This document shows positions 1-45,253 of a DNA stretch of 45,253 nucleotides, in pieces. A program made the position numbers and the translations under genes. The notes beneath the pieces are model-generated. The model was not told the DNA's origin. It made no database searches and saw nothing but the letters and a program-made list of their open reading frames with translations. This DNA comes from a virus, in IMG/VR virus record IMGVR_UViG_3300038466_000102, positions 1-45,253 of that record; one strand, 5' to 3'. Every line of letters starts with the position of its first letter. Positions within the stretch are counted from its first letter, which is position 1.

Positions 1-99
1 TAATGATTGGACTTTGTGTACTGTAACTATAACTACATTAGCCACGACTAAGTTTCTTTTAATTGAATTAAATAATTCTGTCGCTGGCAATATCTCAGA
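1..99. repeat. Terminal overlap, left copy (identical to 45155-45253)
   Basis: Base-by-base comparison of both window ends gives 99/99 identity that ends exactly at the window edges. Unique length is 45154 bp. Confidence 0.97.
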
Positions 100-2074
100 T
101 GCTTGGTTTGACATCAACTCTATGACTTTAGAAGAAGTAGTAACCGACACAACTTTCACAGGCAAAGTAGCTGAAAAAGTAAGACCAGTCCTACAGGCAG
201 TAACTTCAACGGATAATATTGACCAAAGTTTAGACACAGGCGGGGCGTATGCGAATACCTATGCTTTGACGGCTGCAGTAGATGAAGGAGCAACTCACAA
301 ACAGACTTTTACTCCGACTAAGAAATATACGACACAAATAGCAATTTGGCCTATTGATAATGGTACAGGTGATTGGAGTTTAATTGTTCATACTGCGGCA
401 AATTATCAGGTAGCAAAATATACAATTGTAAACGCAAGTGTAACCGAAGGGGCTTTTTTATATTTTGATGTTCCTAATATTTGGGCTTCGGGAGCATTGC
501 ATTTTCATGTAATATCAACTGTCGCTGATGGAACACTAAAAGCCAATACTTCTAATGATTTGGAAACTGCTTCGTATATTCAAAGATACGCCAAGAGGAC
601 AGAAGATTTTACTCTTATTTGTAACGGAGTAAAAACCCAACTAAAAACAGACAAAGACGGGTTAATGCCAAACTCAGTTATTGATTTAGACAATGGTAAA
701 TATTGGTATGATAGCGGTTCTTTATATGTTGCAGCTAATGCTTTACCATTCTGTAATAGTGCTTTTAGTGCGACTGGTGGAGGGAATGAAACTAATGTTG
801 GAATGATACTTTATGGAGTAAATGGTTGGGGTATTTCAACAAGTAATGCTTGTGTAACTGGAGGTGGAAGTAATTGTGCTATTATTTTTAAGGTAAACAC
901 GATATTGCCTGCTAAAAAGATAACTTTTACTTATGGTGTAAAAGCTACAAATAGCTTTGAAGCATTTACTGTTTATTACAGTTTTGACAATGTAACTTAT
1001 ACCCAAGCAGATGTAGGGGTAAATTTGGGAACTGGTATGGTAAAACGTAAGTTTGTAATAGACAATCCTAACACGAACATAATTTACTTAAAAATGGATA
1101 ATCAAAGTCTTGGAAGTAATAAATATTTGTCAATTGGGCAGATACACATTGATGCTGACCTGGATACTTCAAAAATACCATCAGGATTATTCTATCCTCT
1201 CTCAACCAATCAATTTACCGAAACAGTAAAACTTCCAGCAGTTGCCACCAGAGTTTATTTCCAGTCGGCTAAATATACTAATGAATATGGAGTAGTCGTG
1301 CCTGCTTTGGAATTTACAGATGGTTCTGGGGTATTGATTGGCTATACCCCGTTAAAATTAGATAATTCTCAAGAGACCAACCCTTGCGTGTCTATTCTTT
1401 CAACAACCACAAACTACCAGCAATCAGGCACAGGCTCGGCGGTAACAGGAGGATATGTTCTTAACTCTGGTGAGTATATAACTTTTACAGGCACAGTTGC
1501 CGAGATTAAGATAGATTATCAGGTAGGCGGTGGGACTACGGCGATTGCCGCTATTACCAAAAATACTCTATTCTTATCCTCTAATGGCGAAAGTGCCGAC
1601 AGCACCCAAGACCCCAGCCACCAGATGAACGCCATTGTCGGAGTACGGCAGCAGGGGCTTCTGAGTCGTGTTGGTGATTTGGGAGAGGAAATTGCCAAGG
1701 TGAGAGATGGCGTGGTTAAGTCCTCTCTTTGGACAGAGTGGATACCCACCCTGACTTGGACAACTGGCACGCCGGAGGGCAGCGTGGTAACCAAGGCAAG
1801 GTATAAAATCGTTGACGGGGTTTGTTCTTTCACTTTCTATTATTCGGCGACTGACGCTAATGCGGCAACCGCTTTGACCATTTCCCTGCCGGTTCTGCCA
1901 AAAGACAATGATAGCCTGACGGCTTTACAAGCACAGGAGTTGGCCGATACGACTTGGAGTAATCCCAACGCCTATATTGACGACGGAGGAACGACAATCG
2001 TGTTTAGAAGTTTCTCTACGATAGCCGATACCAAGGCGGTTAAAGTTTTAGTTAGCGGAAGCTATGAAGTATAA
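2..2074 (+). CDS. Tail fibre / receptor-binding protein, 3' part (5' part is 44679-45253; joined product 849 aa)
   Basis: Track ORF 14..2074 stays open back to base 2. It is in the same frame as the open frame 44679-45253 once 45155 is equated with 1. It follows virion genes. Confidence 0.75.
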   Translation, partial: NDWTLCTVTITTLATTKFLLIELNNSVAGNISDAWFDINSMTLEEVVTDTTFTGKVAEKVRPVLQAVTSTDNIDQSLDTGGAYANTYALTAAVDEGATHKQTFTPTKKYTTQIAIWPIDNGTGDWSLIVHTAANYQVAKYTIVNASVTEGAFLYFDVPNIWASGALHFHVISTVADGTLKANTSNDLETASYIQRYAKRTEDFTLICNGVKTQLKTDKDGLMPNSVIDLDNGKYWYDSGSLYVAANALPFCNSAFSATGGGNETNVGMILYGVNGWGISTSNACVTGGGSNCAIIFKVNTILPAKKITFTYGVKATNSFEAFTVYYSFDNVTYTQADVGVNLGTGMVKRKFVIDNPNTNIIYLKMDNQSLGSNKYLSIGQIHIDADLDTSKIPSGLFYPLSTNQFTETVKLPAVATRVYFQSAKYTNEYGVVVPALEFTDGSGVLIGYTPLKLDNSQETNPCVSILSTTTNYQQSGTGSAVTGGYVLNSGEYITFTGTVAEIKIDYQVGGGTTAIAAITKNTLFLSSNGESADSTQDPSHQMNAIVGVRQQGLLSRVGDLGEEIAKVRDGVVKSSLWTEWIPTLTWTTGTPEGSVVTKARYKIVDGVCSFTFYYSATDANAATALTISLPVLPKDNDSLTALQAQELADTTWSNPNAYIDDGGTTIVFRSFSTIADTKAVKVLVSGSYEV

Positions 2075-2099
2075 ATATGGAAGAAGGTGAATAAATTTT

Positions 2100-2270
2100 A
2101 TGTCAGATAAACCAAGGGAAATTTTAGTTGAAGTTGAGGGGGCCGATCAGGATAAAGCTTTAGCCGAGGCGGAGAAGTTAGCCAAGAAGAAGGGTTATGG
2201 CCGGGCTAGTTTGAAGAATATCGTCAAGATAACCTATGAGGCAATGCTTTTTGAACCGATTGAAAAGTAG
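2100..2270 (+). CDS. Hypothetical small protein (56 aa)
   Basis: Hand-translated ATG..TAG with no internal stop; GAAGGTG lies about 10 nt upstream. It is below the track length cutoff. Confidence 0.45.
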   Translation: MSDKPREILVEVEGADQDKALAEAEKLAKKKGYGRASLKNIVKITYEAMLFEPIEK

Positions 2271-2278
2271 ATTGCCTA

Positions 2279-2307
2279 TTGACAGGTATTTAACGATTTG
2301 ATAATAT
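2279..2307 (+). promoter_or_regulatory. Sigma70-like promoter (TTGACA-17 nt-TAATAT)
   Basis: TTGACA at 2279-2284, a 17-nt spacer, TAATAT at 2302-2307, in an intergenic position. Confidence 0.6.
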
Positions 2308-2329
2308 GATTGTTAGAGGTCATAAACCC

Positions 2330-2551
2330 ATGCCAAAACCTTCTCTTAAACTCCAACAATTTCAAGACGAATTAAACAAACTTTGTGATCGCTATTTGTA
2401 CCGGTTAGTGCCTAAATTATCTTATACCGATAAAGGGATATTGCCCATTGTGGTGGTTTCCGACGTGATTCCCCCGGTAATACCTCCTCCTTTGGCCCCG
2501 ATTGTTCCTCAAGTTACTAAAATTAAAAAGGCTTCCCAGCCAGTTAAATAA
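2330..2551 (+). CDS. Hypothetical protein (73 aa) with Pro-rich C-terminus
   Basis: Track ORF 2306..2551, but its ATG at 2306 lies inside the -10 hexamer. The in-frame ATG at 2330 has GAGG about 10 nt upstream. Confidence 0.6.
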   Translation: MPKPSLKLQQFQDELNKLCDRYLYRLVPKLSYTDKGILPIVVVSDVIPPVIPPPLAPIVPQVTKIKKASQPVK

Positions 2552-2559
2552 GGAGAATT

Positions 2560-3285
2560 ATGGATATTTCCTCTCAGCACGACATTATCACGATCAAAAA
2601 TATTACCGGAAAAGATTTTACTTTTGCTTATGCTAAAGCCGAGGGTGGCCGGGCTTATACCATTCCTAACGGCGCTACCATGATGTTTCCGCGCTTCCTG
2701 GCGGCCCATGCGGTCAAGCACATGATTGATCAGGTTTTAAATGATACCAAGCAGAAGACTAACAACGAAGTCAAACGGATTGAATTAGCTGAGAAAATTA
2801 TCGTTAATGAGGAAACTTACTGTCAGGAGCCGACACCAAGCCAGGCTGATTTGTTAAATAAGCAGGTGGAAGAGCTTAATAAACCGACTGACTTGGATAA
2901 TATTTTAAAGAAACAGGCGATTACTCCGGCCGTACCAGTGGCAGTCGGAACCCAGCCAGATATGCAGCCGGTAGACCAGCCGGTCTTACCGCCTCAGCCG
3001 GCGCCAGAAACTCCGGCCCCGCCGGCAATCAAGAAAGAGCCGAAGGCGGAGAAATTTGCCGGTCTTAAAGCCCAAGCTAAACTAAATGAGGCAGTTGATG
3101 ATCAGGTTAAACAGGAAAAAGAGGCCAACAAGCCGCCTTTGACTAAAGAGATTTTAAAGAACTTTGCCGTCAATACTTTGAAACTCAATGTTGACGAGGA
3201 CCCTAAATTGACTAAAGCCTTTGAAACTCTGCCGGTAGACAAACTGGCGGAGCTATTAAAATATAATGAACAACAGGAGGAATAA
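2560..3285 (+). CDS. Hypothetical virion-module protein with Pro/Lys/Glu-rich low-complexity half
   Basis: Track ORF; AAGGAG directly upstream of the ATG. Confidence 0.75.
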   Translation: MDISSQHDIITIKNITGKDFTFAYAKAEGGRAYTIPNGATMMFPRFLAAHAVKHMIDQVLNDTKQKTNNEVKRIELAEKIIVNEETYCQEPTPSQADLLNKQVEELNKPTDLDNILKKQAITPAVPVAVGTQPDMQPVDQPVLPPQPAPETPAPPAIKKEPKAEKFAGLKAQAKLNEAVDDQVKQEKEANKPPLTKEILKNFAVNTLKLNVDEDPKLTKAFETLPVDKLAELLKYNEQQEE

Positions 3286-4190
3286 TGCCAGAACCAACAT
3301 TTATTCTTGAAGATATACTTATAAAAGAACCTGGAGACATAACTGATCCAAATGAGAAGAAGTTTTTGCAGGAGCATAAGGCTGATCTTTCACCCGATGA
3401 ACAGACTTATTACGCTTCTGTTTTGGAACTGGCACCAGCCCCAGTCGCACCCGGAACACCTGCTACAGGCGATCCGAGTACTGAATTCATGCCTAAATTC
3501 AAGGATGAGGCGGAGTTTAATGCTTTTATTGATAAACGGGTAGAAGAAAAGGCGAAAGCCTTGGCAGCAAAACCAGTTGCAACTCCTCCCGGCGAACCGG
3601 GCGAAGGCGAGTCCGGCGATCTGTTGAAAGATTTAGGGGTTGATCTTAACTTTAAGTTTGAGAAAGATCCGGCTAACTGGAGCGAGTTTGCCAAACAATA
3701 TACTACACAGGTCTTTCCTCAGTTTGTTGAGGCTTTGGGCAAGTTAAACGAAAAACAGCGCCAGGCCATGATCTCTAAAATTGAGGCGATCAACCAGCGG
3801 TTTGATGATGAGATTGCTGAGATTAGAACTAAAAACCCGGATATTCCTAAAAAGGATACCAAGGAAGGGAAAGAGTTTGAAAAGGCTTTAGCCAAAGTCG
3901 CTCAGAAATTTAAGGGAGTGACTTCAATGCATGAAGCGTTTGAAATTTACCAAGTCATTCCTCCTAAACCAGAGGCTGAACCTCCGGTCGCGCCGCCGGT
4001 TACTCCTCCGGGGCAGCGGCCGGCAACTTTTAATCCTTTTACTCGCAAGAAAGCTTTGGCAACGAATGTTCCCGGCAGCGGTCATCCGGCTACTCCCGGC
4101 CAGCAGCCTAAAAAGTATGCGGACACTGCCGGCAAGAGCATGGATGATATTTTTTCCGAGGCAACTGCGGAATTGGAAAAACCCGAATAG
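3285..4190 (+). CDS. Hypothetical virion-module protein with Pro-rich linkers
   Basis: Track ORF; GGAGGA upstream; the start overlaps the previous stop (TAATG). Confidence 0.75.
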   Translation: MPEPTFILEDILIKEPGDITDPNEKKFLQEHKADLSPDEQTYYASVLELAPAPVAPGTPATGDPSTEFMPKFKDEAEFNAFIDKRVEEKAKALAAKPVATPPGEPGEGESGDLLKDLGVDLNFKFEKDPANWSEFAKQYTTQVFPQFVEALGKLNEKQRQAMISKIEAINQRFDDEIAEIRTKNPDIPKKDTKEGKEFEKALAKVAQKFKGVTSMHEAFEIYQVIPPKPEAEPPVAPPVTPPGQRPATFNPFTRKKALATNVPGSGHPATPGQQPKKYADTAGKSMDDIFSEATAELEKPE

Positions 4191-4205
4191 GCCATTTAAC
4201 TTTTG

Positions 4206-4214
4206 TGCTATAAT
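4206..4214 (+). promoter_or_regulatory. Extended -10-like element TGcTATAAT, 9 nt before ATG 4224
   Basis: Read directly in the 4191-4223 gap; there is no SD before ATG 4224. Confidence 0.4.
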
Positions 4215-4223
4215 TAAGTCACT

Positions 4224-5132
4224 ATGATGACTAATCAGGAACAATATGAGTTGGCCCAAGGGTTGGCTTCAGACATTGATACTACTAATTTAACTTTACT
4301 CCAGGGGTTGATCAGCCGGGGCAATCGCAAGTTTGCCAAAGTCTGCGGTTATTATCCTAAGGAGACTTTTACTTTTACCACTTACACCGATGCCATCTCC
4401 GGCACTTCTTATTTGGCCTACCGGCTGCCGATTGACTTCTATAAATTCTCTGAGCTTTATGTCACTTCCGGTTCCAACCAGTATTGGGCCACTTTGGTTC
4501 AGGACGACCAGCGCTGGCGGGTAATGCAGTCGGCCAGTTTCAGCAGCAATGTCTTGACTGATGTATTTATCCGGCGCGACCGGATGGAGCTTTATCCGAT
4601 CCCTTCCTCGGCCCTGACCGCCACTTTTCGTTATCGGGCTTTACCGCCCCGGATGTACGCGGCTGATTATGCTACCGGAACGATTACTACTTTAACCAAC
4701 GGCAGTACGGCCGTGGTTGCCGCCAGTTCTACTTTTACTTCAGCGATGGCCGGCCGGTGGTTTAAGATTACCAACGATGGCCAGTGGTATAAAATCGCCT
4801 CGGTCACGGATACGACTCATTTGGTGTTGGAGAATGAATATCAGGGCTTGTCTATTGCTGCCGGTACCGATGCCTACAAAATCGGCCAGATTGCCAATTT
4901 ACCGCCGGAGACGCATGATATTCCGGTAGAGTTTGCTTTATGGCAGTTTGAATTAATGCGGAAAAATATCACTTTAGCCAGGGAGCATAAAGCTCAATGG
5001 CTGGAAGGAATTAAAGATGTGGCCGGCGACGTGGCCAATTTAAGCGATAATGCCGTCATTGACGACACCAAGGCTAAACTACGGGCTTTCCGGGGAATTA
5101 ATCCTAATTATTATCCAACCGGTATGAGTTAA
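4224..5132 (+). CDS. Hypothetical structural protein (tail/adaptor module)
   Basis: Track ORF, 302 aa; the call rests on position between virion genes only. Confidence 0.7.
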   Translation: MMTNQEQYELAQGLASDIDTTNLTLLQGLISRGNRKFAKVCGYYPKETFTFTTYTDAISGTSYLAYRLPIDFYKFSELYVTSGSNQYWATLVQDDQRWRVMQSASFSSNVLTDVFIRRDRMELYPIPSSALTATFRYRALPPRMYAADYATGTITTLTNGSTAVVAASSTFTSAMAGRWFKITNDGQWYKIASVTDTTHLVLENEYQGLSIAAGTDAYKIGQIANLPPETHDIPVEFALWQFELMRKNITLAREHKAQWLEGIKDVAGDVANLSDNAVIDDTKAKLRAFRGINPNYYPTGMS

Positions 5133-5137
5133 TATGT

Positions 5138-8100
5138 ATGTCCAGAACGACTTTAGAAATCAAACGCTACGCCGGTTTATCTGACTCTGACAAAGAGGGG
5201 ATCAAATCGTCTTACCGGTGGGCAGAATGCCTTGACTACCGGACTGACCCGACTAAACTGACGCTTTTACCCAGAACAGTTAAGGAGTCAGGCAGTGTAG
5301 TTTTAGGTTTGCCAATGGTGGGGGAGCGCTACTCAACTAATGCCTATGTTTACGACAATGCCGGCTATCTCTATAAACGAACTTCTGCCGGGGTGTGGAG
5401 CAATGAACACCAGGTGGGCGATTCGGCCGGCAATGGCCTTAAATATTACGGCGAGGATGATTATCTTTACTATCCCTCAAATAAAGTAATCGGCCGGTAC
5501 GGTCCCATGGCCAGTACACCTACCTGGGTGGATGACTGGTTGGGGTCAGAGGGCGGCGTACCGCTTAACACCAATTCCCTTGACCTAGAGGCTTCCAGTT
5601 CACAATATGGTTCCATTGCCGACAATGCGGCTTTATCTATTATTGCGGATATTTCTTTAGAGACTTGCATTAAACCTGAGTCTTTGCCAGCTGATGGAGC
5701 GGAGATGGCCCTGATGGCTAAATGGGATGAATCCGGCACCTTGCGGTCTTACTGGTTTGGCTTAGGCACGGTGTCGGCTTTCCTGGGGTCCGGGGGTGAC
5801 GGTGCTTTAACTATTTCGGCTGATACTACTCAGGCGCCGACAGACTCGGCGGCGGCCGGCACGATCGCCACTAAGGCTTTAACAGCCACTAATGCTTCCT
5901 TTGCCGTCGGGCAAAAGGTTTTAATCATTCAGATGCGCGGCACCAATGCCGGGACTAAACAGATCAACGAGATTGATGCCTACACTGCCGGCACGATTAC
6001 TTTGGTTGACGCTCTTAATGCCAACTATAACTCCACCGGGGACAATAAGGCTCAGGTGATAGTCTTGCCTCAATATACCAATGTCACAGTTAACAGCGGT
6101 AAAACCTGGTCGGCTAAGGCTTGGAATGGCACGGTAGGCGGCGTCTTGGCATTTCTGGCTACCGGAACCGTCAGTATTGCCGGTGCCGTTAATCTTTCCG
6201 GTAAGGGTTTCTCTCAAATGGCTGCCGCAACTGATGGGGCCGGATTAACTGGTTATCAAGGGGAAGGTATCGCCGGAGCCAGTGATACTAAATCATCCGC
6301 GCCTAACGGCAATGGCGGGGGAGGGGGAGAAGGTTATGCTGTCGGGTCCTCTGCCGGCGGCGGAGGCGGGGGCAATGGAACGACCGGGACCAATGGTAAC
6401 AATGGCAGCGGCGGCAAGGTTGGAGGAACCGGTGGAAATATAGCCAGTACTTCTGACTTAACGACTATTTGTATGGGGGGAGAGGGAGGCGAGGGAGGTC
6501 AACGGTTATTCCATGGCGGCGGAGGCGGAGACGGCGGCGCCATCGGCTATATTATGTGCAATACTTTTACTTTAACCGGTTCAATTAATCTTAATGGCGC
6601 CGTCGGAGGTGATTCCGGTAACAATGATTCGGCCGGCGGCGGGGGAGGAGCCGGAGGTTCACTTTTAATCCAAGGTGATGTGATTACTTTAGGGACTGGT
6701 TTGATAACTGCTTCTGGCGGGGCCGGAGGGGCAGGTTATGGCGGCGGAGCTAATGGCGGGGCCGGCGGCAGTGGGGTGATTCACATTGACTACATTACTT
6801 CTTATACCGGTACCACTACTCCGACATTTTCCTATATCCAAGATCCTTCTTTATCTACTTCCAGCGGTTACTGTCTTAAACTAAAGATTTCCAATGACGG
6901 TACTGCTTATGAGTCTTATTACCGGACGGTTAGTATTGCGGCTGGTGATTGGCACCGGGTGGGGGTAGGTTGGGATGCTTCGGAGAGTACGGCTTTTTTC
7001 TATCTTGATGGCGTTTTCCAGGGAACAGCGACCGGGGCAATGACGGCAATCCATAATAATGCTTCGGCTTTCTATATTGGAACCAGCAAAGGGGCGGCGG
7101 CCGTAGAGAAGTTTTACGATGGATTGATTGATGACAGCCGAGTCTTTAACGACCTGCGGACTGCCGGAGAGATGCTGACTTACAAAGATAGGGAACTGGC
7201 CGGATCGGAAGCTAATTTAATTGCCTATTATGAGTTTGACGCTGCGGCGACTGATACTGCCGGGGCCAATGATCTGACTTTATCCGGATCACCGTCTTAC
7301 TCTACTGATGTGCCGTTTAGCTCGCCGACATCCAGAAACGATTTGGATAAATCTTTAGACACTACCGGCAATACTTACACTGTGCCGGTGGCAATTGTGG
7401 AAAGCAGCGCAAACAAACAGGAATTTGTCCCGGCTAAAGATCCGCAGAAATCCATTGAAGTGTTAATTGCCGCCATCGGCTCAGGCAACTGGACTTTAAC
7501 TGTCCATGACGCCCTTAATCGGACGATTGCTTCTAAAACTGTCACGGCGGCCAATCTTAATGTGGGGGATTTTGAGTTTGTCTTTGCTTCTGTCTGGCGA
7601 CCGGTTCTGGGGGCAACTTACCATTTCCACCTGACTTCTACTGTGGCTAACGGCACGGTGACGACTACTTCGGTTTCGGACCTTAACACGGTGGATTACC
7701 ATAGTTATTATCAATTTTTAGTGGAGGATGCCTATCATCCGGAGGAGCGGATTTTAGAGAAATTGGCTATCGGCAATGAACGCTATCTGGCGACTTGGAA
7801 TGGCGTCACCTATAATCCTCATACGCTTACCTTGCCTTCAGGCTACCGGATTCGCTGCTTGGGCCTGTGGCGCGGCTATCTGGCAGTCGGGACCACCAGG
7901 GGGGCTAATATTACCGATGAGGACCAGGGGATGATCTTTTTATGGGATGGCCGCTCTACTACCTACAATGATTATATTCCTGTGCCTCAGGGCGGCGTCA
8001 ATGCTATTCTTTCCGGCGATCCGCTCTACTTTGTGGCCGGCTATAGCGGTGATTTACTGTCCTATGCCGGCGGCGGTGTCAGACAAGTTAAGCGGATTCC

Positions 8101-8740
8101 TAAGATGGTTAGCGGCGACACTTTGGAGGTTTACCCCGGCTCAATGACTACCTGGCAGTCTTTAATCCATGTGGGAGTGGCCGGTCCCTGCAGTTCGTCT
8201 GCTGTCAAGCGCGGCGTTTATTCCTATGGCACCATTTCTCCCCGGATTGAAGAATCTATGAGCTTTGATTATAAAACCTCTTTAGGGATTATGGCTGATA
8301 CTGCTCTTAAAGTCGGCATGGTGTTTCCAATCGGCAGCCATCTTTTAATCGGCTGGCAATACGGGGTTTCCTTTGGAGTGGATGTAGTTAAACCTACCAA
8401 TGCGCCATTTGCTTCCGGCCGGTATGAATCTTTAATTACTGACGTTAATAAAATTATTGCCCCGAAGCAAGCTAATTTTATGCGGGGTTACTTTAAGAAA
8501 CTTGTCAGCGGCGACACCGTCAGGTTAGAGTATAAGATTGACCGGGATGATAACTGGACTGAGGGAACGGCAGAATCTACCGCTAATGCCAAGGAAAGCC
8601 GCTTGCAGTTACCGACTAAAGGCAACCGCTTCAACGAATTGGAGATGGCGGTTAATTTAACTACGACTAATACTGCTTCGCCTAATTTTTACGGTTTTGG
8701 TCTGGAGCTGGACGATCTGGCTTCGGAGAAACGGACATAA
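5138..8740 (+). CDS. Large tail-associated protein with LamG (ConA-like lectin) signature and a glycine-rich repeat region
   Basis: Track ORF, 1200 aa. The segment ...GDWHRVGVGWDAS..FYLDG..FYIG..FYDGLIDDSRVFNDLRTAGEM matches the Laminin_G_3 pattern. About aa 380-560 are GGxGG-type repeats. Confidence 0.7.
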   Translation: MSRTTLEIKRYAGLSDSDKEGIKSSYRWAECLDYRTDPTKLTLLPRTVKESGSVVLGLPMVGERYSTNAYVYDNAGYLYKRTSAGVWSNEHQVGDSAGNGLKYYGEDDYLYYPSNKVIGRYGPMASTPTWVDDWLGSEGGVPLNTNSLDLEASSSQYGSIADNAALSIIADISLETCIKPESLPADGAEMALMAKWDESGTLRSYWFGLGTVSAFLGSGGDGALTISADTTQAPTDSAAAGTIATKALTATNASFAVGQKVLIIQMRGTNAGTKQINEIDAYTAGTITLVDALNANYNSTGDNKAQVIVLPQYTNVTVNSGKTWSAKAWNGTVGGVLAFLATGTVSIAGAVNLSGKGFSQMAAATDGAGLTGYQGEGIAGASDTKSSAPNGNGGGGGEGYAVGSSAGGGGGGNGTTGTNGNNGSGGKVGGTGGNIASTSDLTTICMGGEGGEGGQRLFHGGGGGDGGAIGYIMCNTFTLTGSINLNGAVGGDSGNNDSAGGGGGAGGSLLIQGDVITLGTGLITASGGAGGAGYGGGANGGAGGSGVIHIDYITSYTGTTTPTFSYIQDPSLSTSSGYCLKLKISNDGTAYESYYRTVSIAAGDWHRVGVGWDASESTAFFYLDGVFQGTATGAMTAIHNNASAFYIGTSKGAAAVEKFYDGLIDDSRVFNDLRTAGEMLTYKDRELAGSEANLIAYYEFDAAATDTAGANDLTLSGSPSYSTDVPFSSPTSRNDLDKSLDTTGNTYTVPVAIVESSANKQEFVPAKDPQKSIEVLIAAIGSGNWTLTVHDALNRTIASKTVTAANLNVGDFEFVFASVWRPVLGATYHFHLTSTVANGTVTTTSVSDLNTVDYHSYYQFLVEDAYHPEERILEKLAIGNERYLATWNGVTYNPHTLTLPSGYRIRCLGLWRGYLAVGTTRGANITDEDQGMIFLWDGRSTTYNDYIPVPQGGVNAILSGDPLYFVAGYSGDLLSYAGGGVRQVKRIPKMVSGDTLEVYPGSMTTWQSLIHVGVAGPCSSSAVKRGVYSYGTISPRIEESMSFDYKTSLGIMADTALKVGMVFPIGSHLLIGWQYGVSFGVDVVKPTNAPFASGRYESLITDVNKIIAPKQANFMRGYFKKLVSGDTVRLEYKIDRDDNWTEGTAESTANAKESRLQLPTKGNRFNELEMAVNLTTTNTASPNFYGFGLELDDLASEKRT

Positions 8741-8741
8741 T

Positions 8742-9002
8742 ATGATTGACTTTGAGACAGAAAGACAGATTAAAAACTTAATCCAAGAGGCTCTGGGAGA
8801 GATTAAAATTCGGGGAAGCAATATTGGCTTTGATGAAGTCAAGGCTATTCATATTGGTGACGGGGTAAGGATGATCAGGGCCGGTTTGGCGGCTAACCGA
8901 CCAACCAGCGGGGAAAAGGCCGGGGCTTGTTATTTTGCTACTGATTCTTTTGTTTTATCAGTTTGGACAGGGAGTGTCTGGAAAGATACAACCTTGGCAT
9001 GA
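8742..9002 (+). CDS. Small tail-fibre-like protein (86 aa)
   Basis: Track ORF 8697..9002. The internal ATG at 8742 follows the upstream stop by 1 nt; the earlier start would overlap the 1200-aa gene. Confidence 0.6.
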   Translation: MIDFETERQIKNLIQEALGEIKIRGSNIGFDEVKAIHIGDGVRMIRAGLAANRPTSGEKAGACYFATDSFVLSVWTGSVWKDTTLA

Positions 9003-9008
9003 TATAAT
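9000..9008 (+). promoter_or_regulatory. Extended -10-like element TGaTATAAT, 5 nt before ATG 9014
   Basis: No SD is present. The 19-mer ATGATATAATAAATTATGG (8999-9017) recurs at 36793-36811. Confidence 0.45.
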
Positions 9009-9013
9009 AAATT

Positions 9014-10174
9014 ATGGCTTATTCAGATCCAAATTCCGGCGGTTTCGGTAACTCAGCTTCTCCTGATCTGTCCAATCCGTGGAAAGTTTCCCGGTACAAT
9101 GACTATCTCGCCGGTAAGGGCGAATTTGCCGGTCAGGGAGGCGGGGGCGGGGGTTTAGATACTTCTTCAATCCCTTCGGCTTTAGGTTTTGCTCAAACTC
9201 TTTCTAGTGGCGAGGATGCAGTCTTGGCCAACTTAGTGGCCACCATGAAAGGTCAGGCTACACCAATGGATATTTACGGCAAGTTAGAAGAACAGGCTGG
9301 TATTCCCGCACTTAGAACCTCGGCTAAATCTCTTTCCTCTGAAGTTTATTCATTAGAAGATCAAATCAGGCAGATTGAACCTGACGTGTCCGCCCGAACC
9401 AGACAGTCTTTAGTTACCGAAGCCCAAAGGCGGGGATTGGTGACTGAAGGACAGAAGCCTTTGCGCGAGAATTTAAGCACAATTTCTACCAACCTTGGCC
9501 GGGTGTTATCCGGCTTAAGTCTGGCTCAATCAGACGTTAACACTAAAACCGGCTTGACCATGCAGGGGCAACAGCAGGAACTGGAACCTTACAAACTGCA
9601 ATATACGGCTTTGGTGGACCGTAATGCCCGCTTAATGACCGGCTTTACTGCTGATCGCCAGACGGCCTATGATACTTTAATTGCCAAATGGCAGAGGAAT
9701 AATCAGCTGGACGATCGGGAGTGGCAGTTGGCGGCTGACCTGTCCAAAGAAGAAAATTCTTATACCAGGGAGCTGCAAAAAGCAGCCGCTTCAGCCGGCG
9801 CCAAGTTAACCGGCGGTGAGTCAATGGATCAATTGCTTGGTTTGATCGGCACGCAGGCGGCAGAGGAGATTGCCTGGAGTAGGCGTAAATCTGCTACCGG
9901 CACAGCTGAAGAAAGGAAAATAACCTCAGCTAAAGAACAAGCAGTGGCCGATGCCCGCAGTGGGGCGACTTCAGAGCAGTTAGCCAGAAGTTACGGGGAT
10001 ATTCTAAAACCCTACGAACTCTTGAAAATTATTAATGATAATAACTACTATGGCGGGACAATCAACGACCCCTATAATCAATTCTATAAATTCTTTTCTG
10101 GCCAGTACGATCCTAATAAAGACAATACCTCTGGTGTTAGTGTTAACCCAGATGGTTCAATTACTATTAAATAA
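9014..10174 (+). CDS. Putative internal virion / ejection protein (helical)
   Basis: Track ORF, 386 aa. It lies directly upstream of the giant ejection-type protein. No specific motif was recognised. Confidence 0.55.
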   Translation: MAYSDPNSGGFGNSASPDLSNPWKVSRYNDYLAGKGEFAGQGGGGGGLDTSSIPSALGFAQTLSSGEDAVLANLVATMKGQATPMDIYGKLEEQAGIPALRTSAKSLSSEVYSLEDQIRQIEPDVSARTRQSLVTEAQRRGLVTEGQKPLRENLSTISTNLGRVLSGLSLAQSDVNTKTGLTMQGQQQELEPYKLQYTALVDRNARLMTGFTADRQTAYDTLIAKWQRNNQLDDREWQLAADLSKEENSYTRELQKAAASAGAKLTGGESMDQLLGLIGTQAAEEIAWSRRKSATGTAEERKITSAKEQAVADARSGATSEQLARSYGDILKPYELLKIINDNNYYGGTINDPYNQFYKFFSGQYDPNKDNTSGVSVNPDGSITIK

Positions 10175-10180
10175 AATGAA

Positions 10181-11026
10181 ATGTCCATATTTTTTAACAA
10201 TAACCAAAGACCAATTAATCCGGAGAGGACTTTATCTGAAAAGGTAAAGGATTTTGTTCGGCCTAAGCTTCTTTCCCCGCTTCAGGGTGAGCCAGACACT
10301 TTTTTAAACCGGGTTAAGGAATTGTTCAAACCCAACCTCAAATCACCTGCCACTGAAACTGATGAGGAAACGCTTCTTAATCGGCCGAAACCGGCACCCT
10401 CGCCATCAACGACACCAGTGGTTGCGCCGGTTTTTGCCCAGGAGAAAACTCCCGCAATCGCACCTATGCCTATACCTGCTGTTTCGCCTATGCCTACATT
10501 TACCCGGCCATTTGAGAAAGAGGCCACCGAGGTTTGGGGGGACAAAGTTGAGGAGTTTTATCGGGTAATGAAAGAGGGCGAAAATGCTAAACTTCAACCG
10601 GTTATAGATGTTCCTAACCGGACTATCAAAGATCCGGTTACTGGCAAGAAAGTATGGAACAATGCGCCTGATGCCCCGATTGACCAGATTTATAACCCGG
10701 ATACGGATAAAATGGAAGACTCCATTGACAGGGGGCTGGCCCGGATAAATAACGGTACTTTTTACTTACTACTTAATAGCTTGGAATACCGGCCGATGAT
10801 GAAAGAGGCGGGAATTACTGATACTAACGATGTCCATAAAGTTGATTTTCAGGTGGCTTGGGATAAAATGAACGATCCGGGCTATAATATAAAGATGTCC
10901 AAAATCATTTACCAGTTCCATGAAAACGAGAACAAAAAGAAAGGGATTAAGAAATCCGGTTGGTCTGGCTGGGTAGCTGCGCCAGAAGATTTGGTCAACT
11001 TGGAGGAATATGTCGCTAATAAGTAG
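10181..11026 (+). CDS. Putative internal virion protein; weak lytic-transglycosylase-like motif (EDSIDRGLARIN)
   Basis: Track ORF, 281 aa. The motif resemblance to SLT E-S...GLMQI is weak. Confidence 0.4.
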   Translation: MSIFFNNNQRPINPERTLSEKVKDFVRPKLLSPLQGEPDTFLNRVKELFKPNLKSPATETDEETLLNRPKPAPSPSTTPVVAPVFAQEKTPAIAPMPIPAVSPMPTFTRPFEKEATEVWGDKVEEFYRVMKEGENAKLQPVIDVPNRTIKDPVTGKKVWNNAPDAPIDQIYNPDTDKMEDSIDRGLARINNGTFYLLLNSLEYRPMMKEAGITDTNDVHKVDFQVAWDKMNDPGYNIKMSKIIYQFHENENKKKGIKKSGWSGWVAAPEDLVNLEEYVANK

Positions 11027-14000
11027 CTTTTTTCAGAAATCAGACGCAATAAGACGCAAGCGCCTGGAGGCGATCCAGCAACAAATCACCTCTAAGCTTT
11101 CTCAGGTTAAATCTAAAGCTGATGTTACAGTGGACACAGTTAAAGACTATTTCACCAGCGGCCAGGTTAAAGAGGACATTAAAAAACAATACTCTCTGGA
11201 AAATATCAAACGGGTATTTGATCCGTTTTCCATGCTTAAGACTGCGGCCAGAACATATTTTTATGATCCGGAGACTAAAAAAGCTTTACCTCAGTCGCTG
11301 TTGCGTAAAGAAAACCGGCCGGACATGACTAAATTAGCCAACTGGAAAAATCTGTCTGAACAAGAAAGAGAACAGGAACTGCAAAAAACCATCGTTCCCA
11401 TGTTTATGCTCAGTGGGGCGCCACAAGGAGTTGTTAATCCTGGCAGCCGAGCCTATAAAAAACTTACGGATGAGGGTTGGATTAGACAAAAACTTGGAAA
11501 GGAATGGGCTTGGGTTAAACCTAAAGGTGGGTTTCAAGGATCGGCTTTACCTAATCAGCCAGCAATTGAAGCACCGACTCCATTGATTACACCACCTGCA
11601 CCTGTAACCCCTCCGACGCCGACTTTAGGAGCCGGTCCACAATTCATTGCAGCAACGCTAGCAGTCCCTCCAGTACCACTTAAGCCAGTCGTACCACCAG
11701 TTGCACCGACGCCGATTGGACCACAACCTATTATTCAAGAACAAAAAATTACCACCCCCCTCGCCACCGAAGCCACCAAGTATAAGAGTACGGAGGTTTG
11801 GTATCATGGCACAAGCCAAAAAAATGCTAAGTCAATTCTTAAAGAAGGTTGGAATCCAACTAAAAGTGACACCCCCAATGAATCACCTTATGCTTTATTT
11901 GCTAGTAAAGAGACTGGAGACGTAAACGATCATTCGGCTGGACTTTATAATCGTGGTGCAATGTTAGAGATAAGACCCAAGCCCAATGCTAATATTAAAG
12001 GTGAAGATTATTGGTATCAAACATTTGGTAAAAGTCATGGGGCGGAAGAGTCTGCTCAAATTGCAAAAAATGCCATAGCTGAAGGCGTTGATATTGTTAA
12101 AGATCCAAGCGGTGAGGTTTACATTTTAAATCCGAAAAGTGTTGATATTAAGATGGTTACAAAAGCCACTCAAGCTAAGGGGGTAACACCTCAACTAGCT
12201 GGCAAGCCGGCAATACCACCAACTGAGACTCATCCATTGATCAATGAATCTTTTGTCAGGTTGGCTGATGAGGCTAATAAAAACACCGATGCTTTGCGCG
12301 GTGGCACTTGGTTTACCAACAAAGGGGGAATTGGTTCTTTACAGTATGCGATAAAGGAAAAGATAATCGGCGGTGGTACGCTTTTTAAAGGCAACCTTAA
12401 TCCTAAAAATCCTCTTGTTGTTAAAGAAGCTCAGTTGGAAGATGGATCGTTAAACGTGATAAACCTGGGGTACGAAAATTACATTAAGCCTAAATATTAT
12501 AAAATTCTTGATCACATGATGGCGACTATTTTGTATCCTGAAAGTGGAGCTGAATTGCCTGATGACCAAATAGACATTCATCTTATGAATGCTTTGGAGG
12601 CAGCGGATATTCCTGAAACCCAGGCCATTAAAGTTTTAAACGTGACCCCTAAAAATAAACTTGACGTGACTGCAGATATGATTATGACTAAGGCTTTAAA
12701 AGAGGAGGGTTACGATGCTTTAATTTTACTAACTGAGGGTGGTCAAAAGCACGTCTTAAATTTTGATACTTCCAAGGCTTTTGAACCGGCACCGCCTAAA
12801 CTGACTATTGCCAAATTAGAAAAGCAGGAACTTGGCGAACATTTTAAAGACTTTATCTCCCAAGCGAAGACCGGAGAAAGTTATACCAGCCGGGTAAATA
12901 AACTTTCCGAGGTGGCGGATAAACCGGAGATCTCTAATGACCGGGTCATGTTGCGGCAACTGCGGACTTTGGTCCGCAAAGAGATTCTTAAATTAACCGG
13001 GTTGGATGCCGGCGGGACCGGTCACTGGAAACAGGACTTTGCCTATCTGCAGATGATTAAAGCCGATCCGGCGGTTGCCGATCAGGTCACGGCTCTGGAA
13101 GAGTTAATCTATAAACTGGATGAAAAGATCGGCGTCAATGTTCAGGCCAAGATCGCTGACTTTTCCGAGGACCTCGGCTTGCCAACCACTGCTGATTATT
13201 ACATTCCTGTCAGAAAGTATTCTACCCGGGGGACTGGCAACCGCGAGTGGATTCAGCAGAACATTCCCCTTGTCTATATGGGCAATAAACGGGGCATGGT
13301 TGGTTATATCCTGGATGTGTTGGGAATTAAACGCGACGACCTCCAGTTTCTTAACTCCCAGGATACGGCTCATTTGCCGTTTACCCAGGTTTATGATCTC
13401 TTTGGCGGGTCCGGCTTGCTGGCCAACCTCTCTACCAAACTTTTCCCGAAAGCCCAGATTACTTATAACGAGTATGATCCACAGGTGGTTAAGGCCATTG
13501 AGACTGTCAAGACCAATCCTCGGCCGGTTACCCGCTTCATCAAAGAGGTAGGAATCTGGTTACAGGACCATCCCGGCGCCGATTGGTTGGCCCATTTCCA
13601 ACTGGTCCATAAAAGCGATCCGATGTTCCGGACGGCGGCCAAACTGATTGAGGCTACCGCTGGCCGGACCGGGGAAGTAACCGCCCAAAAGATCGCCAAC
13701 ATGGTTAAAGCCGTCCCTAACTACGCTAAGGCTTTTAAAGACGTCCAGACGACCAATGAAGATGCCTTTGCCATTATGGACCGGTTGATTGCCAACCCGC
13801 CTTCTAAAGGATCAACTTTAGTCTATATTGACCCGCCTTACTGGGGTTCAGCTGGCTATGCTCAGGGAGCGGAGATGATGCGCTCGTCCGGGTTTATGAA
13901 GGTGTTGGATTACATCGGCAAACTGGATAAAGTCGGCGTTAAGGTGATCGCTTTCAACAACGACCCCGAAGTCCAGGCACCTAAGGCCGGCCTGGAAGAA

Positions 14001-16973
14001 ATCCACCTTAACAATATCATGGGCAAGATCAATCAACTGTCCGAACAGGGGGTAACTGTCATCCGGGGGATCAAGCCGATCGGGGCGCCGGATAGGCGGG
14101 AGATTATGCTGACTAACCTGGACTATGGTAAAAAGACCAACCGTTTGCTTAACCAGAAGTGGGTCATGGAGGCAATTGAGAAACTTCATGCCCAGCCGGC
14201 GGCCGAGATGTCCAAGTCTTTCCTATCATTACTGCGGTCCATTCGTGGTAGCTCAGAGTTTGCCCCGGGAACACAGCGGATTTCCCCCAACCAAATCCGC
14301 ATGATCCGCACTCTTAAGAATCGTCTGCGGATTAAGAACCGGGAGATGCTGCCGATCCTAGACGAGTTGTTGGGTGATACCTCTTTTGCCAAAATGACCA
14401 AAGAGGATGGCGAGAAGATGATCGCCTGGCTGCAGCCACAGAACTACCGAATTATTGAAAAGCAGGTGGACCTGACCAAAGACCGGCTGGGCAAAGCCAG
14501 GCTGCAGGCGGTTATTGGCGAGCCATCAGTGGCTGTTAATGAAGAATTGGAAAAGAAGTTTAACTTGATTGATGTCATGAACCGGACAGCCGGCGATATT
14601 GAGAACATTACTAAAATGGTGGGCAACCTGCCGAAGATGGAAGCACCTAAATGGAATAATCTGCGCCGGGCTTTACTGCTACCGGCTAAAGCTTTGTCTG
14701 AAGACCTGGCTACAAAAATTCTCGGCATTAAGGGATCGTTCCATACTCCTCTACGGGCGATCATCAACATCAGCACCAAGTTCAAAAACCGGATGCATCT
14801 CAATCTATCCCAATTAGCTAAAGATTTATCTGAGGAAGAACGAAAAGCGGTCGCCTTTATCCAAGGCGGGGCCGAGAAAGAGTTTAAGGGGACAATCTCG
14901 CCCAAGGCAAGACAAACTGCTAATTATTTACAGGAAGTTTTCCGGGCAAACCTGGCTATTGTTAACCGGTTGCGCCAAGCAGTTAACCAACCGATCGTGC
15001 CAGAAAGAAATCCTTACATCTCTTATATTTTAAACCAGGACATTTTAGAGGCGGCCCATTTAGGCGATAGGGTAAAGTTTTGGGAACAGCGGGTAAAAAC
15101 TCCCAAAGACTTTGCTGCCGGTTTGTTTACCCAGGACCTTAACAGAATCTTTAAGATTTGGTCCGAGTCCTCAGCCAACTGGCTCAAGAAAAATCTTTAT
15201 CAGGCTCTCTTGGCTGATAAATTTGAGGAGATTTACAAGGTGTCTGATGCCGCTTCCATGTATGCCCGGACAATCATGGAGATGGATATTTATAATATGA
15301 TGGGGGATTTTGAGCGCTCGTTCCGGGTAATCGGCCAGGCCATCAATGACTCTGTCGGCAAGATTTATCCTAAGCGAATTCCGGTTAATGAAGAACTGGC
15401 TAAATCTTTGCTCAATACTACCTTTGGCCAGGAACTGATAGATTCCATTAAACACGGTTATCTTTATGTGCCACGCTTCCAACTGCCTAATGTTGGTGAA
15501 GTCTTTCATAAAGTGTTTTATCCGGCCAAGTTAGCCTGGAATTTCGGCTTTGCTGTTCTTAACCGGCAGCAACCCTGGGCAGCCACACCGTTTGTCGGAG
15601 TGATTAATAAACTTAAAGGACGGCTTAAACTTTACGGAGTGATGATGCCTTGGAATGGCAAGGCGCGAGACCGCTATATTTCCATGCTGGAATCTTCCGG
15701 TTACCAATTTGGCCGAATGATGTACGGTGAGCAATTTCCTACGGCTAAAAGCACGCTAGGAGTCTTTGTGGATCGGTCCATTAACTTTTTAAATGATGTT
15801 ACCGAGCTGGCCAACCGGATGGAGAATGCCATTGATGCTGAATATGTGCTGGCCAATTTGGAAAAAAAGGCTGGTATGACCTTGGAACGGCGTGACAAAG
15901 AGAAAATTGCCGGCCAATTCTCGGCTTTTATTAACTTTATCTCCGGCAAGAGCTATTCGCCGGTGGCCCAGCGCAATGCGATCGGCCGAGTGCTTTATAC
16001 TTTCCAGCAGTATCCGATCTACCAACTGAATGTATTTCACGAAATGCTCAAGTATGCCCATCAAGACAAAGGGGCGGCTGACTTTTGGAAGTTAATGAAT
16101 GACGAAGGTGGTGCTTCTGAAAAAGCTTACGAGGCTTTTCAAAAACTGCCGGATAAGAGTAAATCCCGCTACTTTGCCATTTTATTGGCAATTGCCATCC
16201 CGGTAGCCACCATTTATTCCATGTCCCGGTCCTGGTCAGTGGCTGCGCGGGCCTTGCCCGGAATGCCCAGAGTTGCCATGAATAATATTCTTAAAGCTTT
16301 ATTCGCTTGGGTTGATGATCCGAGCGATGACAATAGAGATGTTTTGGCGACAGAGATTAAAGGTTTCTTCCGGGTAACTGTAACTCAACGGGTAAATGAT
16401 GCTTTTGATGTGATGAAGACCGGCATCCTCCAAACTACCACCACCGGCCGACCGTTGTTTGTCCAAAAGACGATTGACAATGCGGTCCGGATGTTTGTCT
16501 TTGGCCGGTCCATTTTACCAGAGTACGAGAAACGCTACCCCAGCATTCTTTCCAAGATATTCGGCGGTCAAACAGAGGCCGGACAAGTTAAGAAACTGCA
16601 GAAGTCCCGGTTAAAACAGCAACAGACTGACACGGAAAACGCAGTGGAGTTTATGAAACGACTGGAGACCAGTAAAACTATTGAAGAGAAAAAGGCTTTG
16701 CTTAAAGAGTTTGCCGAGGCCGGCAAGTTTAATACTCAGATGAAAGATAAATTAAAACAGTACCTAACTGAAAAAACCACTGGCACCGGCGGTTTGGAAC
16801 GATCAATCATCGGTCTGAATGATGCTGATCAGGCTCAGTTTGTTTTAGACAATCTTAACAAGGCTAAAACTGTTGAGGCGAAGCAAGCTTTGCTGGCCGA
16901 CTATGCCCAGCGAGGAGTCCTAACTGCCAATGTAATTGCCGAAATGAAAAAACTATTGCTTAATAAAAAATGA
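11010..16973 (+). CDS. Giant polyvalent virion protein (1987 aa) with Dam-like N6-adenine DNA methyltransferase domain and a possible ART/PARP-like motif
   Basis: Track ORF; GGAGGA upstream. Contains DLFGGSG (13401-13415) and IDPPY (DPPY at 13830-13841) in the order motif I then motif IV. Contains VWYHGTSQKNAKSILKEGW (YHGT at 11802-11813). Hydrophobic segments lie in the C-terminal third. Confidence 0.7.
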   Translation: MSLISSFFQKSDAIRRKRLEAIQQQITSKLSQVKSKADVTVDTVKDYFTSGQVKEDIKKQYSLENIKRVFDPFSMLKTAARTYFYDPETKKALPQSLLRKENRPDMTKLANWKNLSEQEREQELQKTIVPMFMLSGAPQGVVNPGSRAYKKLTDEGWIRQKLGKEWAWVKPKGGFQGSALPNQPAIEAPTPLITPPAPVTPPTPTLGAGPQFIAATLAVPPVPLKPVVPPVAPTPIGPQPIIQEQKITTPLATEATKYKSTEVWYHGTSQKNAKSILKEGWNPTKSDTPNESPYALFASKETGDVNDHSAGLYNRGAMLEIRPKPNANIKGEDYWYQTFGKSHGAEESAQIAKNAIAEGVDIVKDPSGEVYILNPKSVDIKMVTKATQAKGVTPQLAGKPAIPPTETHPLINESFVRLADEANKNTDALRGGTWFTNKGGIGSLQYAIKEKIIGGGTLFKGNLNPKNPLVVKEAQLEDGSLNVINLGYENYIKPKYYKILDHMMATILYPESGAELPDDQIDIHLMNALEAADIPETQAIKVLNVTPKNKLDVTADMIMTKALKEEGYDALILLTEGGQKHVLNFDTSKAFEPAPPKLTIAKLEKQELGEHFKDFISQAKTGESYTSRVNKLSEVADKPEISNDRVMLRQLRTLVRKEILKLTGLDAGGTGHWKQDFAYLQMIKADPAVADQVTALEELIYKLDEKIGVNVQAKIADFSEDLGLPTTADYYIPVRKYSTRGTGNREWIQQNIPLVYMGNKRGMVGYILDVLGIKRDDLQFLNSQDTAHLPFTQVYDLFGGSGLLANLSTKLFPKAQITYNEYDPQVVKAIETVKTNPRPVTRFIKEVGIWLQDHPGADWLAHFQLVHKSDPMFRTAAKLIEATAGRTGEVTAQKIANMVKAVPNYAKAFKDVQTTNEDAFAIMDRLIANPPSKGSTLVYIDPPYWGSAGYAQGAEMMRSSGFMKVLDYIGKLDKVGVKVIAFNNDPEVQAPKAGLEEIHLNNIMGKINQLSEQGVTVIRGIKPIGAPDRREIMLTNLDYGKKTNRLLNQKWVMEAIEKLHAQPAAEMSKSFLSLLRSIRGSSEFAPGTQRISPNQIRMIRTLKNRLRIKNREMLPILDELLGDTSFAKMTKEDGEKMIAWLQPQNYRIIEKQVDLTKDRLGKARLQAVIGEPSVAVNEELEKKFNLIDVMNRTAGDIENITKMVGNLPKMEAPKWNNLRRALLLPAKALSEDLATKILGIKGSFHTPLRAIINISTKFKNRMHLNLSQLAKDLSEEERKAVAFIQGGAEKEFKGTISPKARQTANYLQEVFRANLAIVNRLRQAVNQPIVPERNPYISYILNQDILEAAHLGDRVKFWEQRVKTPKDFAAGLFTQDLNRIFKIWSESSANWLKKNLYQALLADKFEEIYKVSDAASMYARTIMEMDIYNMMGDFERSFRVIGQAINDSVGKIYPKRIPVNEELAKSLLNTTFGQELIDSIKHGYLYVPRFQLPNVGEVFHKVFYPAKLAWNFGFAVLNRQQPWAATPFVGVINKLKGRLKLYGVMMPWNGKARDRYISMLESSGYQFGRMMYGEQFPTAKSTLGVFVDRSINFLNDVTELANRMENAIDAEYVLANLEKKAGMTLERRDKEKIAGQFSAFINFISGKSYSPVAQRNAIGRVLYTFQQYPIYQLNVFHEMLKYAHQDKGAADFWKLMNDEGGASEKAYEAFQKLPDKSKSRYFAILLAIAIPVATIYSMSRSWSVAARALPGMPRVAMNNILKALFAWVDDPSDDNRDVLATEIKGFFRVTVTQRVNDAFDVMKTGILQTTTTGRPLFVQKTIDNAVRMFVFGRSILPEYEKRYPSILSKIFGGQTEAGQVKKLQKSRLKQQQTDTENAVEFMKRLETSKTIEEKKALLKEFAEAGKFNTQMKDKLKQYLTEKTTGTGGLERSIIGLNDADQAQFVLDNLNKAKTVEAKQALLADYAQRGVLTANVIAEMKKLLLNKK

Positions 16974-16976
16974 TTG

Positions 16977-16985
16977 TGATATAAT
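16977..16985 (+). promoter_or_regulatory. Extended -10-like element TGaTATAAT, 6 nt before ATG 16992
   Basis: Read directly; no SD before 16992. Confidence 0.45.
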
Positions 16986-16991
16986 TAATTT

Positions 16992-17297
16992 ATGGACAAT
17001 AATACACGTCAGGCATTTCTCCAGGCTTTACAGAGTAGAGGATTAGTAGGTAACCAAACTAATGTCGGCGGCCCCCAAGGAATGGATCAAGGTAGGATGA
17101 TGATGGCCGGTAGGCAGATGAACGGCACCCAGGGAGGCGCAGGAATGTCCCAAGGTCCGATTGACCAGCTTAAAATGTCCCAGCCTGACGAAGCGGTTTA
17201 TATTGTTAGGGCTTTGGCAGCCAGATTAAAAGCTTTATCAGATATGGAGATGGGCAAGGACCAGCAGCCAGCGCAACCGGCCCCAGCCATGGCTTAA
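16992..17297 (+). CDS. Hypothetical Gln/Gly/Met-rich protein
   Basis: Track ORF, 101 aa. Confidence 0.65.
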   Translation: MDNNTRQAFLQALQSRGLVGNQTNVGGPQGMDQGRMMMAGRQMNGTQGGAGMSQGPIDQLKMSQPDEAVYIVRALAARLKALSDMEMGKDQQPAQPAPAMA

Positions 17298-17298
17298 T

Positions 17299-17523
17299 AT
17301 GCCAAAACAAACCAGTTATGATTTACTAAAAGAAGTCTATACTATTGTCAATAGGCTTGAAGATAAAGTGGACAAAAGAGTAGGTTTAACGGAGGGAAGG
17401 TTGGATAAGATTGAAGGTAAAGTAGATAACTTATTAGGTAAAATCGGCATCGGTGTGATGGTGGTTTCGGCAGTTATCTCCAGCGGAATAGCTTTTCTTT
17501 TTAGCTTTTTAAAGAAAGATTAA
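17299..17523 (+). CDS. Small membrane-anchored protein in the lysis cassette (holin-like)
   Basis: Track ORF, 74 aa. It has a C-terminal hydrophobic helix (IGIGVMVVSAVISSGIAFLFSFL) and abuts the endolysin gene. Confidence 0.55.
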   Translation: MPKQTSYDLLKEVYTIVNRLEDKVDKRVGLTEGRLDKIEGKVDNLLGKIGIGVMVVSAVISSGIAFLFSFLKKD

Positions 17524-18461
17524 TGATTAATTTACAACAATTGATAGATAAGTATAATGGCAAGCCTTGCGAGGTGGCCGGTTCGGCTGACGCTAAAAAC
17601 CAGTGTGTGGATTTAGCCAATGCCTATATCAGAGATGTCTGGGGTTTGCCGATAGTAGAGTGGACCAATGCAGTGGACTTTCCCGAAAAGATCACCAACT
17701 GTAATTTTATTGCCAATACTCCTGATGGAATGCCCAACCCGGGAGATTTGGCTGTCTTTAAGAAATACGGCTCGCTTTATGGTATAAATGGACATATCGG
17801 GGTAGTGATGGAAGCCACTCTGAATTCAATGAAAATTTTTGGGCAGAATTACCCGACCGGCTCGCTGTGCAAGATAGGCACGCATAATTATCTTGGCTGC
17901 CGCGGCTGGCTGAGAAAGAAAGAAACTATGTTTGATGATGAAATGGTAATTAAAAAGTCAGAGTATAAAAATCTTTTTGAGGGAAACCAGCTTTTCCAGC
18001 AGTTTAAAGACAATGGTTATTCCTCGGTTGCCGATGTCAAAGCAGATATTGCCGCCCGCAATAAAACTATTGAAGAGCAAAAGGCTGAGATTAAGCTTGC
18101 TAACGATGCCGCTACTGAAGATAAAAACTCTTATCAGGCATTACGGGACGCAGTGGCCAAGGCTTTAGGCGTCACTCAGGATGTCAATCAAATCAATGCG
18201 GCCCTGACTAAACTGGAAAAAGACCTGGATGATTATGATACGGTGAAACGCAATCTGGCCACTCTCCAAACGGCTTTTGATACTAGTGTCGGAAACTCCA
18301 CCGCCACGATTAAAGCCTACGAGGCCTTAATGAAGAATGCCTACAGCCCAGCGGAGTTGGCTAAAATACTCGCCAATAAACGGTCCGAGCTGATTTGGAA
18401 ATTGATGGTTAGTTTGATTAAAGACATTAAAATTTCTTTACCTAAATTAAAGAGGGGGTGA
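17523..18461 (+). CDS. CHAP-domain endolysin with long helical C-terminal region
   Basis: Track ORF. Has the Cys motif KNQCVDLANAY and the downstream His motif NGHIGVV typical of CHAP amidase/peptidases. Confidence 0.8.
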   Translation: MINLQQLIDKYNGKPCEVAGSADAKNQCVDLANAYIRDVWGLPIVEWTNAVDFPEKITNCNFIANTPDGMPNPGDLAVFKKYGSLYGINGHIGVVMEATLNSMKIFGQNYPTGSLCKIGTHNYLGCRGWLRKKETMFDDEMVIKKSEYKNLFEGNQLFQQFKDNGYSSVADVKADIAARNKTIEEQKAEIKLANDAATEDKNSYQALRDAVAKALGVTQDVNQINAALTKLEKDLDDYDTVKRNLATLQTAFDTSVGNSTATIKAYEALMKNAYSPAELAKILANKRSELIWKLMVSLIKDIKISLPKLKRG

Positions 18462-18467
18462 CTTGTA

Positions 18468-18686
18468 ATGAAAATTAACTGGAAAATGGTTTGGGAAGCC
18501 ATCAAAGAGCCATTGCGGGAGTTTGTCATTGCTATCATCCCGGCGGCGCTGGCTTTTACCCAAACTTTAGACTGGCAGTATGCCGGAGTAATTTATTTTG
18601 TCCTCAGGTTTATTGATAAATATCTGCATGAAGCAGGCAAAAAGAAAGGCAACGAAGCACTTTCAAGAGGCATTACCAGGTTCTAA
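18468..18686 (+). CDS. Holin-like protein with two hydrophobic segments
   Basis: Track ORF, 72 aa; GAGGGGG upstream; two hydrophobic stretches and a basic C-terminus; lies next to the endolysin. Confidence 0.6.
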   Translation: MKINWKMVWEAIKEPLREFVIAIIPAALAFTQTLDWQYAGVIYFVLRFIDKYLHEAGKKKGNEALSRGITRF

Positions 18687-18708
18687 AAAAAACCGGCCGA
18701 GTCACGCC

Positions 18709-18720
18709 GTTAAGCTTAAC
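18709..18720. promoter_or_regulatory. Perfect 12-bp palindrome GTTAAGCTTAAC (candidate operator)
   Basis: Read directly; intergenic. It shares CGTTAAG with the promoters at 25950 and 34964. Confidence 0.35.
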
Positions 18721-18745
18721 AAAGCCGGATTAGTAATTTTACCAC

Positions 18746-18775
18746 TTGACATCGTCAGGTTAAAGTAGGTAAATT
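18746..18775 (+). promoter_or_regulatory. Sigma70-like promoter (TTGACA-18 nt-TAAATT)
   Basis: TTGACA at 18746-18751 and TAAATT at 18770-18775, intergenic. Confidence 0.5.
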
Positions 18776-18780
18776 AAGTA

Positions 18781-18809
18781 TTGACATTAAATGGAGTGTT
18801 GCTGATAAT
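18781..18809 (+). promoter_or_regulatory. Sigma70-like promoter (TTGACA-17 nt-GATAAT)
   Basis: TTGACA at 18781-18786 and GATAAT at 18804-18809. Confidence 0.6.
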
Positions 18810-18817
18810 AGGTTAAA

Positions 18818-18848
18818 CCCTCTGCGGCAACACTCAGAGGGCTTTTTT
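18818..18848 (+). terminator. Intrinsic-terminator-like hairpin plus T6 that also contains the SD of the next gene
   Basis: CCCTCTG (18818-18824) pairs with CAGAGGG (18835-18841) around a 10-nt loop. C then TTTTTT (18843-18848) follows, and the ATG is at 18849. Confidence 0.6.
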
Positions 18849-18977
18849 ATGACTGAGAAAGAAAATAATCTTGACTTTTTTATCTTACTGGCATTCTGCC
18901 TGATCGGTTTTGGTTATCTGATTTTTACTTGGGTGGCGTTTGCTTTAGCTTTTATTATTGTGGTGTTTAACCTATGA
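18849..18977 (+). CDS. Small membrane protein (42 aa)
   Basis: Hand translation MTEKENNLDFFILLAFCLIGFGYLIFTWVAFALAFIIVVFNL; AGAGGG lies 7 nt upstream; ATGA overlap with the next ORF. Confidence 0.45.
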   Translation: MTEKENNLDFFILLAFCLIGFGYLIFTWVAFALAFIIVVFNL

Positions 18978-19300
18978 AATGGAAATCTCTTACCAGGCAA
19001 AAATTTCTCCTCTCCTTTTTTGACAGTCGTGAATGTTACCAAACCAAAGAAGTTAACGGATTTGTTTTGGCTAAATATTTCAGTAATAATACTCACCGAT
19101 GGGAAGTTATGGTTTATACCCCGGAAAGTTACCAAAAAGCGATCTCTACCTATCATCAATTTGTAAAAGTCCCTGATCCCCAATTGTCCAATAAGGATCA
19201 AACTACCATTTTCCCAGGTGGTTGGAAAAGCCCGGTAAGCGAATCGCTACGCCGGAAGTTGTCCCCGGAGGTTGTACCGTCACAGACTCCCGATGTGTAA
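18974..19300 (+). CDS. Hypothetical protein (108 aa)
   Basis: Track ORF. Preferred over antisense ORF 18914..19201 because every other gene is on the + strand and it is coupled to the upstream ORF. Confidence 0.55.
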   Translation: MKWKSLTRQKFLLSFFDSRECYQTKEVNGFVLAKYFSNNTHRWEVMVYTPESYQKAISTYHQFVKVPDPQLSNKDQTTIFPGGWKSPVSESLRRKLSPEVVPSQTPDV

Positions 19301-19389
19301 GTCATCGGTATGGGAGGCAAAGCTCGCTGAGGGTAAAGCTGTACCCGGGCCTTTGAAGCGAGAGATCACAACACCGCCGAAATTACTTG

Positions 19390-19409
19390 ACTATAGAGTC
19401 ATCTATAGT
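19390..19409. promoter_or_regulatory. Inverted repeat ACTATAGA-GTCA-TCTATAGT (candidate operator)
   Basis: Read directly; intergenic. It overlaps the TTGACT (19387-19392) and TATAGT (19404-19409) hexamers. Confidence 0.35.
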
Positions 19410-19450
19410 TAGGGCTTTTATTACCCATAAGCTAATTGTAGGATGAAAAT

Positions 19451-19702
19451 ATGTCAGAGTTTGAATGCTATAACAAAGACTGTAAAAAAATGGTTGACTA
19501 CCAAGCAACCGGTAGTTTCTTTTGCTGTCAGGAATGCAAGGCTGCGTATAATAAAAATCGGCGGCCGGCTAATTCAGCGGAGCGGAAACTGACGGTTCCG
19601 GAGATGCAGGAGAAATTAAAAGCGATCGCGGCGGCACTGCGGGAGCGCCGGTTAAACTATCAGCCGAGTATTTTTCCGGCGCAGACTCAAATTGCCGCTT
19701 GA
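19451..19702 (+). CDS. Small Zn-ribbon protein (TRASH/FCS-like CxxC...FCCxxC)
   Basis: Track ORF; contains CYNKDCKK...FFCCQECKAAY. Confidence 0.6.
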   Translation: MSEFECYNKDCKKMVDYQATGSFFCCQECKAAYNKNRRPANSAERKLTVPEMQEKLKAIAAALRERRLNYQPSIFPAQTQIAA

Positions 19703-19727
19703 CAAGCATTTAATTATTGGTTAATAT
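19699..19727 (+). promoter_or_regulatory. Sigma70-like promoter (TTGACA-17 nt-TAATAT)
   Basis: TTGACA at 19699-19704 and TAATAT at 19722-19727, upstream of AGGAGG and ATG 19754. Confidence 0.6.
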
Positions 19728-19753
19728 TAATTATATTAAATTTAGGAGGCCAT

Positions 19754-20566
19754 ATGCCCGAAGATACAGTGACAGAGTCCCCAGCAAAAGCCAAGTTAAG
19801 AGCGACAGCCGAAGCCTTGAAGGCGGCGTCAGAAGCAAATAAATTCCAAGAGTTAGCGACCACCAATAAAGAGTTGGTGGAGATATTCCAGAGCAATGCC
19901 AATGTCGGCACTAAGCAAGTGTCCTCGGAAGACCTGGAAGTTCCCTCGCTGCGACTGATACAGAAGACTTCTGATTTGGAGATTGCCGGCGGCGAGGCAG
20001 TCAAACTTGGCTATCTTTACCGGTCTGACAGTATGATCCAGAGGAAAGAGATGCTGGTGAATATCCTTTGTTTTAAGAAAGTCTGGGCGGATAACTTTAA
20101 CCGTACCGCTGAGGAGAGAAAGCATATTTACTATGGTGCCTTTGAGGGCAGTTCGGATATTTTTCGGATGTACCTGAGGGGCTGGAGTTTGACTGGATCG
20201 CGCAAGTTTCTTTCTGAAGTTAAACGGATGCAGAATAAGTTTAAACTGCCGATGTACGCTTTACAGGTGAGGCTGTCCAGCAAAGAAGAGCATGGGGTGA
20301 TTAAAGAGACGAGCCAGGCCTACACGACCTTTGGCATGGTCATGACTGTGGTGAAGAATGCCGAGGGAATGCCTTTAGTGGAAGAAGATCCCGGCCGGGC
20401 CACCTGGTTGAAAGAGATGGCGCTTAATTTTGAGTCATTAAATAGCAGTGATGAGGAGACAGAGACTCCGGAACCCAGGTCTATCCCGGTCAAACCGGTT
20501 GAACCGGAACCAGCACCGACGGAGCCAGAGACTGAACATGTTGAGCCGTCGGATATTCCTTTTTAA
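19754..20566 (+). CDS. Putative ssDNA-binding / annealing protein with SSB-type acidic C-terminal tip (...EPSDIPF)
   Basis: Track ORF; AGGAGG upstream. The C-terminus is acidic and Pro-rich and ends in DIPF, as in bacterial SSB. Confidence 0.5.
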   Translation: MPEDTVTESPAKAKLRATAEALKAASEANKFQELATTNKELVEIFQSNANVGTKQVSSEDLEVPSLRLIQKTSDLEIAGGEAVKLGYLYRSDSMIQRKEMLVNILCFKKVWADNFNRTAEERKHIYYGAFEGSSDIFRMYLRGWSLTGSRKFLSEVKRMQNKFKLPMYALQVRLSSKEEHGVIKETSQAYTTFGMVMTVVKNAEGMPLVEEDPGRATWLKEMALNFESLNSSDEETETPEPRSIPVKPVEPEPAPTEPETEHVEPSDIPF

Positions 20567-20568
20567 AT

Positions 20569-20835
20569 ATGATACCTGCCAAAGTTGACTACGTTGCCAA
20601 AAGTTTACTCACCGGGTACAAACTCGGCCTTAAGGAAGCTAATCTTTATGTGGGGATACCGGCAAAATACTGGCAAGGCCAGATGATCCGGATTCGTTAT
20701 AAGAACGAGGTCAAAGAATTTTGCTTTGACCAGATTGTTAAACGTGAAGAATTTAATGATAAATTTATTCCCGGGGCCACCTACACCTTGGTGTATGTGC
20801 TTTGGCACCGGGTAAAGAAAGGACCGATTGTATGA
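20569..20835 (+). CDS. Hypothetical protein (88 aa)
   Basis: Track ORF; tightly packed after the previous gene. Confidence 0.6.
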   Translation: MIPAKVDYVAKSLLTGYKLGLKEANLYVGIPAKYWQGQMIRIRYKNEVKEFCFDQIVKREEFNDKFIPGATYTLVYVLWHRVKKGPIV

Positions 20836-21098
20836 AGCGTACCAGTAAGTGGCAGATGTTTTTTAAACGGATGCCTTTGGGGAAAATATTTGAGATACGG
20901 ATTGCCCAGCATATTGCTAAATGCGGCTGTGAGCCTAAGGTAATCTTTATTGGCCCAGATGATTTTGCTCTTTTCAGGGCCAGGGCGGCAGTAGGAAAAG
21001 AACAGTTTGTTTTGGGTTTGGGTAATCCACCCAAGCTATTTTGGCGGGGCATTGAGTTAATTAAATTGGAGGAAAAGCATGAAGTTCCAACCAGCTAA
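20832..21098 (+). CDS. Hypothetical protein (88 aa)
   Basis: Track ORF 20802..21098. The ATG at 20832 forms an ATGA overlap with the upstream stop. Confidence 0.55.
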   Translation: MKRTSKWQMFFKRMPLGKIFEIRIAQHIAKCGCEPKVIFIGPDDFALFRARAAVGKEQFVLGLGNPPKLFWRGIELIKLEEKHEVPTS

Positions 21099-21378
21099 AA
21101 ACATCGTTGTTCTTAAACCTTTAAAGACGGATGATTTGAAGGCAATGGGGATTGTCCGCAACTCTATCATTGAGGCGGCCGTGTCCAAACAGCCGCAACT
21201 CGGCCAAGTGGTCCAAGTCGGCGATATTAAGAAAGACAGCGAGCTGCCGTTCAGAGAGCTTAAGTCCGGCGATGTGGTTGCTTACCGGGAGTTCGGCGAC
21301 AATAAATTTATGCTGGGCATGGAAGAGGTGGTTTTTGTGGTGTTTGAGGATATATTAAGTATTTTGAAGAAGGAGTAA
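21079..21378 (+). CDS. groS: Co-chaperonin GroES/Cpn10 homologue
   Basis: Track ORF, 99 aa; GGAGGA upstream. Its length and pattern (KP..N.VV.KP...; GQVV.VGD; SGDVV.Y; E.DIL..L) match Cpn10, and it sits 0.4 kb upstream of GroEL. Confidence 0.75.
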   Translation: MKFQPAKNIVVLKPLKTDDLKAMGIVRNSIIEAAVSKQPQLGQVVQVGDIKKDSELPFRELKSGDVVAYREFGDNKFMLGMEEVVFVVFEDILSILKKE

Positions 21379-21381
21379 TTT

Positions 21382-21750
21382 ATGCGTAAAGGTTTTACAA
21401 GCATTGAAGTTTTAGTTATTGGTTTCTTATTTTTAATCTTTGTTTTTATACTAAGTTTTCCTTTATGGATTAGACTTCAGTCACTTGGCCGGGGAACACA
21501 TACCGGTTTTGTGACGGCCGTTGATCAGCGTGGTTACATTTGGAGGAATTACGAGGTTTATTTTAAGACTGATAATTCTTCTTCTCAGGAGGATGTTTAT
21601 TGTGTTCACCGGGTCAAGCAGGATTTAGTGGATGTTCTGCGCGGTTTTGCCATGACTGGCAAGAAAGTAACTATCATTTATCAAGGTGTCCGGGGAATAG
21701 GCTTTGGCCTATGTAGCCGTACTGAGATAAAAGGCTGGTCAATTAATTAA
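21382..21750 (+). CDS. Prepilin-like protein (class III signal peptide MRKGFTSIEVLV...)
   Basis: Track ORF, 122 aa; AAGGAG upstream. The N-terminus has basic residues, then G|FTSIE, then about 20 hydrophobic residues, which is the type IV prepilin cleavage/methylation motif. Confidence 0.55.
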   Translation: MRKGFTSIEVLVIGFLFLIFVFILSFPLWIRLQSLGRGTHTGFVTAVDQRGYIWRNYEVYFKTDNSSSQEDVYCVHRVKQDLVDVLRGFAMTGKKVTIIYQGVRGIGFGLCSRTEIKGWSIN

Positions 21751-21762
21751 ATAAGGAGTTTT

Positions 21763-23352
21763 ATGCGCGTCTATCATCGCCCGATTTGTTTTAAAGAAGA
21801 TGCCCGGACTAAATTGTTTAAGGGTGTTCAGATATTATCCGATGCCGTCACCACGACTCTCGGTCCCAAAGGCCGGAACGTGGCGGTCCTGCGGCAGTGG
21901 GGTACTCCGATTGTGGTTCATGACGGCGTGACTGTGGCCCGGGAGGTGGACTCGGACGATGTGTTTGAGAAGATCGGCATCATGCTGGTCAAGGAAGCGG
22001 CTCAGAAGACTAACGATGAGGCCGGGGACGGCACGACTACTGCGACCCTTTTGGCTTATGAGATTGTCCGGCAGGGGCTGGAGTTGATCAAGACCGGCTA
22101 TAATCCGATGGTGCTACGGAATGAAATTTATGCGGCTTTGCCGAAACTTCTGGAAAAGTTAAAGTCTATTTCCACTCCGGTTAAAGAGAACAAGGAGATT
22201 GCCCAGGTGGCCTTTATCAGCGCGGCCGATGAGTCAATCGGTAATTTAGTGGCCGGCGCGGTAACTAAGATGGGTGAAGACGGCTTGGTTACGGTTGACG
22301 AGGGGGAGACGATGGAGACGATTGTGGAATATACCAAGGGGATGGAGATCAAGCGCGGCTACTTTTCGCCTTACCTGATCACTAACGAGCAGCGGATGGA
22401 AGCGGTTATCATTAATCCGGTCATTGCCATCATCAATAAAAAGTTAACTCTTGCCAATGAAATGGTCCCGATCCTGTCGGAGATGGCCAAGGTTAGTAAA
22501 GACATTGTGATTATTGCTGATGACATCTCCGGCGATGCCTTGGCGACAATGATTCAGAATAAGCTTAAAGGGAACATTAATGCCGTAGGTATCTCTGCCC
22601 CGACTATGGACCGGGAAGCCGAACTGGCGGATATTGCCGTGGTGGTTGGTGGCAAGGTGATGTCCGAAAAGACCGGTTTTGACTTAAACACTTTGGAGCA
22701 ATCGCTTGGCCATGCCAAGAAGTTTGTGGCGGCCAGGGATAAATCCACGATCATTGACGGCGCCGGCACTAAAGAGCAGATCGCCGAGCGGGCCAAAGCC
22801 ATTAAGGCTCAAATGAAGCACGATCATAACAAATTTGAGAAGGAAAAATACGAGACGCGCCTGGCCCGGCTGACTACCGGTGTGGCCGTGATCAAGGTCG
22901 GTGCTAAAACTGAGATTGATATGCGGGAGAAAGTGGAGCGGGTTAAAGACGCTGTAGGCGCTGCTGAAGCGGCCAGGGAAGAGGGGATCATCCCCGGAGG
23001 CGGAACTGCCTTTATCAAGCTCAAAGCGGCCCTCAAAGGCACCACAGCGGGCGAGAAGCTGCTTTTAAATGTGCTGGACAGTCCGGTCCGGAAGCTGATG
23101 CAAAATGCCGGCGAGAGCGAAAATAAGATCAAGGAAGTAATTGATTCAATCCCTGACGGTCCGGCCAGTCTTGGTTACGAAATAAACCAGGGCAAAATTA
23201 TGGACCTTAAAGAAAAAGGGGTGATTGATCCGACCAAGGTGGTTCGGTTGGCCTTAGAGAATGCTGTCGGTGTCGGCACGTCTATATTAACTACTGACTG
23301 CTTGATCGGCCTGGTGGTTAAAGAGCAGGGTGGAGGCAAGACTTATGAGTGA
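21763..23352 (+). CDS. groL: Chaperonin GroEL/Cpn60 homologue (lacks the GGM tail)
   Basis: Track ORF, 529 aa. It contains TLGPKGRNV, DEAGDGTTTATLLA, GVAVIKVGA.TE, and GGG followed by GVIDPTKV, collinear with bacterial GroEL. Confidence 0.93.
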   Translation: MRVYHRPICFKEDARTKLFKGVQILSDAVTTTLGPKGRNVAVLRQWGTPIVVHDGVTVAREVDSDDVFEKIGIMLVKEAAQKTNDEAGDGTTTATLLAYEIVRQGLELIKTGYNPMVLRNEIYAALPKLLEKLKSISTPVKENKEIAQVAFISAADESIGNLVAGAVTKMGEDGLVTVDEGETMETIVEYTKGMEIKRGYFSPYLITNEQRMEAVIINPVIAIINKKLTLANEMVPILSEMAKVSKDIVIIADDISGDALATMIQNKLKGNINAVGISAPTMDREAELADIAVVVGGKVMSEKTGFDLNTLEQSLGHAKKFVAARDKSTIIDGAGTKEQIAERAKAIKAQMKHDHNKFEKEKYETRLARLTTGVAVIKVGAKTEIDMREKVERVKDAVGAAEAAREEGIIPGGGTAFIKLKAALKGTTAGEKLLLNVLDSPVRKLMQNAGESENKIKEVIDSIPDGPASLGYEINQGKIMDLKEKGVIDPTKVVRLALENAVGVGTSILTTDCLIGLVVKEQGGGKTYE

Positions 23353-23662
23353 TATAAAACGAGTTAACGAGGCTAAAATGGCCGAGGTTATTAAGACCAT
23401 GTCTAGTTTTAAGGCGCTCTATACCGAGTTTTCCCAGCTTTACAAGCTGTTAACGCCGGAAGAGCAGTTATTAACGGGCAATCTGGTCTTTGCCCAAAGT
23501 TGTCCCTGGGACAAAAACATTAATATTTCTGCTTTTGTCGGCAGTCCGATTATCTGTGAGGCATTGATGGGGGGAATCTCTCAATTAATGCGCCAGCAGC
23601 CCCAGCGTAATCCGATGGATCAGCCGTTAATTTCTCCGGCAGGCAGGGGGTTGCCTAACTAA
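23345..23662 (+). CDS. Hypothetical protein (105 aa)
   Basis: Track ORF 23330..23662. The ATG at 23345 overlaps the GroEL stop by 8 nt. Confidence 0.55.
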   Translation: MSDIKRVNEAKMAEVIKTMSSFKALYTEFSQLYKLLTPEEQLLTGNLVFAQSCPWDKNINISAFVGSPIICEALMGGISQLMRQQPQRNPMDQPLISPAGRGLPN

Positions 23663-24102
23663 TGATAGACGACATTTTTGGTTTTGATGGTATAGCGATG
23701 AAGTCGCCCTCTAAGTCAGATTTGAAAAACATATGCGATCGTTTATTTGAGGCGATCATTATTTCCCGCTACGGTAAATGTTTGGATACCGGCGTTAAAA
23801 CAGATTTGACTTGCATGAGGGTTATTCCGGCGCAATATATGTCAGTTCGGTGGGAGTATGCGAATGGGATTTGTTTAGGTGCTGACTCAGCCCGCTATTT
23901 CCGGAATAATCCTTTAGAGTGGGAGCAGTTTATAATGGAGCATTACGGGGATAGTTTTTTGCGCAAGCTTAAGGCCAAGGCTTTAGCTGATAAAAATTAC
24001 GGCCGTGAATATTTGGAGAAGCTTTATGCCAAACTTAAAGCTGATTGGGAGGCTCTGTCTGTCCGAGGAAGGGGAGATAGTTTACCTGCCGGTCGGCGCT
24101 AA
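23662..24102 (+). CDS. Hypothetical protein, distant NinG-like layout with degenerate Cys/His ligands
   Basis: Track ORF, 146 aa. The resemblance is weak and the function is uncertain. Confidence 0.4.
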   Translation: MIDDIFGFDGIAMKSPSKSDLKNICDRLFEAIIISRYGKCLDTGVKTDLTCMRVIPAQYMSVRWEYANGICLGADSARYFRNNPLEWEQFIMEHYGDSFLRKLKAKALADKNYGREYLEKLYAKLKADWEALSVRGRGDSLPAGRR

Positions 24103-24274
24103 TGCCAGATACAAAGAAATTGTCTACGATAGCGGTCAGCTGTCAGGCATCGCTGTGCATCTGACTCCGGATGAGTTTAAAATTGCCAAAGAGACCGAGG
24201 CCGATCTGTCGTTAACCGGGATTATTAATGCTAATAAAAAGCGGGAGGAGTCCAAAACCGGAGGAGTCCAATGA
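24026..24274 (+). CDS. Hypothetical protein (82 aa)
   Basis: Track ORF 24005..24274. The ATG at 24026 is preceded by GGAGAAG. It overlaps the previous gene by 77 nt in another frame. Confidence 0.45.
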   Translation: MPNLKLIGRLCLSEEGEIVYLPVGANARYKEIVYDSGQLSGIAVHLTPDEFKIAKETEADLSLTGIINANKKREESKTGGVQ

Positions 24275-24564
24275 AATGTCCCCGGCCCGGCTGCACCAAT
24301 GAAGCTAAGAAATCTCCTCAGTACGGCATCATTCCCTGCCAGAAGTGTCAGGACCGCGAAGCCGGTGAGGCTAATTTTACCCGCTATGAGTTTGACCATG
24401 TGGCAAAGCAACATCGGGCGCAGGAGCAACGCGATCACTTTGGCCAGGACATGGTCCAGCCTTTTATCCGCAACAAAGCGAATCCTGATTTTGCTAAACT
24501 ATATCCTAAGGAGGCAAAGCAGACTTTTAGCAAAGCAGACTATAAAGAAATGGCAAAGTCTTAA
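24271..24564 (+). CDS. Small Cys-rich (Zn-binding-like) protein
   Basis: Track ORF; GGAGGAG upstream; contains CPRPGC...CQKC. Confidence 0.6.
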   Translation: MKCPRPGCTNEAKKSPQYGIIPCQKCQDREAGEANFTRYEFDHVAKQHRAQEQRDHFGQDMVQPFIRNKANPDFAKLYPKEAKQTFSKADYKEMAKS

Positions 24565-24605
24565 ATTAAATTATGTCTGGCGGCAGCGCCGGCGAAGGAG
24601 ATATT

Positions 24606-24878
24606 ATGCGCAATATTTTTAAGAAGGTGGTCAGGCCGCAGTTAGTCCGGTTCTCCGGCGGTCCGGTCGTGTTCCGGCCTCGCTTTCCCTGGCTGTTGTC
24701 TTACCGGCCGGTGAATATGTTGGCTGATGTCTATTATTTGTTTCCGCTGAATTATTTGGTCCGGTGGTGGCGTTTGGCCCGGAACTATGTTTTAATGTTT
24801 ATTGCCAGGTTAATTATCAATTTTATCAGGAGGCATTCTCTTTATGCGCCGCGCCCGCAAGGTTCCCCTAAGTCCTGA
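24606..24878 (+). CDS. Hypothetical basic protein (90 aa)
   Basis: Track ORF 24573..24878. The ATG at 24606 is preceded by GAAGGAG. Confidence 0.5.
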   Translation: MRNIFKKVVRPQLVRFSGGPVVFRPRFPWLLSYRPVNMLADVYYLFPLNYLVRWWRLARNYVLMFIARLIINFIRRHSLYAPRPQGSPKS

Positions 24879-25179
24879 CCAGGTAAAATGGGTCAGGGAG
24901 GTTCTCAACAGCCATCTTCAGGTGACTGTGAGACAGCTGGCTAATGCTTTGAAGGTTACCCGGCCGACGCTGGTCAAAGGCATGGGGATCAGCTGGAAGG
25001 TGTTTAAGCAGGCTAATACACCGTTTTTAGCCAGGCTTATTAATCGTAATTTGTTGCCGGGGTTCCAGAAGAAGCTGCCGGCTCAGACTGCGCCGGTTTC
25101 TTCAGTGATTGAAGGGGAAGCGATCAAAGCTTATACTTTTAAAGAGGGTGGGATCGGAGAATTGGAGCCTAATGGATAA
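24844..25179 (+). CDS. Putative helix-turn-helix DNA-binding protein
   Basis: Track ORF; the segment VTVRQLANALKVTRPTLVKGMG looks like an HTH. Confidence 0.5.
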   Translation: MRRARKVPLSPDQVKWVREVLNSHLQVTVRQLANALKVTRPTLVKGMGISWKVFKQANTPFLARLINRNLLPGFQKKLPAQTAPVSSVIEGEAIKAYTFKEGGIGELEPNG

Positions 25180-25738
25180 ATATATTAAAATTAGGTCTAA
25201 CAATAAATTGGCCGTAGATAAGATTTTGGTGGGCGTTCCTGCCACCCAGGCGATTAGAGAAACAGGTCATACCCCGCACCGCCGGCAAATCGTCCGGCAC
25301 AATGCTATTAAACGGGTTATGGAAAGCAAGGGGGTTCAGTTTTATTTGAAACGGATCAACGAGGCATTAGAGGTAGAGAACGCCAAATTTCTCAAATCCA
25401 AAGAGGGAAAATCCAAGGCAATTGAAATGAGGGTAGGCGAGCGCATATTGCCGCGGTTGGTAATTAAGACCTACGTTGAAGGGTTGAATGCGACCAAGCT
25501 TTATGGTAAGGATGCTATTGAACACCCGGATACTAAGGTTAGGATTTTGGCTGCCGACCGGCTGTCGGAGTTTTTCAAGTGGCGCCGGCAAGAGGGGACA
25601 CCGTCCAGTCCGACCGGCACCAACTACAGCCAGTTTAATTTTTTCTCTGTCCCTGAAGATAAACGGGGCAAGTTTGATCAGGACTTCAAGGTCTTTCTAA
25701 AGCACTTTTACAATAAAAACAAGGATCAGGACAGCTAA
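25172..25738 (+). CDS. Small-terminase-like / DNA-binding protein
   Basis: Track ORF 25109..25738. The ATG at 25172 overlaps the upstream stop by 8 nt. The N-terminal segment ATQAIRETGHTP...NAIKRVMESKGVQFYLKRI resembles terminase small subunits. Confidence 0.4.
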   Translation: MDKYIKIRSNNKLAVDKILVGVPATQAIRETGHTPHRRQIVRHNAIKRVMESKGVQFYLKRINEALEVENAKFLKSKEGKSKAIEMRVGERILPRLVIKTYVEGLNATKLYGKDAIEHPDTKVRILAADRLSEFFKWRRQEGTPSSPTGTNYSQFNFFSVPEDKRGKFDQDFKVFLKHFYNKNKDQDS

Positions 25739-25949
25739 TCAAGATTAACTGTCCCTGCTTATCGGGGACCGCCATTTAATGCGGGCAGGCATTGGGGTTG
25801 GTTCCGGGTATATGACTGCGCGAGGATTAGCTTCGGGGTTTCTCATAGCCCCCCTCCTTTTTGATCTCGTAGGATAATAGCCCGGGGAAAGGCTCACAGC
25901 CAAGTCGCTACCCCTCCTGAGCGGGGACAGATAGCCTTGAAATTGGGAC

Positions 25950-25978
25950 TTGACAACCTATTAACTAATCGTTAAGCT
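25950..25978 (+). promoter_or_regulatory. Sigma70-like promoter (TTGACA-17 nt-TAAGCT) containing AATCGTTAAG
   Basis: TTGACA at 25950-25955 and TAAGCT at 25973-25978. The ATG at 25987 is 8 nt after the -10. Confidence 0.55.
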
Positions 25979-25986
25979 GGAGGTAT

Positions 25987-26094
25987 ATGGATTTTAATAA
26001 TTATCAAAATGAACAATGGCTTCCTTTAATTACCTTTTTAGGGTTTGCTTTGATAGGGTTTATTTTTGCTATTTATTACGGGAGGTTTTTTTAA
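25987..26094 (+). CDS. Small membrane protein (35 aa)
   Basis: Hand translation MDFNNYQNEQWLPLITFLGFALIGFIFAIYYGRFF; GGAGG upstream. Confidence 0.45.
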   Translation: MDFNNYQNEQWLPLITFLGFALIGFIFAIYYGRFF

Positions 26095-26103
26095 TCACTG
26101 CCT

Positions 26104-26259
26104 ATGATCTTAAAAATTGAGATTGAGATGACTCATTTAGCCGATGCCAGTGTCCGGTTGCAGCGGATTGCTAATCAGTTGGAGCATGGTTTTGTCAAAG
26201 GGTACGGGTGGGAGTTAGCAGATGAAGAGGAGGAGAATGATAAAAAGCCTAATGAGTGA
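26104..26259 (+). CDS. Hypothetical small acidic protein (51 aa)
   Basis: Hand translation with no internal stop; no clear SD. Confidence 0.3.
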   Translation: MILKIEIEMTHLADASVRLQRIANQLEHGFVKGYGWELADEEEENDKKPNE

Positions 26260-26614
26260 GAAACAACTACAGCGGGTGATCGTGGAAACCCTTAATTACT
26301 CCGGCGCCCTATGCTGGATTACCAATGCCGGCATGACTAAAACTTCTTACCGGTTGAAGAAAGGCAAGAGGAAAGGGCAATTGAGGGAGTACATGATTTG
26401 CTTTGGCCCGGCTGGGATGAGCGATATTATCGGGGTTTACAAAGGGAAGTTTCTGGCTATAGAGGTCAAGTTACCAGAAAGACGCAAGAATGTGACCGAG
26501 ATTCAGAATAATTTTATTGAGAATATCCGGGATCATGGCGGTTTGGCCGGCATGGCGACGAGCGTGGAAGAGGCATTGGAAATTATCAATATTGTTAAAG
26601 GAACAGAGGTATGA
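26252..26614 (+). CDS. VRR-NUC family nuclease
   Basis: Track ORF 26222..26614. Contains GMSDIIGVYKGKFLAIEVK....E.Q..F...I...GG.A, the PD-(D/E)xK VRR-NUC pattern. Confidence 0.7.
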   Translation: MSEKQLQRVIVETLNYSGALCWITNAGMTKTSYRLKKGKRKGQLREYMICFGPAGMSDIIGVYKGKFLAIEVKLPERRKNVTEIQNNFIENIRDHGGLAGMATSVEEALEIINIVKGTEV

Positions 26615-26766
26615 CCTTACTTTATATTTTAGCCTTATTGCCCCTAATTATCTTTTTTATTAGAATGAGGCCATATAAATATATTTTTGAGACGAGCGTG
26701 TTGGTTGTAATTTTTGCTTTACTATTTATCTACGGCCTTACGGGGTTGATGAAAGGTGGGATATGA
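26611..26766 (+). CDS. Small membrane protein (51 aa)
   Basis: Hand translation MTLLYILALLPLIIFFIRM...; ATGA overlaps at both ends. Confidence 0.45.
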   Translation: MTLLYILALLPLIIFFIRMRPYKYIFETSVLVVIFALLFIYGLTGLMKGGI

Positions 26767-26987
26767 AATTACAAATAGGTGATGTTGTCCGATTTGAATA
26801 CCGAGATACTTATGATAGAGAAACTGGCACAGGAGTAATTGTTGAGATTAAAGATAACCGTTATAAAGTGGCGTTGGTTGAACACGATAAAGATGGTTGG
26901 TCGTGGACTAATTATTGGAGTTGGGAAAGCGAAAATCGGGTTGAATATCTTAACAAAAAAGTTAAAGATTTGGATTTACAACTATGA
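26763..26987 (+). CDS. Hypothetical protein (74 aa)
   Basis: Track ORF; GGTGGG upstream. Confidence 0.6.
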   Translation: MKLQIGDVVRFEYRDTYDRETGTGVIVEIKDNRYKVALVEHDKDGWSWTNYWSWESENRVEYLNKKVKDLDLQL

Positions 26988-27226
26988 CCACTAACCTCCC
27001 CTCCAAAATCAGCGAGATAGTAATTGAATCATTTTATACTGAAGATGTAGATAAGGCTACCGCCCAACTGCTTGCTTTATTTGAGGAGGAGCTATTTGAT
27101 AGACTTTATCCTCACGCAAGCAAAGGGGCTAAAAAGTATATGTTAAAACATCAGCCATTGGAACATTACCCTATGTTTACATTTAAACGCACCAAGTTAG
27201 CCAAAGTTATCAAGGAGGAGAAATGA
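26984..27226 (+). CDS. Hypothetical protein (80 aa)
   Basis: Track ORF; ATGA coupling. Confidence 0.6.
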   Translation: MTTNLPSKISEIVIESFYTEDVDKATAQLLALFEEELFDRLYPHASKGAKKYMLKHQPLEHYPMFTFKRTKLAKVIKEEK

Positions 27227-27558
27227 GAGAAGTTAAGTTTAGGGCGTGGAATAAAAAAAGGAAAACAATGTCTGACTCTTTTGATTTAATTAGTCTTATG
27301 GCAGATAACGCCCTTGATAGAAAACCAGAAGATATAATTGAAGATTATATTATTCAACAATTCACTGGCCTCAAAGACCGCAATGGGGTTGAGATTTATG
27401 AGGGGGATATTATCCGTTGGCCTCAAAAAACAAAGGGTTTATGGTCTGACCAAAAAGGTAACGAAGAAGTCAAATGGCCGTTTATTTGTGGTAATGCTTA
27501 CCTTGGTGAAATTATCGGCAATGTTTACGAAAACCCAGAACTTATCAAGAAAGGATAA
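27223..27558 (+). CDS. YopX-family protein
   Basis: Track ORF. Contains KFRAWNKK...QFTGLKDRNGVEIYEGDII...IIGNVYENPELI, the YopX signature. Confidence 0.8.
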   Translation: MREVKFRAWNKKRKTMSDSFDLISLMADNALDRKPEDIIEDYIIQQFTGLKDRNGVEIYEGDIIRWPQKTKGLWSDQKGNEEVKWPFICGNAYLGEIIGNVYENPELIKKG

Positions 27559-27559
27559 T

Positions 27560-27691
27560 ATGGTAGACGAATATTTACTAGCAAGAATAAAATGGTTGTT
27601 AAAAGATTTTCAGGCAAACTGGCAAGACCCAGATATTGAAGAAAAAACCATTAAAAGGCTAATGGATTTAATTACGGAGGCCACTAAATGA
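27560..27691 (+). CDS. Hypothetical small protein (43 aa)
   Basis: In-frame ATG inside track ORF 27338..27691, directly after the YopX stop. Confidence 0.4.
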   Translation: MVDEYLLARIKWLLKDFQANWQDPDIEEKTIKRLMDLITEATK

Positions 27692-27849
27692 AACCCACCC
27701 AAGACAAAAGGAAGCTAGAAGCTATTAGGTTAATTAAAAACTGGATAGATGAAGTAGAAAATCCAGGTGATGATTATACTTGGGACGAATGTAGCGAAAT
27801 GGTCTTATATAGATTAAAAGAGTTATTAAAATATTTGGAGCTAAAATGA
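27688..27849 (+). CDS. Hypothetical small protein (53 aa)
   Basis: Hand translation; GGAGG upstream; ATGA overlaps at both ends. Confidence 0.45.
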   Translation: MKPTQDKRKLEAIRLIKNWIDEVENPGDDYTWDECSEMVLYRLKELLKYLELK

Positions 27850-28163
27850 CCCAACTGACTACTGACAGACAAATTAAATTCAGCCACCGCTATACTAAAA
27901 TGCCTCAAGATTTAAGTAATAGTTTCTTGCTTGATGTTTGGGTAAAAAACTTAGAGGATATGAGTGAGGGTTTTCTTAATTATGATACTCAATATTCCGG
28001 CGGTTGGTATCCCTTGCCAAAAAAAGGCAAGTTTTTAGTTTTATTTATCAGAACAGGTTATAGCATTTGGACAACAATTAGGCGTTGGATACCCCGCAAA
28101 GAGCAATATTACCGAGGTTTAATCGGTCAAGAAGTAAAAATAGTTATACAGGAGGATAAATGA
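27846..28163 (+). CDS. Hypothetical protein (105 aa)
   Basis: Track ORF; coupled to neighbours. Confidence 0.6.
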   Translation: MTQLTTDRQIKFSHRYTKMPQDLSNSFLLDVWVKNLEDMSEGFLNYDTQYSGGWYPLPKKGKFLVLFIRTGYSIWTTIRRWIPRKEQYYRGLIGQEVKIVIQEDK

Positions 28164-28903
28164 CTACTGACAAAGTGAAAGCCCCCCCAGTCTCCAGCGG
28201 AAGGAAGATTATCTTGGACTTGTGCGGTGGAACTGGTGCGTGGTCTAAGCCATTTTGGGAGTCGGGTAATTTTGAAGTTCACAACATTACTTTACCAAGA
28301 TATAACATTCTTGCTACTAAGTTTGATGACGATATTATTGTTTTCAGAAAAGACACTAACGATAATTATAGAACCAAGATTAAGGTAAAAGATGTCTATG
28401 GTATTCTGGCGGCTCCACCCTGTACAATGTTCAGCGATGCCCGGACAAATGCTAAAACACCAAGAGATTTAGAGGGAGGAATGAAACTGGTTCATAAATG
28501 TCTTGAAGTAATTTGGTATTGCCAATATTGGACTAAAACCGACCAGCAAAAATACCCGCCATTAAAGTTTTGGGCTTTAGAGAACCCTTGGTATGGCAGG
28601 TTAAAATGGTTTTTAGGTAATCCGAAGTTTGAGTTTAGTCCTTGGGAGTTTAGCGATGCTTATAAAAAACGCACCGCTATTTGGGGATATTTTAACGAGC
28701 CGACAAAAACCGTAACTGATATAAACCAAGTAATGACACAACAACAACAATTTCACAAGACCAACTCGCAAAAGTTGCCTAAGTTTGATTATATGAAGTC
28801 AAAAGATATTCACCCGGAAATGTTTGGTAAACTGAACAGGCAAGCAAGGCGTTCAATTACTCCGGCAGGTTTCGCCAAAGCATTTTATGAGGCTAACCTA
28901 TGA
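28160..28903 (+). CDS. C5-cytosine DNA methyltransferase-like protein
   Basis: Track ORF; GGAGGA upstream. Contains LDLCGGTG (motif I), AAPPCTMFS (PC motif IV) and ALENP (motif VI). It is short (247 aa). Confidence 0.55.
   Translation: MTTDKVKAPPVSSGRKIILDLCGGTGAWSKPFWESGNFEVHNITLPRYNILATKFDDDIIVFRKDTNDNYRTKIKVKDVYGILAAPPCTMFSDARTNAKTPRDLEGGMKLVHKCLEVIWYCQYWTKTDQQKYPPLKFWALENPWYGRLKWFLGNPKFEFSPWEFSDAYKKRTAIWGYFNEPTKTVTDINQVMTQQQQFHKTNSQKLPKFDYMKSKDIHPEMFGKLNRQARRSITPAGFAKAFYEANL
28183..28208 (+). repeat. GC-rich repeat copy A (CCCCCCAGTCTCCAGCGGAAGGAAGA)
   Basis: Identical to 29225-29250; encodes PPVSSGRK at the N-terminus of the MTase-like gene. Confidence 0.9.
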
Positions 28904-29136
28904 CTAACCCCCCAGTCTCCAGCTTTAATAAATTATCAACTGAGGAACTAAGCGATAGTCCAATAACAGCTTGGTTTCAAGGCTACAAATCGGGTTTTAA
29001 AGAAGGAGAAAAGAGAGGGTTTGAAAGTAGGTTTGCTATGATTTTAGAAAAGAAAGTTATGCAATTAAGAAAAAGGTCTAGGAAAGAAAAGAGTAAATTA
29101 TTAAATAAAAAAATGTGGTATCAATTTTGGATATGA
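28900..29136 (+). CDS. Hypothetical protein (78 aa)
   Basis: Track ORF; ATGA coupling. Confidence 0.6.
   Translation: MTNPPVSSFNKLSTEELSDSPITAWFQGYKSGFKEGEKRGFESRFAMILEKKVMQLRKRSRKEKSKLLNKKMWYQFWI
28904..28923 (+). repeat. GC-rich repeat copy B (CTAACCCCCCAGTCTCCAGC)
   Basis: Identical to 29221-29240; encodes NPPVSS at codons 3-8 of the gene. Confidence 0.9.
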
Positions 29137-29651
29137 TAACCTGTACGGTCTGTCACCCAAATTCACCAAAAGCTAATGGTTATTGTGCTGAACACTCCAC
29201 AAGTGGAAGTGGATATATCTCTAACCCCCCAGTCTCCAGCGGAAGGAAGAAGCTCTATTGTACCAAGCACAGTCTATTTCACGGGCAGAAATATTCTAGT
29301 TGTAAGCCACAACGGAAACCAGAACCTAGTGTTTCGGTTAAACAGAACAATTACTTTGATGGTGACAGAGATGGATTGGTAGAGTTGGTTAAGGGGCGGT
29401 GGTTTATGGCAGGCGAGGGAAGCCCAAAAGACCTTGAAACCTTTATCCACCACCTCTTAGAGGCCGACCACAAGGCTATTAGGGAGAAGGTGGGAGAAGA
29501 ACATATTGGCGTTGATATTATTAACTCAATAATAGATAAAGTTCCTCACATAGAAGATGATTTGGATTTTTACGATGATTACGAGGATATTACTGAAGGA
29601 ATAGATTTTTTGATTAGTAAAAAACTTGAGGATATTCTAAACAGCCTATGA
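29133..29651 (+). CDS. Hypothetical Cys-rich protein (172 aa)
   Basis: Track ORF 29115..29651. The ATG at 29133 forms an ATGA overlap with the upstream stop. Confidence 0.55.
   Translation: MITCTVCHPNSPKANGYCAEHSTSGSGYISNPPVSSGRKKLYCTKHSLFHGQKYSSCKPQRKPEPSVSVKQNNYFDGDRDGLVELVKGRWFMAGEGSPKDLETFIHHLLEADHKAIREKVGEEHIGVDIINSIIDKVPHIEDDLDFYDDYEDITEGIDFLISKKLEDILNSL
29221..29250 (+). repeat. GC-rich repeat copy C (CTAACCCCCCAGTCTCCAGCGGAAGGAAGA)
   Basis: Contains both copy A and copy B sequences; same reading frame (NPPVSSGRK). Confidence 0.9.
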
Positions 29652-29854
29652 TTATTAAAGCATTACTAAAACAATTTAGAGATAGATATGGGATTAAGCC
29701 ACCCTTGGAGGTCTTTATTAGTAAAGTCTATAAATCAGGACGGGAAGAAGTCCTAACCGAAGCGATTGCGATTTTTGATAAATATAAGAATGAACCGATG
29801 ACAGGGAATGTAGTGAATTTAGAGTTAAAGGGTTTAAGGAGGGACTATAAATGA
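29648..29854 (+). CDS. Hypothetical protein (68 aa)
   Basis: Track ORF; ATGA coupling. Confidence 0.55.
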   Translation: MIIKALLKQFRDRYGIKPPLEVFISKVYKSGREEVLTEAIAIFDKYKNEPMTGNVVNLELKGLRRDYK

Positions 29855-30108
29855 ACTTAGATTTTTGGAATAAAGGATTAGTAAAGAGTTTTACAATAAT
29901 TCCTACTAATTTGGGGGAGGAAAGTTGCCTATTAGATATATTTAGGGTATGCGGTCAACTAGATTGGACTAAGAAATATGTAAAAATTGATATGGCTGGT
30001 AAAAACTTAAAGATAAGCATTGACGAAATAGTAATCATGCCAAAATCTTACAAAAAGACCAAGAAATCAAAGGGGTGGATTGAAGGGGAAGCAGGAGGAA
30101 AATTATAA
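29851..30108 (+). CDS. Hypothetical protein (85 aa)
   Basis: Track ORF; AAGGAGGG upstream. Confidence 0.6.
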   Translation: MNLDFWNKGLVKSFTIIPTNLGEESCLLDIFRVCGQLDWTKKYVKIDMAGKNLKISIDEIVIMPKSYKKTKKSKGWIEGEAGGKL

Positions 30109-30317
30109 TGAAATTCATCCCCTGGTTTATTCTAACCGCCATCTTGTTTTTCTTACTAGGTTTGGGAATTGCCATAAAGACTATTCCTGAGCTGGTCTGC
30201 GAGAAAGACCCGTTAGCCGAGTTTAAGATGTGTGTAGAATTATGCAAAGTAGATGAGCAGGATTGGTGTTACTGGCAATGTAGCCCGCATCTCAATCCAC
30301 CGATTAGATTAATATGA
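30108..30317 (+). CDS. Small membrane protein (69 aa)
   Basis: Track ORF; AGGAGGA upstream; N-terminal hydrophobic helix. Confidence 0.6.
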   Translation: MKFIPWFILTAILFFLLGLGIAIKTIPELVCEKDPLAEFKMCVELCKVDEQDWCYWQCSPHLNPPIRLI

Positions 30318-30616
30318 AACGATCCCCAATTAAAAAAATAGGCAAGATCGGCCGGCTGAATATAAAAGCCCTAAGAGAGCTGACTAAAGTTTGGGAAACC
30401 AAGAGTATCCAATACTGTGAGGTGATGATTCTCCATGAGTGCAGTTGGGATTTGACGAATTGTCACCGGCATAAGCGGGTTTGGTATCGGGGAAAGCCGG
30501 AGTTGCTTTGGGATTTTAATCAAGTGATCCGGGTTTGTTCTGCTGCTCACAATTTATTGGAGTATAACAGGGAGTTATGCGAAGAGGTTTTTGTCAACTT
30601 AAGGGGGGAAGAATGA
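30314..30616 (+). CDS. Cys/His-rich nuclease-like protein (NinG/DUF1364-like layout)
   Basis: Track ORF; MKRSPIKK...C.V...EC......CHRHKR.....N...VC...H pattern. The family assignment is tentative. Confidence 0.35.
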   Translation: MKRSPIKKIGKIGRLNIKALRELTKVWETKSIQYCEVMILHECSWDLTNCHRHKRVWYRGKPELLWDFNQVIRVCSAAHNLLEYNRELCEEVFVNLRGEE

Positions 30617-30870
30617 AACCGCTTACTCTCATCCTCGCTTTTATCTTCCCCAAGCTTGTTAAGCCGGTCGTCTTTGTTGGTGACCAGGTCCGAATGGCCA
30701 ATGGTCCCGGCAGACCCATCAGCGAGGTGTTCCTGGTGATGCTGGTCCAGCCACCGCTGATCTACTTGCGCAATGTGTCCCGGCCGGGCTTGCAACAGGT
30801 GTTTGTTTATGGTTTAAATGACATTGTCAGATTAATAAATAAAGGGGAGATGGAGGTGCTACATGGCTAA
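30613..30870 (+). CDS. Hypothetical protein (85 aa)
   Basis: Track ORF 30577..30870. The ATG at 30613 forms an ATGA overlap. Confidence 0.5.
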   Translation: MKPLTLILAFIFPKLVKPVVFVGDQVRMANGPGRPISEVFLVMLVQPPLIYLRNVSRPGLQQVFVYGLNDIVRLINKGEMEVLHG

Positions 30871-31102
30871 AGGATTTGTGAAGAGAATTAGCAAGATAAC
30901 TACTGAGGTAATGGCCAAGCACGCTACAGATATAATTTTCAGGAAGCCGGTAATGTTTCCGGTCATGCCGGCCTATCATCCGATCAAGCTCTCCTGGTGG
31001 GAGAAGTGCTCTGATCGGTTAAGGGATCGGTGGCAGGATTTTAGGGAAAGGCTGGGCAGTAAAATAGCCGGAAGGGAGTTTGATGAAGGATATGAAGATT
31101 AA
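30863..31102 (+). CDS. Hypothetical protein (79 aa)
   Basis: Track ORF; GGAGGTG upstream. Confidence 0.6.
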   Translation: MAKGFVKRISKITTEVMAKHATDIIFRKPVMFPVMPAYHPIKLSWWEKCSDRLRDRWQDFRERLGSKIAGREFDEGYED

Positions 31103-31289
31103 TCTTTGGCGTGATCTGGCCATTGCTTTATTTGTCGGCCTAGTGGTTCTATTCCTATTCAGCTGGAATCTCCATAAGGATTATCTGGAGCTGTATCGGT
31201 CCGGCGTGCCGGTGAGCGAGGATGCGCGCCTGATGGAGTATTACAAGTCTATTATCTCTAATAAATGTCAGATAGTAGAAAGGCGGTGA
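31083..31289 (+). CDS. Small membrane protein (68 aa)
   Basis: Track ORF 31080..31289 (TTG start); ATG at 31083 is preferred; one hydrophobic helix. Confidence 0.5.
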   Translation: MKDMKINLWRDLAIALFVGLVVLFLFSWNLHKDYLELYRSGVPVSEDARLMEYYKSIISNKCQIVERR

Positions 31290-31296
31290 GAAATAA

Positions 31297-31524
31297 ATGA
31301 AGAAATATAATTTGCCAGAAATCCTGGTGATAGTGGTTTGCGTGATTGTTGTTTGGTTTATCGCTCAGGCGCTTTATTCGTCTTGGTCTAAAACCTATTC
31401 TACCAATCTTGAAATGACCTTGGATGAGGTTTGCGATCAGCATGGTGGTTATAGTTATTGGAGTGAAACTGAGCGTGCTGATCCGGAAGACTCGCCTCTG
31501 CCAGTGTTTAAGTGCGTGCTTTAA
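31297..31524 (+). CDS. Small membrane protein (75 aa)
   Basis: Track ORF; N-terminal hydrophobic helix. Confidence 0.55.
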   Translation: MKKYNLPEILVIVVCVIVVWFIAQALYSSWSKTYSTNLEMTLDEVCDQHGGYSYWSETERADPEDSPLPVFKCVL

Positions 31525-31562
31525 TTAAATTTGCCTAAAATTATTAACAGAGGAAAAAGACA
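31523..31562 (+). repeat. 40-nt direct repeat, copy 1 (AATTAAATTTGCCTAAAATTATTAACAGAGGAAAAAGACA)
   Basis: Identical to 31791-31830; intergenic; starts at the stop of the upstream gene. Confidence 0.95.
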
Positions 31563-31565
31563 ACT

Positions 31566-31796
31566 ATGTTCACTGCTAAAATCAACTCCTCAAAAGGCTG
31601 GTTGGTTGGAGGTAGAAAACAGGGTACTGATTGGCACGTCTTGCCGGTTAATGATCTTAAGGCCCATTGGCGGTCTGCCGGCTGCTGGTGCTGTCCCCGG
31701 GTGGAGGTCCAGTTAAACGACAGCCGGGTGATTGTGCATAATGCCGCTGATATGCGGGAGTTTGTCTATGAGGGGAAGAATAAGGTGAAGAATTAA
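31566..31796 (+). CDS. Hypothetical Cys-containing protein (76 aa) bracketed by the 40-nt repeats
   Basis: Track ORF. Confidence 0.6.
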   Translation: MFTAKINSSKGWLVGGRKQGTDWHVLPVNDLKAHWRSAGCWCCPRVEVQLNDSRVIVHNAADMREFVYEGKNKVKN

Positions 31797-31830
31797 ATTT
31801 GCCTAAAATTATTAACAGAGGAAAAAGACA
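31791..31830 (+). repeat. 40-nt direct repeat, copy 2
   Basis: Identical to 31523-31562. Confidence 0.95.
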
Positions 31831-31854
31831 CAACCGCCCAGTACGGAAATCAAA

Positions 31855-32268
31855 ATGAAATTAATTAAATTATCCTTGCCGCCACATTACACAAATAAAG
31901 AGGATTTGGAACCTTATTTTGCTATTGTTGATAATAATGTCTTTGAGTTTATTAATCAGTGGAAATGGCGTTTGTTTTATGGGTATGCGGTTAGGGCACG
32001 AGTATACCGGAAAGATAATGGTTGGGATACTGGAAGCCAGATAATTGGAATGCACGCGCAAATTCTTTTTCCTCGTGCCGGTATGGTCCCCCATCATATA
32101 AATGGAAACAAGCTAGATAATCGGTTGGCTAATTTGGAGTTGGTTTCGCTTAAGCTTAATAATCAGCTGAGGAATGCTGGTTTTTTAAAGCACCGGTATG
32201 CTATATATCCACCATTGAAAAACGTGAAGGTATACTATGTGGTCCCGGTTCCTAATCCAGTCACCTGA
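31855..32268 (+). CDS. Free-standing HNH endonuclease
   Basis: Track ORF; PHHINGNKLDNRLANLELV is the HNH_3 motif. Confidence 0.8.
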   Translation: MKLIKLSLPPHYTNKEDLEPYFAIVDNNVFEFINQWKWRLFYGYAVRARVYRKDNGWDTGSQIIGMHAQILFPRAGMVPHHINGNKLDNRLANLELVSLKLNNQLRNAGFLKHRYAIYPPLKNVKVYYVVPVPNPVT

Positions 32269-32332
32269 GCGATTAAGCGGCCTGCTGTAAGCAGTAGATA
32301 ACCCGAACTAAGGCGAGTTAGCCTGTTAGTCG

Positions 32333-32384
32333 GCTATCGGGTAATCTTGGTCTTGACAGGCTGTTTCCGGTTATGGTTAACTGG
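32333..32384 (+). repeat. 52-nt repeat copy 1 carrying a promoter-like module (GCTATCGGGT-N6-GGTCTTGACA...)
   Basis: Identical to 33717-33768. TTGACA at 32353-32358; the best -10 candidate is TGgTTAACT at 32374-32382. Confidence 0.85.
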
Positions 32385-32413
32385 CTATATTATTAAGTTT
32401 TAAAGGAGGGATT

Positions 32414-32698
32414 ATGCCTAAGTCAAAAGCTTTGGTCCCCTTTATTCGCGGTTATCAAATTAAGCGCCATGATTTTATAGTGGAGACGCCGGAAGTGTTG
32501 CACGTGTATTTTACCGGCCCGATCCATAATCTTAAGGAATTGCCGACCGGCTATCGTGGTTTAAGGTCAGCGTTGGTTAATTTGGATGATGTTCTTGCTG
32601 TCGGTTTGGATGTGCAGGAATATTGGGAAGTTAAAACCGGCAAGTTTCGTGGTTTGACTGTGCTTTGGCTAACGTGTGTGGCCGAGGAGGATTTATGA
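32414..32698 (+). CDS. Hypothetical protein (94 aa)
   Basis: Track ORF; AAGGAGGG upstream. Confidence 0.65.
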   Translation: MPKSKALVPFIRGYQIKRHDFIVETPEVLHVYFTGPIHNLKELPTGYRGLRSALVNLDDVLAVGLDVQEYWEVKTGKFRGLTVLWLTCVAEEDL

Positions 32699-32856
32699 AG
32701 AAATATAGAGTGATGGTTAAGCAGATTTATGTTTACGATGGTGTTCCGGCTAAGACTAAAGCCAAGGCAGTCCAAAAAGTGCTGGATATGGATTGGATTG
32801 GTCATGATGAATGTGAAGAGCAATTGGAAACCTCAGCGGAAATAGAGGAGCTATGA
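32695..32856 (+). CDS. Hypothetical small protein (53 aa)
   Basis: In-frame ATG within track ORF 32665..32856; ATGA overlap; GAGGAGG upstream. Confidence 0.5.
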   Translation: MKKYRVMVKQIYVYDGVPAKTKAKAVQKVLDMDWIGHDECEEQLETSAEIEEL

Positions 32857-33086
32857 TTACAATGCCGATTGTTTCTTTGGTGTCCAAGCTGATCCTGCAC
32901 CGGTCCCGGGCAGATTACCGGCTTTATTATTTCTTGCAGACCGAGGCTGGCCGGAGGATGTGCCATGAGTCGTTTGACGATGCTTACGCGGCGATCTATC
33001 GCTGGCGCGTGCTGTCGTTCCAGGCTAATGGCTTGTTGCACGGCGAGCCGACTATTAAAAGGACGGAGGCTTATGACGCTGGGTGA
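32853..33086 (+). CDS. Hypothetical protein (77 aa)
   Basis: Track ORF; GAGGAG upstream; ATGA overlap. Confidence 0.55.
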   Translation: MITMPIVSLVSKLILHRSRADYRLYYFLQTEAGRRMCHESFDDAYAAIYRWRVLSFQANGLLHGEPTIKRTEAYDAG

Positions 33087-33168
33087 CTTTGGGTTTGTTC
33101 TGCTTTGCTGGTCCATGGTGTGGCTGGTGATCTGCGGCATTACTTTTGTGGTGGAGCGCCGGCGGTAG
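33073..33168 (+). CDS. Very small membrane protein (31 aa)
   Basis: In-frame ATG in track ORF 32965..33168, preceded by GGAGG; sequence MTLGDFGFVLLCWSMVWLVICGITFVVERRR. Confidence 0.4.
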   Translation: MTLGDFGFVLLCWSMVWLVICGITFVVERRR

Positions 33169-33193
33169 CTTGTCCGGCGCTATCGGGTTTTTT
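33155..33193 (+). terminator. Intrinsic-terminator-like hairpin plus T-run
   Basis: AGCGCCGG (33155-33162) pairs with CCGGCGCT (33174-33181); ATCGGG then TTTTTT follows. Confidence 0.55.
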
Positions 33194-33228
33194 GGGTCTT
33201 GACATCCGGTTTTGGCTATGCCATCAAT
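33179..33228 (+). promoter_or_regulatory. Third, diverged copy of the promoter-like module (GCTATCGGGT-N6-GGTCTTGACA-T-CCGGTTTTGGCTA)
   Basis: It has the same 26-nt frame as the 52-nt repeats, with TTGACA at 33199-33204. The -10 is unclear. Confidence 0.45.
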
Positions 33229-33271
33229 ACAGACGTTATCAGTTATTCAACAGAGGGGGGGTGAGGATTTT

Positions 33272-33445
33272 ATGGCTTATGATTCTTTGATTACGGCGAC
33301 CGTTCGTATCCCCGGCACTGATGCCGGCGCTAAGGGTAAGGATGCGGCGGCCGATGTCCGGGCTGTGTTGCAGGTGCTGGTTGACTTGCATTATTGTGAG
33401 GCTGGGGATATTGATGTGACTATTAATACACCGGCGACTGCCTAG
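33272..33445 (+). CDS. Hypothetical small protein (57 aa)
   Basis: In-frame ATG in track ORF 33212..33445, preceded by GTGAGGA. Confidence 0.5.
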   Translation: MAYDSLITATVRIPGTDAGAKGKDAAADVRAVLQVLVDLHYCEAGDIDVTINTPATA

Positions 33446-33716
33446 TCGTTTGGGTCGGGGGACCATTGTGGTTTCCCGGCCGGACCGATCAGCGATTTTT
33501 GTCAGGTTTTCCACCTCCCAGAATATCACTTCTACCTGGTCGGTTCTTTTTGGTGGCTGTTTGGGTGCTCGGGTTTCGGCCGGTCACTATGTGTTTGGTC
33601 GTGCCGATCCGCTGTCACGCGTTGACAGGCGAGGTTGGTTTACCCGAGCATTACCCGTATTGGCTTTGCTCGCCGGCTTTTTTGGGTTTTCCGGTATGTG
33701 TTTATCTGGGTGTTTT
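33446..33716 (+). other. A-depleted, G+T-rich noncoding segment 1 (candidate structured RNA or cis element)
   Basis: About 28 A in 271 nt by hand count. A 12-bp hairpin at 33453-33481 has three G.U pairs that work only on the + strand RNA. GGCGAG/CTCGCC plus GGCTTTTTT lies at about 33629-33684. No SD-preceded ORF is present. Confidence 0.5.
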
Positions 33717-33768
33717 GCTATCGGGTAATCTTGGTCTTGACAGGCTGTTTCCGGTTATGGTTAACTGG
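33717..33768 (+). repeat. 52-nt repeat copy 2 carrying the promoter-like module
   Basis: Identical to 32333-32384; TTGACA at 33737-33742. Confidence 0.85.
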
Positions 33769-33797
33769 GGTAGTTATTAATTTTAGGAGGAGGGTTT

Positions 33798-34076
33798 ATG
33801 TCTGCTACTACTCAAAAGCCCAACCGGGATCCGCTGGTGGCTTGTTTGTCGCTTATTATTCAGGCCCATGAGTCGTTGGGTCGCTATTATGATGAGGCGG
33901 CTAAGGCCGGTTTATCCGGTGATCGGTTGGTCACTCTGACTAAAGGATTTATTGCCCTTGAGTTGGCTTCTTCCGGGCTTCGGTCGTTGCCTGACATTGA
34001 CGATTTGGTGTCGGCTCGCAGTCCGATGGTTGCTGAGCCTGGCCTTCGCGGATCAGTGAAACGGAGGTGGAATTAA
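33798..34076 (+). CDS. Hypothetical protein (92 aa)
   Basis: Track ORF; AGGAGGAGGG upstream. Confidence 0.65.
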   Translation: MSATTQKPNRDPLVACLSLIIQAHESLGRYYDEAAKAGLSGDRLVTLTKGFIALELASSGLRSLPDIDDLVSARSPMVAEPGLRGSVKRRWN

Positions 34077-34077
34077 T

Positions 34078-34179
34078 ATGGGTTACGAACATTATGGGTT
34101 TGTGCTTAAGTGGGACGATTTGCCGGAAATTCAGGAAATCCGGTCGTTCTTGGCTGGCCCGATTAAGGGGGTGAAATAA
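34078..34179 (+). CDS. Hypothetical small protein (33 aa)
   Basis: Hand translation MGYEHYGFVLKWDDLPEIQEIRSFLAGPIKGVK; GGAGGTGG upstream. Confidence 0.4.
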   Translation: MGYEHYGFVLKWDDLPEIQEIRSFLAGPIKGVK

Positions 34180-34181
34180 TT

Positions 34182-34412
34182 ATGGTTGACTACGAATTTT
34201 ACGGCGACTCCTCCATCCTCGGCTTGTCCGTGGACGGGTCTGCCGAGGTGTTTATTGATCTGGACGACGTGCGGAACGTTTCCCGGGCGGTTGACGATGA
34301 CGAGGTTAATCCGTCTATTCCGGTGGCCGTGTCGCCGGAGGATGTGGGCGGTTTGTTTGGAGCGCATGGATGTGCCGAGCAATGTCCGCGGCTTGAGGAG
34401 GAATTGGAGTAG
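34182..34412 (+). CDS. Highly acidic small protein (76 aa; 19 D/E versus 3 K/R)
   Basis: Track ORF; GGGGGTG upstream. Residues were counted by hand. Confidence 0.65.
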   Translation: MVDYEFYGDSSILGLSVDGSAEVFIDLDDVRNVSRAVDDDEVNPSIPVAVSPEDVGGLFGAHGCAEQCPRLEEELE

Positions 34413-34422
34413 CTGTTCTCTT

Positions 34423-34455
34423 GCCCGGTCACTCGTTTGGGTGGCCGGGCTTTTT
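34423..34455 (+). terminator. Intrinsic terminator (10-bp stem plus TTTTT)
   Basis: GCCCGGTCAC (34423-34432) pairs with GTGGCCGGGC (34441-34450), including one G.U, around an 8-nt loop. TTTTT follows at 34451-34455. Confidence 0.65.
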
Positions 34456-34800
34456 GATTTGTCCCTTGAGGTGGCGTTTACTTCTGTCGCCCCCGGGCCG
34501 GCGCTGGGCAGTTTTGTTCTGCTTGTTTTATTGCCGGTTTCACTAATTATAGGCTCGTCGCATAAGATATATTGTGCGACACTCCAGGGGTAGCACTTCT
34601 ACCTCTGTTCGCCCTTGCCTGTTGCTCTGCTTCTGTATCTGTTAATCCCAGGCTATACTATGTGCCTGGGCTTGCTGATCGTGCGTTAAGCGCTGCTACG
34701 CGCAGGCGCTAAATGGCTGTTTTGGCACACAAGGCTTGTTTAGCTTGTTTCTTGCTAACTATAGGGGTATTTGCTGTTGTTGTGTGTTTGTCGTCAGCGC
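34456..34800 (+). other. A-depleted, G+T-rich noncoding segment 2 with several hairpins and GCTTGTTT repeats
   Basis: Hairpins are CCCAGG/CCTGGG (about 34647-34670), GTCGCA/TGCGAC (about 34556-34579) and AGCGCTGC/GCAGgGCGCT (about 34688-34710). GCTTGTTT occurs at 34521, 34734 and 34743. No SD-preceded ORF is present. Confidence 0.5.
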
Positions 34801-34804
34801 GGCC

Positions 34805-34823
34805 GGGAGGGGGGGGTGGGGGG
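34805..34823 (+). other. G-tract GGGAGGGGGGGGTGGGGGG (G-quadruplex-capable)
   Basis: Read directly: G3-A-G8-T-G6 on the + strand, in noncoding sequence. Confidence 0.8.
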
Positions 34824-34963
34824 ACGAAAGAGTCTCTCCGAGTTTTAAGGTTCTTCTTTCCTAGACCGGCCTAGAATTTTTTTGAAAAGTTTTGGATCCT
34901 CTTTTGGCCTATAATAGGGGTCCCAATTTTTAAATTTTTTAGGAGAAAGTTTTAAGTTGGGGC

Positions 34964-34993
34964 TTGACTTAATAAATCGTTAAGTGGTATTCT
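34964..34993 (+). promoter_or_regulatory. Promoter (TTGACT-18 nt-TGgTATTCT) containing AATCGTTAAG
   Basis: TTGACT at 34964-34969, TG at 34985-34986, TATTCT at 34988-34993. The ATG at 35002 is 8 nt after the -10. Confidence 0.55.
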
Positions 34994-35001
34994 TGGGGTA
35001 T

Positions 35002-35172
35002 ATGCCTCGTAAAGTAATTAATCATTGTGCCTACTGCCAGAAGCAGGTGGACCGTAATGTTTTCTGCAGGAACTCCCACCGGGTGATGTTTTTCCTTAAG
35101 AAGAAAAAGCAGGAGGAGAAAATGGCGGCAGCGGTTCTAAGGAAGGCGCTTGCTTCTAAACCTAATGTCTAA
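35002..35172 (+). CDS. Small Zn-ribbon protein (TRASH/FCS-like) immediately upstream of terL
   Basis: In-frame ATG in track ORF 34984..35172. Contains CAYCQKQV...VFCRNSH and a basic tail. It overlaps the terL start. Confidence 0.55.
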   Translation: MPRKVINHCAYCQKQVDRNVFCRNSHRVMFFLKKKKQEEKMAAAVLRKALASKPNV

Positions 35173-36793
35173 CTCTACTTTCTCTCTTTCTCAGGCCGAG
35201 GCGTTTAATTCTCTTGCCTGGATACTTAATAATAAGATCGTCAATGAAAACGGTTCCTCCTTGGAGTTTGCCGACCATTCCTTTATGATTGATCCTTTCC
35301 TGGATAACTCTGAGCGCCAGGTAGCTGAGAAATGCTCGCAGATCGGCTGGTCAACCTTAGCCATTCTTAGAAGCTTCCATTTAGCCCGCTACGCCGGCGC
35401 TAATATCATTCACACCTTTCCCTCCCGTAATATGTCTAAAGACTTTGTCATCCCTAAAGTCAATCCGCTTATCCAAAGAAATCCGTCTATTAAGGCTATG
35501 GTCGGGACCGACTCCTTAAATCTTAAGCAGGTGGGGGACCGCTTTATCTACTACAGGGGCAGTTATGAGCAAACAGAGGCTATCAGTATCTCTGCCCATA
35601 TCCTGATTAATGATGAGTACGATCGTTCTAATCAAAAGGTCTTAAAGACTTACCGCAGCCGCTTAGATGACGCTAAACGTGAGCGGCCTGAGCTTGGCTG
35701 GGAGTGGCGCTTCTCCAACCCTTCCATCCCCGGTTATGGCGTGGATGAGCTATGGCAGAAGTCGGACCAAAAGCATTGGTTTGTTAAATGCTCGCATTGC
35801 AATCGGGACTGGTATTTGGACTTTCCAGAGAACATTAATTTTGATACTAAACAAAAGGTCTGTGATAAATGCCATAAGCCTTTTTCTAAGTATGACCTAA
35901 CCACCGGCCGTTGGGTTAACAAGGCCGAGTCTAAAATCTCCGGCTACTGGATTTCGCAGATGTTTGTTCCCTGGATCAGTGCCACTAAGATCATTGAGGA
36001 CTCTGAGGGTGATCCGGGTGTGTTCCATAACTTTACTTTAGGCAAACCCTTTATCAGCAAGGATGCTTCTGTTTCCCGGCAGGCGATCCTGCGCTGCATT
36101 GTGGCGACTACTAACTCCCGCGCCGGCGTAGCTATCGGCGTGGATAATGGTATCACTAAGCATTATGTTGTCGGCAACCGCACCGGCATTTTCCTGGTCG
36201 GGGAGACTAAAGATTGGGGGGTGATTGAAGATCTACGAAATAAGTTTAATGCTACCATGGTGATTGACGCTTTGCCTTACCCAAATGAACCGACCCGGAT
36301 GATGAATAAATACCGGGGCAAGGTTTTCCTTTCCTACTATCAGCCGGACAAGCGGGCGTCAGGCATGGTTTATTGGGATTATGACGACGGGATTGTCCGT
36401 TCGGACCGGACCAAAATAATTGACTTTGTGGTGGCAGAGATTAACAGTAATGATGTTAAGTTTAACCTGACTGCTAACGATCTGGATCAGTATATCTGGC
36501 ATTGGCAGCAGCTTTACCGGGTAGTGGAGCTTAACACCCAGGGTATCTTGAAACCTAAATGGAAATGTATTGAGGCTAGACCGGATCACTATGCTCATGC
36601 TACAGTGTTCTGGAGGCTTGCCTTAGAGCAGACGTTAGGGCAAGGCGGCGTAGTTGGTCCCACTGCTGCCATATCATTAAAAGACCGGCACCAGGAAGTA
36701 GGACCCGACTCTACCGTTCCTGCACTTAACTTGGAAGAGGTCGTCAGGCGGGCCTCGTTTGGTCCTAGCCACCGGTCCTGGAAAGTGCGATAA
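35150..36793 (+). CDS. terL: Terminase large subunit (GpA-like)
   Basis: Track ORF, 547 aa. Has the Walker-B-like ILINDEYD and an internal CSHCN...CDKCH zinc motif as in GpA-type terminases. A portal-sized gene follows. The start may be TTG 35150 or ATG 35165. Confidence 0.75.
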   Translation: MLLNLMSNSTFSLSQAEAFNSLAWILNNKIVNENGSSLEFADHSFMIDPFLDNSERQVAEKCSQIGWSTLAILRSFHLARYAGANIIHTFPSRNMSKDFVIPKVNPLIQRNPSIKAMVGTDSLNLKQVGDRFIYYRGSYEQTEAISISAHILINDEYDRSNQKVLKTYRSRLDDAKRERPELGWEWRFSNPSIPGYGVDELWQKSDQKHWFVKCSHCNRDWYLDFPENINFDTKQKVCDKCHKPFSKYDLTTGRWVNKAESKISGYWISQMFVPWISATKIIEDSEGDPGVFHNFTLGKPFISKDASVSRQAILRCIVATTNSRAGVAIGVDNGITKHYVVGNRTGIFLVGETKDWGVIEDLRNKFNATMVIDALPYPNEPTRMMNKYRGKVFLSYYQPDKRASGMVYWDYDDGIVRSDRTKIIDFVVAEINSNDVKFNLTANDLDQYIWHWQQLYRVVELNTQGILKPKWKCIEARPDHYAHATVFWRLALEQTLGQGGVVGPTAAISLKDRHQEVGPDSTVPALNLEEVVRRASFGPSHRSWKVR

Positions 36794-36802
36794 TGATATA
36801 AT
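36794..36802 (+). promoter_or_regulatory. Extended -10-like element TGaTATAAT, 5 nt before ATG 36808
   Basis: No SD is present; 19-nt identity with 8999-9017. Confidence 0.45.
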
Positions 36803-36807
36803 AAATT

Positions 36808-37050
36808 ATGGATGAACTTCTTCCCGAAAAAGAGTTATGTACTGACAAGTATGCGACTTTGTTCTTTGGCCGGCTTAGTGACGGCCGGAAGCATAACTGT
36901 AGGTGCATGAACTGCGGCAAGCTGATGTTTAAATATGACGGTAATTTGGAGGCGGTGTTTTTGGATGGAGGCATCGTTCCTAATAGTGCTTCCTTTGAGG
37001 AAAACAAATGTGGAAGGTGTGGTTATAATTACCGGATTGTTAAAATGTGA
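36808..37050 (+). CDS. Com-like zinc-finger protein
   Basis: Track ORF. RCMNCGKLMFKYDG...KCGRCG parallels Mu Com RCKNCNKLLFKADS...RCPRC. Confidence 0.45.
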   Translation: MDELLPEKELCTDKYATLFFGRLSDGRKHNCRCMNCGKLMFKYDGNLEAVFLDGGIVPNSASFEENKCGRCGYNYRIVKM

Positions 37051-37056
37051 TAAAAT
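37048..37056 (+). promoter_or_regulatory. Extended -10-like element TGaTAAAAT, 6 nt before ATG 37063
   Basis: Read directly; no SD before the portal gene. Confidence 0.4.
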
Positions 37057-37062
37057 TAAACT

Positions 37063-39087
37063 ATGCCAATACCTAACTTAACCAATACCGGCGACGAGAA
37101 TCAAAGCGGATTTGGGGATAACACGGAAGCTTTTTCTTTGGGGATGAAGGATGAGGATTTATTGGCAATGGTGAAAAGCAAAGTGACTGCTTCTACCGCT
37201 TTCTGGGATAAAACATATAATTTGAGTACGGTCCGGAAAAACAACCAAATGCGCTGGGAGAATAAAAATTTGGAAGTGTCGCCGGACGGAGGCGTGCTTT
37301 ATGACTTTCAAGTGCCTTACCGTGACAACCGCATCTTTACCTCGGTGGAGACGCTGATGGGGGCTCTGGCTTCTAAAATGCCTGAGCCGGTCGTGCTGGA
37401 GGCGTTTGATACTGATGCTTCGCGGGAGCTGGCTCAGAACTACGGCCAGGTGTTAATGCGTTGGGCGGACGAGGTTAATTTAGTCGGTAACTTTCAGCAG
37501 GCGATCCGGCATTTGCTGCAGGGTTACCGGGTAGGGATAATTAAATGGTGGTGGGACTTTTACGATGGGATCATGAAACCGGATGGTTCGTTTTATGGTA
37601 TGCCTAAAGTTAAGGTTTGCCAGCCGGATAGAGTGGTGATTGGTGATAAAGCGACTAACCCGGCAGATGTGCCTTTTATCGCTGAGTATATGTCCTCTAC
37701 TTTGGATGAGTTGCTGATCAGGTTTCCCAATAAAAAAGCCGAGTTGTTTATGCAGGCGGGGATTACTAACGGGGAGTATGACTGGAGATTGTTAAATAAG
37801 GAAGCGGATTATGTGGAAAGCTGGTTTACTTTTTATTCTGAGGGACAAAGGAAAGAAGGCGTTTGCTGGACCTTGGGCGACACGATTCTGCTGGACTCCG
37901 GTATTAATCCTTACTTTAACTATACTGAAGCCGAGGGGACTAATATTCATCCCCGGCCGATGAAGCCTTATGCTTTAATTAACTTCTTAAATACCGGCAA
38001 GTGGGCCTTGGATGATACTTCGCTGACTGAACAGGCGGCTACCCTGCAGGATGTCTTAGAGAAGCGTGGCCGACAGATCGTGGAGAATGCCGATCAGGCT
38101 AATTCAACGAAAGTGTTTAATGTCAATATGATTGACGCTACGGCGGTGGAGCGCTATGTCGGCGATCCGAATCAGTCATTAATGGTCAAAGGCAGCGTTA
38201 ATGAAGCTTTTAAACGTGAGCCCCCGGCCCTGCTGCCCTCTTATGTCTTGCAGGATAAGTACGATGCCCGGTCGGAGATTGACAATATTTTCGGCACTCA
38301 TGCGCCTTTGCGCGGAGAAAAGACTGCTTCGCCGACTTTAGGCCAGGAACAGTTATCGCAGCGCTCGGACCTGGGCCGGCTGGAGGTGCTGTCGCAGTCC
38401 TTGGAAGTTTCCGCTAATGCTATTTATGCCGGGGTGACGCAGCTATACAAGGTTTTCGGGGTAGAAGAGCATATGATGAAGTTTCTCGGTCCGGATGGCA
38501 AGACGGCGTTTTATAAGTTTTCCCGGGATAAGATTGAGGATGGGATTGAGATTAAGATTCAGCACGGATCCATGCGGCCGGATGATGTCACTATGGACAA
38601 GATGCAGGCAATGGAGATCGCCAAAATCGGCGGCCAGATTGACCCGCTGACTTTAGCGGAGAAGATGCATTGGCCTAAGGCCAGGGAGCTGGCTAAACGG
38701 ATGATCAGCTTTGCCTGGATGCCGGACCAATACATCAAGGAAGTGCTGGGGCAGGGAGCGGATGAAGGGCAGCAGGAAGTGATCCAGACTATCCAAAGGA
38801 TAAACTCCGGGCGGGCAGTAGAGGCTAAGACTGATGCTTCTAAAGACTATATTGCCGGCTACCGTTCTTATTTAAGTTCGCCGGCTTTCCAACAGTTGCC
38901 GCCACAGCTGCAGCAGCTTCACTTAGTTCATGTTAAGGCCACCTTGGCCGCTTCTAAAGGTTCACTCTCCGGCAAAAAGCCGGCTGGGCAGGACTTCGGC
39001 GAGGGCGAAGATAAACCAAATATTTTCAAAAAATTCCGTGATATTATTTTAAAGCAGCGTAGCGGGGCGAAGGAGGAGAATGCCTAA
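37063..39087 (+). CDS. Portal protein (by size and position)
   Basis: Track ORF, 674 aa, between terL and the scaffold/capsid genes. No specific motif was recognised. Confidence 0.6.
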   Translation: MPIPNLTNTGDENQSGFGDNTEAFSLGMKDEDLLAMVKSKVTASTAFWDKTYNLSTVRKNNQMRWENKNLEVSPDGGVLYDFQVPYRDNRIFTSVETLMGALASKMPEPVVLEAFDTDASRELAQNYGQVLMRWADEVNLVGNFQQAIRHLLQGYRVGIIKWWWDFYDGIMKPDGSFYGMPKVKVCQPDRVVIGDKATNPADVPFIAEYMSSTLDELLIRFPNKKAELFMQAGITNGEYDWRLLNKEADYVESWFTFYSEGQRKEGVCWTLGDTILLDSGINPYFNYTEAEGTNIHPRPMKPYALINFLNTGKWALDDTSLTEQAATLQDVLEKRGRQIVENADQANSTKVFNVNMIDATAVERYVGDPNQSLMVKGSVNEAFKREPPALLPSYVLQDKYDARSEIDNIFGTHAPLRGEKTASPTLGQEQLSQRSDLGRLEVLSQSLEVSANAIYAGVTQLYKVFGVEEHMMKFLGPDGKTAFYKFSRDKIEDGIEIKIQHGSMRPDDVTMDKMQAMEIAKIGGQIDPLTLAEKMHWPKARELAKRMISFAWMPDQYIKEVLGQGADEGQQEVIQTIQRINSGRAVEAKTDASKDYIAGYRSYLSSPAFQQLPPQLQQLHLVHVKATLAASKGSLSGKKPAGQDFGEGEDKPNIFKKFRDIILKQRSGAKEENA

Positions 39088-39223
39088 AGCAATGGAAGAG
39101 GCGTTAATTATTGCCGGTAGGGCTAAAGGTTTTACTGGAAAACGGCTTAATAAATATGTTTATGGTCATATGCGTAAAACCGGTTGGAAACCCTCACGAG
39201 AGAAGAAAGGAGGCAAAAAATGA
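39080..39223 (+). CDS. Small basic protein (47 aa)
   Basis: Hand translation MPKAMEEALIIAGRAKGFTGKRLNKYVYGHMRKTGWKPSREKKGGKK; AAGGAGGAG upstream; ATGA overlap downstream. Confidence 0.45.
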   Translation: MPKAMEEALIIAGRAKGFTGKRLNKYVYGHMRKTGWKPSREKKGGKK

Positions 39224-39519
39224 ATGGTGTATCTGTATCTCCGGAAATGCCTAAATCCATGGAACAGGAGCATAAAGACCGGATTGCCAGGGAGGCGGCC
39301 TTAAAGAAACGGCTGGAGTCGCTGCCGCAGGATAACCCGATCGTTAAAGCCGCCCTGGACCAAAAGCAGGAAGCAAAAGACCGATCCAAGAAGTCGGCCA
39401 AGTGGGAGATCGTGGAAAATCTGCAGTGGACGGCTTACAATGAGTTCTTTGACGAGGGAATGTCGTTTGAGGAAACGGTTAAATCTTTAGGCCAGGCTTT
39501 AATTGAGTTGGTAAAATAG
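39220..39519 (+). CDS. Scaffold-like helical protein (99 aa)
   Basis: In-frame ATG in track ORF 39184..39519, preceded by AGGAGG. The sequence is charged and helical and lies between portal and capsid genes. Confidence 0.5.
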   Translation: MNGVSVSPEMPKSMEQEHKDRIAREAALKKRLESLPQDNPIVKAALDQKQEAKDRSKKSAKWEIVENLQWTAYNEFFDEGMSFEETVKSLGQALIELVK

Positions 39520-39562
39520 GCTTTGTTAAGGATTGTTTCTTGAGTAATCGGCAGTTTACCTC

Positions 39563-39592
39563 TTGACAAAATTAGACCGTTCGGAGTATTAT
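39563..39592 (+). promoter_or_regulatory. Sigma70-like promoter (TTGACA-18 nt-TATTAT) for the capsid gene
   Basis: TTGACA at 39563-39568 and TATTAT at 39587-39592, intergenic. Confidence 0.6.
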
Positions 39593-39658
39593 TGTTGTAA
39601 CTATCGTAGTGAGGTCATAAACCCTTTTATTAAATATTTGATAGTAAAGGGGTTTAAT

Positions 39659-40726
39659 ATGGATTTTACGACTAGAGTCACTTCACTCACTCAAGATAGA
39701 ATTTTACCCAAGGTTGTTGATACTGTTCTCGGCGATAACTTAATCACTTTCAGGATTCTTTCCAATGGCAAGAAATGGGACGGCCACCAGATGTCCAGGC
39801 CAGTTAAATACCAGAAATCCAATTTAGGCGGATCGTTCTCCGGTTTAGATACTCACTCTACTTCTACGGCACAGACCCGCGTCATGTCTACTTTTGATGT
39901 CCGCGGCTATGAACAGCCAGTGGCCATTCCCGGCATGGAGAAAGCGGTTAACCGCACTCCGGCCCAGGTGATGAGCCTGGTCAGGGTAGAGGTGGAATCA
40001 GCCCAGCAGGATATGATGGATGACATTGGGGGTTTGGCCTATGGTTTGGGTACAGGCAATAGCAATAAAGACTTTTTAGGGTTAGGCGCGGCCATTGATG
40101 ACGGCAGCGAAGTGGATACTTATGGGAATCTGTCCCGGACCACTTATACAACCTTAAAAGCTACCAGGACGGCTTCAGGCGGAACTTTCACTTTGACTAA
40201 ATTAGCGACTTTGCTGTCAGCGGTGTCTGCCGGATCGTCTTCAAGGATGCGACCGACTCTCTTGGTTTCCAATGAGACGGTCAGGGATTTGTATGAAGAG
40301 CTGTTAACTCCGATGGTCCGGGCTAACTATGAGTCTTTCGGGATGCCGACGGTGACCAGAACCTCAAGAGGCGTGGTTAGAGGCGCCGAGTTAGGGGTAG
40401 CAACCGGTTTTACGGCTTATACTTTTAGAGGAATCCCTTGGGTAGCTGATGAGAAATCAACGTCTCAGACTCTTTGGGCAATGAATGAAACCTTTATTGA
40501 TTGGTACGGCTTGAATGATCCGGACCTGCAGGCGATTAGCCTGGGAACAGGCGAGATTGACGGTCCGTATGCGGAAGCACCGAGCAAAAACGTCGGCTTC
40601 CAATGGACTGGCTTTATGCGGCCGATCAACCAATACGGCGAAGTAGCGCACATCTATTTATTAGGTAACATGGTTTGCTGGAATCCGATCCGTCAGGGTC
40701 GTTTAACCGGTATAACCACAGTCTAA
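39659..40726 (+). CDS. Major capsid protein (355 aa)
   Basis: In-frame ATG in track ORF 39563..40726, which begins inside the promoter. AAAGGGG lies upstream. The call rests on its own promoter and its size and position after the portal/scaffold genes. Confidence 0.6.
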   Translation: MDFTTRVTSLTQDRILPKVVDTVLGDNLITFRILSNGKKWDGHQMSRPVKYQKSNLGGSFSGLDTHSTSTAQTRVMSTFDVRGYEQPVAIPGMEKAVNRTPAQVMSLVRVEVESAQQDMMDDIGGLAYGLGTGNSNKDFLGLGAAIDDGSEVDTYGNLSRTTYTTLKATRTASGGTFTLTKLATLLSAVSAGSSSRMRPTLLVSNETVRDLYEELLTPMVRANYESFGMPTVTRTSRGVVRGAELGVATGFTAYTFRGIPWVADEKSTSQTLWAMNETFIDWYGLNDPDLQAISLGTGEIDGPYAEAPSKNVGFQWTGFMRPINQYGEVAHIYLLGNMVCWNPIRQGRLTGITTV

Positions 40727-40737
40727 GGAGGCTGAAT

Positions 40738-41457
40738 ATGCTAGAGGGACAACCAGCAATCTTTGATCTTAATCCGTACGAGCAGAGTTCCGTGCAGATG
40801 CACAAATTGGGTGCAAAGGGCGAAACCGGTGATGGCCGGATTTTCCGGTATGCCCAAATGGGCGAAGCGGTTACCCTCGGTTATTTGACTCAGTCGCCGG
40901 CGATTGATACCGCTACGATTACGATGGCCGTGACTACTGCGGCAGCCATCGGGGCCGAATCCATTACTTTCACTCATGGGGCCACTACCAGCGCGGCAAA
41001 CGAGTATGCTGAAGGGTTCCTGTCTGTTTCCTATGGTACCGGTATCGGGCAGAATTTGAAGATTTCTGACCATTTGGCTTGGACTTCCGCTCAAACAGGA
41101 GCGGTAGTCAATTTAGAAGATCCGTTGATAGTGGCTTTAGATACCACTTCTAAAATTGACGTCGCCCACAATCCTTGGAATGGGGTCTTGATGGACACTT
41201 CCCAGGTGACCGTGCCGACTGGGGTGGCTTTAAGAAGCTTTACCTCGGCCTATTACGGCTGGCTGCAAACCAGGGGCGTCTGCGGTGTCTTTTCCGATGG
41301 CACTATTACCGCCGGTTACGAATTTAACAATGACGGTTCGGTAGCTGGTGCGATTGATATCAGCGCCACCAATGAGTTCCAAAGGTTCCCGGTCGGTCAC
41401 GCGATCCAGGCCGGAGCGCAGAACTATGTTCACCAGGTATATTTAACAATTGACTAA
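40738..41457 (+). CDS. Capsid-associated (decoration-like) protein
   Basis: In-frame ATG in track ORF 40675..41457, preceded by AAGGAGG. The function is inferred from position only. Confidence 0.45.
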   Translation: MLEGQPAIFDLNPYEQSSVQMHKLGAKGETGDGRIFRYAQMGEAVTLGYLTQSPAIDTATITMAVTTAAAIGAESITFTHGATTSAANEYAEGFLSVSYGTGIGQNLKISDHLAWTSAQTGAVVNLEDPLIVALDTTSKIDVAHNPWNGVLMDTSQVTVPTGVALRSFTSAYYGWLQTRGVCGVFSDGTITAGYEFNNDGSVAGAIDISATNEFQRFPVGHAIQAGAQNYVHQVYLTID

Positions 41458-41469
41458 AGGAGACACAGT

Positions 41470-41655
41470 ATGTCTGATAAACCAGTAAAACCAGCTAGAA
41501 AGCTAAGTGAAGCAGAGTTAGCCAAGACTGGAGTTTACCAAGGTTATGATATTCATGCGCTTAGAGAGTTAGGCGAAGAGCATCCGGACTTTTATTTAGT
41601 CGCAGAGTTTGATAAAAAATTTGGGCCTAAGGCCAAGAAAGTTAAAAAGGAGTAA
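41470..41655 (+). CDS. Hypothetical small protein (61 aa)
   Basis: Track ORF; AAGGAG upstream. Confidence 0.6.
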   Translation: MSDKPVKPARKLSEAELAKTGVYQGYDIHALRELGEEHPDFYLVAEFDKKFGPKAKKVKKE

Positions 41656-41658
41656 TTT

Positions 41659-42639
41659 ATGGGTTTAGCAAGAGACTACATTCCCGCATTCAAATTAGGG
41701 CATAAATTAACAGCGGCAGAAATTGCCGGCATGGTTGGTTTGGCCTATGTGGGAAAGATTTGGTATATTGACCCAACCAATGGCTCGGATACGGCCAACG
41801 GTGGCAAGAAACAAAATGACGCTTTTGCCACTGCGACTGCGGCCCATGCGGCAATGACTACTTTTTCTCATGATGTGGCGGTTTTGGTATCTGGTGGCAC
41901 CGCCGGCACTGGTGAGACAGCGGCAGTGACTTGGTCTAAGAGTTATTGCCACTTGATTGGCAATGCTGCGCCGGTAGGAATTTCTCCCCGGGCGAGAGTG
42001 GTTTCCACGACTGATTCAATTGATCCTTGTTTTACTATTTCCGGCAACGGCAATATCTTTCAGGGAGTGCAATTTACTACTTTTCAGGCCAGCAATGACG
42101 TTTTAGTGGCTTTGACCGGAGACAGGAATTATTTCGGCGGGATTCACTTTGCCGGTATCGGCCATACCACTGCTGGTGACGATTCTACGGCCCGTTGTTT
42201 AACTTTAACCGAAGCCTATGAAAATGAGTTTGTCGGCTGTACCTTCGGCTTGGATACGATAGAGCGGTCTACTACCAATGCCACGATTGAGTTTGCTACC
42301 GCCTCCAGCCGCAATTACTTTAGAGATTCCCGCTTTATTATGTTTGATGATAATGCCGGTCCGGTTCATGTCTTATTTACCGGTACTAGCGCCATTGACA
42401 GATGGGTGGAGTTTGAGAATGCTAAATGGTATGCTTTCTCATCTAATAATGCGACCGCGGTTACTGCCTGCTTTAATCTTTCGGCCCAGACGGCAACTGG
42501 TCATGTTTTAATGACCGGACGGCAGTTTTTACAGGGTATTACCGATTGGGAAGCGACAGCCACAGGCAGAATTGCTTTTGAGCGCTACACAGAAACTGCT
42601 AACGTGATTGGGTTCGCCCTTAATCCGACAGTTGTCTAA
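41659..42639 (+). CDS. Right-handed beta-helix-like virion protein
   Basis: Track ORF; AAGGAG upstream. The N-terminal W.IDPTNGSDTANG...AF.T...A pattern is typical of pectate-lyase-fold proteins. Confidence 0.45.
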   Translation: MGLARDYIPAFKLGHKLTAAEIAGMVGLAYVGKIWYIDPTNGSDTANGGKKQNDAFATATAAHAAMTTFSHDVAVLVSGGTAGTGETAAVTWSKSYCHLIGNAAPVGISPRARVVSTTDSIDPCFTISGNGNIFQGVQFTTFQASNDVLVALTGDRNYFGGIHFAGIGHTTAGDDSTARCLTLTEAYENEFVGCTFGLDTIERSTTNATIEFATASSRNYFRDSRFIMFDDNAGPVHVLFTGTSAIDRWVEFENAKWYAFSSNNATAVTACFNLSAQTATGHVLMTGRQFLQGITDWEATATGRIAFERYTETANVIGFALNPTVV

Positions 42640-42655
42640 ACTTTGTTTTTGGACA

Positions 42656-42684
42656 AGCCAGGGGCATTTGCCTCCGGCTTTTTT
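42656..42684 (+). terminator. Intrinsic terminator
   Basis: AGCCAGGGGC pairs with GCCTCCGGCT (42656-42679; 9 of 10 positions pair, one of them G.U), with an ATTT loop. The T-run reaches 42684. Confidence 0.7.
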
Positions 42685-42686
42685 GG

Positions 42687-42695
42687 TGGTATAAT
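42687..42695 (+). promoter_or_regulatory. Extended -10 element TGgTATAAT, 6 nt before ATG 42702
   Basis: It lies directly after the terminator; no SD before 42702. Confidence 0.55.
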
Positions 42696-42701
42696 ATATT
42701 C

Positions 42702-42998
42702 ATGGCGACACCTACTTCTGATCCTTTTACCCATTATTTTACCTTTGATGTTGGCGATGTGTTTGTCACCGGCAAGGTGGAGTTTGACCAAGATAACAAG
42801 ATGACTTTTCATGTCATTAAAATCTCTACTCCGATGGACGACGAGACGCTGCATTTGTTTCTGGACTGGCTGGATTTTTTGCGGAAGGTGTTTGAGAAGT
42901 ATAAAAAGATTAAGCGGATCGGCGTCATGGAGCTGGAGTTTGCCAAAGAGTCTTTGGAATCAGTCGTTAAAAAAGAGACAGAAATAAAACCAAAATAA
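42702..42998 (+). CDS. Hypothetical protein (98 aa)
   Basis: Track ORF. Confidence 0.6.
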   Translation: MATPTSDPFTHYFTFDVGDVFVTGKVEFDQDNKMTFHVIKISTPMDDETLHLFLDWLDFLRKVFEKYKKIKRIGVMELEFAKESLESVVKKETEIKPK

Positions 42999-43015
42999 GC
43001 CCTTAAGAGGCAACT

Positions 43016-43780
43016 ATGGCCAGATCGCAGTTAATGACTCCTTTAGTTGAGGATTTAGTCCGGCAGCCGGCAACTGATGACAATTTAATCCGTCTGCGGC
43101 AGGAAATGACTAGGTTGGCGGGATTGCGGGACCGGATCGTGCAGGAGATCCGCAAGCTTTACCGGGTTCTTGATAATCTTAAATCCAAAAAGGAGATAAC
43201 TGAAGCTGATTTGTCTACTTATGCGGCCCGGGAAATGGCGGAGATTAAAACAATCGGGGCGGATATTTTTAAACAGTTTGCCGAAATGAAAGCGGAATTG
43301 TCTGCCCGGTCGTTAAACTTGACCAGAAAAGAGCTGAGTTTAGCCGGTTTGGATACGGACCAGGATAAAAGGGAAGCATTTCTCCTCAAGGAGACGCGCC
43401 ACAATGCGCTGGAAGAGGTTAAACTATCAACAGCTTGGCAGGATGTGGCCACTGCTAGGAAATCTGCCCATCTTTTCGTCAAGCAGTCCCAGGAAGCCCA
43501 AATTAAAGCGGTAGAGTTGCGGCAGGAGGCTTTTCGGCTGTTCACTTTAAGGAAAAACCAGTTTGACGACCAGCAGCAGCAATGGAAAGAGCGGTCAAAG
43601 GCGTTAGCAGAGCGGGAAAAAGAGGCTTTAGTTAATGCCCGGAAGATTAAAGCGGTGGCCGAAGCGGTGGAAAAAGAGAAGCAGCGGCTGGAGATTTGGG
43701 ATAAACAGCTCAAGGACAAGGAGGGGACCTTGGTCCGGTCAGCCCGGGAGCTTGAAAAGCAAAAAGCTAATGTGATATAA
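43016..43780 (+). CDS. Coiled-coil virion-module protein
   Basis: Track ORF; AAGAGG upstream; charged, heptad-like sequence throughout. Confidence 0.6.
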
Positions 43781-43781
43781 T
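43773..43781 (+). promoter_or_regulatory. Extended -10-like element TGaTATAAT, 6 nt before ATG 43788
   Basis: Read directly; no SD. It overlaps the stop codon of the upstream gene. Confidence 0.45.
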
Positions 43782-43787
43782 TTAGTT

Positions 43788-44675
43788 ATGGCTGACGAAA
43801 TCTTAAAACTTGATGCGGATTTTAGACCAGTAATCGGAGCGGTTACTAATGACGCTAATCTTTATGTCACGATGCTTCGGGTGGACCCGGTCACTAAGAG
43901 ACTTTTGGTTGACACAACTATAGATATTGAGTCTGTCGCTGACGGTGCAGCCGTGGATGCCGCCAATGAAGGAATGTTGGTCTTGGGTACGGATGGCAGC
44001 AATTATCAGATATTGGCAGTGGATTCTTCCGGTAATTTACAGGCGGATATTGTGGCAGCCCTGCCAGCGGGGACAAATGCCATTGGTAAGTTAGCCGCTA
44101 ACTCCGGTGTAGATATAGGCGATGTGGATGTTTTAAGTATTGCCGCCGGGACAAATCTTATCGGAAAAGTGGGGATTGACCAGGTTACGGCAAACGCTAA
44201 TGAGGTTGTAGTTAAATCTATTACCGCCGGGGATACAAATATTGGTAATGTTGATATTGCTTCAGCTCTCCCTGCCGGGACTAATGCGATTGGAAAATTA
44301 GCGGCCAATAGCGGGGTGGACATCGGCGACGTGGATGTGACCTCGTTTGTTATTGCTGTGCCGACCAATGATACTTCTGCTGCTTATGAGGCTTCAAGCG
44401 TGTCTAAAGCGTCAACAGGGACATTGTGGGGGTTTTCCGGATATAATTCAAAGACATCAGCTCAATTTATTCAAGTTCATAATACTGCTTCACTTCCGGC
44501 AGATGCATCGGTCCCGGTTATTGTTATTTACGTTCCCGCGATGTCTAATTTTTCAGTAGATTTTGGGATAAGAGGAAGAGCTTTTTCAACAGGCATTACC
44601 ATTTGTAACTCCAGCACCGGACCGACAAAAACAATAGGAAGCGCGGACTGCTGGTTTGATGTTCAATATACTTAA
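43788..44675 (+). CDS. Fibre/decoration-like protein with internal AGTN.IGK repeats
   Basis: Track ORF. The 25-aa block [25 protein letters not shown] occurs twice (44058-44132 and 44265-44339). Confidence 0.6.
44667..44672 (+). promoter_or_regulatory. -10-like hexamer TATACT, 6 nt before ATG 44679
   Basis: Read directly; no SD before the tail-fibre start; no TG extension. Confidence 0.3.
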
Positions 44676-44678
44676 AAT

Positions 44679-45253
44679 ATGAAGTTAGATATTACTCCCA
44701 ACACACCATACGATGTAGGATTGCTTACTCCCACCGACCTCAAAATCTCTACTGCCTCAAAGGGTGGGGTGTTACGGAGTATTGATGGGGCGACAGGGGA
44801 TGTGGCAAGGACGACAACGGGTCAGATTGAAGATGCAAAATATGGATGGACGGCTTATCAAATCGCTACTGCTTGGAGTGCAGAATTTGATACTGCGGTT
44901 ACAAGAACTGGCTTAAAGACACTTAAACTATCAACAACCGATGCAACAGGAAAAATTGTTGCTTATAATATAGATAATAATTTTGAGACAGGTTATATAC
45001 TAAAATTTGTTCCCATTAAAGCAAGCACCTCATATACTCTTTCTTGTTATGTAAAAACCAATAATTGTGCTGCTAATTCAGCATTCCTGACATTTTTTGA
45101 ATATACTCAAGCTGCTCAAGTTGCAAATACTAAAACAAACAAGCTTTCAGGAACTAATGATTGGACTTTGTGTACTGTAACTATAACTACATTAGCCACG
45201 ACTAAGTTTCTTTTAATTGAATTAAATAATTCTGTCGCTGGCAATATCTCAGA
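44679..45253 (+). CDS. Tail fibre / receptor-binding protein, 5' part (continues at base 100 after the 99-nt overlap; CBM4/9-like jelly-roll)
   Basis: Hand translation MKLDITPNTPYD... runs to the window end with no stop. The segment ...TSYTLSCYVKTNN...NDWTLCTVTITT...LLIELNN..AGNISDAWFD fits a carbohydrate-binding-module pattern. Confidence 0.7.
   Translation, partial: MKLDITPNTPYDVGLLTPTDLKISTASKGGVLRSIDGATGDVARTTTGQIEDAKYGWTAYQIATAWSAEFDTAVTRTGLKTLKLSTTDATGKIVAYNIDNNFETGYILKFVPIKASTSYTLSCYVKTNNCAANSAFLTFFEYTQAAQVANTKTNKLSGTNDWTLCTVTITTLATTKFLLIELNNSVAGNIS
45155..45253. repeat. Terminal overlap, right copy (identical to 1-99)
   Basis: 99/99 identity with the left end. Confidence 0.97.

Follow-up and report, generated by a model that had tools for sequence, protein, structure and literature searches.

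A phage groES-groEL operon with a predicted membrane-tethered OB-fold gene in its spacer

Why should a phage carry a gene for a small membrane protein between its genes for a co-chaperonin and a chaperonin? The question is raised by a stretch of viral DNA of 45,253 nucleotides (IMG/VR record IMGVR_UViG_3300038466_000102, positions 1 to 45,253; hereafter the window), in which an open reading frame, here called X, separates groES from groEL. A preliminary description, made from the DNA letters, had read X as a prepilin-like protein embedded in a chaperonin operon. The explanation that we favour, on balance and with some reserve, is that groESL is resident in the phage lineage, that X is an inserted gene with a membrane-tethered product, and that this product acts on the cell envelope. 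Our overall confidence blends that in two parts of unequal strength. The anatomy and the inserted-cargo reading are likely to be right, and the envelope-binding and exclusion role, proposed by analogy, is tentative.

A tailed phage with its own GroES and GroEL

The window spans the complete genome, about 45 kb long, of a tailed phage with an uncultured host. It has a terminal direct repeat of 99 bp and carries the hallmark genes for terminase, portal, major head protein and endolysin. No tRNAs and no Rfam families were found across the window. Our best guess for the host, assigned indirectly, is Patescibacteria; publications on Patescibacteria phages make no mention of chaperonins. Three genes follow one another on the + strand as previously described, each led by a Shine-Dalgarno site 4-6 nt upstream of its start codon (Table 1).

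Table 1. Location of features in and upstream of the groES-X-groEL block (positions in the window)
Feature	Position	Strand	Remark
Promoter-like site TTGACA-17-TAATAT	19699..19727	+	Candidate start of a unit through the chaperonin genes
groES Shine-Dalgarno site GGAGG	21068..21072	+	6 nt ahead of ATG 21079
groES (Cpn10 co-chaperonin, 99 aa)	21079..21378	+	Pfam PF00166, phrog_3188
X Shine-Dalgarno site AAGGAG	21370..21375	+	Within the last groES codons
X ORF (122 aa)	21382..21750	+	Between groES and groEL
X residues 1-4, MRKG	21382..21393	+	Short basic leader with Gly end; putative prepilin-peptidase site by motif match
X residues 5-29, FTSIEVLVIGFLFLIFVFILSFPLW	21394..21468	+	Predicted hydrophobic membrane helix; Glu is position 5 after Gly
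X residues 36-122 and stop codon	21487..21750	+	Predicted OB-fold domain (AF2 model, Foldseek, family alignment)
groEL Shine-Dalgarno site AAGGAG	21753..21758	+	4 nt ahead of ATG 21763
groEL (Cpn60, 529 aa, without GGM tail)	21763..23352	+	Pfam PF00118, NCBIfam NF000592

The first gene encodes a Cpn10 homologue, as had been proposed. Its product matches Pfam PF00166 (Cpn10) over residues 2-95 with 34.8 bits (gathering cut-off 21.1) and, in a PHROGs scan, phrog_3188 ('co-chaperonin GroES'). It aligns over its full length with E. coli GroES, the mobile-loop tripeptide G-I-V standing opposite G-I-V. Identity to the GroES of related phages is 30-82%. The protein is divergent, since it falls below the cut-off of every NCBIfam GroES model.

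The third gene encodes a Cpn60 homologue, again in agreement with the preliminary description. It matches Pfam PF00118 (Cpn60_TCP1; E 8.5e-53, 180.2 bits, cut-off 34.3), phrog_5725 ('chaperonin groEL'; E 2.4e-123) and NCBIfam NF000592 (543.9 bits, cut-off 397), and comes narrowly under the strict equivalog TIGR02348 (532.9 bits against a cut-off of 582.1). The motifs DEAGDGTTTATLLA and GGG are both found, and the C-terminus, ...KEQGGGKTYE, is free of GGM repeats. Residues D54, GDGTT 88-92, D396, G412/G414 and D489 are invariant in an alignment of 34 sequences of the clade; we take them to be the ATP site by mapping onto E. coli numbering (D398 and D495 equivalents). The apical YxSxYF-type site for GroES and substrate reads GYFSPYL. 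Judged from their sequences, both proteins are divergent yet intact, with catalytic and ring-contact motifs kept, and the claim that the phage has its own GroES/GroEL pair is borne out. The operon most likely supplies the phage with an ATP-driven folding cage of its own for phage proteins; the major head protein, encoded at 39563-40726, would be the client to expect. A consensus scan found no promoter-like or terminator-like site on the + strand between 20360 and 23262, and groES, X and groEL are presumably co-transcribed.

The pair shares with gp31 of T4 and gp146 of Pseudomonas phage EL that all are phage-encoded group I chaperonin components. Gp31 is a GroES analogue that uses the GroEL of the host. 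Gp146, which is homologous to GroEL, functions with no co-chaperonin (PMC7185714). Unlike these, the phage of the window carries both partners, and so does not depend on host GroEL or on a mechanism that dispenses with a co-chaperonin. Carrying both had been thought uncommon, a view that does not survive comparison with the literature: in one virome data set, 133 of the 337 viral contigs that bear GroEL have GroES as well (PMC5649160), and isolated Flavobacterium phages are annotated with both GroES and GroEL. Phage operons with groES ahead of groEL are already documented, and the present pair is a further example. The aquatic viral operons of Marine et al. 2017 (PMC5649160) and Flavobacterium phage vB_FspM_immuto likewise have Cpn10 upstream of Cpn60. 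The viral operons also resemble ours in that their proteins are divergent from cellular ones and that clades are defined by gene arrangement; they differ in that the lineage of the window uses the groES-groEL spacer as a cargo site.

About 100 GroEL clusters are 50-85% identical to the GroEL of the window, every one on contigs of at most 45 kb from groundwater, wastewater and other metagenomes. The nearest cellular GroEL, taken as the first match on a large cellular contig, shares 47% identity and sits in an ordinary cellular groES-groEL context with no gene between. Identity to any GroEL among deposited phage genome records is at most 42%. The groESL clade is large and separate, without a representative among those records.

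The spacer between groES and groEL

The spacer was surveyed in 17 distinct phage contigs of the clade that carry groES and groEL. The two genes abut or overlap in nine of them. In the other eight the spacer holds cargo of seven unrelated kinds: X, a 79-aa Tad2-like ORF, a 68-aa ORF resembling the Acb2/Tad1 hairpin, an ORF of 82 aa, and three inserts of 0.8-1.4 kb with several genes each, small membrane or secreted proteins among their products. The Tad2-like and Acb2/Tad1-like matches are weak and lie under the Pfam gathering scores, and PDB sequence searches of these two ORFs gave nothing, or Tad1 at E ~1. A homologue search with the Tad2-like ORF returned nothing besides the ORF itself (contig L014), and its single-sequence model (pLDDT 45.7) was unusable. 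The survey suggests that the spacer behaves as an accessory-gene insertion hotspot in the lineage of the window. As in phage morons and accessory hotspots, variable and unrelated cargo occupies one conserved junction and differs in composition from its flanks. Unlike classical morons, X has no detected promoter or terminator of its own; it lies inside the operon and would reuse its transcription.

Among 24 phage loci with X, a chaperonin neighbour occurs in the window lineage only, and clustering of the neighbours finds no gene common to more than three of them. In one phage X and groESL are about 9 kb apart on opposite strands. Within the lineage a sister phage keeps the groES-X-groEL arrangement (X 75% and GroEL 85% identical). 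The GC3 of X is 0.34, against 0.59 in groES and 0.615 in groEL, which points to a foreign gene. Because X stands beside chaperonins in this lineage only, because the spacer is elsewhere empty or filled with other cargo, and because of its GC3, X is best regarded as an inserted accessory gene and not as a chaperonin partner. A role for X in a lysis cassette was considered and rejected, endolysin genes lying 2-6 kb off, at variable distance, at all loci.

Two readings would give the position of X a deeper meaning. According to the preliminary description the middle gene is embedded in the operon and its product may be a dedicated client of the chaperonin. A client or cofactor would explain the place of X between groES and groEL, and the tight gene packing, the probable co-transcription and the conserved arrangement in the sister phage all fit. 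However, the other examined X-bearing phage loci have no adjacent chaperonin, the related operons have an empty spacer or mostly unrelated cargo, and cellular homologues of X occur in envelope gene neighbourhoods. The client role is moreover contradicted by location, since the domain of X is predicted to be extracytoplasmic (see below) and GroEL is cytoplasmic. After the locus survey the client reading is largely refuted, and we consider it very improbable; X has no functional tie to the chaperonin. The other reading takes the whole block for a recent copy of a host operon with the same gene order, as the earlier description had also contemplated. The order groES-groEL is indeed the canonical cellular one, but the confinement of the clade to contigs of at most 45 kb and the 47% identity of the nearest cellular GroEL speak against a recent host copy, as do the uninterrupted operon of that GroEL and the strong GC3 contrast of X with both neighbours. 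The close subfamily of X is, in addition, absent from 185,579 species-representative genomes. A recent copy is thus extremely improbable, and the operon has probably long been resident in the phage lineage.

The product of the spacer gene

The N-terminus of X, MRKGFTSIEVLVIGFLFLIFVFIL, was the ground on which a class III-type signal had been assigned. Such a signal consists of a hydrophilic leader ending in Gly or Ala, followed by about 21 hydrophobic residues with Glu5 (PMC8179133). Read by eye, the N-terminus of X (MRKG|FTSIE and a hydrophobic tract) resembles that of type IV pilins and pseudopilins: the short basic leader ends in Gly, Phe stands at +1 and Glu at +5, and a hydrophobic helix comes after. 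It is the sole match to G[FMYLIVA][TS]x[LIVM]E in all six frames of the window. The curated prepilin model TIGR02532 is silent on the X of the window even at E<=10, and an N-terminal match to ComGD is weak (E 0.15).

Beyond the leader the likeness to pilins ends. The hydropathy of X is high (Kyte-Doolittle mean of 2.96 in the best 19-residue window), and the AF2 model (pLDDT 93.8) has a helix of 23 residues (7-29) with a strand directly after it, in keeping with the earlier suggestion of a membrane anchor. The head follows the order b1-b3, helix 80-92, b4-b5. In pilins, by comparison, alpha1 is about 50 residues long and packs its C-terminal half on the head, and X has no alpha1-C on its sheet. 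The best Foldseek matches in the PDB are PltB, SubB, pertussis-toxin B subunits and SSBs (TM-scores ~0.5-0.56, E ~2e-3, sequence identity 10-17%), with no pilin among the best 50 of 601; against BFVD only uncharacterised OB-like viral proteins were matched. As these E-values are weak, they establish the general OB-fold alone and not glycan binding. AB5 B subunits (PltB, SubB, pertussis toxin S2-S5) and SSB have in common with X a five-stranded OB barrel of about 100 residues with a helix between b3 and b4. Unlike the AB5 B subunits X would be membrane-tethered, and the likeness drawn here is one of predicted fold. On the evidence of the model X is not a pilin but a short membrane helix followed by an OB-fold, and the label of a prepilin-like protein is not borne out.

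X belongs to a family that comprises at least 392 sequence clusters. Scans of X against Pfam, PHROGs, NCBIfam and PADLOC gave nothing usable, its profile found only noise among PDB sequences, and tblastn against 50,697 phage records returned no matches. The family signature is H40-T-G ... K62-T-D-N-S-S-S-Q-E-D-x-Y-C74 ... C111, in which the loop KTDxSSSQEDxYC and C74 are invariant and C111 is conserved to 90% or more. We regard it as an uncharacterised, predicted membrane-tethered OB-fold family that occurs in Patescibacteria-like genomes as well as in their presumed phages and is new in a modest way.

The anchors of the family vary. Among 188 relatives surveyed, 7 have a prepilin-like motif at the N-terminus, about 16 carry a clear lipobox, and most others have a plain transmembrane (TM) segment; 96% of the family lack the class III-like motif. 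The N-terminal anchor has been exchanged among three targeting systems, namely plain TM, lipobox and class III signal. In the window the first 35-40 codons of X have a GC3 of 0.17-0.21 against about 0.40 in the rest, but the value is not low in the sister phage, and swapping-in of the prepilin-like N-terminus was rejected as an explanation, the low GC3 being inconsistent across the family.

One relative is fused to PG_binding_1, a peptidoglycan-binding domain, which indicates that its OB domain faces outward. Further relatives bear long S/T/N-rich C-terminal extensions. X also has cellular homologues outside prophages, whose N-termini are basic. One of these has a sortase gene on one side and an MliC-like gene on the other, and a gene for a surface protein stands immediately upstream of the sortase gene. 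All this, together with the interchangeable anchors and the conserved C74 and C111, argues that the OB domain of X is outward-facing and extracytoplasmic.

A possible role at the cell envelope

In the mechanism that we propose, the spacer hotspot of the resident operon here holds one foreign gene, X, which would be translated from the Shine-Dalgarno site that the end of groES contains and presumably be read through from the operon promoter. The N-terminal helix, with its class III signal-like motif, would hold X at the outer face of the cytoplasmic membrane and present the 85-residue OB-fold with its conserved cysteine pair and KTDxSSSQEDxYC loop. The OB domain may bind some part of the envelope, for example wall glycan, peptidoglycan or a surface machine, and X could so alter or mask the envelope of the infected cell, most plausibly excluding superinfecting phages. 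Superinfection exclusion is suggested by architecture and analogy. Lactococcal Sie2009, Ltp of S. thermophilus and Llp of T5 are small membrane-anchored or lipoprotein superinfection-exclusion proteins. Like X, each comes from one accessory gene that lies apart from the structural modules and has a small TM- or lipid-tethered product at the outer face. The likeness drawn here is one of architecture, and X differs in having cellular homologues outside prophages.

Other roles can be drawn from the same features. X could be a true phage pseudopilin, cut after Gly4 by the host prepilin peptidase, that enters or poisons the type IV pilus or competence machinery and blocks twitching, DNA uptake or pilus-dependent superinfection; interference with type IV pili had been raised as a possibility in the preliminary description. 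Besides the motif itself, this is favoured by the recurrence of the motif, far above chance, in the 7 of 188 relatives, some of them only ~30% identical to X, and by one family member (P0295) passing TIGR02532 (32 bits, cut-off 16.3). Moreover, to present a non-pilin module behind a class III signal is a known design, seen in modular pilins such as S. sanguinis PilB (PMC8179133). X, in contrast to these, has no pilin module at all, its OB domain coming straight after the membrane helix. The short helix, the missing alpha1-C, the Foldseek result and the silence of TIGR02532 on X itself also count against a pseudopilin, and as 181 of the 188 relatives have a plain TM or a lipobox, the function of the family would be independent of filament assembly. 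We consider a pseudopilin unlikely. The orientation could also be the reverse, N-out and C-in, with the OB domain in the cytoplasm binding nucleic acid or metal at the inner membrane face, for instance as a tether for DNA or for a factor of replication or packaging. Many phage-borne members have an acidic N-terminus and a basic residue (Arg or Lys) straight after the helix, which by the positive-inside rule alone would place the domain in the cytoplasm; Foldseek matched SSB-type OB-folds as well, and the conserved His40, Cys74 and Cys111 could make a metal site. However, the lipobox variants place the domain outside, as does the fusion to PG_binding_1, and the basic N-termini of the cellular members and the copy amid envelope genes point the same way. 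A cytoplasmic domain is accordingly quite improbable, and an outward-facing, envelope-acting X remains the preferred reading.

A bolder extension, which we think rather doubtful, is that the spacer is a landing pad for counter-defence and exclusion genes throughout this clade of ~30-45 kb phages, its cargo riding on the expression of the chaperonin operon. X would then be a new envelope-acting exclusion or host-takeover factor from a family that has repeatedly exchanged its anchor, and lineages with a class III signal would pass it to the prepilin peptidase or type IV pilus pathway of the host. Modestly new in any case are the X OB-fold family, with its anchor exchanged among three targeting systems, and the apparent spacer hotspot, which in relatives holds candidates similar to the anti-defence sponges Tad2 and Acb2/Tad1. 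Should the hotspot prove real, the groES-groEL spacer would offer an easy genomic route to new host-interaction genes in phages whose bacterial hosts are uncultured.

The chaperonin operon of the phage

The window is a phage, with terminase, portal, major head protein and endolysin genes (see table). The 99 bases at its two ends (1-99 and 45155-45253) are identical, so the genome is complete, either circularly closed or terminally redundant. As the preliminary description had it, three consecutive ORFs each follow a Shine-Dalgarno (SD) site: groES, a 122-aa gene (hereafter X) and groEL, with gaps of 3 nt (groES-X) and 12 nt (X-groEL). In a consensus scan, no promoter-like or terminator-like site was found on the + strand from 20360 to 23262, so the three genes are likely co-transcribed. 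The closest good promoter-like site before groES is TTGACA-17-TAATAT, and a TTGACA-17-GATAAT site has 11 of 12 consensus matches. Both are near-consensus sites of the sigma-70 type and lie directly 3' of the endolysin gene, ahead of the chaperonin block.

Features of the phage genome and of related loci (L-numbers are contigs of relatives)
Feature	Location	Strand	Remarks
Lectin-domain protein	5138-8740		1200 aa, concanavalin A-like
Large ORF	11010-16973		1987 aa
CHAP endolysin	17523-18461
Promoter-like site	18746-18809
Promoter-like site	19699-19727		TTGACA-17-TAATAT
SD of groES	21068-21072		GGAGG
groES	21079-21378	+	99 aa; Pfam Cpn10 passed
SD of X	21370-21375		AAGGAG; within groES 3' end
X	21382-21750	+	122 aa; spacer cargo in window and sister phage
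SD of groEL	21753-21758		AAGGAG
groEL	21763-23352	+	529 aa; Pfam Cpn60_TCP1 passed; PHROG 'chaperonin groEL' E 2.4e-123
VRR-NUC nuclease	26222-26614		early region; E 2.7e-7
ORF-poor region	32800-35100		~2.3 kb, 5' of terminase
Terminase large subunit	35150-36793
Portal	37063-39087
Major head protein	39563-40726
Spacer cargo	L014 (= L107) 3737-3976		79-aa ORF; Tad2-like Pfam match, E 2.3e-4, 22.1 bits, below cut-off of 25
Spacer cargo	L013 (= L108) 3711-3917		68-aa ORF; Acb2/Tad1 hairpin Pfam match, E 1.3e-4, 22.5, below cut-off of 27
Other spacer inserts, 0.25-1.4 kb	L115 7204-8613; L118 5836-6995; L122 2963-3783; L113 2303-2551
Envelope gene cluster	L094 3180-7649		733-kb contig, uncultured bacterium

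The phage encodes its own, intact chaperonin pair with key residues kept. GroEL passes NCBIfam GroEL subfamily models (e.g., NF000592, 543.9 against 397 bits) and falls narrowly under the strict equivalog cut-off, and GroES misses every NCBIfam cut-off; both are thus divergent. The GroEL motifs quoted earlier are present and the GGM tail is indeed absent. When 34 sequences of the clade (the phage GroEL lineage of the window, whose contigs measure 45 kb at most) are aligned, D54, GDGTT 88-92, D396, G412/G414 and D489 do not vary; we take these residues to be the equivalents of E. coli D52, D87 and its loop, D398, the GGG motif and D495. A full-length alignment of GroES with its E. coli counterpart shows that the mobile loop still has a Gly-Ile-Val tripeptide. 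The chaperonin would fold phage proteins, the major head protein being the classical candidate.

A search of 5.8 billion proteins returned about 100 clusters of GroEL relatives with 50-85% identity, none of them on a contig longer than 45 kb and many on contigs of 37-45 kb, the size of the window genome. Identity is down to 47% at the first match from a large contig (259 kb), where the surrounding genes are ordinary cellular ones (guaA, groES-groEL separated by 46 nt, M23 peptidase, ABC transporters); deposited phage genome records reach 42% at most. By these comparisons the operon is long established in the phage lineage and is not a recent copy of a host operon, a possibility raised earlier. 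Nor is carrying both genes uncommon, as had been supposed: isolated Flavobacterium phages are annotated with both, and of 337 viral contigs with GroEL in one virome data set, 133 had GroES too, 63 of these in the order GroES>GroEL (PMC5649160). The operon belongs to these known viral GroES>GroEL operons.

Cargo in the groES-groEL spacer

X belongs to an uncharacterised OB-fold family. A survey of 17 distinct clade contigs with both chaperonin genes found that groES abuts or overlaps groEL in 9, while the spacer is filled in 8, with seven different cargoes. The groES-X-groEL order occurs in the window and in its sister phage from groundwater (X 75%, GroEL 85% identical); the other 15 lack X in the spacer, 6 of them having other cargo. 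The seven cargoes include an 82-aa ORF and three inserts of 0.8-1.4 kb; these three encode small TM proteins, a secreted protein of 231 aa rich in Pro and Thr, and a 195-aa Cys-rich zinc-finger/HNH-like protein. Tad2 and Acb2/Tad1, to which the L014 and L013 ORFs have sub-threshold matches, are anti-defence sponge families.

Among 24 phage loci with X, the gene adjoins a chaperonin only in the window's lineage, and no neighbouring gene family is common to more than three of them. X and groESL occur together on one IMG/VR contig, ~9 kb apart on opposite strands. GC3 is 0.34 in X, 0.59 in groES and 0.615 in groEL. X was thus rejected as a chaperonin partner, being absent beside chaperonins in the other X loci surveyed, while the spacer in most of the related contigs is empty or has other cargo, and the suggestion of a dedicated chaperonin client falls with it. 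Judged from sequence comparison, X is a module of one gene that moves horizontally and independently; it has been inserted in the spacer, where an SD site of its own directs its translation. Read most simply, the spacer is a hotspot for insertions, and X one of many unrelated genes that came to lie in it.

Fold, anchor and putative role of X

The preliminary description had called X prepilin-like. By eye, its N-terminus (a basic MRKG leader followed by F-T-S-I-E and hydrophobic residues) does follow the class III signal pattern, as the sole match in six frames of the window. Three tests nevertheless speak against a pilin. TIGR02532 (prepilin cleavage/methylation) did not report X even at E<=10, and a ComGD N-terminus match was weak (E 0.15). 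A structure model built from 41 homologues (pLDDT 93.8, pTM 0.79) has a helix at 7-29 with strands directly after, in the order b-b-b, helix 80-92, b-b of an OB-fold; absent from it is the alpha1 helix, some 50 residues long, by which pilins are defined (PMC8179133). The top Foldseek PDB matches are AB5 toxin B subunits (PltB, SubB, pertussis toxin) and SSBs (E ~2e-3, TM ~0.55), with no pilin in the best 50 of 601. Only 7 of 188 inspected family members have the motif. X was accordingly rejected as a pilin: two structural features of type IV pilins are absent, and the signal peptide, which fits by eye but was not reported by TIGR02532, decides neither way. Class III signals are known on non-pilin modules, but X differs from such modular pilins (PMC8179133) in that the pilin module is wholly absent and one anchor type can stand in for another across the family. 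In the window's lineage, X may still be cleaved by prepilin peptidase.

The family is large, with 41 close homologues and at least 392 clusters (50% identity, E<=1e-3). A clear lipobox (LLSGC, LLTGC, LSAC and similar) occurs in ~16 of the 188 (a regular expression flagged 23), and the remainder are anchored by a plain hydrophobic segment. Conservation lies in the OB domain: G38, H40, G42, T45, K62, S67, Q69, E70, D71, Y73, C74 and C111. On the structure model, X is a membrane-tethered OB-fold protein. Many phage-borne members have acidic N-termini and Arg/Lys directly after the helix, which taken alone would place the domain in the cytoplasm. This orientation is improbable, since several lines of sequence evidence place the domain outside: a lipobox by definition marks an exported protein, one member has a C-terminal peptidoglycan-binding domain (PG_binding_1, E 1.3e-16) and others have long Ser/Thr/Asn-rich C-terminal extensions, the copies in cellular genomes have basic N-termini in agreement with an N-in anchor, the L094 homologue lies inside an envelope gene cluster, and the two conserved cysteines could form a disulfide. 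In the L094 cluster the order is a large surface protein (Ice_binding-like and DUF7507), sortase, an 89-aa ORF, the X homologue, another 89-aa ORF and an MliC-like membrane-bound lysozyme inhibitor, pointing to a wall-associated role for the family. Across family proteins P0224, P0251 and P0252-P0283, the C-terminal additions to the TM-plus-OB unit include PG_binding_1, DUF4850, repeated NPSDPLG motifs and S/T/N-rich regions, so in larger surface proteins the OB domain acts as the base next to the membrane.

With the domain outside, X would be exported, stay anchored in the membrane and use the invariant KTDxSSSQEDxYC loop of the OB domain to bind an envelope component, working like an anchored ligand-binding module. 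By analogy with small membrane-anchored or lipoprotein superinfection exclusion (Sie) proteins, the most plausible use of X to a phage would be to change or hide the infected cell's surface, as in superinfection exclusion, though we rate this role as less likely than not. The resemblance of hotspot cargo to host-interaction genes leans in the same direction.

Candidate host and other genes

The close phage-type X subfamily is absent from 185,579 species-representative genomes. The wider subfamily is in nine: four labelled Patescibacteria (one Adlerbacteria, one Saccharibacteria, two 'Patescibacteria group'), two unnamed bacteria and three proteobacterial MAGs; an alphaproteobacterial copy adjoins a resolvase fragment. 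Groundwater is the source of the sister contigs, and wastewater that of a related one. The 1200-aa lectin-domain protein is probably a receptor-binding or tail-fibre protein, and five lectin-domain genes have been reported among groundwater Patescibacteriota phages (PMC12911398). Together, these genomes, sample sources and lectin-domain gene make Patescibacteria our best guess for the host, although neither a CRISPR spacer nor a prophage, nor any other direct link, turned up.

Amid presumed tail and structural genes, the 1987-aa ORF has no Pfam match; its residues 887-987 form a short DNA-methyltransferase-like segment matching phrog_56 and phrog_1996. It has a putative likeness to large anti-restriction proteins associated with virions, for example P1 DarB. 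The region 5' of the terminase gene has short overlapping ORFs and no long one, with raised GC (0.515) and T far exceeding A (AT skew -0.34); searches there for Rfam families, notable tandem or inverted repeats and similarity to deposited phages found none. The VRR-NUC nuclease is also present in the sister phage (L006), with 73% identity.

Follow-up and report, generated by a model that had tools for sequence, protein, structure and literature searches.

What kind of locus arises where very small genes stand behind repeated copies of one promoter-like sequence? An earlier note described such an island at positions 32269-34963 of the window (the whole 45,253-nt stretch analyzed here, IMG/VR record IMGVR_UViG_3300038466_000102, a circular assembly with a 100-nt overlap from an uncultivated phage that carries all genes on one strand) and read it as a host takeover or anti-defense locus next to the packaging site. 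Its placement between an HNH gene (31855-32268; Pfam HNH_3, E = 7e-9) and a promoter-like site at 34964 was borne out, with the probable terminase genes on either side of the locus, the small upstream and the large downstream. The island is indeed more GC rich than the preceding early genes (0.503 versus 0.401 for 25.8 to 32.3 kb), but not exceptionally so (24 of 425 equal-sized stretches of the genome exceed it); the exceptional feature is its excess of T over A (skew of −0.275, exceeded in 1 of the 425). The comparisons below suggest a fast-changing region in which three promoter-like modules each drive a few tiny genes. Taken as a whole, the earlier observation was partly confirmed and its interpretation partly supported.

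Promoter-like modules and their transcription units

The 26-nt frame GCTATCGGGT-N6-GGTCTTGACA is present, as described, at 32333, 33179, and 33717 on the plus strand; these are its only matches in the window even when three mismatches are allowed, and none are expected (100 shuffles). The exact CTATCGGGT box is likewise restricted to the modules. Copies 1 and 3 are identical over 52 nt (32333-32384 and 33717-33768), and their similarity reaches into the leaders (87% identity across 87 nt). The features of the island are collected in Table 1.

Table 1. Features of the island and its downstream boundary
Feature	Position	Strand	Description
Module 1	32333-32384	+	94% identity to module 1 of L085
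Module 1 CTATCGGGT box	32334-32342	+	followed by T-rich spacer
Module 1 −35 TTGACA	32353-32358	+	followed by 18-nt spacer
Module 1 candidate −10 TTAACT	32377-32382	+	
Leader 1	32385-32413	+	SD AAGGAGGG
p94	32414-32698	+	first gene of operon 1, ORFan
p53	32695-32856	+	small acidic protein
p77	32853-33086	+	basic ORFan
p31	33073-33168	+	single-transmembrane mini-protein, GRAVY 1.18
Weak GC-rich hairpin, end of operon 1	33155-33181	+	−17.3 kcal/mol, z = −0.4; overlaps start of module 2
Module 2	33179-33228	+	GCTATCGGGT box
Module 2 −35 TTGACA	33199-33204	+	
Module 2 candidate −10 ATCAAT	33223-33228	+	spacer 18
p57	33272-33445	+	only gene of operon 2
Operon 2 terminator	33445-33501	+	13-bp stem ~33445-33489, T-run 33496-33501, −30.8 kcal/mol, z = −4.1
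Segment A	33502-33716	+	GT-rich noncoding spacer, terminator 2 to module 3
Module 3	33717-33768	+	identical to module 1 over 52 nt
Module 3 −35	33737-33742	+	
Module 3 candidate −10 TTAACT	33761-33766	+	
p92	33798-34076	+	clade-wide small-protein family
p33	34078-34179	+	matches C-terminal end of p92 family (LPEIQEIRSFLAGPIKGVK)
p76	34182-34412	+	very acidic, conserved GC-x3-CP motif
Operon 3 strong intrinsic terminator	34423-34455	+	12-bp stem, −24.7 kcal/mol, z = −5.9, then TTTTT
Segment B	34456-34963	+	GT-rich noncoding block, conserved core
Segment B hairpin GTCGCA-N11-GTGCGAC	34557-34580	+	z = −3.3
Segment B G-run	~34805-34824	+	
Promoter-like site, downstream boundary of island	34964-34993	+	cTTGACT-18-TATTCT with TG; 5′ of p62 and terL

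The proposal that the modules are promoters of separate small transcription units looks sound from their perfect −35 hexamer and their conservation in relatives, and a Shine-Dalgarno (SD) sequence and ATG lie 55 to 70 nt downstream of each. Among eight modules from three genomes, TTGACA and TATCGGGT are invariant (CTATCGGGT in 7 of 8), while flanks and −10 vary. A leader consensus, GGGGTAkTTATCAAt, is common to the modules of the window, L085, and L090, and L091 has two further module copies with an unchanged box. Module 1 of L085 has a 17-nt spacer and also the hexamer TTAACT; the module 3 core of L085 and L091 is TTGACA-17-TAGACT, unlike module 1, so the perfect identity of modules 1 and 3 is lineage specific. 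The more distant relatives L020, L003, L083, and L023 have a core of T-rich run-GGnCTTGAC-17-TTAAnT-leader-GGAGGTGA-ATG before small genes. The 18-nt spacer of module 1 contains a small hairpin (CCGGTTA-TGGT-TAACTGG) which, in modules 1 and 3, is not significant alone (z = −1.1).

Across the genome, TTGACA is overrepresented in same-strand intergenic DNA: intergenic sequence makes up 6.4% of the genome yet contains 8 of 18 plus-strand copies (p = 7e-6), compared with 0 of 9 minus-strand copies. Consensus-like sites of the TTGACA-17-TAATAT type occur at 2279 and 19699. The candidate −10 sequences TTAACT and ATCAAT do not have the canonical A at position 2, and a generic promoter scan did not call the module sites. 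The sole hint to the host, and with it to the promoter consensus that would apply, is a terL 37% identical in a Candidatus Saccharibacteria metagenome-assembled genome.

All eight open reading frames (ORFs) of the earlier description were confirmed (94, 53, 77, and 31 amino acids [aa], then 57 aa, then 92, 33, and 76 aa). Their coding status is backed by a GGAGG-type SD 4 to 8 nt 5′ of every ATG and by purifying selection (dN/dS of 0.12 to 0.54). None matches Pfam or PHROGs, as anticipated, and there are almost no homologs among 5.8 billion proteins: p94 has a single other cluster there (P0005, 52% identity), and p92 matched only itself among 1.84 billion representatives. The membrane and acidic mini-proteins also held up, p31 being a one-helix membrane peptide and p76 extremely acidic (pI 4.05; 19 D/E versus 3 K/R). 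Two candidate assignments lacked consistent backing: p53 as LmuA (PADLOC, E = 9e-5), which its orthologs fail to reproduce, and p77 as Csx1/HEPN, for which weak matches fade in the orthologs.

The terminators were only partly as first described. The hairpin at 34423-34450 stands, with equivalents in L020 (z = −5.8) and L003 (z = −4.4), but those proposed at 33155-33193 (z = −0.4) and 33629-33684 (z = +0.3) show no excess stability over shuffled sequence. Operon 2 ends instead in a strong hairpin, missed in the earlier note, directly 3′ of the p57 stop codon. Its structure is conserved, since a hairpin of different sequence (z = −3.9) occupies the same place in L085. The hairpin at the end of operon 1 may be an attenuator; the hairpin between p31 and the following module is strong in L090 (z = −3.3) and weak in L085 (z = −0.9). 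The operons had been called insulated, which applies to operons 2 and 3 but not to operon 1, because no terminator precedes module 1 in this genome; in L085, a strong hairpin (z = −3.3) stands before module 1.

Gene exchange at module boundaries

We compared the island with four short metagenomic contigs from close relatives (L085, L090, L091, and L086). The close relatives keep the module, and the genes behind it differ, so the proposed check for hypervariable gene content between conserved modules was positive. In one relative or another, unrelated genes stand in for p57, for p92 plus p33, and for p94, and entire genes have been gained or lost; between the window and L085, such insertions lie at gene junctions. 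p94 matches L085 at 100% over its initial 47 nt and at 57% over the remainder, and L090 has an unrelated 95-aa gene in its place. The p57 slot holds an unrelated 66-aa gene in L085 and L091 (window versus L085, 45%), and the module 2-p57-segment A cassette is absent from L090. At the position of p92, L085 has an unrelated 121-aa gene (window versus L085, 40%). L085 and L091 are 96 to 97% identical except for a precise indel of a 57-aa gene and a 72-aa to 121-aa replacement, which starts 7 nt past the module 3 ATG and stops at the SD for p76. Selection for functional chimeras, as opposed to preferential recombination within the modules, could account in part for breakpoints that fall at start codons and SDs.

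Variability is uneven across the island: operons 1 and 2 are lineage specific, and the p92 and p76 families of operon 3 are conserved across the clade. In operon 1, orthologs of p53 occur in L085, L090, and L091 (73 to 79% identity; dN/dS of 0.18 to 0.54), those of p77 in L091 (89%), L085 (81 to 84%), and L090 (36 to 39%), and those of p31 in L085 and L090 (77 to 83%). In operon 3, p92 is 43% identical to the 72-aa protein of L091 (E = 4e-13), with links to L086_72 and L020_94, and p33 is probably a remnant of partial duplication or recombination, judging by its sequence match. The most widely conserved gene of the island is p76 (L086, 85%; L083, 49%; L085, 47%; L020, 39%; dN/dS of 0.12 to 0.18); in L083 it has its own TTGACA-17-TTAAAT promoter.

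Segment A (AT skew of −0.56; fold z-score of −3.5 for 33446-33716) contains no reading frame conserved with L085, to which it is 61% identical, about the level of synonymous sites. The segment B hairpin GTCGCA-N11-GTGCGAC recurs in L020, L003, and L083; segment B also has in common with L083 the G-run and GAAAGAG...TTTAAGGTTCTT.

Interpretation of the island

We consider it probable, at roughly 65%, that the island is a hyperplastic accessory-gene region built of portable promoter/terminator cassettes that are read by host RNA polymerase. A cassette would open, in some cases, with a terminator hairpin, followed by the conserved box, a T-rich spacer, GGTCTTGACA as the −35, a further 17 to 18 nt in which a small hairpin is common, and a −10 of the TTAACT type; a leader of shared sequence, with a strong SD, would then lead into between one and four ORFan genes. 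Recognition of the modules by a host sigma-70-type polymerase is most likely and would give three short transcription units, with strong intrinsic terminators closing operons 2 and 3 and a weak one closing operon 1. Modules and leaders would serve as homology patches for recombination, because they are repeated within the genome and shared between related genomes; the genes behind them would be replaced, inserted, deleted, or converted while the modules persist, and the 52-nt identity of modules 1 and 3 would reflect recent conversion. The conserved core would comprise operon 3 (the p92 family and the acidic p76) with its terminator, together with the GT-rich noncoding DNA of segment B, and operons 1 and 2 would be lineage-specific additions.

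Alternatively, though we think it clearly less probable, the island could be the earliest-transcribed locus for host takeover or anti-defense, at a genome end by the packaging site and entering the cell first, on the model of the T7 A1-A3/ocr region or the terminal host takeover module of SPO1. That the genes are small ORFans with strong SDs, behind promoter-like modules of their own, would fit, as would the acidity of p76, since DNA-mimic anti-restriction proteins are very acidic. The terL is of the lambda gpA type, and the G-rich block of segment B just upstream could be cos-like; by analogy with lambda, the island would then be last packaged and first injected. However, the assembly is circular and gives no termini, and pac sites usually lie at terS, which is probably the gene at 25109-25738, 9.4 kb upstream. 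In L003 and L083, moreover, the homologous noncoding block lies 3 to 5 kb from terL, with other genes between, and both the adjacency to the packaging site and the first entry are conjecture. TTGACA-type promoters also precede structural genes outside the island (2279, 34964, and 39563), so the promoter type is not a mark of an early class, and the island proteins gave no reproducible match to defense or anti-defense models.

In the T7 early region, the host promoters A1, A2, and A3 drive ocr and other class I genes. Like it, the island would have three host-type promoters a short distance apart, and one of its products is small and very acidic, but the T7 promoters stand in tandem before one operon at a mapped genome end, whereas every island promoter would drive genes of its own, in a circular assembly. 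In SPO1, the host takeover genes are likewise divided among a number of short operons that have strong host-type promoters and SDs. That module, which comprises 24 small genes within the terminal redundancy (PMC10531801), is also a cluster of small genes of unknown ancestry, but its terminal redundancy is mapped and its products have demonstrated roles in host shut-off, which sets it apart from the island.

The box is more strongly conserved than the −10, which a plain promoter model does not account for. It might be an operator or activator site for a phage or host transcription factor that sets the temporal class of the three operons, so that regulation, not recombination, keeps the repeat. 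This tentative idea would account for a box that is confined to modules and that, in contrast to the variable −10, is the same in all those of the window, L085, and L091 (one L090 copy has TTATCGGGT). Related CTATnGG boxes lie 9 to 10 nt from TTGAC in L003 and L023, compared with 19 nt here, a difference of one helical turn. This signature is strand specific (11 on the plus strand and 1 on the minus, with ~2.5 expected by chance). Against it, no DNA-binding protein can be assigned to the box, which is nonpalindromic, and the promoters of L020 and L083 do not have it. This regulatory role is a compatible addition to the cassette explanation, not an alternative.

Morons, expressed from a repressed prophage to the benefit of the host, are an improbable identity for the cassettes. 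The units agree with the definition (PMC3594210), and, like morons of the lambdoid phages HK97 and HK022 (Cumby et al. 2012), they are independent, with their own promoter and terminator, differ from their neighbors in composition, and are absent from related genomes. Morons are, however, defined by expression from a repressed prophage, and we found no integrase, repressor, or other lysogeny signal in the window and no integrated relative among 185,579 species genomes; the genes all share the same strand, and the units are clustered in tandem behind one repeated module, not inserted singly between late genes. It is about as unlikely that the modules serve a phage-encoded sigma factor or RNA polymerase and that TTGACA is coincidental. 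The frame is conserved far past a plain −35, recalling phage-specific promoters, and the −10 is noncanonical, but a Pfam scan of 39 window proteins, many of which match no Pfam family, revealed no RNA polymerase, sigma factor, or integrase domain, and the −35 is the perfect sigma-70 consensus common to promoters across genome and clade. A neutral leftover of recent duplication, or an assembly artifact at a repeated k-mer, is highly improbable and largely refuted by the relatives: the 52-nt identity is near assembler k-mer sizes, but misassembly is ruled out because the independently assembled L085 has the same module order (as do L090 and L091), and box and −35 are invariant while intervening and flanking sequence diverges.

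Likeness to promoter-early stem-loops

The island had been thought to match no described system, which is incorrect: promoter-early stem-loops (PeSLs) of T4-like phages have been described (Arbiol et al. 2010, PMC2839356; Comeau et al. 2014, PMC4122927), and the morons and the SPO1 module are close analogues. PeSLs are composite promoter/terminator cassettes on the borders of ORFans, where they bring about shuffling (PMC2839356, PMC4122927), and by analogy the island cassettes would work like them. Both combine a repeated sigma-70-like promoter and a stem-loop, between −35 and −10 or upstream of the promoter, with an SD and start codon next in order; both cluster directly 5′ of ORFans in a hyperplastic region, and both bound insertions, deletions, and replacements between close relatives. 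The island differs in belonging to an unrelated, uncultivated podovirus-like phage of ~45 kb, in having three modules compared with about fifty PeSLs, in its noncanonical −10, and in the T-rich tract upstream of the −35, which carries a GC-rich conserved box absent from PeSLs; any promoter activity, terminator activity, or mini-circles of the island are putative. The swapping, insertion, and loss of genes at module boundaries in this phage and its relatives thus follow a pattern already known from T4-like phages.

Promoter-like modules and terminators of the small-gene island

The island of very small genes at 32269-34963 contains three copies of the frame GCTATCGGGT-N6-GGTCTTGACA, each at the head of a small operon and each exactly where the earlier note had placed it from the sequence. 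No additional copies were found at up to three mismatches and none occurred in 100 shuffles; within the window, the exact 9-mer CTATCGGGT is restricted to the three frame copies, all of which lie in 32.3-33.8 kb. Modules 1 and 3 are, as also described, identical over 52 nt, and they remain 87% identical over 87 nt. All copies have a perfect -35 element, TTGACA, 55 to 70 nt upstream of an SD sequence and ATG. The best -10 candidates, TTAACT in modules 1 and 3 and ATCAAT in module 2 (spacers of 18 nt), are noncanonical, and a generic consensus scan did not call them as promoters. Upstream of the -35 lie a T-rich 6-nt spacer (AATCTT, TTTTTG) and, above it, the GC-rich box; a small, weak hairpin lies between -35 and -10 in modules 1 and 3 (z=-1.1).

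All genes of the window are on the plus strand, on which 8 of the 18 TTGACA copies are intergenic, though intergenic DNA makes up 6.4% of the genome (p=7e-6); none of the nine minus-strand copies is. Several of the intergenic sites come close to consensus, such as TTGACA-17-TAATAT at 2279 and 19699. Among related metagenomic contigs, a TTAAnT hexamer recurs 17 nt past TTGACA, and we therefore take it as the -10 of this clade; the candidates are TTAACT at 17 nt in module 1 of L085, TTAAGT and TTTACT in L090, TTAAAT in L083 and L003, and TTAACT, ATTAAT, and TTAAAT in L020. The eight modules of the window, L085, and L090 all keep TATCGGGT and TTGACA unchanged but vary in their spacers and -10 sequences. 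Seven of these eight (the eighth, an L090 copy, has TTATCGGGT) and both modules of L091 carry the full box CTATCGGGT. It is more conserved than the -10, and in L003 and L023 the distance from related CTATnGG boxes to the -35 is shorter by one helical turn, which suggests that CTATCGGGT may be a protein-binding site in addition to the promoter elements. Since a domain scan of the window proteins found no RNA polymerase or sigma domain, transcription by the host polymerase would be the default.

The operons had been read as insulated, each closed by a hairpin with a T-run. The hairpin after operon 3 is strong, but the other two cited (33155-33193, z=-0.4; 33629-33684, z=+0.3) are no better than shuffles and were rejected as terminators. 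What had been overlooked is a strong hairpin that follows immediately on the stop codon of p57 (the 57-amino-acid [aa] product of operon 2; the other products are named likewise) and leads into a T-run. Insulation does not extend to module 1, which has no upstream terminator in the window genome; in L085 and L090, strong hairpins are also found directly upstream of modules.

The island is richer in GC than the preceding 6.5 kb (0.503 versus 0.401), but 24 of 425 equal-sized genome windows are richer still. Its extreme property is the skew of T over A, which is -0.275 overall, lies between -0.40 and -0.56 in the two noncoding segments (-0.56 in 33446-33716), and is the strongest of its kind in the genome. 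Coding and noncoding parts are both affected. Segment A, the noncoding stretch before module 3, was rejected as a coding region, as no reading frame is kept in comparison with L085; its few stop codons are explained by the lack of A. Rfam gave no match at the gathering threshold in the whole window; for the island, an E-value search yielded only a subthreshold match to mir-1205, attributed to chance.

Coordinates of features in the window and in related contigs
Feature	Sequence	Position	Strand	Remark
Terminal repeat	Window	1-100; 45154-45253		First ~100 nt repeated at the end
1,987-aa protein	Window	11010-16973	+	Sole recognizable part, DNA-methyltransferase-like segment (residues 887-987)
CHAP lysin	Window	17523-18461	+	
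GroEL-type chaperonin	Window	21763-23352	+	Full-length; Cpn60_TCP1, E=8.5e-53
w25109	Window	25109-25738	+	Probable terS
HNH endonuclease	Window	31855-32268	+	Just upstream of module 1
Module 1	Window	32333		Heads p94, p53, p77, p31
p53	Window	32695-32856	+	
p77	Window	32853-33086	+	
Module 2	Window	33179		Heads p57
Hairpin with T-run	Window	~33445-33501		After p57; z=-4.1
Segment A	Window	33502-33716		Noncoding
Module 3	Window	33717		Heads p92, p33, p76
p92	Window	33798-34076	+	
p33	Window	34078-34179	+	
Hairpin with T-run	Window	34423-34455		After operon 3; z=-5.9
GT-rich block (segment B)	Window	34456-34963		Noncoding
GT-rich block	L020	3373-4168		
GT-rich block	L003	6067-6972		
GT-rich block	L083	2482-3222		
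GTCGCA-N11-GTGCGAC hairpin	Window	34557-34580		z=-3.3
Large terminase (terL), gpA-type	Window	35150-36793	+	
Portal, P22-like	Window	37063-39087	+	
Major head protein	Window	39563-40726	+	
58-aa gene	L085	6576-6752		
58-aa gene	L090	579-755	-	
58-aa gene	L091	95-271		

Exchange of genes between modules among relatives

The phage is novel. Its terL is less than 30% identical to that of any cultured phage, and the island DNA has no blastn match among 50,697 phage records. A search of 185,579 species genomes with terL gave only two distant matches (35-37% identity), and the 37%-identical one, in a Candidatus Saccharibacteria MAG, is the sole hint at a host. As its first ~100 nt recur at its end, the window is a circular assembly of ~45.15 kb with an arbitrary start.

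Of the island genes, the 80 terL relatives from IMG/VR have only p76 (in L020) and, marginally, a match to p33 (in L023), and they have no DNA in common with the island. The exact 20-base module had no match in IMG/VR, and the 19-base frame had four in JGI metagenomes, three by chance and one in a true relative (L090). Homolog searches in 5.8 billion proteins returned almost nothing (zero to two other clusters for each island product) but led to four close contigs, L085, L090, L091, and L086, which come from the samples SRR13007705, Ga0100403, SRR12983662, and SRR15669518.

L085 is ~80% identical to the window across 24.5-34.2 kb; its three modules correspond to those of the window and follow the same order, which rules out misassembly at the repeat. 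Identity is 0.94 in module 1 and 1.00 in the first 47 nt of p94, then 0.57 in the remainder of p94, 0.77 in p53, 0.85 in p77, and 0.57 in p76; unrelated genes occupy the p57 slot (66 aa; identity, 0.45) and the slot of p92 (0.40) and p33 (121 aa). In addition, whole genes are inserted at two gene junctions of L085, and a 105-nt insert bearing a terminator precedes its module 1. In L090, p94 is replaced by an unrelated 95-aa gene, and a strong terminator after p31 runs directly into a module with a module 3-type leader, so that the cassette of module 2, p57, and segment A is missing. L091 is 96 to 97% identical to L085, lacks its 57-aa gene, and has a 72-aa gene of the p92 family in place of the 121-aa gene; identity is lost 7 nt past the ATG driven by module 3 and regained at the SD of the p76 gene. 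Gene content between the conserved modules, whose hypervariability the earlier note had raised, is thus hypervariable in the comparisons of L085, L090, and L091. Modules 1 and 3 of L085 diverge from each other past the -35, as do those of L091, which argues that the perfect repeat of the window arose by lineage-specific conversion.

Other differences lie at or near the island. The HNH gene is absent from L085, where an unrelated 77-aa gene and a terminator are found, and present in L090; from this distribution, it appears to behave as a mobile insertion. Three relatives, but not the window, have a 58-aa gene between p53 and the slot of p94; it shows a weak match to the MazE/AbrB-type antitoxin fold (E=0.022). 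Upstream, a single promoter-like site at 25950 (cTTGACA-17-TAAGCT) precedes a dense run of ~30 small genes, and the next TTGACA site is that of module 1; in this block (25950-32268), 26.6-29.7 kb is replaced in L085, and the genes w30314 and w31297 are absent there.

Small proteins and the interval between the terminase genes

The eight small open reading frames (ORFs) of the island are all present as described, with GGAGG-type SD sequences, and dN/dS values of 0.12 to 0.54 between orthologs indicate that they are real proteins. p31 is a one-helix transmembrane protein. In p76 (pI 4.05), acidic residues number 19 and basic residues 3, and a GC-x3-CP motif is conserved. p92, at first seemingly a pure ORFan, joins a small family with L091_72, L086_72, and L020_94. 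Its product matches the first 62 residues of the 72-aa protein of L091 and L086 and contains a diverged LPxIxxL motif of its own; p33 corresponds to the last 20 residues, at the C terminus, of the same protein. The p92/p33 arrangement looks like a partial duplication or recombination scar.

That the products belong to no recognized family was upheld: none of the eight has a reproducible match in Pfam, PHROGs, or PADLOC, and the alternative cassette genes of L085, L020, L003, and L090 gave nothing significant there. A match of p53 to Lamassu LmuA (PADLOC, E=9e-5) was rejected since orthologs failed to reproduce it, and a match of p77 to Csx1/CARF-HEPN (eight models, best E=0.002) was rejected since it weakened in orthologs; both are probably chance, and PDB sequence searches following up these leads were empty. 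Profiles of the p76 and p92 families found nothing below E=0.4 among PDB sequences. AlphaFold2 models were too poor for use (pLDDT 56 for p76 and 58 for p94), and a Foldseek search with this p94 model gave no match below E=0.07.

The w25109 family is probably terS, judging from weak matches of three of its five members to Terminase_2 (best E, 0.0038). The distance between terS and terL is 2.8 kb in L020 and L010, 5.3 kb in L003, ~7 kb in L083, and 9.4 kb in the window, which argues that the whole small-gene region, including the island, is an expandable insert between the terminase genes. Different small genes fill this gap in the relatives. In L020, L003, and L083, the same unit recurs: a promoter, p92-like and/or p76-like genes, a strong terminator, and a GT-rich noncoding block of 700 to 850 nt that holds a GTCGCA-N11-GTGCGAC hairpin and a G-run. 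This recurrence suggests that operon 3 with segment B is the ancestral core, to which operons 1 and 2 were added in the lineage.

The GT-rich block (500 to 850 nt when the window is included) always follows the p92/p76-type operon, and its hairpin is common to the four phages. The G-run is followed by GAAAGAG...TTTAAGGTTCTT (~34805-34860 in the window), which is 75% identical in L083, and the L003 block has four copies of the palindrome TTGTGTACACA. In global alignment, the noncoding blocks of five phages were too diverged and had only short motifs in common. Possible roles for the block are those of a cos/pac site, an origin, or an RNA.

Resemblance to described systems and proposed model

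The triplicated module had been thought to match no described system; its arrangement, in fact, appears to work like that of PeSLs. PeSLs combine a repeated sigma-70-like promoter, an AT-rich tract upstream of the -35, and a terminator/attenuator stem-loop; they cluster immediately ahead of ORFans in a hyperplastic region, and breakpoints of indels and replacements fall at the motifs (PMC2839356, PMC4122927). Their promoter and terminator activity and the occurrence of mini-circles were shown by reporter assays and PCR on phage DNA (PMC2839356). The island is alike in its predicted hairpins with T-runs, in the clustering of its three repeats immediately ahead of ORFans in such a region, and in its exchange breakpoints at the motifs (window/L085 and L085/L091) and cassette loss in L090. 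For two features the picture is mixed: the -35 is perfect but the -10 candidates are noncanonical, and the spacer upstream of the -35 is T-rich but adjoins a GC-rich box.

Other known systems fit less fully. Like morons (PMC3594210), the island units have their own predicted promoter and terminator and a GC content unlike that of their neighbors, but the phage does not conform to the lysogenic setting of morons, whose genes are active in the repressed prophage of a temperate phage: the scanned proteins include none with an integrase or repressor domain, all genes are on one strand, and the collection of 185,579 species genomes yielded no integrated relative. The island also resembles the early region of T7 and the host-takeover module of SPO1 (PMC10531801), and it may, as the earlier note considered, be transcribed early, enter the cell first, or act against host defenses. 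As to the terminal location of those regions, the probable terS lies 9.4 kb from terL and the window assembly is circular. No product inhibiting the host or its defenses was indicated by a reproducible match in Pfam, PHROGs, PADLOC, or PDB.

The best-supported model is that promoter/terminator cassettes used by the host polymerase double as recombination patches. What the sequences show directly is the repeat and how selectively it is conserved, that the ORFs are coding, the predicted terminators, and exchange breakpoints that fall on the edges of cassettes. On this basis, the modules would act as promoters, recombination at them would lie behind the exchanges, and the island may have some role in host takeover, as the earlier note proposed. 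A wider reading, which we consider unlikely when taken as a whole, would make CTATCGGGT, one helical turn upstream of the -35, the site of a regulator for a dedicated expression class and the p92-family/p76 pair a new anti-restriction or host-takeover system, kept at a swap-in/swap-out locus between terS and terL in phages of an uncultivated, possibly CPR, host; the GT-rich block would belong to the same functional unit as a genome end, origin, or structured RNA.

None of these findings overturns current understanding. Under the cassette model, the island would illustrate cleanly, in nature and beyond the T4-like phages, how conserved promoter/terminator modules can give gene cassettes a place to dock. 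Should loci of this kind prove common among uncultivated phages, their modules could serve to anchor the harvesting of fast-turnover accessory genes from metagenomes, and the genes so obtained would be candidates for host takeover and anti-defense functions.

Follow-up and report, generated by a model that had tools for sequence, protein, structure and literature searches.

The window analysed here, the whole stretch of 45,253 nt, is a circularly assembled tailed-phage genome of ~45 kb for which DNA searches against cultured phages returned no matches. Just upstream of its packaging genes, we observed three mini-operons, each headed by a copy of one promoter module and closed by a hairpin, an arrangement that rests on consensus-level evidence (Table 1). 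Promoter modules P1 and P3 are identical over their first 52 nt (32333-32384 and 33717-33768), which lie within an 87-nt repeat of 87% identity. The hairpin that ends mini-operon 1 overlaps the start of P2, and mini-operon 2 carries a gene for a 57-aa protein. Segment 1, one of two non-coding segments that were singled out from the letters of the sequence, starts at the base directly after the stop codon of this gene. The other, segment 2 (34413-34800), contains the predicted intrinsic terminator of mini-operon 3, which is 87% identical in the relative L230, and is followed by a G-run, a small Zn-ribbon ORF and the large terminase gene.

Table 1. Features of the region upstream of the large terminase gene, in window coordinates.
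Feature	Position	Strand	Basis or remark
Promoter module P1 (GCTATCGGGTAATCTTGGTCTTGACA-N18-TTAACT; TTGACA 32353-32358; one GGCTGTTT word)	32333..32384	+	predicted from consensus
A-poor compositional island	32853..34830	+	A 15.5% overall, 12.4% in non-coding parts
Terminator-like hairpin, AGCGCCGG...CCGGCGCT then T6 run	33155..33194	+	sequence; related match in terminator scan
Promoter module P2 (TTGACA 33199-33204)	33179..33212	+	79% identical to P1/P3
57-aa gene of mini-operon 2	33272..33445	+	strong SD, ATG start, A3 = 0.02
Segment 1, non-coding orphan spacer	33446..33716	+	no periodicity, no coding score, no homologue
Stem-loop H1, directly after stop codon	33452..33484	+	13-bp stem, 3 G.U pairs, no U-tract
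Y-shaped (three-way) stem-loop element	33563..33656	+	-47.1 kcal/mol, z = -4.1
Promoter module P3 (TTGACA 33737-33742; one GGCTGTTT word)	33717..33768	+	repeat and alignment
Predicted intrinsic terminator of mini-operon 3	34423..34456	+	12-bp stem, 9 G-C pairs, then TTTTTG; z = -6.6
dif-like Xer recombination site, TC-GTCGCATAA-GATATA-TTGTGCGAC-AC, 28 bp	34555..34582	.	equals host (Patescibacteria) chromosomal dif consensus
Hairpin CCCAGGC-N10-GCCTGGG with ACTATGTG loop	34647..34670	+	z = -2.9
G-run GGGAGGGGGGGGTGGGGGG and about 80 nt, with short hairpin and T7 run at end	34805..34905	+	sequence conservation
Promoter-like TTGACT-18-TATTCT, then small Zn-ribbon ORF (34999-35172)	34964..35172	+	leads into large terminase gene
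Large terminase gene	35150-36793	+	after Zn-ribbon ORF

The original prediction described the two segments as related, A-depleted and rich in plus-strand-specific G.U helices, and read them either as paralogous structured RNAs made from the 3' ends of the mini-operons or as single-strand-active cis elements such as an origin or iterons. The words it quoted are all present where it had placed them. Several belong to the promoter module or to a terminator: two of the four copies of GGCTGTTT fall inside the repeated promoter module, and the loop and arm of a single hairpin, the mini-operon 3 terminator, account for TCGTTTGGGT and CCGGTCACT in segment 2.

An A-poor island of genes and spacers

Base composition and skew agree with the initial estimate of about one A per ten bases in segment 1 and with the similar composition proposed for segment 2. 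Segment 1 consists of 10.3% A, 23.2% C, 30.3% G and 36.2% T, and its A fraction is the lowest among all 271-nt windows of the 45,253-nt contig (mean 27.6%, sd 5.2%); segment 2 contains 12.6% A. AT skew reaches -0.53 in this A-poor region and nowhere else along the contig. The loss of A is not confined to the two segments, as both lie in an island of ~2 kb that begins sharply at a gene junction on the left and ends at the G-run on the right, and whose coding genes are likewise A-poor. The fraction of A at third codon positions (A3) is 0.05-0.09 in the island genes, with 0.02 listed for the 57-aa gene, versus 0.12-0.44 elsewhere, and C is not depleted (21-23%). Equivalent islands ending at the G-run are found in the relatives L002, L019, L020, L023 and L228/L229/L230.

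Missing stop codons, long overlapping ORFs and an abundance of G.U pairs all follow from the A-poor composition. The overlapping plus-strand ORFs noticed at the outset (33450..33728, 33466..33780, 33635..33871 and 34186..34593) do exist, as expected for stop-free frames at 10% A, and none has the GGAGG and ATG arrangement found before every real gene of the region, in line with the remark that they have no SD. Neither segment has 3-base periodicity (p = 0.62 for segment 1), coding scores are negative in all frames, and both segments are non-coding. That one of the long A-free ORFs (e.g. 33466-33780 or 34186-34593) encodes a small hydrophobic protein is, in our judgement, barely credible. Such frames are open over 92-135 codons, and in the relative L023 the island includes a small A-poor ORF preceded by a proper SD, but the frames in the window begin with TTG, pass across a promoter module or share DNA with a real gene that is read in another frame, and their codon scores set them apart from every neighbouring gene. 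The plus-strand-specific G.U helices did not survive comparison with dinucleotide shuffles, since the MFE structures of the two segments contain 19 and 32 G.U pairs against 20.0 +/- 3.5 and 32.4 +/- 3.7 in shuffles. Fold stability did not favour the plus strand either (z = -3.5 for both segments, against -3.0 and -4.1 for their reverse complements). For genome scanning, the lesson is that composition by itself can produce overlapping ORFs free of stop codons and hairpins rich in G.U pairs.

As a cause of the A-depletion, mimicry of the neighbourhood of the host dif site described below was rejected, because to the left of dif the host DNA is rich in A (0.31-0.35) and because other phages that bear dif lack the A-poor composition. 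Avoidance of one A-containing motif was rejected because no trinucleotide is a strong outlier beyond the general loss of A. Selection on transcripts alone is judged unlikely because the first two genes of operon 1, whose promoter module is identical to P3, are not A-poor (A3 0.15 and 0.28), and because the depletion continues beyond a strong terminator. The heavy strand of vertebrate mitochondrial DNA is G+T-rich, and strand-specific mutation pressure on single-stranded DNA gives such asymmetry. The island resembles this strand, and transcription- or replication-linked asymmetry generally, in its G+T enrichment at synonymous and non-coding sites alike, but it differs in its C content and in having a sharp edge at a gene junction instead of a gradient. 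It represents a clean and recurrent example of local strand asymmetry in extreme form, one that falls outside current explanations.

Morons and the ORFs flanked by promoter-early stem-loops (PeSLs) in T4-like hyperplastic regions are small genes with their own promoter and terminator and a deviant composition. The island is similar to these in many respects: small ORFs are bracketed by promoter and terminator, and near-identical promoter-plus-hairpin modules recur between cassettes (on consensus-level evidence only), the composition is unlike that of neighbouring genes, gene content is variable, and mosaic joints among relatives fall exactly at cassette borders, with similarity to L227 ending just after a stop codon. 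Homologue searches with two proteins of the island (92 aa and 76 aa) returned none or only two, the 92-aa protein finding none among 5.8 billion proteins. To our knowledge, extreme sense-strand A-depletion (A3 of 0.05-0.09, spacers of 10-12% A) is no described feature of morons or PeSL ORFs. We propose that segments 1 and 2 are the parts left untranslated in a moron-like island of accessory genes, ~2 kb long and immediately upstream of the packaging genes, in which each mini-operon would be transcribed from its copy of a sigma70-like promoter module to its hairpin. Segment 1 most likely forms the untranslated 3' end of mini-operon 2, and segment 2 would comprise the mini-operon 3 terminator and a non-coding junction with a dif copy as its conserved core, before the G-run with its block of ~100 nt and the terminase operon. 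We also considered ACTATGTG and AACTATAGGGG as T7-like phage-polymerase promoters and rejected them, as their counts are not above chance and an RNA polymerase was not found; a protein of 1987 aa matches nothing in PDB or Pfam and contains only a methyltransferase-like PHROG segment.

A dif-like site in segment 2

Within segment 2, the 24-mer GTCGCATAA-GATATA-TTGTGCGAC (34557-34580) has exact matches in at least 120 genome records, mostly Patescibacteria. Among the matches listed, 54/80 are named CPR lineages, 13 of the 80 are labelled 'uncultured Gammaproteobacteria' and a few are Chloroflexota. Across 120 host loci, the site is a 28-bp imperfect palindrome with an 11-6-11 geometry (RY-GTCGCATAA-N6-TTGTGCGAC-RY) and a central 6 bp with the consensus GATACA (29) or GATATA (14). 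It is intergenic, with unrelated and variable neighbouring genes across genomes, and occurs as one copy per 8-kb locus in 119/120 loci and at one locus per complete chromosome among the matches listed. GC skew switches from plus to minus across the site in 63/68 loci (sign pattern 42:1; p = 4.6e-12). With the origin assumed at coordinate 1, the site lies at 53.2% of CP175956.1 and 49.4% of OZ246404.1, both complete chromosomes. The polar 7-mer AGGGGAG points toward the site 275 times and away from it 11 times over 878 kb, a KOPS-like convergence. For comparison, the dif site of E. coli is GGTGCGCATAA-TGTATA-TTATGTTAAAT (PMC2731167, where the ColE1 site is also mentioned). Taken together, the intergenic placement, the 11-6-11 geometry, the skew switch, the position at ~50% of the chromosome and the polarity of AGGGGAG identify the 24-mer, at the level of sequence, as the host dif (Xer) site. 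An NrdR box, a LexA box, a REP element and an IS hairpin were rejected as readings of the palindrome, given a site that is essentially single-copy, sits at the skew switch and has dif geometry. We found no description of a Patescibacteria dif/Xer system in the literature searched, and our data provide this group with a candidate dif consensus and, in AGGGGAG, with a candidate motif for orienting FtsK.

The dif-like site of the window is the only copy in the phage genome, where none is expected by chance. The exact motif is present in 26 IMG/VR contigs, with variants in relatives, and the central 6 bp in phages is often TGTATA or TATATA, versus the host consensus GATACA. Six homologous spacers gave no informative global alignment; the only 9-mer common to at least four of the six is TTGTGCGAC, with 0 expected by chance. 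The idea of a single-strand-active cis element or origin was half right, as segment 2 does hold a cis DNA element, which appears to be a host dif double-strand recombination site and not a single-strand origin. Iterons, taken as at least three direct repeats of about 17-22 bp, are absent: the only tandem repeat is the G-run, and the direct repeats found are the promoter modules. Phages acquire host DNA, and no integration event was seen, which would fit a non-functional fragment picked up from the host chromosome. We regard such an origin as very improbable, given that many divergent phages, whose terminases differ, keep the site in one and the same place, that significantly conserved words occur only in its arms where the spacers have otherwise diverged, and that no host flank accompanies the single copy.

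RNA structure and packaging as alternative roles

The 12-bp hairpin of the original prediction (33453-33464 with 33470-33481, including three G.U pairs) is real and lies within stem-loop H1, which as a 36-nt RNA folds at -24 kcal/mol (z = -5.1). Composition does not explain H1, the Y-shaped element or the conserved hairpin of segment 2, and these structures could act as RNA; the two stem-loops of segment 1 may serve in mRNA-end protection or pausing. A stronger reading makes both segments structured RNAs with a function of their own. Mini-operon 2 would then have in segment 1 either a small RNA derived from its 3'UTR or an element for mRNA stabilisation or RNase processing, and segment 2 would encode a non-coding RNA between terminators at 34450 and 34885. 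We consider this unlikely. Segment 1 does lie downstream of P2 with no strong terminator in between, its two stem-loops are far more stable than shuffles, and the hairpin at 34647-34670 keeps its pairing in L230 through one compensatory double change, C-G to G-C. That single change in one hairpin is, however, all the covariation seen in segment 2, where other hairpins, such as that at 34585-34607, are not conserved in L230, identity with L230 from dif to the G-run is 65%, below the 75% of the terminase gene, and most of the segment lies behind a strong terminator. Segment 1 has no homologue by blastn in TerL-related, L227-L229 and metagenome loci, and because of this no covariation is demonstrable for it. 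In L227, where the neighbouring gene is 85% identical in protein, similarity breaks off within a few bases of the stop codon, and an entirely different spacer follows. As described above, the minus strands fold equally well and the number of G.U pairs is that of chance.

Searches for known RNA classes agree with the impression, formed by eye, that none is present: with Rfam, neither the window nor any of 14 host loci yielded a match at gathering score, 32200-35100 gave nothing beyond noise at E<=10, and no tRNA or tmRNA was found. Kinship between the segments fares less well. They share more 8-mers (15 versus 4.3) and 9-mers (8 versus 1.3) than shuffles, so the excess of common words stands, but they cannot be aligned (best local score 23 versus 20.7 +/- 2.9 in shuffles), and a covariance model of the Y-shaped element matches only itself in 429 kb (the window and 39 related loci). 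The mini-operons postulated at the outset are borne out by the promoter repeats and closing hairpins, whereas the paralogous RNAs at their 3' ends are not.

Among the non-coding blocks of the region, conservation is highest in the G-run block, which is 93% identical to L230, versus 75% for TerL DNA, and conserved in L228 as well. G-runs come after the dif-like site in many IMG/VR phage contigs, and the order of dif, G-run and Zn-ribbon ORF or terminase is also found in L083, L091, L092, L101, L125 and L228. This conservation and the position of the block directly upstream of the Zn-ribbon ORF and large terminase raise the possibility that segment 2 and the G-run block form a packaging (pac/cos) site, a physical genome end or a replication origin, with the A-poor island as the terminal, first-entering or terminally repeated part and the dif-like site as incidental. 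Several viral contigs of ~40-50 kb end 0.3-3 kb from the motif, and the nearest cultured TerL relatives (<30% identity) include many phages of Staphylococcus, Bacillus and Listeria, groups whose packaged genomes have long terminal repeats bearing small early genes. We hold this reading to be possible but doubtful. Contig ends near G-runs may be sequencing drop-outs, the 99-bp end overlap of the window is an assembly artefact in the tail-gene region, far from the dif-like site, iterons and tandem repeats are lacking, and the reading would leave unexplained why the conserved core equals host dif. A packaging-type role of the G-run block is, moreover, compatible with our preferred account of untranslated spacers and a dif copy and does not exclude it.

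Host and comparison with dif-bearing elements

Judging from the dif match alone, the host is most likely a Patescibacteria (CPR) bacterium. Hardly any CPR phage is in culture, and what is said of their lifestyles is deduced by indirect means. [quoted passage not shown] The phage probably exploits host Xer recombination. We regard as fairly probable the account as a whole, in which the segments are untranslated spacers in an A-poor accessory island that carries a copy of host dif for use by host Xer.

The IMEXs described in the literature surveyed are filamentous or tailless phages and genomic islands (PMC12715192, PMC2731167), and IMEX prophages have a hypervariable accessory-gene region beside the site (PMC12715192; PMC2731167). 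Like CTX-phi, TLC-phi, other filamentous phages, dif-type double-jelly-roll prophages and the gonococcal island, the window phage has a 28-bp 11-6-11 site that matches host dif, in other words a dif-like attP, and variable accessory genes adjoin this site. A phage integrase was not detected among the ORFs scanned: no recombinase Pfam domain occurs in the 18 largest of these (at least 241 aa, ORF 40675-41457 excepted), and many proteins of the window are unannotated. Unlike IMEXs, this is a tailed dsDNA phage of ~45 kb with a host in the Patescibacteria clade, and dif copies have so far been described for filamentous and tailless phages instead. Another difference is that it was not found integrated at host dif; we found no attL/attR pair, the 120 host dif loci hold no homologue of a window protein, and the 80 best TerL relatives in metagenomes are all on contigs of at most 44 kb, a limited sampling. 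No repressor or other lysogeny gene was identified in the window. Insertion of an IMEX into a phage dif was rejected, as the window has a single dif-like site and no second arm.

The cer site of ColE1 and the psi site of pSC101 place a dif-like core beside non-coding accessory DNA on extrachromosomal replicons and use host XerCD; cer-type cores have 8-bp central regions and defined sites for accessory proteins. The window phage also carries a dif-like core next to non-coding DNA on an extrachromosomal replicon, but its site has the 6-bp centre of chromosomal dif sites, conservation does not extend to the flanking spacer, and no plasmid-type maintenance genes were recognised.

More tentatively, though as a real possibility, integrase-less tailed phages of CPR bacteria may lysogenise or persist via a copy of host dif and Xer, with the adjacent ~2-kb island kept almost A-free on one strand by a strand-specific process or by selection tied to the handling of this genome end. 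If true, these would be the first tailed 'IMEX' phages, and candidate causes of the A-depletion would include prolonged single-strandedness and the protection of first-exposed DNA or transcripts from adenine-dependent host nucleases. Copies of host dif in many tailed phages of CPR bacteria provide a concrete, sequence-based link to their hosts and point to a testable way in which lysogeny or episomal maintenance could do without an integrase, and the combination of dif, G-run and terminase is a simple search key for such phages.

Composition and organisation of the A-poor island

The region from about 32853 to 34830 is an A-poor island of moron-like cassettes, and its last spacer holds a copy of the host dif site before the packaging genes. 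The original prediction had singled out two related stretches here, segment 1 (33446-33716) and segment 2 (34413-34800), as novel paralogous RNAs or cis elements with strand-specific helices. Their non-coding nature, their place in mini-operons and the presence of a cis element stand; the paralogous RNAs, the strand-specific helices and iterons are unsupported. Both segments are A-depleted (10.3% and 12.6% A), and none of the contig's 271-nt windows (mean 27.6%, sd 5.2%) has less A than segment 1, but the depletion is not theirs alone: it starts near 32853 and continues up to the G-run at 34805-34823. Genes in the island retain A at the first two codon positions (0.19-0.34) and have nearly none at the third (A3 of 0.02-0.09, versus 0.12-0.44 in other genes), while the non-coding parts contain 12.4% A. 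Composition is thus the same at neutral sites whether they are coding or not. On its left the island has a sharp edge that coincides with a gene junction, A3 being 0.28 in 32665-32856 and 0.05 in 32853-33086, and no specific A-containing word is singled out in the loss.

The overlapping + strand ORFs listed previously do appear in an ORF scan. The segments are non-coding: segment 1 lacks three-base periodicity (chi-square p = 0.62, versus 1e-7 to 0.01 in neighbouring genes), codon models built either from phage genes or from A-poor genes give every frame a negative score, and the long ORFs begin with TTG, lack the GGAGG and ATG context of real genes, and either cross a promoter module or share their sequence with a real gene. 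That module is an 87-nt repeat whose first 52 nt are identical at 32333-32384 and 33717-33768, with a further copy at 33179-33212 (79%). Each copy carries TTGACA and, 18 nt downstream, a TTAACT/ATCAAT-type -10 region, with a strong SD and a small gene after it. Since repeated promoter modules start the units and a hairpin closes each, the proposed mini-operons are real. The shared words lie where they had been placed, as the sequence and a repeat search confirmed; two of the four GGCTGTTT words fall within the promoter repeat, and in segment 2 CCGGTCACT makes up the arm and TCGTTTGGGT the loop of a terminator. The units look like morons or like the promoter-hairpin-flanked cassettes carried by the hyperplastic regions of T4-like phages. 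Between the 92-aa and 76-aa island proteins searched, homologues were found only for the latter, for which a family search gave no match. This 76-aa protein (34182-34412; 2556-2777 in relative L020; also in L227 and L228) is very acidic, with about 26% D+E, reminiscent of DNA-mimic anti-restriction proteins.

In phage relative L227, the 76-aa protein is 85% identical and nucleotide similarity (about 84%) ends within a few bases past its stop codon; the 450 nt that follow are unrelated to the window yet A-poor (0-16% A per 100 nt). A-poor composition is thus kept where the sequence itself has been replaced, which fits a long-acting, strand-specific pressure on any DNA at this locus. Such a pressure could come from mutation, for example through repeated single-strandedness of the + strand, or from selection, such as a need to escape adenine-dependent nucleases that attack early-exposed DNA or RNA. 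Four other causes were ruled out: host mimicry, because host DNA left of dif is A-rich; a general trait of dif-bearing phages, as depletion is not general among them; motif-specific avoidance, there being no motif specificity; and transcription units, to which the depletion is not tied.

RNA structure and relation of the two segments

Compared with dinucleotide shuffles, folding is more stable for both segments (z = -3.5 each) and likewise for their reverse complements (z = -3.0 and -4.1). Their minimum free energy structures contain 19 and 32 G.U pairs, matching the shuffles (20.0 +/- 3.5 and 32.4 +/- 3.7), which argues against + strand-specific G.U helices; such helices are expected because directional A loss on one strand turns A-U into G.U there. 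The excess stability is due to a few discrete elements, one of which is the predicted first hairpin with its three G.U pairs (H1), a real structure. The segments share more k-mers than shuffles do (15 versus 4.3 8-mers; 8 versus 1.3 9-mers), but they cannot be aligned (local score 23 versus 20.7 +/- 2.9, with 58 of 300 shuffles scoring as high or higher). A covariance model of the Y-shaped element matched itself alone in the window and 39 related loci, blastn of segment 1 against loci related by large terminase (TerL), L227-L229 and metagenome loci found no homologue, and an Rfam search returned no known RNA class for the segments. As the segments do not align and the model matched nothing else, novel paralogous RNAs are unsupported; so are iterons, since the only tandem repeat in the segments' region is the G-run.

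Features of the window, with folding scores and comparison with phage relative L230
Feature	Position	Strand	z	L230 versus window
HNH endonuclease gene	31855-32268
Unit-end hairpin and T6 run	33155-33194
H1 stem-loop	33452-33484	+	-5.1
Y-shaped element	33563-33656	+	-4.1
Unit-end hairpin, a terminator (12-bp stem, 9 G-C pairs, then T5)	34423-34456		-6.6	87% identity
Terminator-to-palindrome spacer				not homologous; 338 nt vs 98 nt
Palindrome with neighbouring hairpin	34557-34580		-4.95
28-bp palindrome region				79%; left arm identical, right arm one change
Next 222 nt after palindrome				65%; same length in both
Hairpin	34647-34670		-2.9
G-run and 100 nt				93%
GpA-type large terminase	35150-36793	+
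P22-like portal (recognisable gene)
Major head protein (recognisable gene)
CHAP-domain protein (recognisable gene)
GroEL-like chaperonin (recognisable gene)

A host dif site in segment 2

The cis element in segment 2 is a palindrome matching the host dif. Its motif, GTCGCATAA-N6-TTGTGCGAC, is present in 26 IMG/VR contigs and in at least 120 records of a species-representative genome collection; among the 80 matches listed, 54 are named Patescibacteria/CPR, 13 are 'uncultured Gammaproteobacteria' MAGs, 4 are Chloroflexota and the rest are unnamed or other. Across the 120 host loci examined, the motif is intergenic with unrelated neighbours, and a second copy lies nearby in one locus only. RY flanks on both sides give it an 11-6-11 geometry, around a central consensus of GATACA (29) or GATATA (14). 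Of 68 loci, 63 have a GC skew that goes from positive to negative at the motif (sign pattern 42 versus 1; Wilcoxon p = 4.6e-12). In the set's two complete chromosomes (CP175956.1, OZ246404.1), the motif sits at 53.2% and 49.4% of chromosome length. The heptamer AGGGGAG, by its polarity a putative KOPS-like motif, converges on it (275 toward, 11 away, in 878 kb). From the intergenic 11-6-11 site, the skew switch, the mid-chromosome position and this convergence, we conclude that the motif is the predicted chromosomal dif of Patescibacteria and some Chloroflexota, with RY-GTCGCATAA-GATACA-TTGTGCGAC-RY at the GC-skew switch as a candidate Patescibacteria consensus. Location, geometry, skew and a polar motif are what define dif sites, and the arms resemble those of E. 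coli dif, GGTGCGCATAA-TGTATA-TTATGTTAAAT (PMC2731167).

The phage copy (34555-34582) is exact and has a host-type central region; the phage has no second site of this kind, and 0.01 would be expected by chance. AGGGGAG is rarer than expected in the window (3 versus 6.9), and AGGGGA occurs 20 times versus 31 expected. L230, whose terminase is 85% identical to that of the window in protein and 75% in DNA, keeps the palindrome beyond a non-homologous spacer. Six other relatives (L020, L002, L014, L019, L023, L228) share the order of A-poor cassettes, terminator, A-poor spacer (330-500 nt), palindrome and G-run. In a comparison of six such spacers, the only words shared beyond chance are a T/G-rich heptamer, TGTTGTG, and TTGTGCG / TGTGCGA / TTGTGCGAC, which belong to the palindrome's right arm.

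Host Xer is also used by plasmids with cer/psi-type sites. Other users of host Xer and dif are the IMEXs, comprising filamentous phages, dif-type double-jelly-roll prophages and genomic islands (PMC12715192); a literature search found no description of tailed phages with dif, nor of dif in CPR phages. Xer use of some kind by this phage is likely, in an IMEX-like or plasmid-like manner: phages whose terminases differ keep the site in the same position, the accessory region next to it is hypervariable, and no recombinase domain was found in the scanned ORFs (the 18 largest, >=241 aa). Integration at the host dif is unproven, and two observations speak against it: no homologue of a window protein lies beside any of the 120 host dif sites examined, and the contigs of the best 80 metagenome terminase relatives listed are all at most about 44 kb.

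Several loci bear further on the site. L157 has two exact motifs (2321-2344 and 2476-2499) 155 nt apart, perhaps left behind by an earlier insertion or excision through Xer. An identical 24-mer on a record annotated as Thermanaerothrix solaris plasmid p4228-RoL (L210, a Chloroflexota isolate) suggests plasmid-borne use of dif-like sites. Two host-labelled loci, L125 (a 39.4-kb contig in a Peribacteria bin) and L140, have a dif-like site and then a G-run, followed in L125 by a 481-aa Walker-A terminase-like ORF; both are probably phage genomes binned with hosts. A DEDDy-type 3'-5' exonuclease ORF lies directly to the right of the dif-like site in the host loci L117, L123 and L180, and L014, a phage relative, has a similar N-terminus after its spacer (about position 730).

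The G-run block and the phage genome

Just outside segment 2 as originally delimited, the G-run and the next 80 nt or so end in a short hairpin and a T7 run. This block, GAAAGAGTCTCTCCGAG...TTTAAGGTTCTTCTTTCC...CTAGAATTTTTTT (34805-34905; L230 708-810; L228 about 3045-3110), is more conserved than any other non-coding DNA here: its 93% identity in L230 is far above that of surrounding coding DNA (terminase, 75%). Many unrelated phage contigs have it after their dif-like site. If the region has a packaging or terminus signal, or a terminator that insulates the late operon, this block is the strongest candidate. Between it and the terminase lies a small Zn-ribbon ORF (CxxC ... FC-x3-HR/CR; 34999-35172), which recurs downstream of the dif-like site in L083, L091, L092 and L228 and could encode a small terminase-like or site-binding protein.

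The first and last 99 nt of the window (1-99 and 45155-45253) are identical and lie within the tail-gene region. They are an overlap from circular assembly and not a biological terminal repeat, so the window represents a circular assembly of a genome of about 45.15 kb, with all large ORFs on the + strand. A DNA search with the window found no similarity to cultured phages, whose nearest terminases are <30% identical; many relatives of the terminase occur in IMG/VR and metagenomes (50-85% identity). A 1987-aa protein (11010-16973), possibly an injected virion protein, has a short DNA-methyltransferase-like PHROG match at residues 887-987 and no match in PDB or Pfam. Just upstream of the HNH endonuclease gene, a 63-nt direct repeat (31523-31585 and 31791-31853, 83% identical) flanks ORF 31566-31796; it is perhaps a further repeated intergenic module, or else a scar left by an insertion.

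Follow-up and report, generated by a model that had tools for sequence, protein, structure and literature searches.

The window, by which we mean the whole 45,253-nt stretch of viral DNA that was analysed (IMG/VR record IMGVR_UViG_3300038466_000102), contains eight genes whose start codon stands a few nucleotides behind a hexamer resembling a bacterial -10 element. The original prediction had named these eight sites as candidates for leaderless transcription, and their positions and spacings, the use of ATG at all eight starts and the lack of an SD at each of them are as it claimed. All the boxed genes belong to the structural and lysis module and none lies in the early region at 18.4-35 kb. 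The sites and the genes behind them are:

4206-4214, plus strand: box TGCTATAAT, 9-nt spacer to ATG 4224; gene 4224-5132, 302 aa, weak tail-fibre-like matches
9000-9008, plus strand: box TGATATAAT, 5-nt spacer AAATT to ATG 9014; gene 9014-10174, 386 aa, without a family match in the Pfam and PHROGs scans
16977-16985, plus strand: box TGATATAAT, preceded by TTG to give TTGTGATATAAT, 6-nt spacer to ATG 16992, which heads the lysis cassette (16992-17297, 17299-17523, CHAP endolysin 17523-18461)
36794-36802, plus strand: box TGATATAAT, 5-nt spacer AAATT to ATG 36808; gene 36808-37050, Cys-rich protein, 80 aa
37048-37056, plus strand: box TGATAAAAT, preceded by TG to give TGTGATAAAAT, 6-nt spacer to ATG 37063; portal gene 37063-39087
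42687-42695, plus strand: box TGGTATAAT, 6-nt spacer to ATG 42702; gene 42702-42998, 98 aa
43773-43781, plus strand: box TGATATAAT, preceded by TG, 6-nt spacer to ATG 43788; gene 43788-44675, 295 aa
44667-44672, plus strand: box TATACT without TG, 6-nt spacer that includes the TAA of the upstream gene; ATG 44679

The spacings at the eight boxes are 5, 5, 6, 6, 6, 6, 6 and 9 nt, and a TG at -15/-14, one base before the hexamer, is present at seven of them. The proposed TGnTATAAT-like class holds for these seven sites but not for the eighth (44667), which lacks the TG and is the weakest of them all. At 4206 a box does precede the ATG, but the 9-nt spacing predicts a leader of 2-3 nt. The exact 9-mer TGATATAAT occurs four times, each time at its fixed place before an ATG, and the sites at 9000 and 36794 do share the 19-nt stretch ATGATATAATAAATTATGG. 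Behind the six copies of TGNTATAAT the ATG follows at 5, 5, 6, 6, 6 or 9 nt and is the first possible start of a plus-strand ORF of 80-386 codons, with an in-frame stop 3-9 nt 5' of each ATG. The ends of the window are a 99-bp exact repeat, so that the ORF from 44679 crosses the circular junction into 100-2074 (~850 codons).

The boxes are crowded against the genes that precede them. The 4206 box sits in a 33-nt gap downstream of a gene ending at 4190, and the 36794 box starts one base past the TerL stop (36793); the TGA of the 9000 and 37048 boxes is the stop codon of the upstream ORF, as is the TAA within the hexamer at 43773, where a TTGAAA lies 18 nt upstream. The gaps between upstream stop and ATG in the window measure 3-14 nt. 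As predicted, an intrinsic terminator appears to precede the 42687 box (terminator-like hairpin and T-run at 42661-42684, plus strand, directly upstream), and the GGTG flagged before 42702 is part of TGGTGGTATAAT, not an SD. The other seven boxes have no terminator upstream, which means that their genes would also be carried on read-through RNA.

The four copies of TGATATAAT compare with a mean of 0.50 in dinucleotide-preserving shuffles of the window, none of 100 shuffles reaching four, and the six copies of TGNTATAAT, all on the plus strand, compare with a shuffle mean of 2.06 and a maximum of 5. Among the 75 tiled ORFs of the window 47 have an SD, seven (plus one) are boxed, 21 have neither signal and none has both; the claim that most other genes are SD-led agrees with the 47, but it passes over the 21. 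The same script applied to the SD-led Bacillus phage SPP1 (44 kb, 44% GC) found a box at 5-8 nt in 0 of 56 ORFs, vs 6 of 53 in the window. Boxed and SD-led genes were alike in 5' coding-region folding, GC and A-richness. A simple promoter scan returned 22 matches against 20.2 expected, and its TTGACA-like matches at 43752 and 42668 fall within chance. The tRNA scan of the window and Rfam at gathering thresholds gave no hits.

We compared the window with related phage loci, using a full family set made up of the window and 88 related loci (802 kb) and a non-redundant set of 67 related phage loci (700 kb). The family numbers ~200 phage contigs. Groundwater was a source of relatives, for example at Hainich CZE, for which metatranscriptomic data are on record (PMC12960796). 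In the full set the gene strand carries 107 copies of TGNTATAAT and the opposite strand 24, and an ATG follows the motif at 5, 6, 7 and 8 nt in 4, 31, 10 and 8 cases, while composition-matched control 9-mers show no peak. The corresponding strand counts in the non-redundant set are 89 vs 18; 41 of the 89 have the leaderless geometry, vs at most 5 for each control motif, and 18 of the 89 stand before an SD-led gene within 120 nt. A -10-like hexamer was found 5-8 nt upstream of 107 of 712 ORF-first ATGs (15%) in the 67 loci, vs 46 of 3496 internal ATGs (1.3%). Its distance from the ATG has a mode of 6 nt (61, 20, 17 and 9 sites at 6, 7, 8 and 5 nt), and with the hexamer at -12 to -7 this mode makes the A of the ATG position +1. 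Logo positions that played no part in selecting the 107 sites carry G-16 in 59, T-15 in 78 and G-14 in 68 of them; T-15 and G-14 occur together in 59 (55%), vs a background of 6.4%, and the family consensus is TRTGnTATAAT. Upstream of the boxed starts, positions -30 to -37 carried no information, and the best matches to TTGACA were distributed as at random positions. Promoters of the T4 late type (TATAAATA, phage sigma gp55/gp33) were considered and rejected, since the consensus is TRTGnTATAAT and no sigma-like match appeared in Pfam or PHROGs.

The box might act in translation only, as an A/U-rich SD-independent initiation region (S1-type enhancers) or through termination-reinitiation on polycistronic late mRNAs, and this would suit the seven window sites at which the box overlaps or abuts the upstream stop with no terminator before it, as well as the three (9000, 37048 and 43773) at which that stop lies inside the box. 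The family data make such a role improbable. The gap between upstream stop and ATG varies from -5 to ~200 nt, whereas the spacing between box and ATG stays at 6 +/- 1, so it is the ATG that the box tracks, whatever the place of the upstream stop. Stop codons likewise fail to explain the TG at -15/-14 and the G at -16, only 8 of the 59 TGs being the TGA stop of an upstream ORF. The consensus is exactly TRTGnTATAAT and not generically A/U-rich, composition-matched 9-mers are not so placed, and the TG with the G at -16 is the signature of sigma-70 extended -10 promoters, which is not known to play a part in translation. In relatives the 9-mer also stands 20-120 nt upstream of leadered, SD-led genes, where it makes sense only as a promoter, and one box in the window lies behind a terminator. 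A non-SD ribosome binding site would be expected at operon-internal genes generally (PMC6028130); here 47 of the 75 ORFs have an SD. Every sequence-level test that we ran favoured promoters placed for leaderless transcripts, as first proposed, over SD-independent translation boxes. Pure termination-reinitiation coupling was rejected on the variable family gap with its fixed box and on the terminator before 42687, and a non-SD ribosome-binding motif (GeneMarkS-2 group B, Bacteroidetes type) on the 47 GGAGG-type SDs and on the identity of the motif with the extended -10 consensus. The short stop-ATG gaps would nevertheless allow reinitiation at junctions in the window, and translational coupling may contribute at the tight ones.

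The boxes could also be promoters of transcripts that are leadered after all, either because initiation takes place elsewhere or because the true starts lie downstream behind an SD. The spacing at 4206 has room for a short leader, and weak SD-like tetramers precede some internal TTG and ATG codons; the nearest internal candidates, however, stand between 9 and more than 70 codons further into the ORF, with SDs of 4-mer length only. The boxed ATGs are the first codons past an in-frame stop, the portal N-terminus is conserved from M1 (MxxPN...) across 33 homologues, and the 6-nt mode is the canonical distance from -10 to +1, all of which leaves this reading very improbable.

Conservation of the box in related phages, a check suggested with the original prediction, was found at several starts. 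Among 54 distinct relatives the portal ATG has a -10-like hexamer (at least 5 of 6 positions) at 5-8 nt in 28, a 4-of-6 hexamer in five more and an SD instead of a box in seven. The hexamers differ among the relatives (TAAAAT, TATAAT, TAGAAT, TATAGT), and the box is retained across relatives with 32-50% portal identity. The 36794 box is kept as TGCTATAAT-5-ATG in the close relatives L001 and L010, and the 42687 box is kept in L001, L034 and L036. Orthologues of the gene at 43788 (g43788) have a box in L011, L020 and L036 and an SD in L002, L004, L006, L052 and L087; swaps between box and SD were also seen at the starts of g42702 and TerL. Box and SD are mutually exclusive, and where starts are orthologous the one can stand in for the other. 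The DNA between genes is rich in A/T and parts of TATAAT look like stop codons, and one could for these reasons regard the whole pattern as a chance product of A/T-rich gene junctions. We find this hardly credible in view of the shuffles, the control motifs, the internal-ATG and positional controls, the SPP1 control and the persistence of the box through sequence change at 32-50% portal identity.

The host of the phage is probably an ultra-small CPR (Patescibacteria) bacterium, judging indirectly from its relatives and from GroEL. The only deposited relative is the TM7 (Saccharibacteria) phage DolZOral124_53_65 (MG269973.1), whose portal is 29.6% identical over 90% of the query. The nearest cellular GroEL comes from a contig on which the GroEL shares 70-73% identity with those of Gottesman-, Beckwith- and Curtissbacteria (Microgenomates-type CPR), and an alignment-based portal scan of genomes found one relative, on a 5.7-kb contig in a Paceibacterota MAG. 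Single-sequence portal scans of IMG/VR and GTDB genomes gave no matches, nor did a megablast of 10 kb of the window vs deposited phages.

The original prediction had also suggested looking for the same -10-at-start signature in the host genome, and it is present in the probable host lineage. In five Microgenomates-type CPR loci a box stands 5-9 nt before 25 of 104 called starts (24%), vs 8 of 534 internal ATGs, in what is a small sample of syntenic groEL neighbourhoods with non-independent starts and automatic gene calls. The TGn is present at 13 of the 25 boxed starts; an SD is found at 20 of the 104, and box and SD never occur together. These five syntenic loci suggest that the start type is used at appreciable frequency in the inferred host lineage. 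The TM7 phage, the only relative with a named host, has mostly leadered SD starts, and 1 of its 54 ORFs is boxed at 5-8 nt.

Taking these observations together, we consider it probable (roughly 0.8) that the eight boxes are -35-independent, TG-extended -10 promoters with transcription starting at or near the A of the ATG to give leaderless mRNAs. The primary sigma-70-family holoenzyme of the host would read the boxes, and RNA polymerase would start at the A of the ATG or no more than ~3 nt from it. Such mRNAs would have neither 5'UTR nor SD and would enter the leaderless pathway through binding of the ribosome to the 5'-terminal AUG. Each box would open a sub-operon of the packaging, head, tail and lysis module; the boxes are crowded onto the 3' ends of the genes before them, and the phage would copy the gene-start grammar of its probable CPR/Patescibacteria hosts, which in the sample examined is a mix of SD-led and leaderless-type starts. 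We infer the start point of RNA polymerase, the leaderless translation, the host assignment and the late timing from sequence.

Extended -10 (TGn) promoters, to which Gram-positive sigma-A promoters with a TRTG motif belong, drive leadered mRNAs in their classical examples. The boxes resemble them in having T-15/G-14 one base before the hexamer, a G at -16 and a -35 that is dispensable or absent, and differ in placing +1 on the start codon. Leaderless genes are marked by a Pribnow box at 6-8 nt from their start (PMC6028130), and experiments in D. radiodurans have shown the motif at 6-7 bp to act as promoter for leaderless mRNAs (PMC12340547). The leaderless starts of GeneMarkS-2 group C (Mycobacterium, Streptomyces, Corynebacterium, Deinococcus-Thermus; PMC6028130, PMC12340547) likewise have a TANNNT -10 hexamer 6-8 nt before the AUG, lack an SD and occur side by side with SD-led genes within a genome. 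The phage hexamer, in contrast, is near the consensus TATAAT and has a strong TRTG, whereas the commonest Deinococcus form is TACACT, and the setting here is a phage of a probable CPR host.

Among phages, the classic leaderless transcript is the lambda cI mRNA from PRM (cited in PMC12340547). It shares with our prediction a phage mRNA that begins with AUG, but it concerns one regulatory gene and an activator-dependent promoter, whereas here there would be a class of structural-gene promoters. The middle and late mRNAs of Thermus thermophilus phage phiYS40 are mostly leaderless (reviewed in PMC3594737). That phage differs in its unrelated host phylum and phage lineage and in having mapped 5' ends and reported IF2/IF3 changes; only 8 of the ~30 late-module genes are boxed here, and many late genes have strong SDs. 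Work by Sevostyanova et al. 2007 and Berdygulova et al. 2011 reportedly described phiYS40/P23-45 promoters as extended -10 promoters without a -35 that are used by the host RNAP. The TM7 phage resembles ours in its related portal, in having a TerL and a phage-encoded Cpn60, in its size (38.8 kb) and the CPR host given in its record, but its -10-like boxes are mostly followed by ~20-30-nt leaders with an SD.

The mechanism is thus known elsewhere (Actinobacteria, Deinococcus-Thermus, phiYS40), whereas for the CPR lineage we found no description in the literature searched, which yielded no paper linking leaderless expression with CPR; supplements of the Deinococcus-Thermus paper (PMC12340547) gave no match for Patescibacteria, Saccharibacteria or Nanosynbacter. 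If the reading is true, a third large lineage joins the leaderless-rich bacteria. CPR bacteria have reduced ribosomes and a reduced set of biogenesis factors, and if it is true that they translate a quarter of their genes leaderless, this bears on initiation in minimal translation systems. Gene finders and phage annotators that expect an SD would set starts at the wrong place, or overlook them, both in these phages and in CPR genomes, and recognising the TRTGnTATAAT-6-ATG start type would lead to better start calling and operon maps. The match in start grammar between phage and CPR would also be cheap, culture-independent host evidence for uncultured groundwater phages.

The window contains a promoter and promoter-like repeats of other kinds, with which the boxes can be compared:

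39563-39592, plus strand: leadered late promoter TTGACA-18-TATTAT before ATG 39660 of the MCP-like gene (to 40726)
32333, 33179 and 33717 (region 32333-33803), plus strand: early promoter-like repeat in three copies with the invariant GGTCTTGACA

The MCP-like gene has a 5'UTR of ~60 nt in which a hairpin pairs the SD AAAGGGG. The earlier inference that much of the late module may be expressed from internal promoters as leaderless mRNAs may hold for the eight boxed starts, but not for this leadered gene or for the many late genes with strong SDs. In the early repeats the TTGACA is invariant and the -10 poor; downstream of them come a leader and a strong SD.

Late timing is not explained by an unaided host-sigma promoter. 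The boxes might instead be leaderless promoters that need a phage factor, either an unrecognised late sigma or a -35-blocking appropriator, which would switch RNA polymerase away from the -35-dependent early promoters to the extended -10 late promoters that lack a -35; T4 AsiA and P23-45 gp39 are appropriators of the -35-blocking type. This would fit the restriction of boxed genes to the structural and lysis module and the opposition between early repeats with TTGACA and a poor -10 and late boxes with a consensus -10 and no -35. In its favour, too, one relative, L004, encodes a 56-aa Sigma70_r4-like protein. It would also be in line with Thermus phage P23-45, whose gp39 and gp76 bind the host RNAP and are listed under host transcription shut-off (PMC3594737). 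We nevertheless think it unlikely. Neither the 55 small ORFs scanned nor any of the large ORFs matched a sigma, anti-sigma or RNAP family in Pfam or PHROGs, and a virion RNAP sought with the 1987-aa protein by PDB sequence search gave no match. The identical box and spacing occur, besides, at housekeeping genes in CPR genomes, where the host enzyme alone presumably reads the box.

As a more general and tentative proposal, which we hold with somewhat less than even confidence, CPR (at least of the Microgenomates type) and a large family of ~40-45-kb GroEL-encoding phages infecting them would form a further major bacterial group, beside Actinobacteria and Deinococcus-Thermus, in which leaderless expression from TRTGnTATAAT promoters is pervasive. 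These promoters would be late-only in the phage and opposed to -35-dependent early promoters, implying a phiYS40-like temporal switch, through an unrecognised phage factor, to transcription without a -35 and to leaderless translation. Early promoters that depend on a -35 and late promoters that lack one amount to a testable timing model for a phage without a recognisable regulator.

All genes of the window, a phage genome, lie on the + strand. The landmarks used here are:

35150-36793, + strand, TerL
37063-39087, + strand, P22/SU10-like portal
17523-18461, + strand, CHAP endolysin
21079-21378, + strand, GroES
21763-23352, + strand, GroEL

An exact 99-bp direct repeat occupies the window ends (1-99 and 45155-45253), which makes the assembly circular or terminally redundant and its true length 45,154 bp. 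The ORF opening at 44679 carries on in frame at 100-2074 (~850 codons). A 1987-aa tail-region protein (11010-16973) matches nothing in Pfam or, by sequence, in the PDB; a short DNA-methyltransferase-like segment (aa 887-987) is its sole recognisable feature, and it could be a multi-domain virion protein that is ejected.

The original prediction held that eight late genes lack a Shine-Dalgarno sequence (SD) and carry an extended -10-like box shortly before the ATG, making them candidate leaderless transcripts. These eight starts were confirmed. TGATATAAT is present in 4 copies in the window vs 0.5 expected and TGNTATAAT in 6 copies vs 2.06 expected, every time on the + strand; an ATG follows at 5-9 nt after each of the six, as it does after TGATAAAAT at 37048 and TATACT at 44667. 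At all eight sites the ATG, as the first codon past an in-frame stop, starts a long ORF, and an SD is absent from all eight. The 75 tiled ORFs divide into 47 with a GGAGG-type SD, 7 with a box (the eighth boxed ORF extends past the window end) and 21 with neither signal. The boxed starts all fall inside the packaging, head, tail and lysis module, with none in the 18.4-35 kb early region.

A portal search returned 218 homologues, many of them from metagenomic contigs of 40-45 kb, and 88 related loci were fetched, giving 802 kb together with the window. This set holds 107 gene-strand copies of TGNTATAAT vs 24 on the opposite strand, and an ATG follows at 5, 6, 7 or 8 nt in 4, 31, 10 and 8 cases, of which 46 begin ORFs of 60 codons or more; no spacing peak to ATG was seen for five composition-matched 9-mers in the same 802 kb. 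After redundancy filtering (67 loci, 700 kb) the strand counts are 89 vs 18. Leaderless geometry is found at 41 of the 89 gene-strand copies and another 18 lie within 120 nt upstream of an SD-led gene, while control motifs show leaderless geometry in at most 5 cases each. A gene-centred count defined a box as a hexamer that ends 5-8 nt before the ATG and agrees with TATAAT at 5 or more of its 6 positions, A2 and T6 among them. By this definition 15% of ORF-first ATGs (107/712) are boxed vs 1.3% of internal in-frame ATGs (46/3496), and the commonest spacing is 6 nt. The same script found 0/56 boxed starts in the SD-led Bacillus phage SPP1, which has the same size and GC as the window.

The box could alternatively be an SD-independent translation initiation region. 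When 107 family sites were aligned on the hexamer, the flanking positions, which were not used in selection, showed G at -16 in 59, T at -15 in 78 and G at -14 in 68; this G-T-G is the TRTGn extended -10 element, which contacts sigma. The -35 region of these sites is not distinguishable from random. TG is present at 59/107 sites vs a 6.4% dinucleotide background, and the TGA stop of the upstream ORF accounts for only 8 of the 59. Since the upstream stop-to-ATG gap varies from -5 to ~200 nt and the box-ATG spacing is constant at 6 +/- 1, the box tracks the start codon and not the gene junction; with a hexamer at -12 to -7, a 6-nt spacer places the A of the ATG at +1. The same 9-mer also lies 20-120 nt before SD-led genes in relatives (e.g. 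L087 8847, L072 8855 and L065 181), where only a promoter makes sense. The TG extension, the fixed spacing and these upstream copies favor a leaderless promoter over a translation signal, and as far as sequence and comparative evidence reach we give this interpretation a probability of roughly 80%. The 5' coding structure does not distinguish boxed from SD-led genes. Seven of the boxes are not preceded by a terminator, so boxed genes may also be translated in part by reinitiation on read-through RNA.

Under the leaderless-promoter interpretation, the host primary-sigma holoenzyme would most likely bind the TG-extended -10 with no need of a -35, transcription would start at the A of the AUG (2-3 nt upstream of it at the 4206 box), and the 5'-terminal AUG would be taken up by the leaderless initiation pathway. 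This kind of gene start is already known elsewhere. In leaderless-rich bacteria the defining signature is a Pribnow box placed 6-8 nt before the start codon (PMC6028130), and the boxes match it. They likewise agree with D. radiodurans, where a -10 motif 6-7 bp upstream of ORFs was demonstrated to be the promoter of leaderless mRNAs (PMC12340547). Among phages the nearest precedent is Thermus phage phiYS40, most of whose middle and late mRNAs are leaderless (PMC3594737). The interest of the boxed starts lies in the lineage, CPR bacteria (Patescibacteria) and their phages, for which the literature searched yielded no description of leaderless expression.

Conservation of the box was borne out at the portal ATG: 28 of 54 distinct relatives have a -10-like hexamer 5-8 nt before it and 5 more have a weaker one, the most divergent sharing ~32% portal identity, with differing hexamers and extensions (TGTGATAAAAT, TGGTATAAT, TGCTATAAT, TATAGAAT). 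An SD stands in for the box in seven portal orthologues, and four show a hairpin with a T-run. Orthologues of the 43788 gene are boxed in the window, L011, L020 and L036 and have an SD in L002, L004, L006, L052 and L087; the TerL start is boxed in 12 relatives and unboxed in the window. These swaps at orthologous starts indicate that a given start can be served by either a box or an SD. Loss of the box from close relatives that keep the gene, named beforehand as evidence against the prediction, thus appears as replacement: an SD takes the place of the box and the signal is not lost.

Some portal homologues of ~1000 aa are interrupted by intein/LAGLIDADG domains (PF14528, PF14890; P0048 and P0062; L063 1453-4341 and L064 1439-4219). 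More distant relatives have a G+C hairpin and T-run, resembling an intrinsic terminator, within ~10-20 nt downstream of an extended -10 promoter; the gene's ATG comes directly after it, and the SD is often absent. The sites are:

Upstream of the portal in L055, L056, L057, L068, L050 and L065
L087 6745 and 15068; L002 12362; L033 3289
L072 2709; L078 21050; L085 18085

This arrangement could be a promoter-proximal terminator needing antitermination, of which lambda PR'-tR'/Q is an example, or a 5' stabilising hairpin.

Three lines of evidence point indirectly to CPR bacteria as host. A single relative is deposited, TM7 phage DolZOral124_53_65, whose record gives candidate division TM7 as host; its portal has 29.6% identity over 90% of the query, and it likewise carries TerL and Cpn60 (L094 15183-16625). 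One relative is located in a 'Candidatus Paceibacterota' MAG. The phage GroEL is common to the whole phage family (>100 homologues, many on 37-45-kb contigs) and the TM7 phage, and its best cellular match (~47% identity) is on a 259-kb contig; the GroEL that this contig itself encodes shares 70-73% identity with its counterparts in Gottesman-, Blackburn-, Beckwith- and Curtissbacteria. Groundwater, 0.1-um fractions included, is the source of many relatives.

The suggestion that the host lineage might share the -10-at-start signature was upheld in five ~20-kb CPR loci around groEL (L089-L093), a small, syntenic sample with automatic gene calls, where a box (hexamer with at least 5/6 matches, 5-9 nt) precedes 25/104 called starts vs 8/534 internal ATGs. 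TGn is present at 13 of the 25. An SD precedes 20/104 starts, including groES and groEL, and no start has both signals. Examples are:

L089, TGATAAAAT-6-ATG, divergent from TGTGGTAAACT-7-ATG
L090, TGATATAGT-6-ATG
L092, TGATATAAT-9-ATG

At L089 7731/7765 a divergent gene pair has two leaderless-type boxes back to back. Downstream of groEL, the PEGA/SH3 gene carries a box in four CPR genomes (L090 11757, L091 15479, L092 11765, L093 12764) with four different hexamers, TATAGT, TACAAT, TATATT and TAAAAT. Starts of the TM7 phage are mostly leadered with an SD, so the use of leaderless-type starts may vary among CPR.

Pfam and PHROGs scans of the phage proteins turned up no sigma, anti-sigma or RNAP family, nor did a PDB sequence search with the 1987-aa protein point to an RNAP. 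A relative's early region encodes a 56-aa protein with a Sigma70_r4 match (L004 381-551), of which no counterpart was detected in the window. Three promoter-like repeat copies (32333-32419, 33179-33212 and 33717-33803) have GCTATCGGGT...GGTCTTGACA invariant and a poor -10; each copy heads a small early ORF, with a leader and a very strong SD in between. These are probably early promoters, and the conserved block upstream of their -35 could be a regulator site; we infer that a factor blocking -35 recognition would give an early-to-late switch. The MCP-like gene, for which the ORF finder gave TTG 39563, in fact begins at ATG 39660 and has a leadered TTGACA-18-TATTAT promoter with a ~60-nt 5'UTR (39563-39662). 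A 14-bp hairpin in this 5'UTR pairs the SD AAAGGGG (MFE -22.8 kcal/mol, z = -3.76) and may control translation of the capsid gene.
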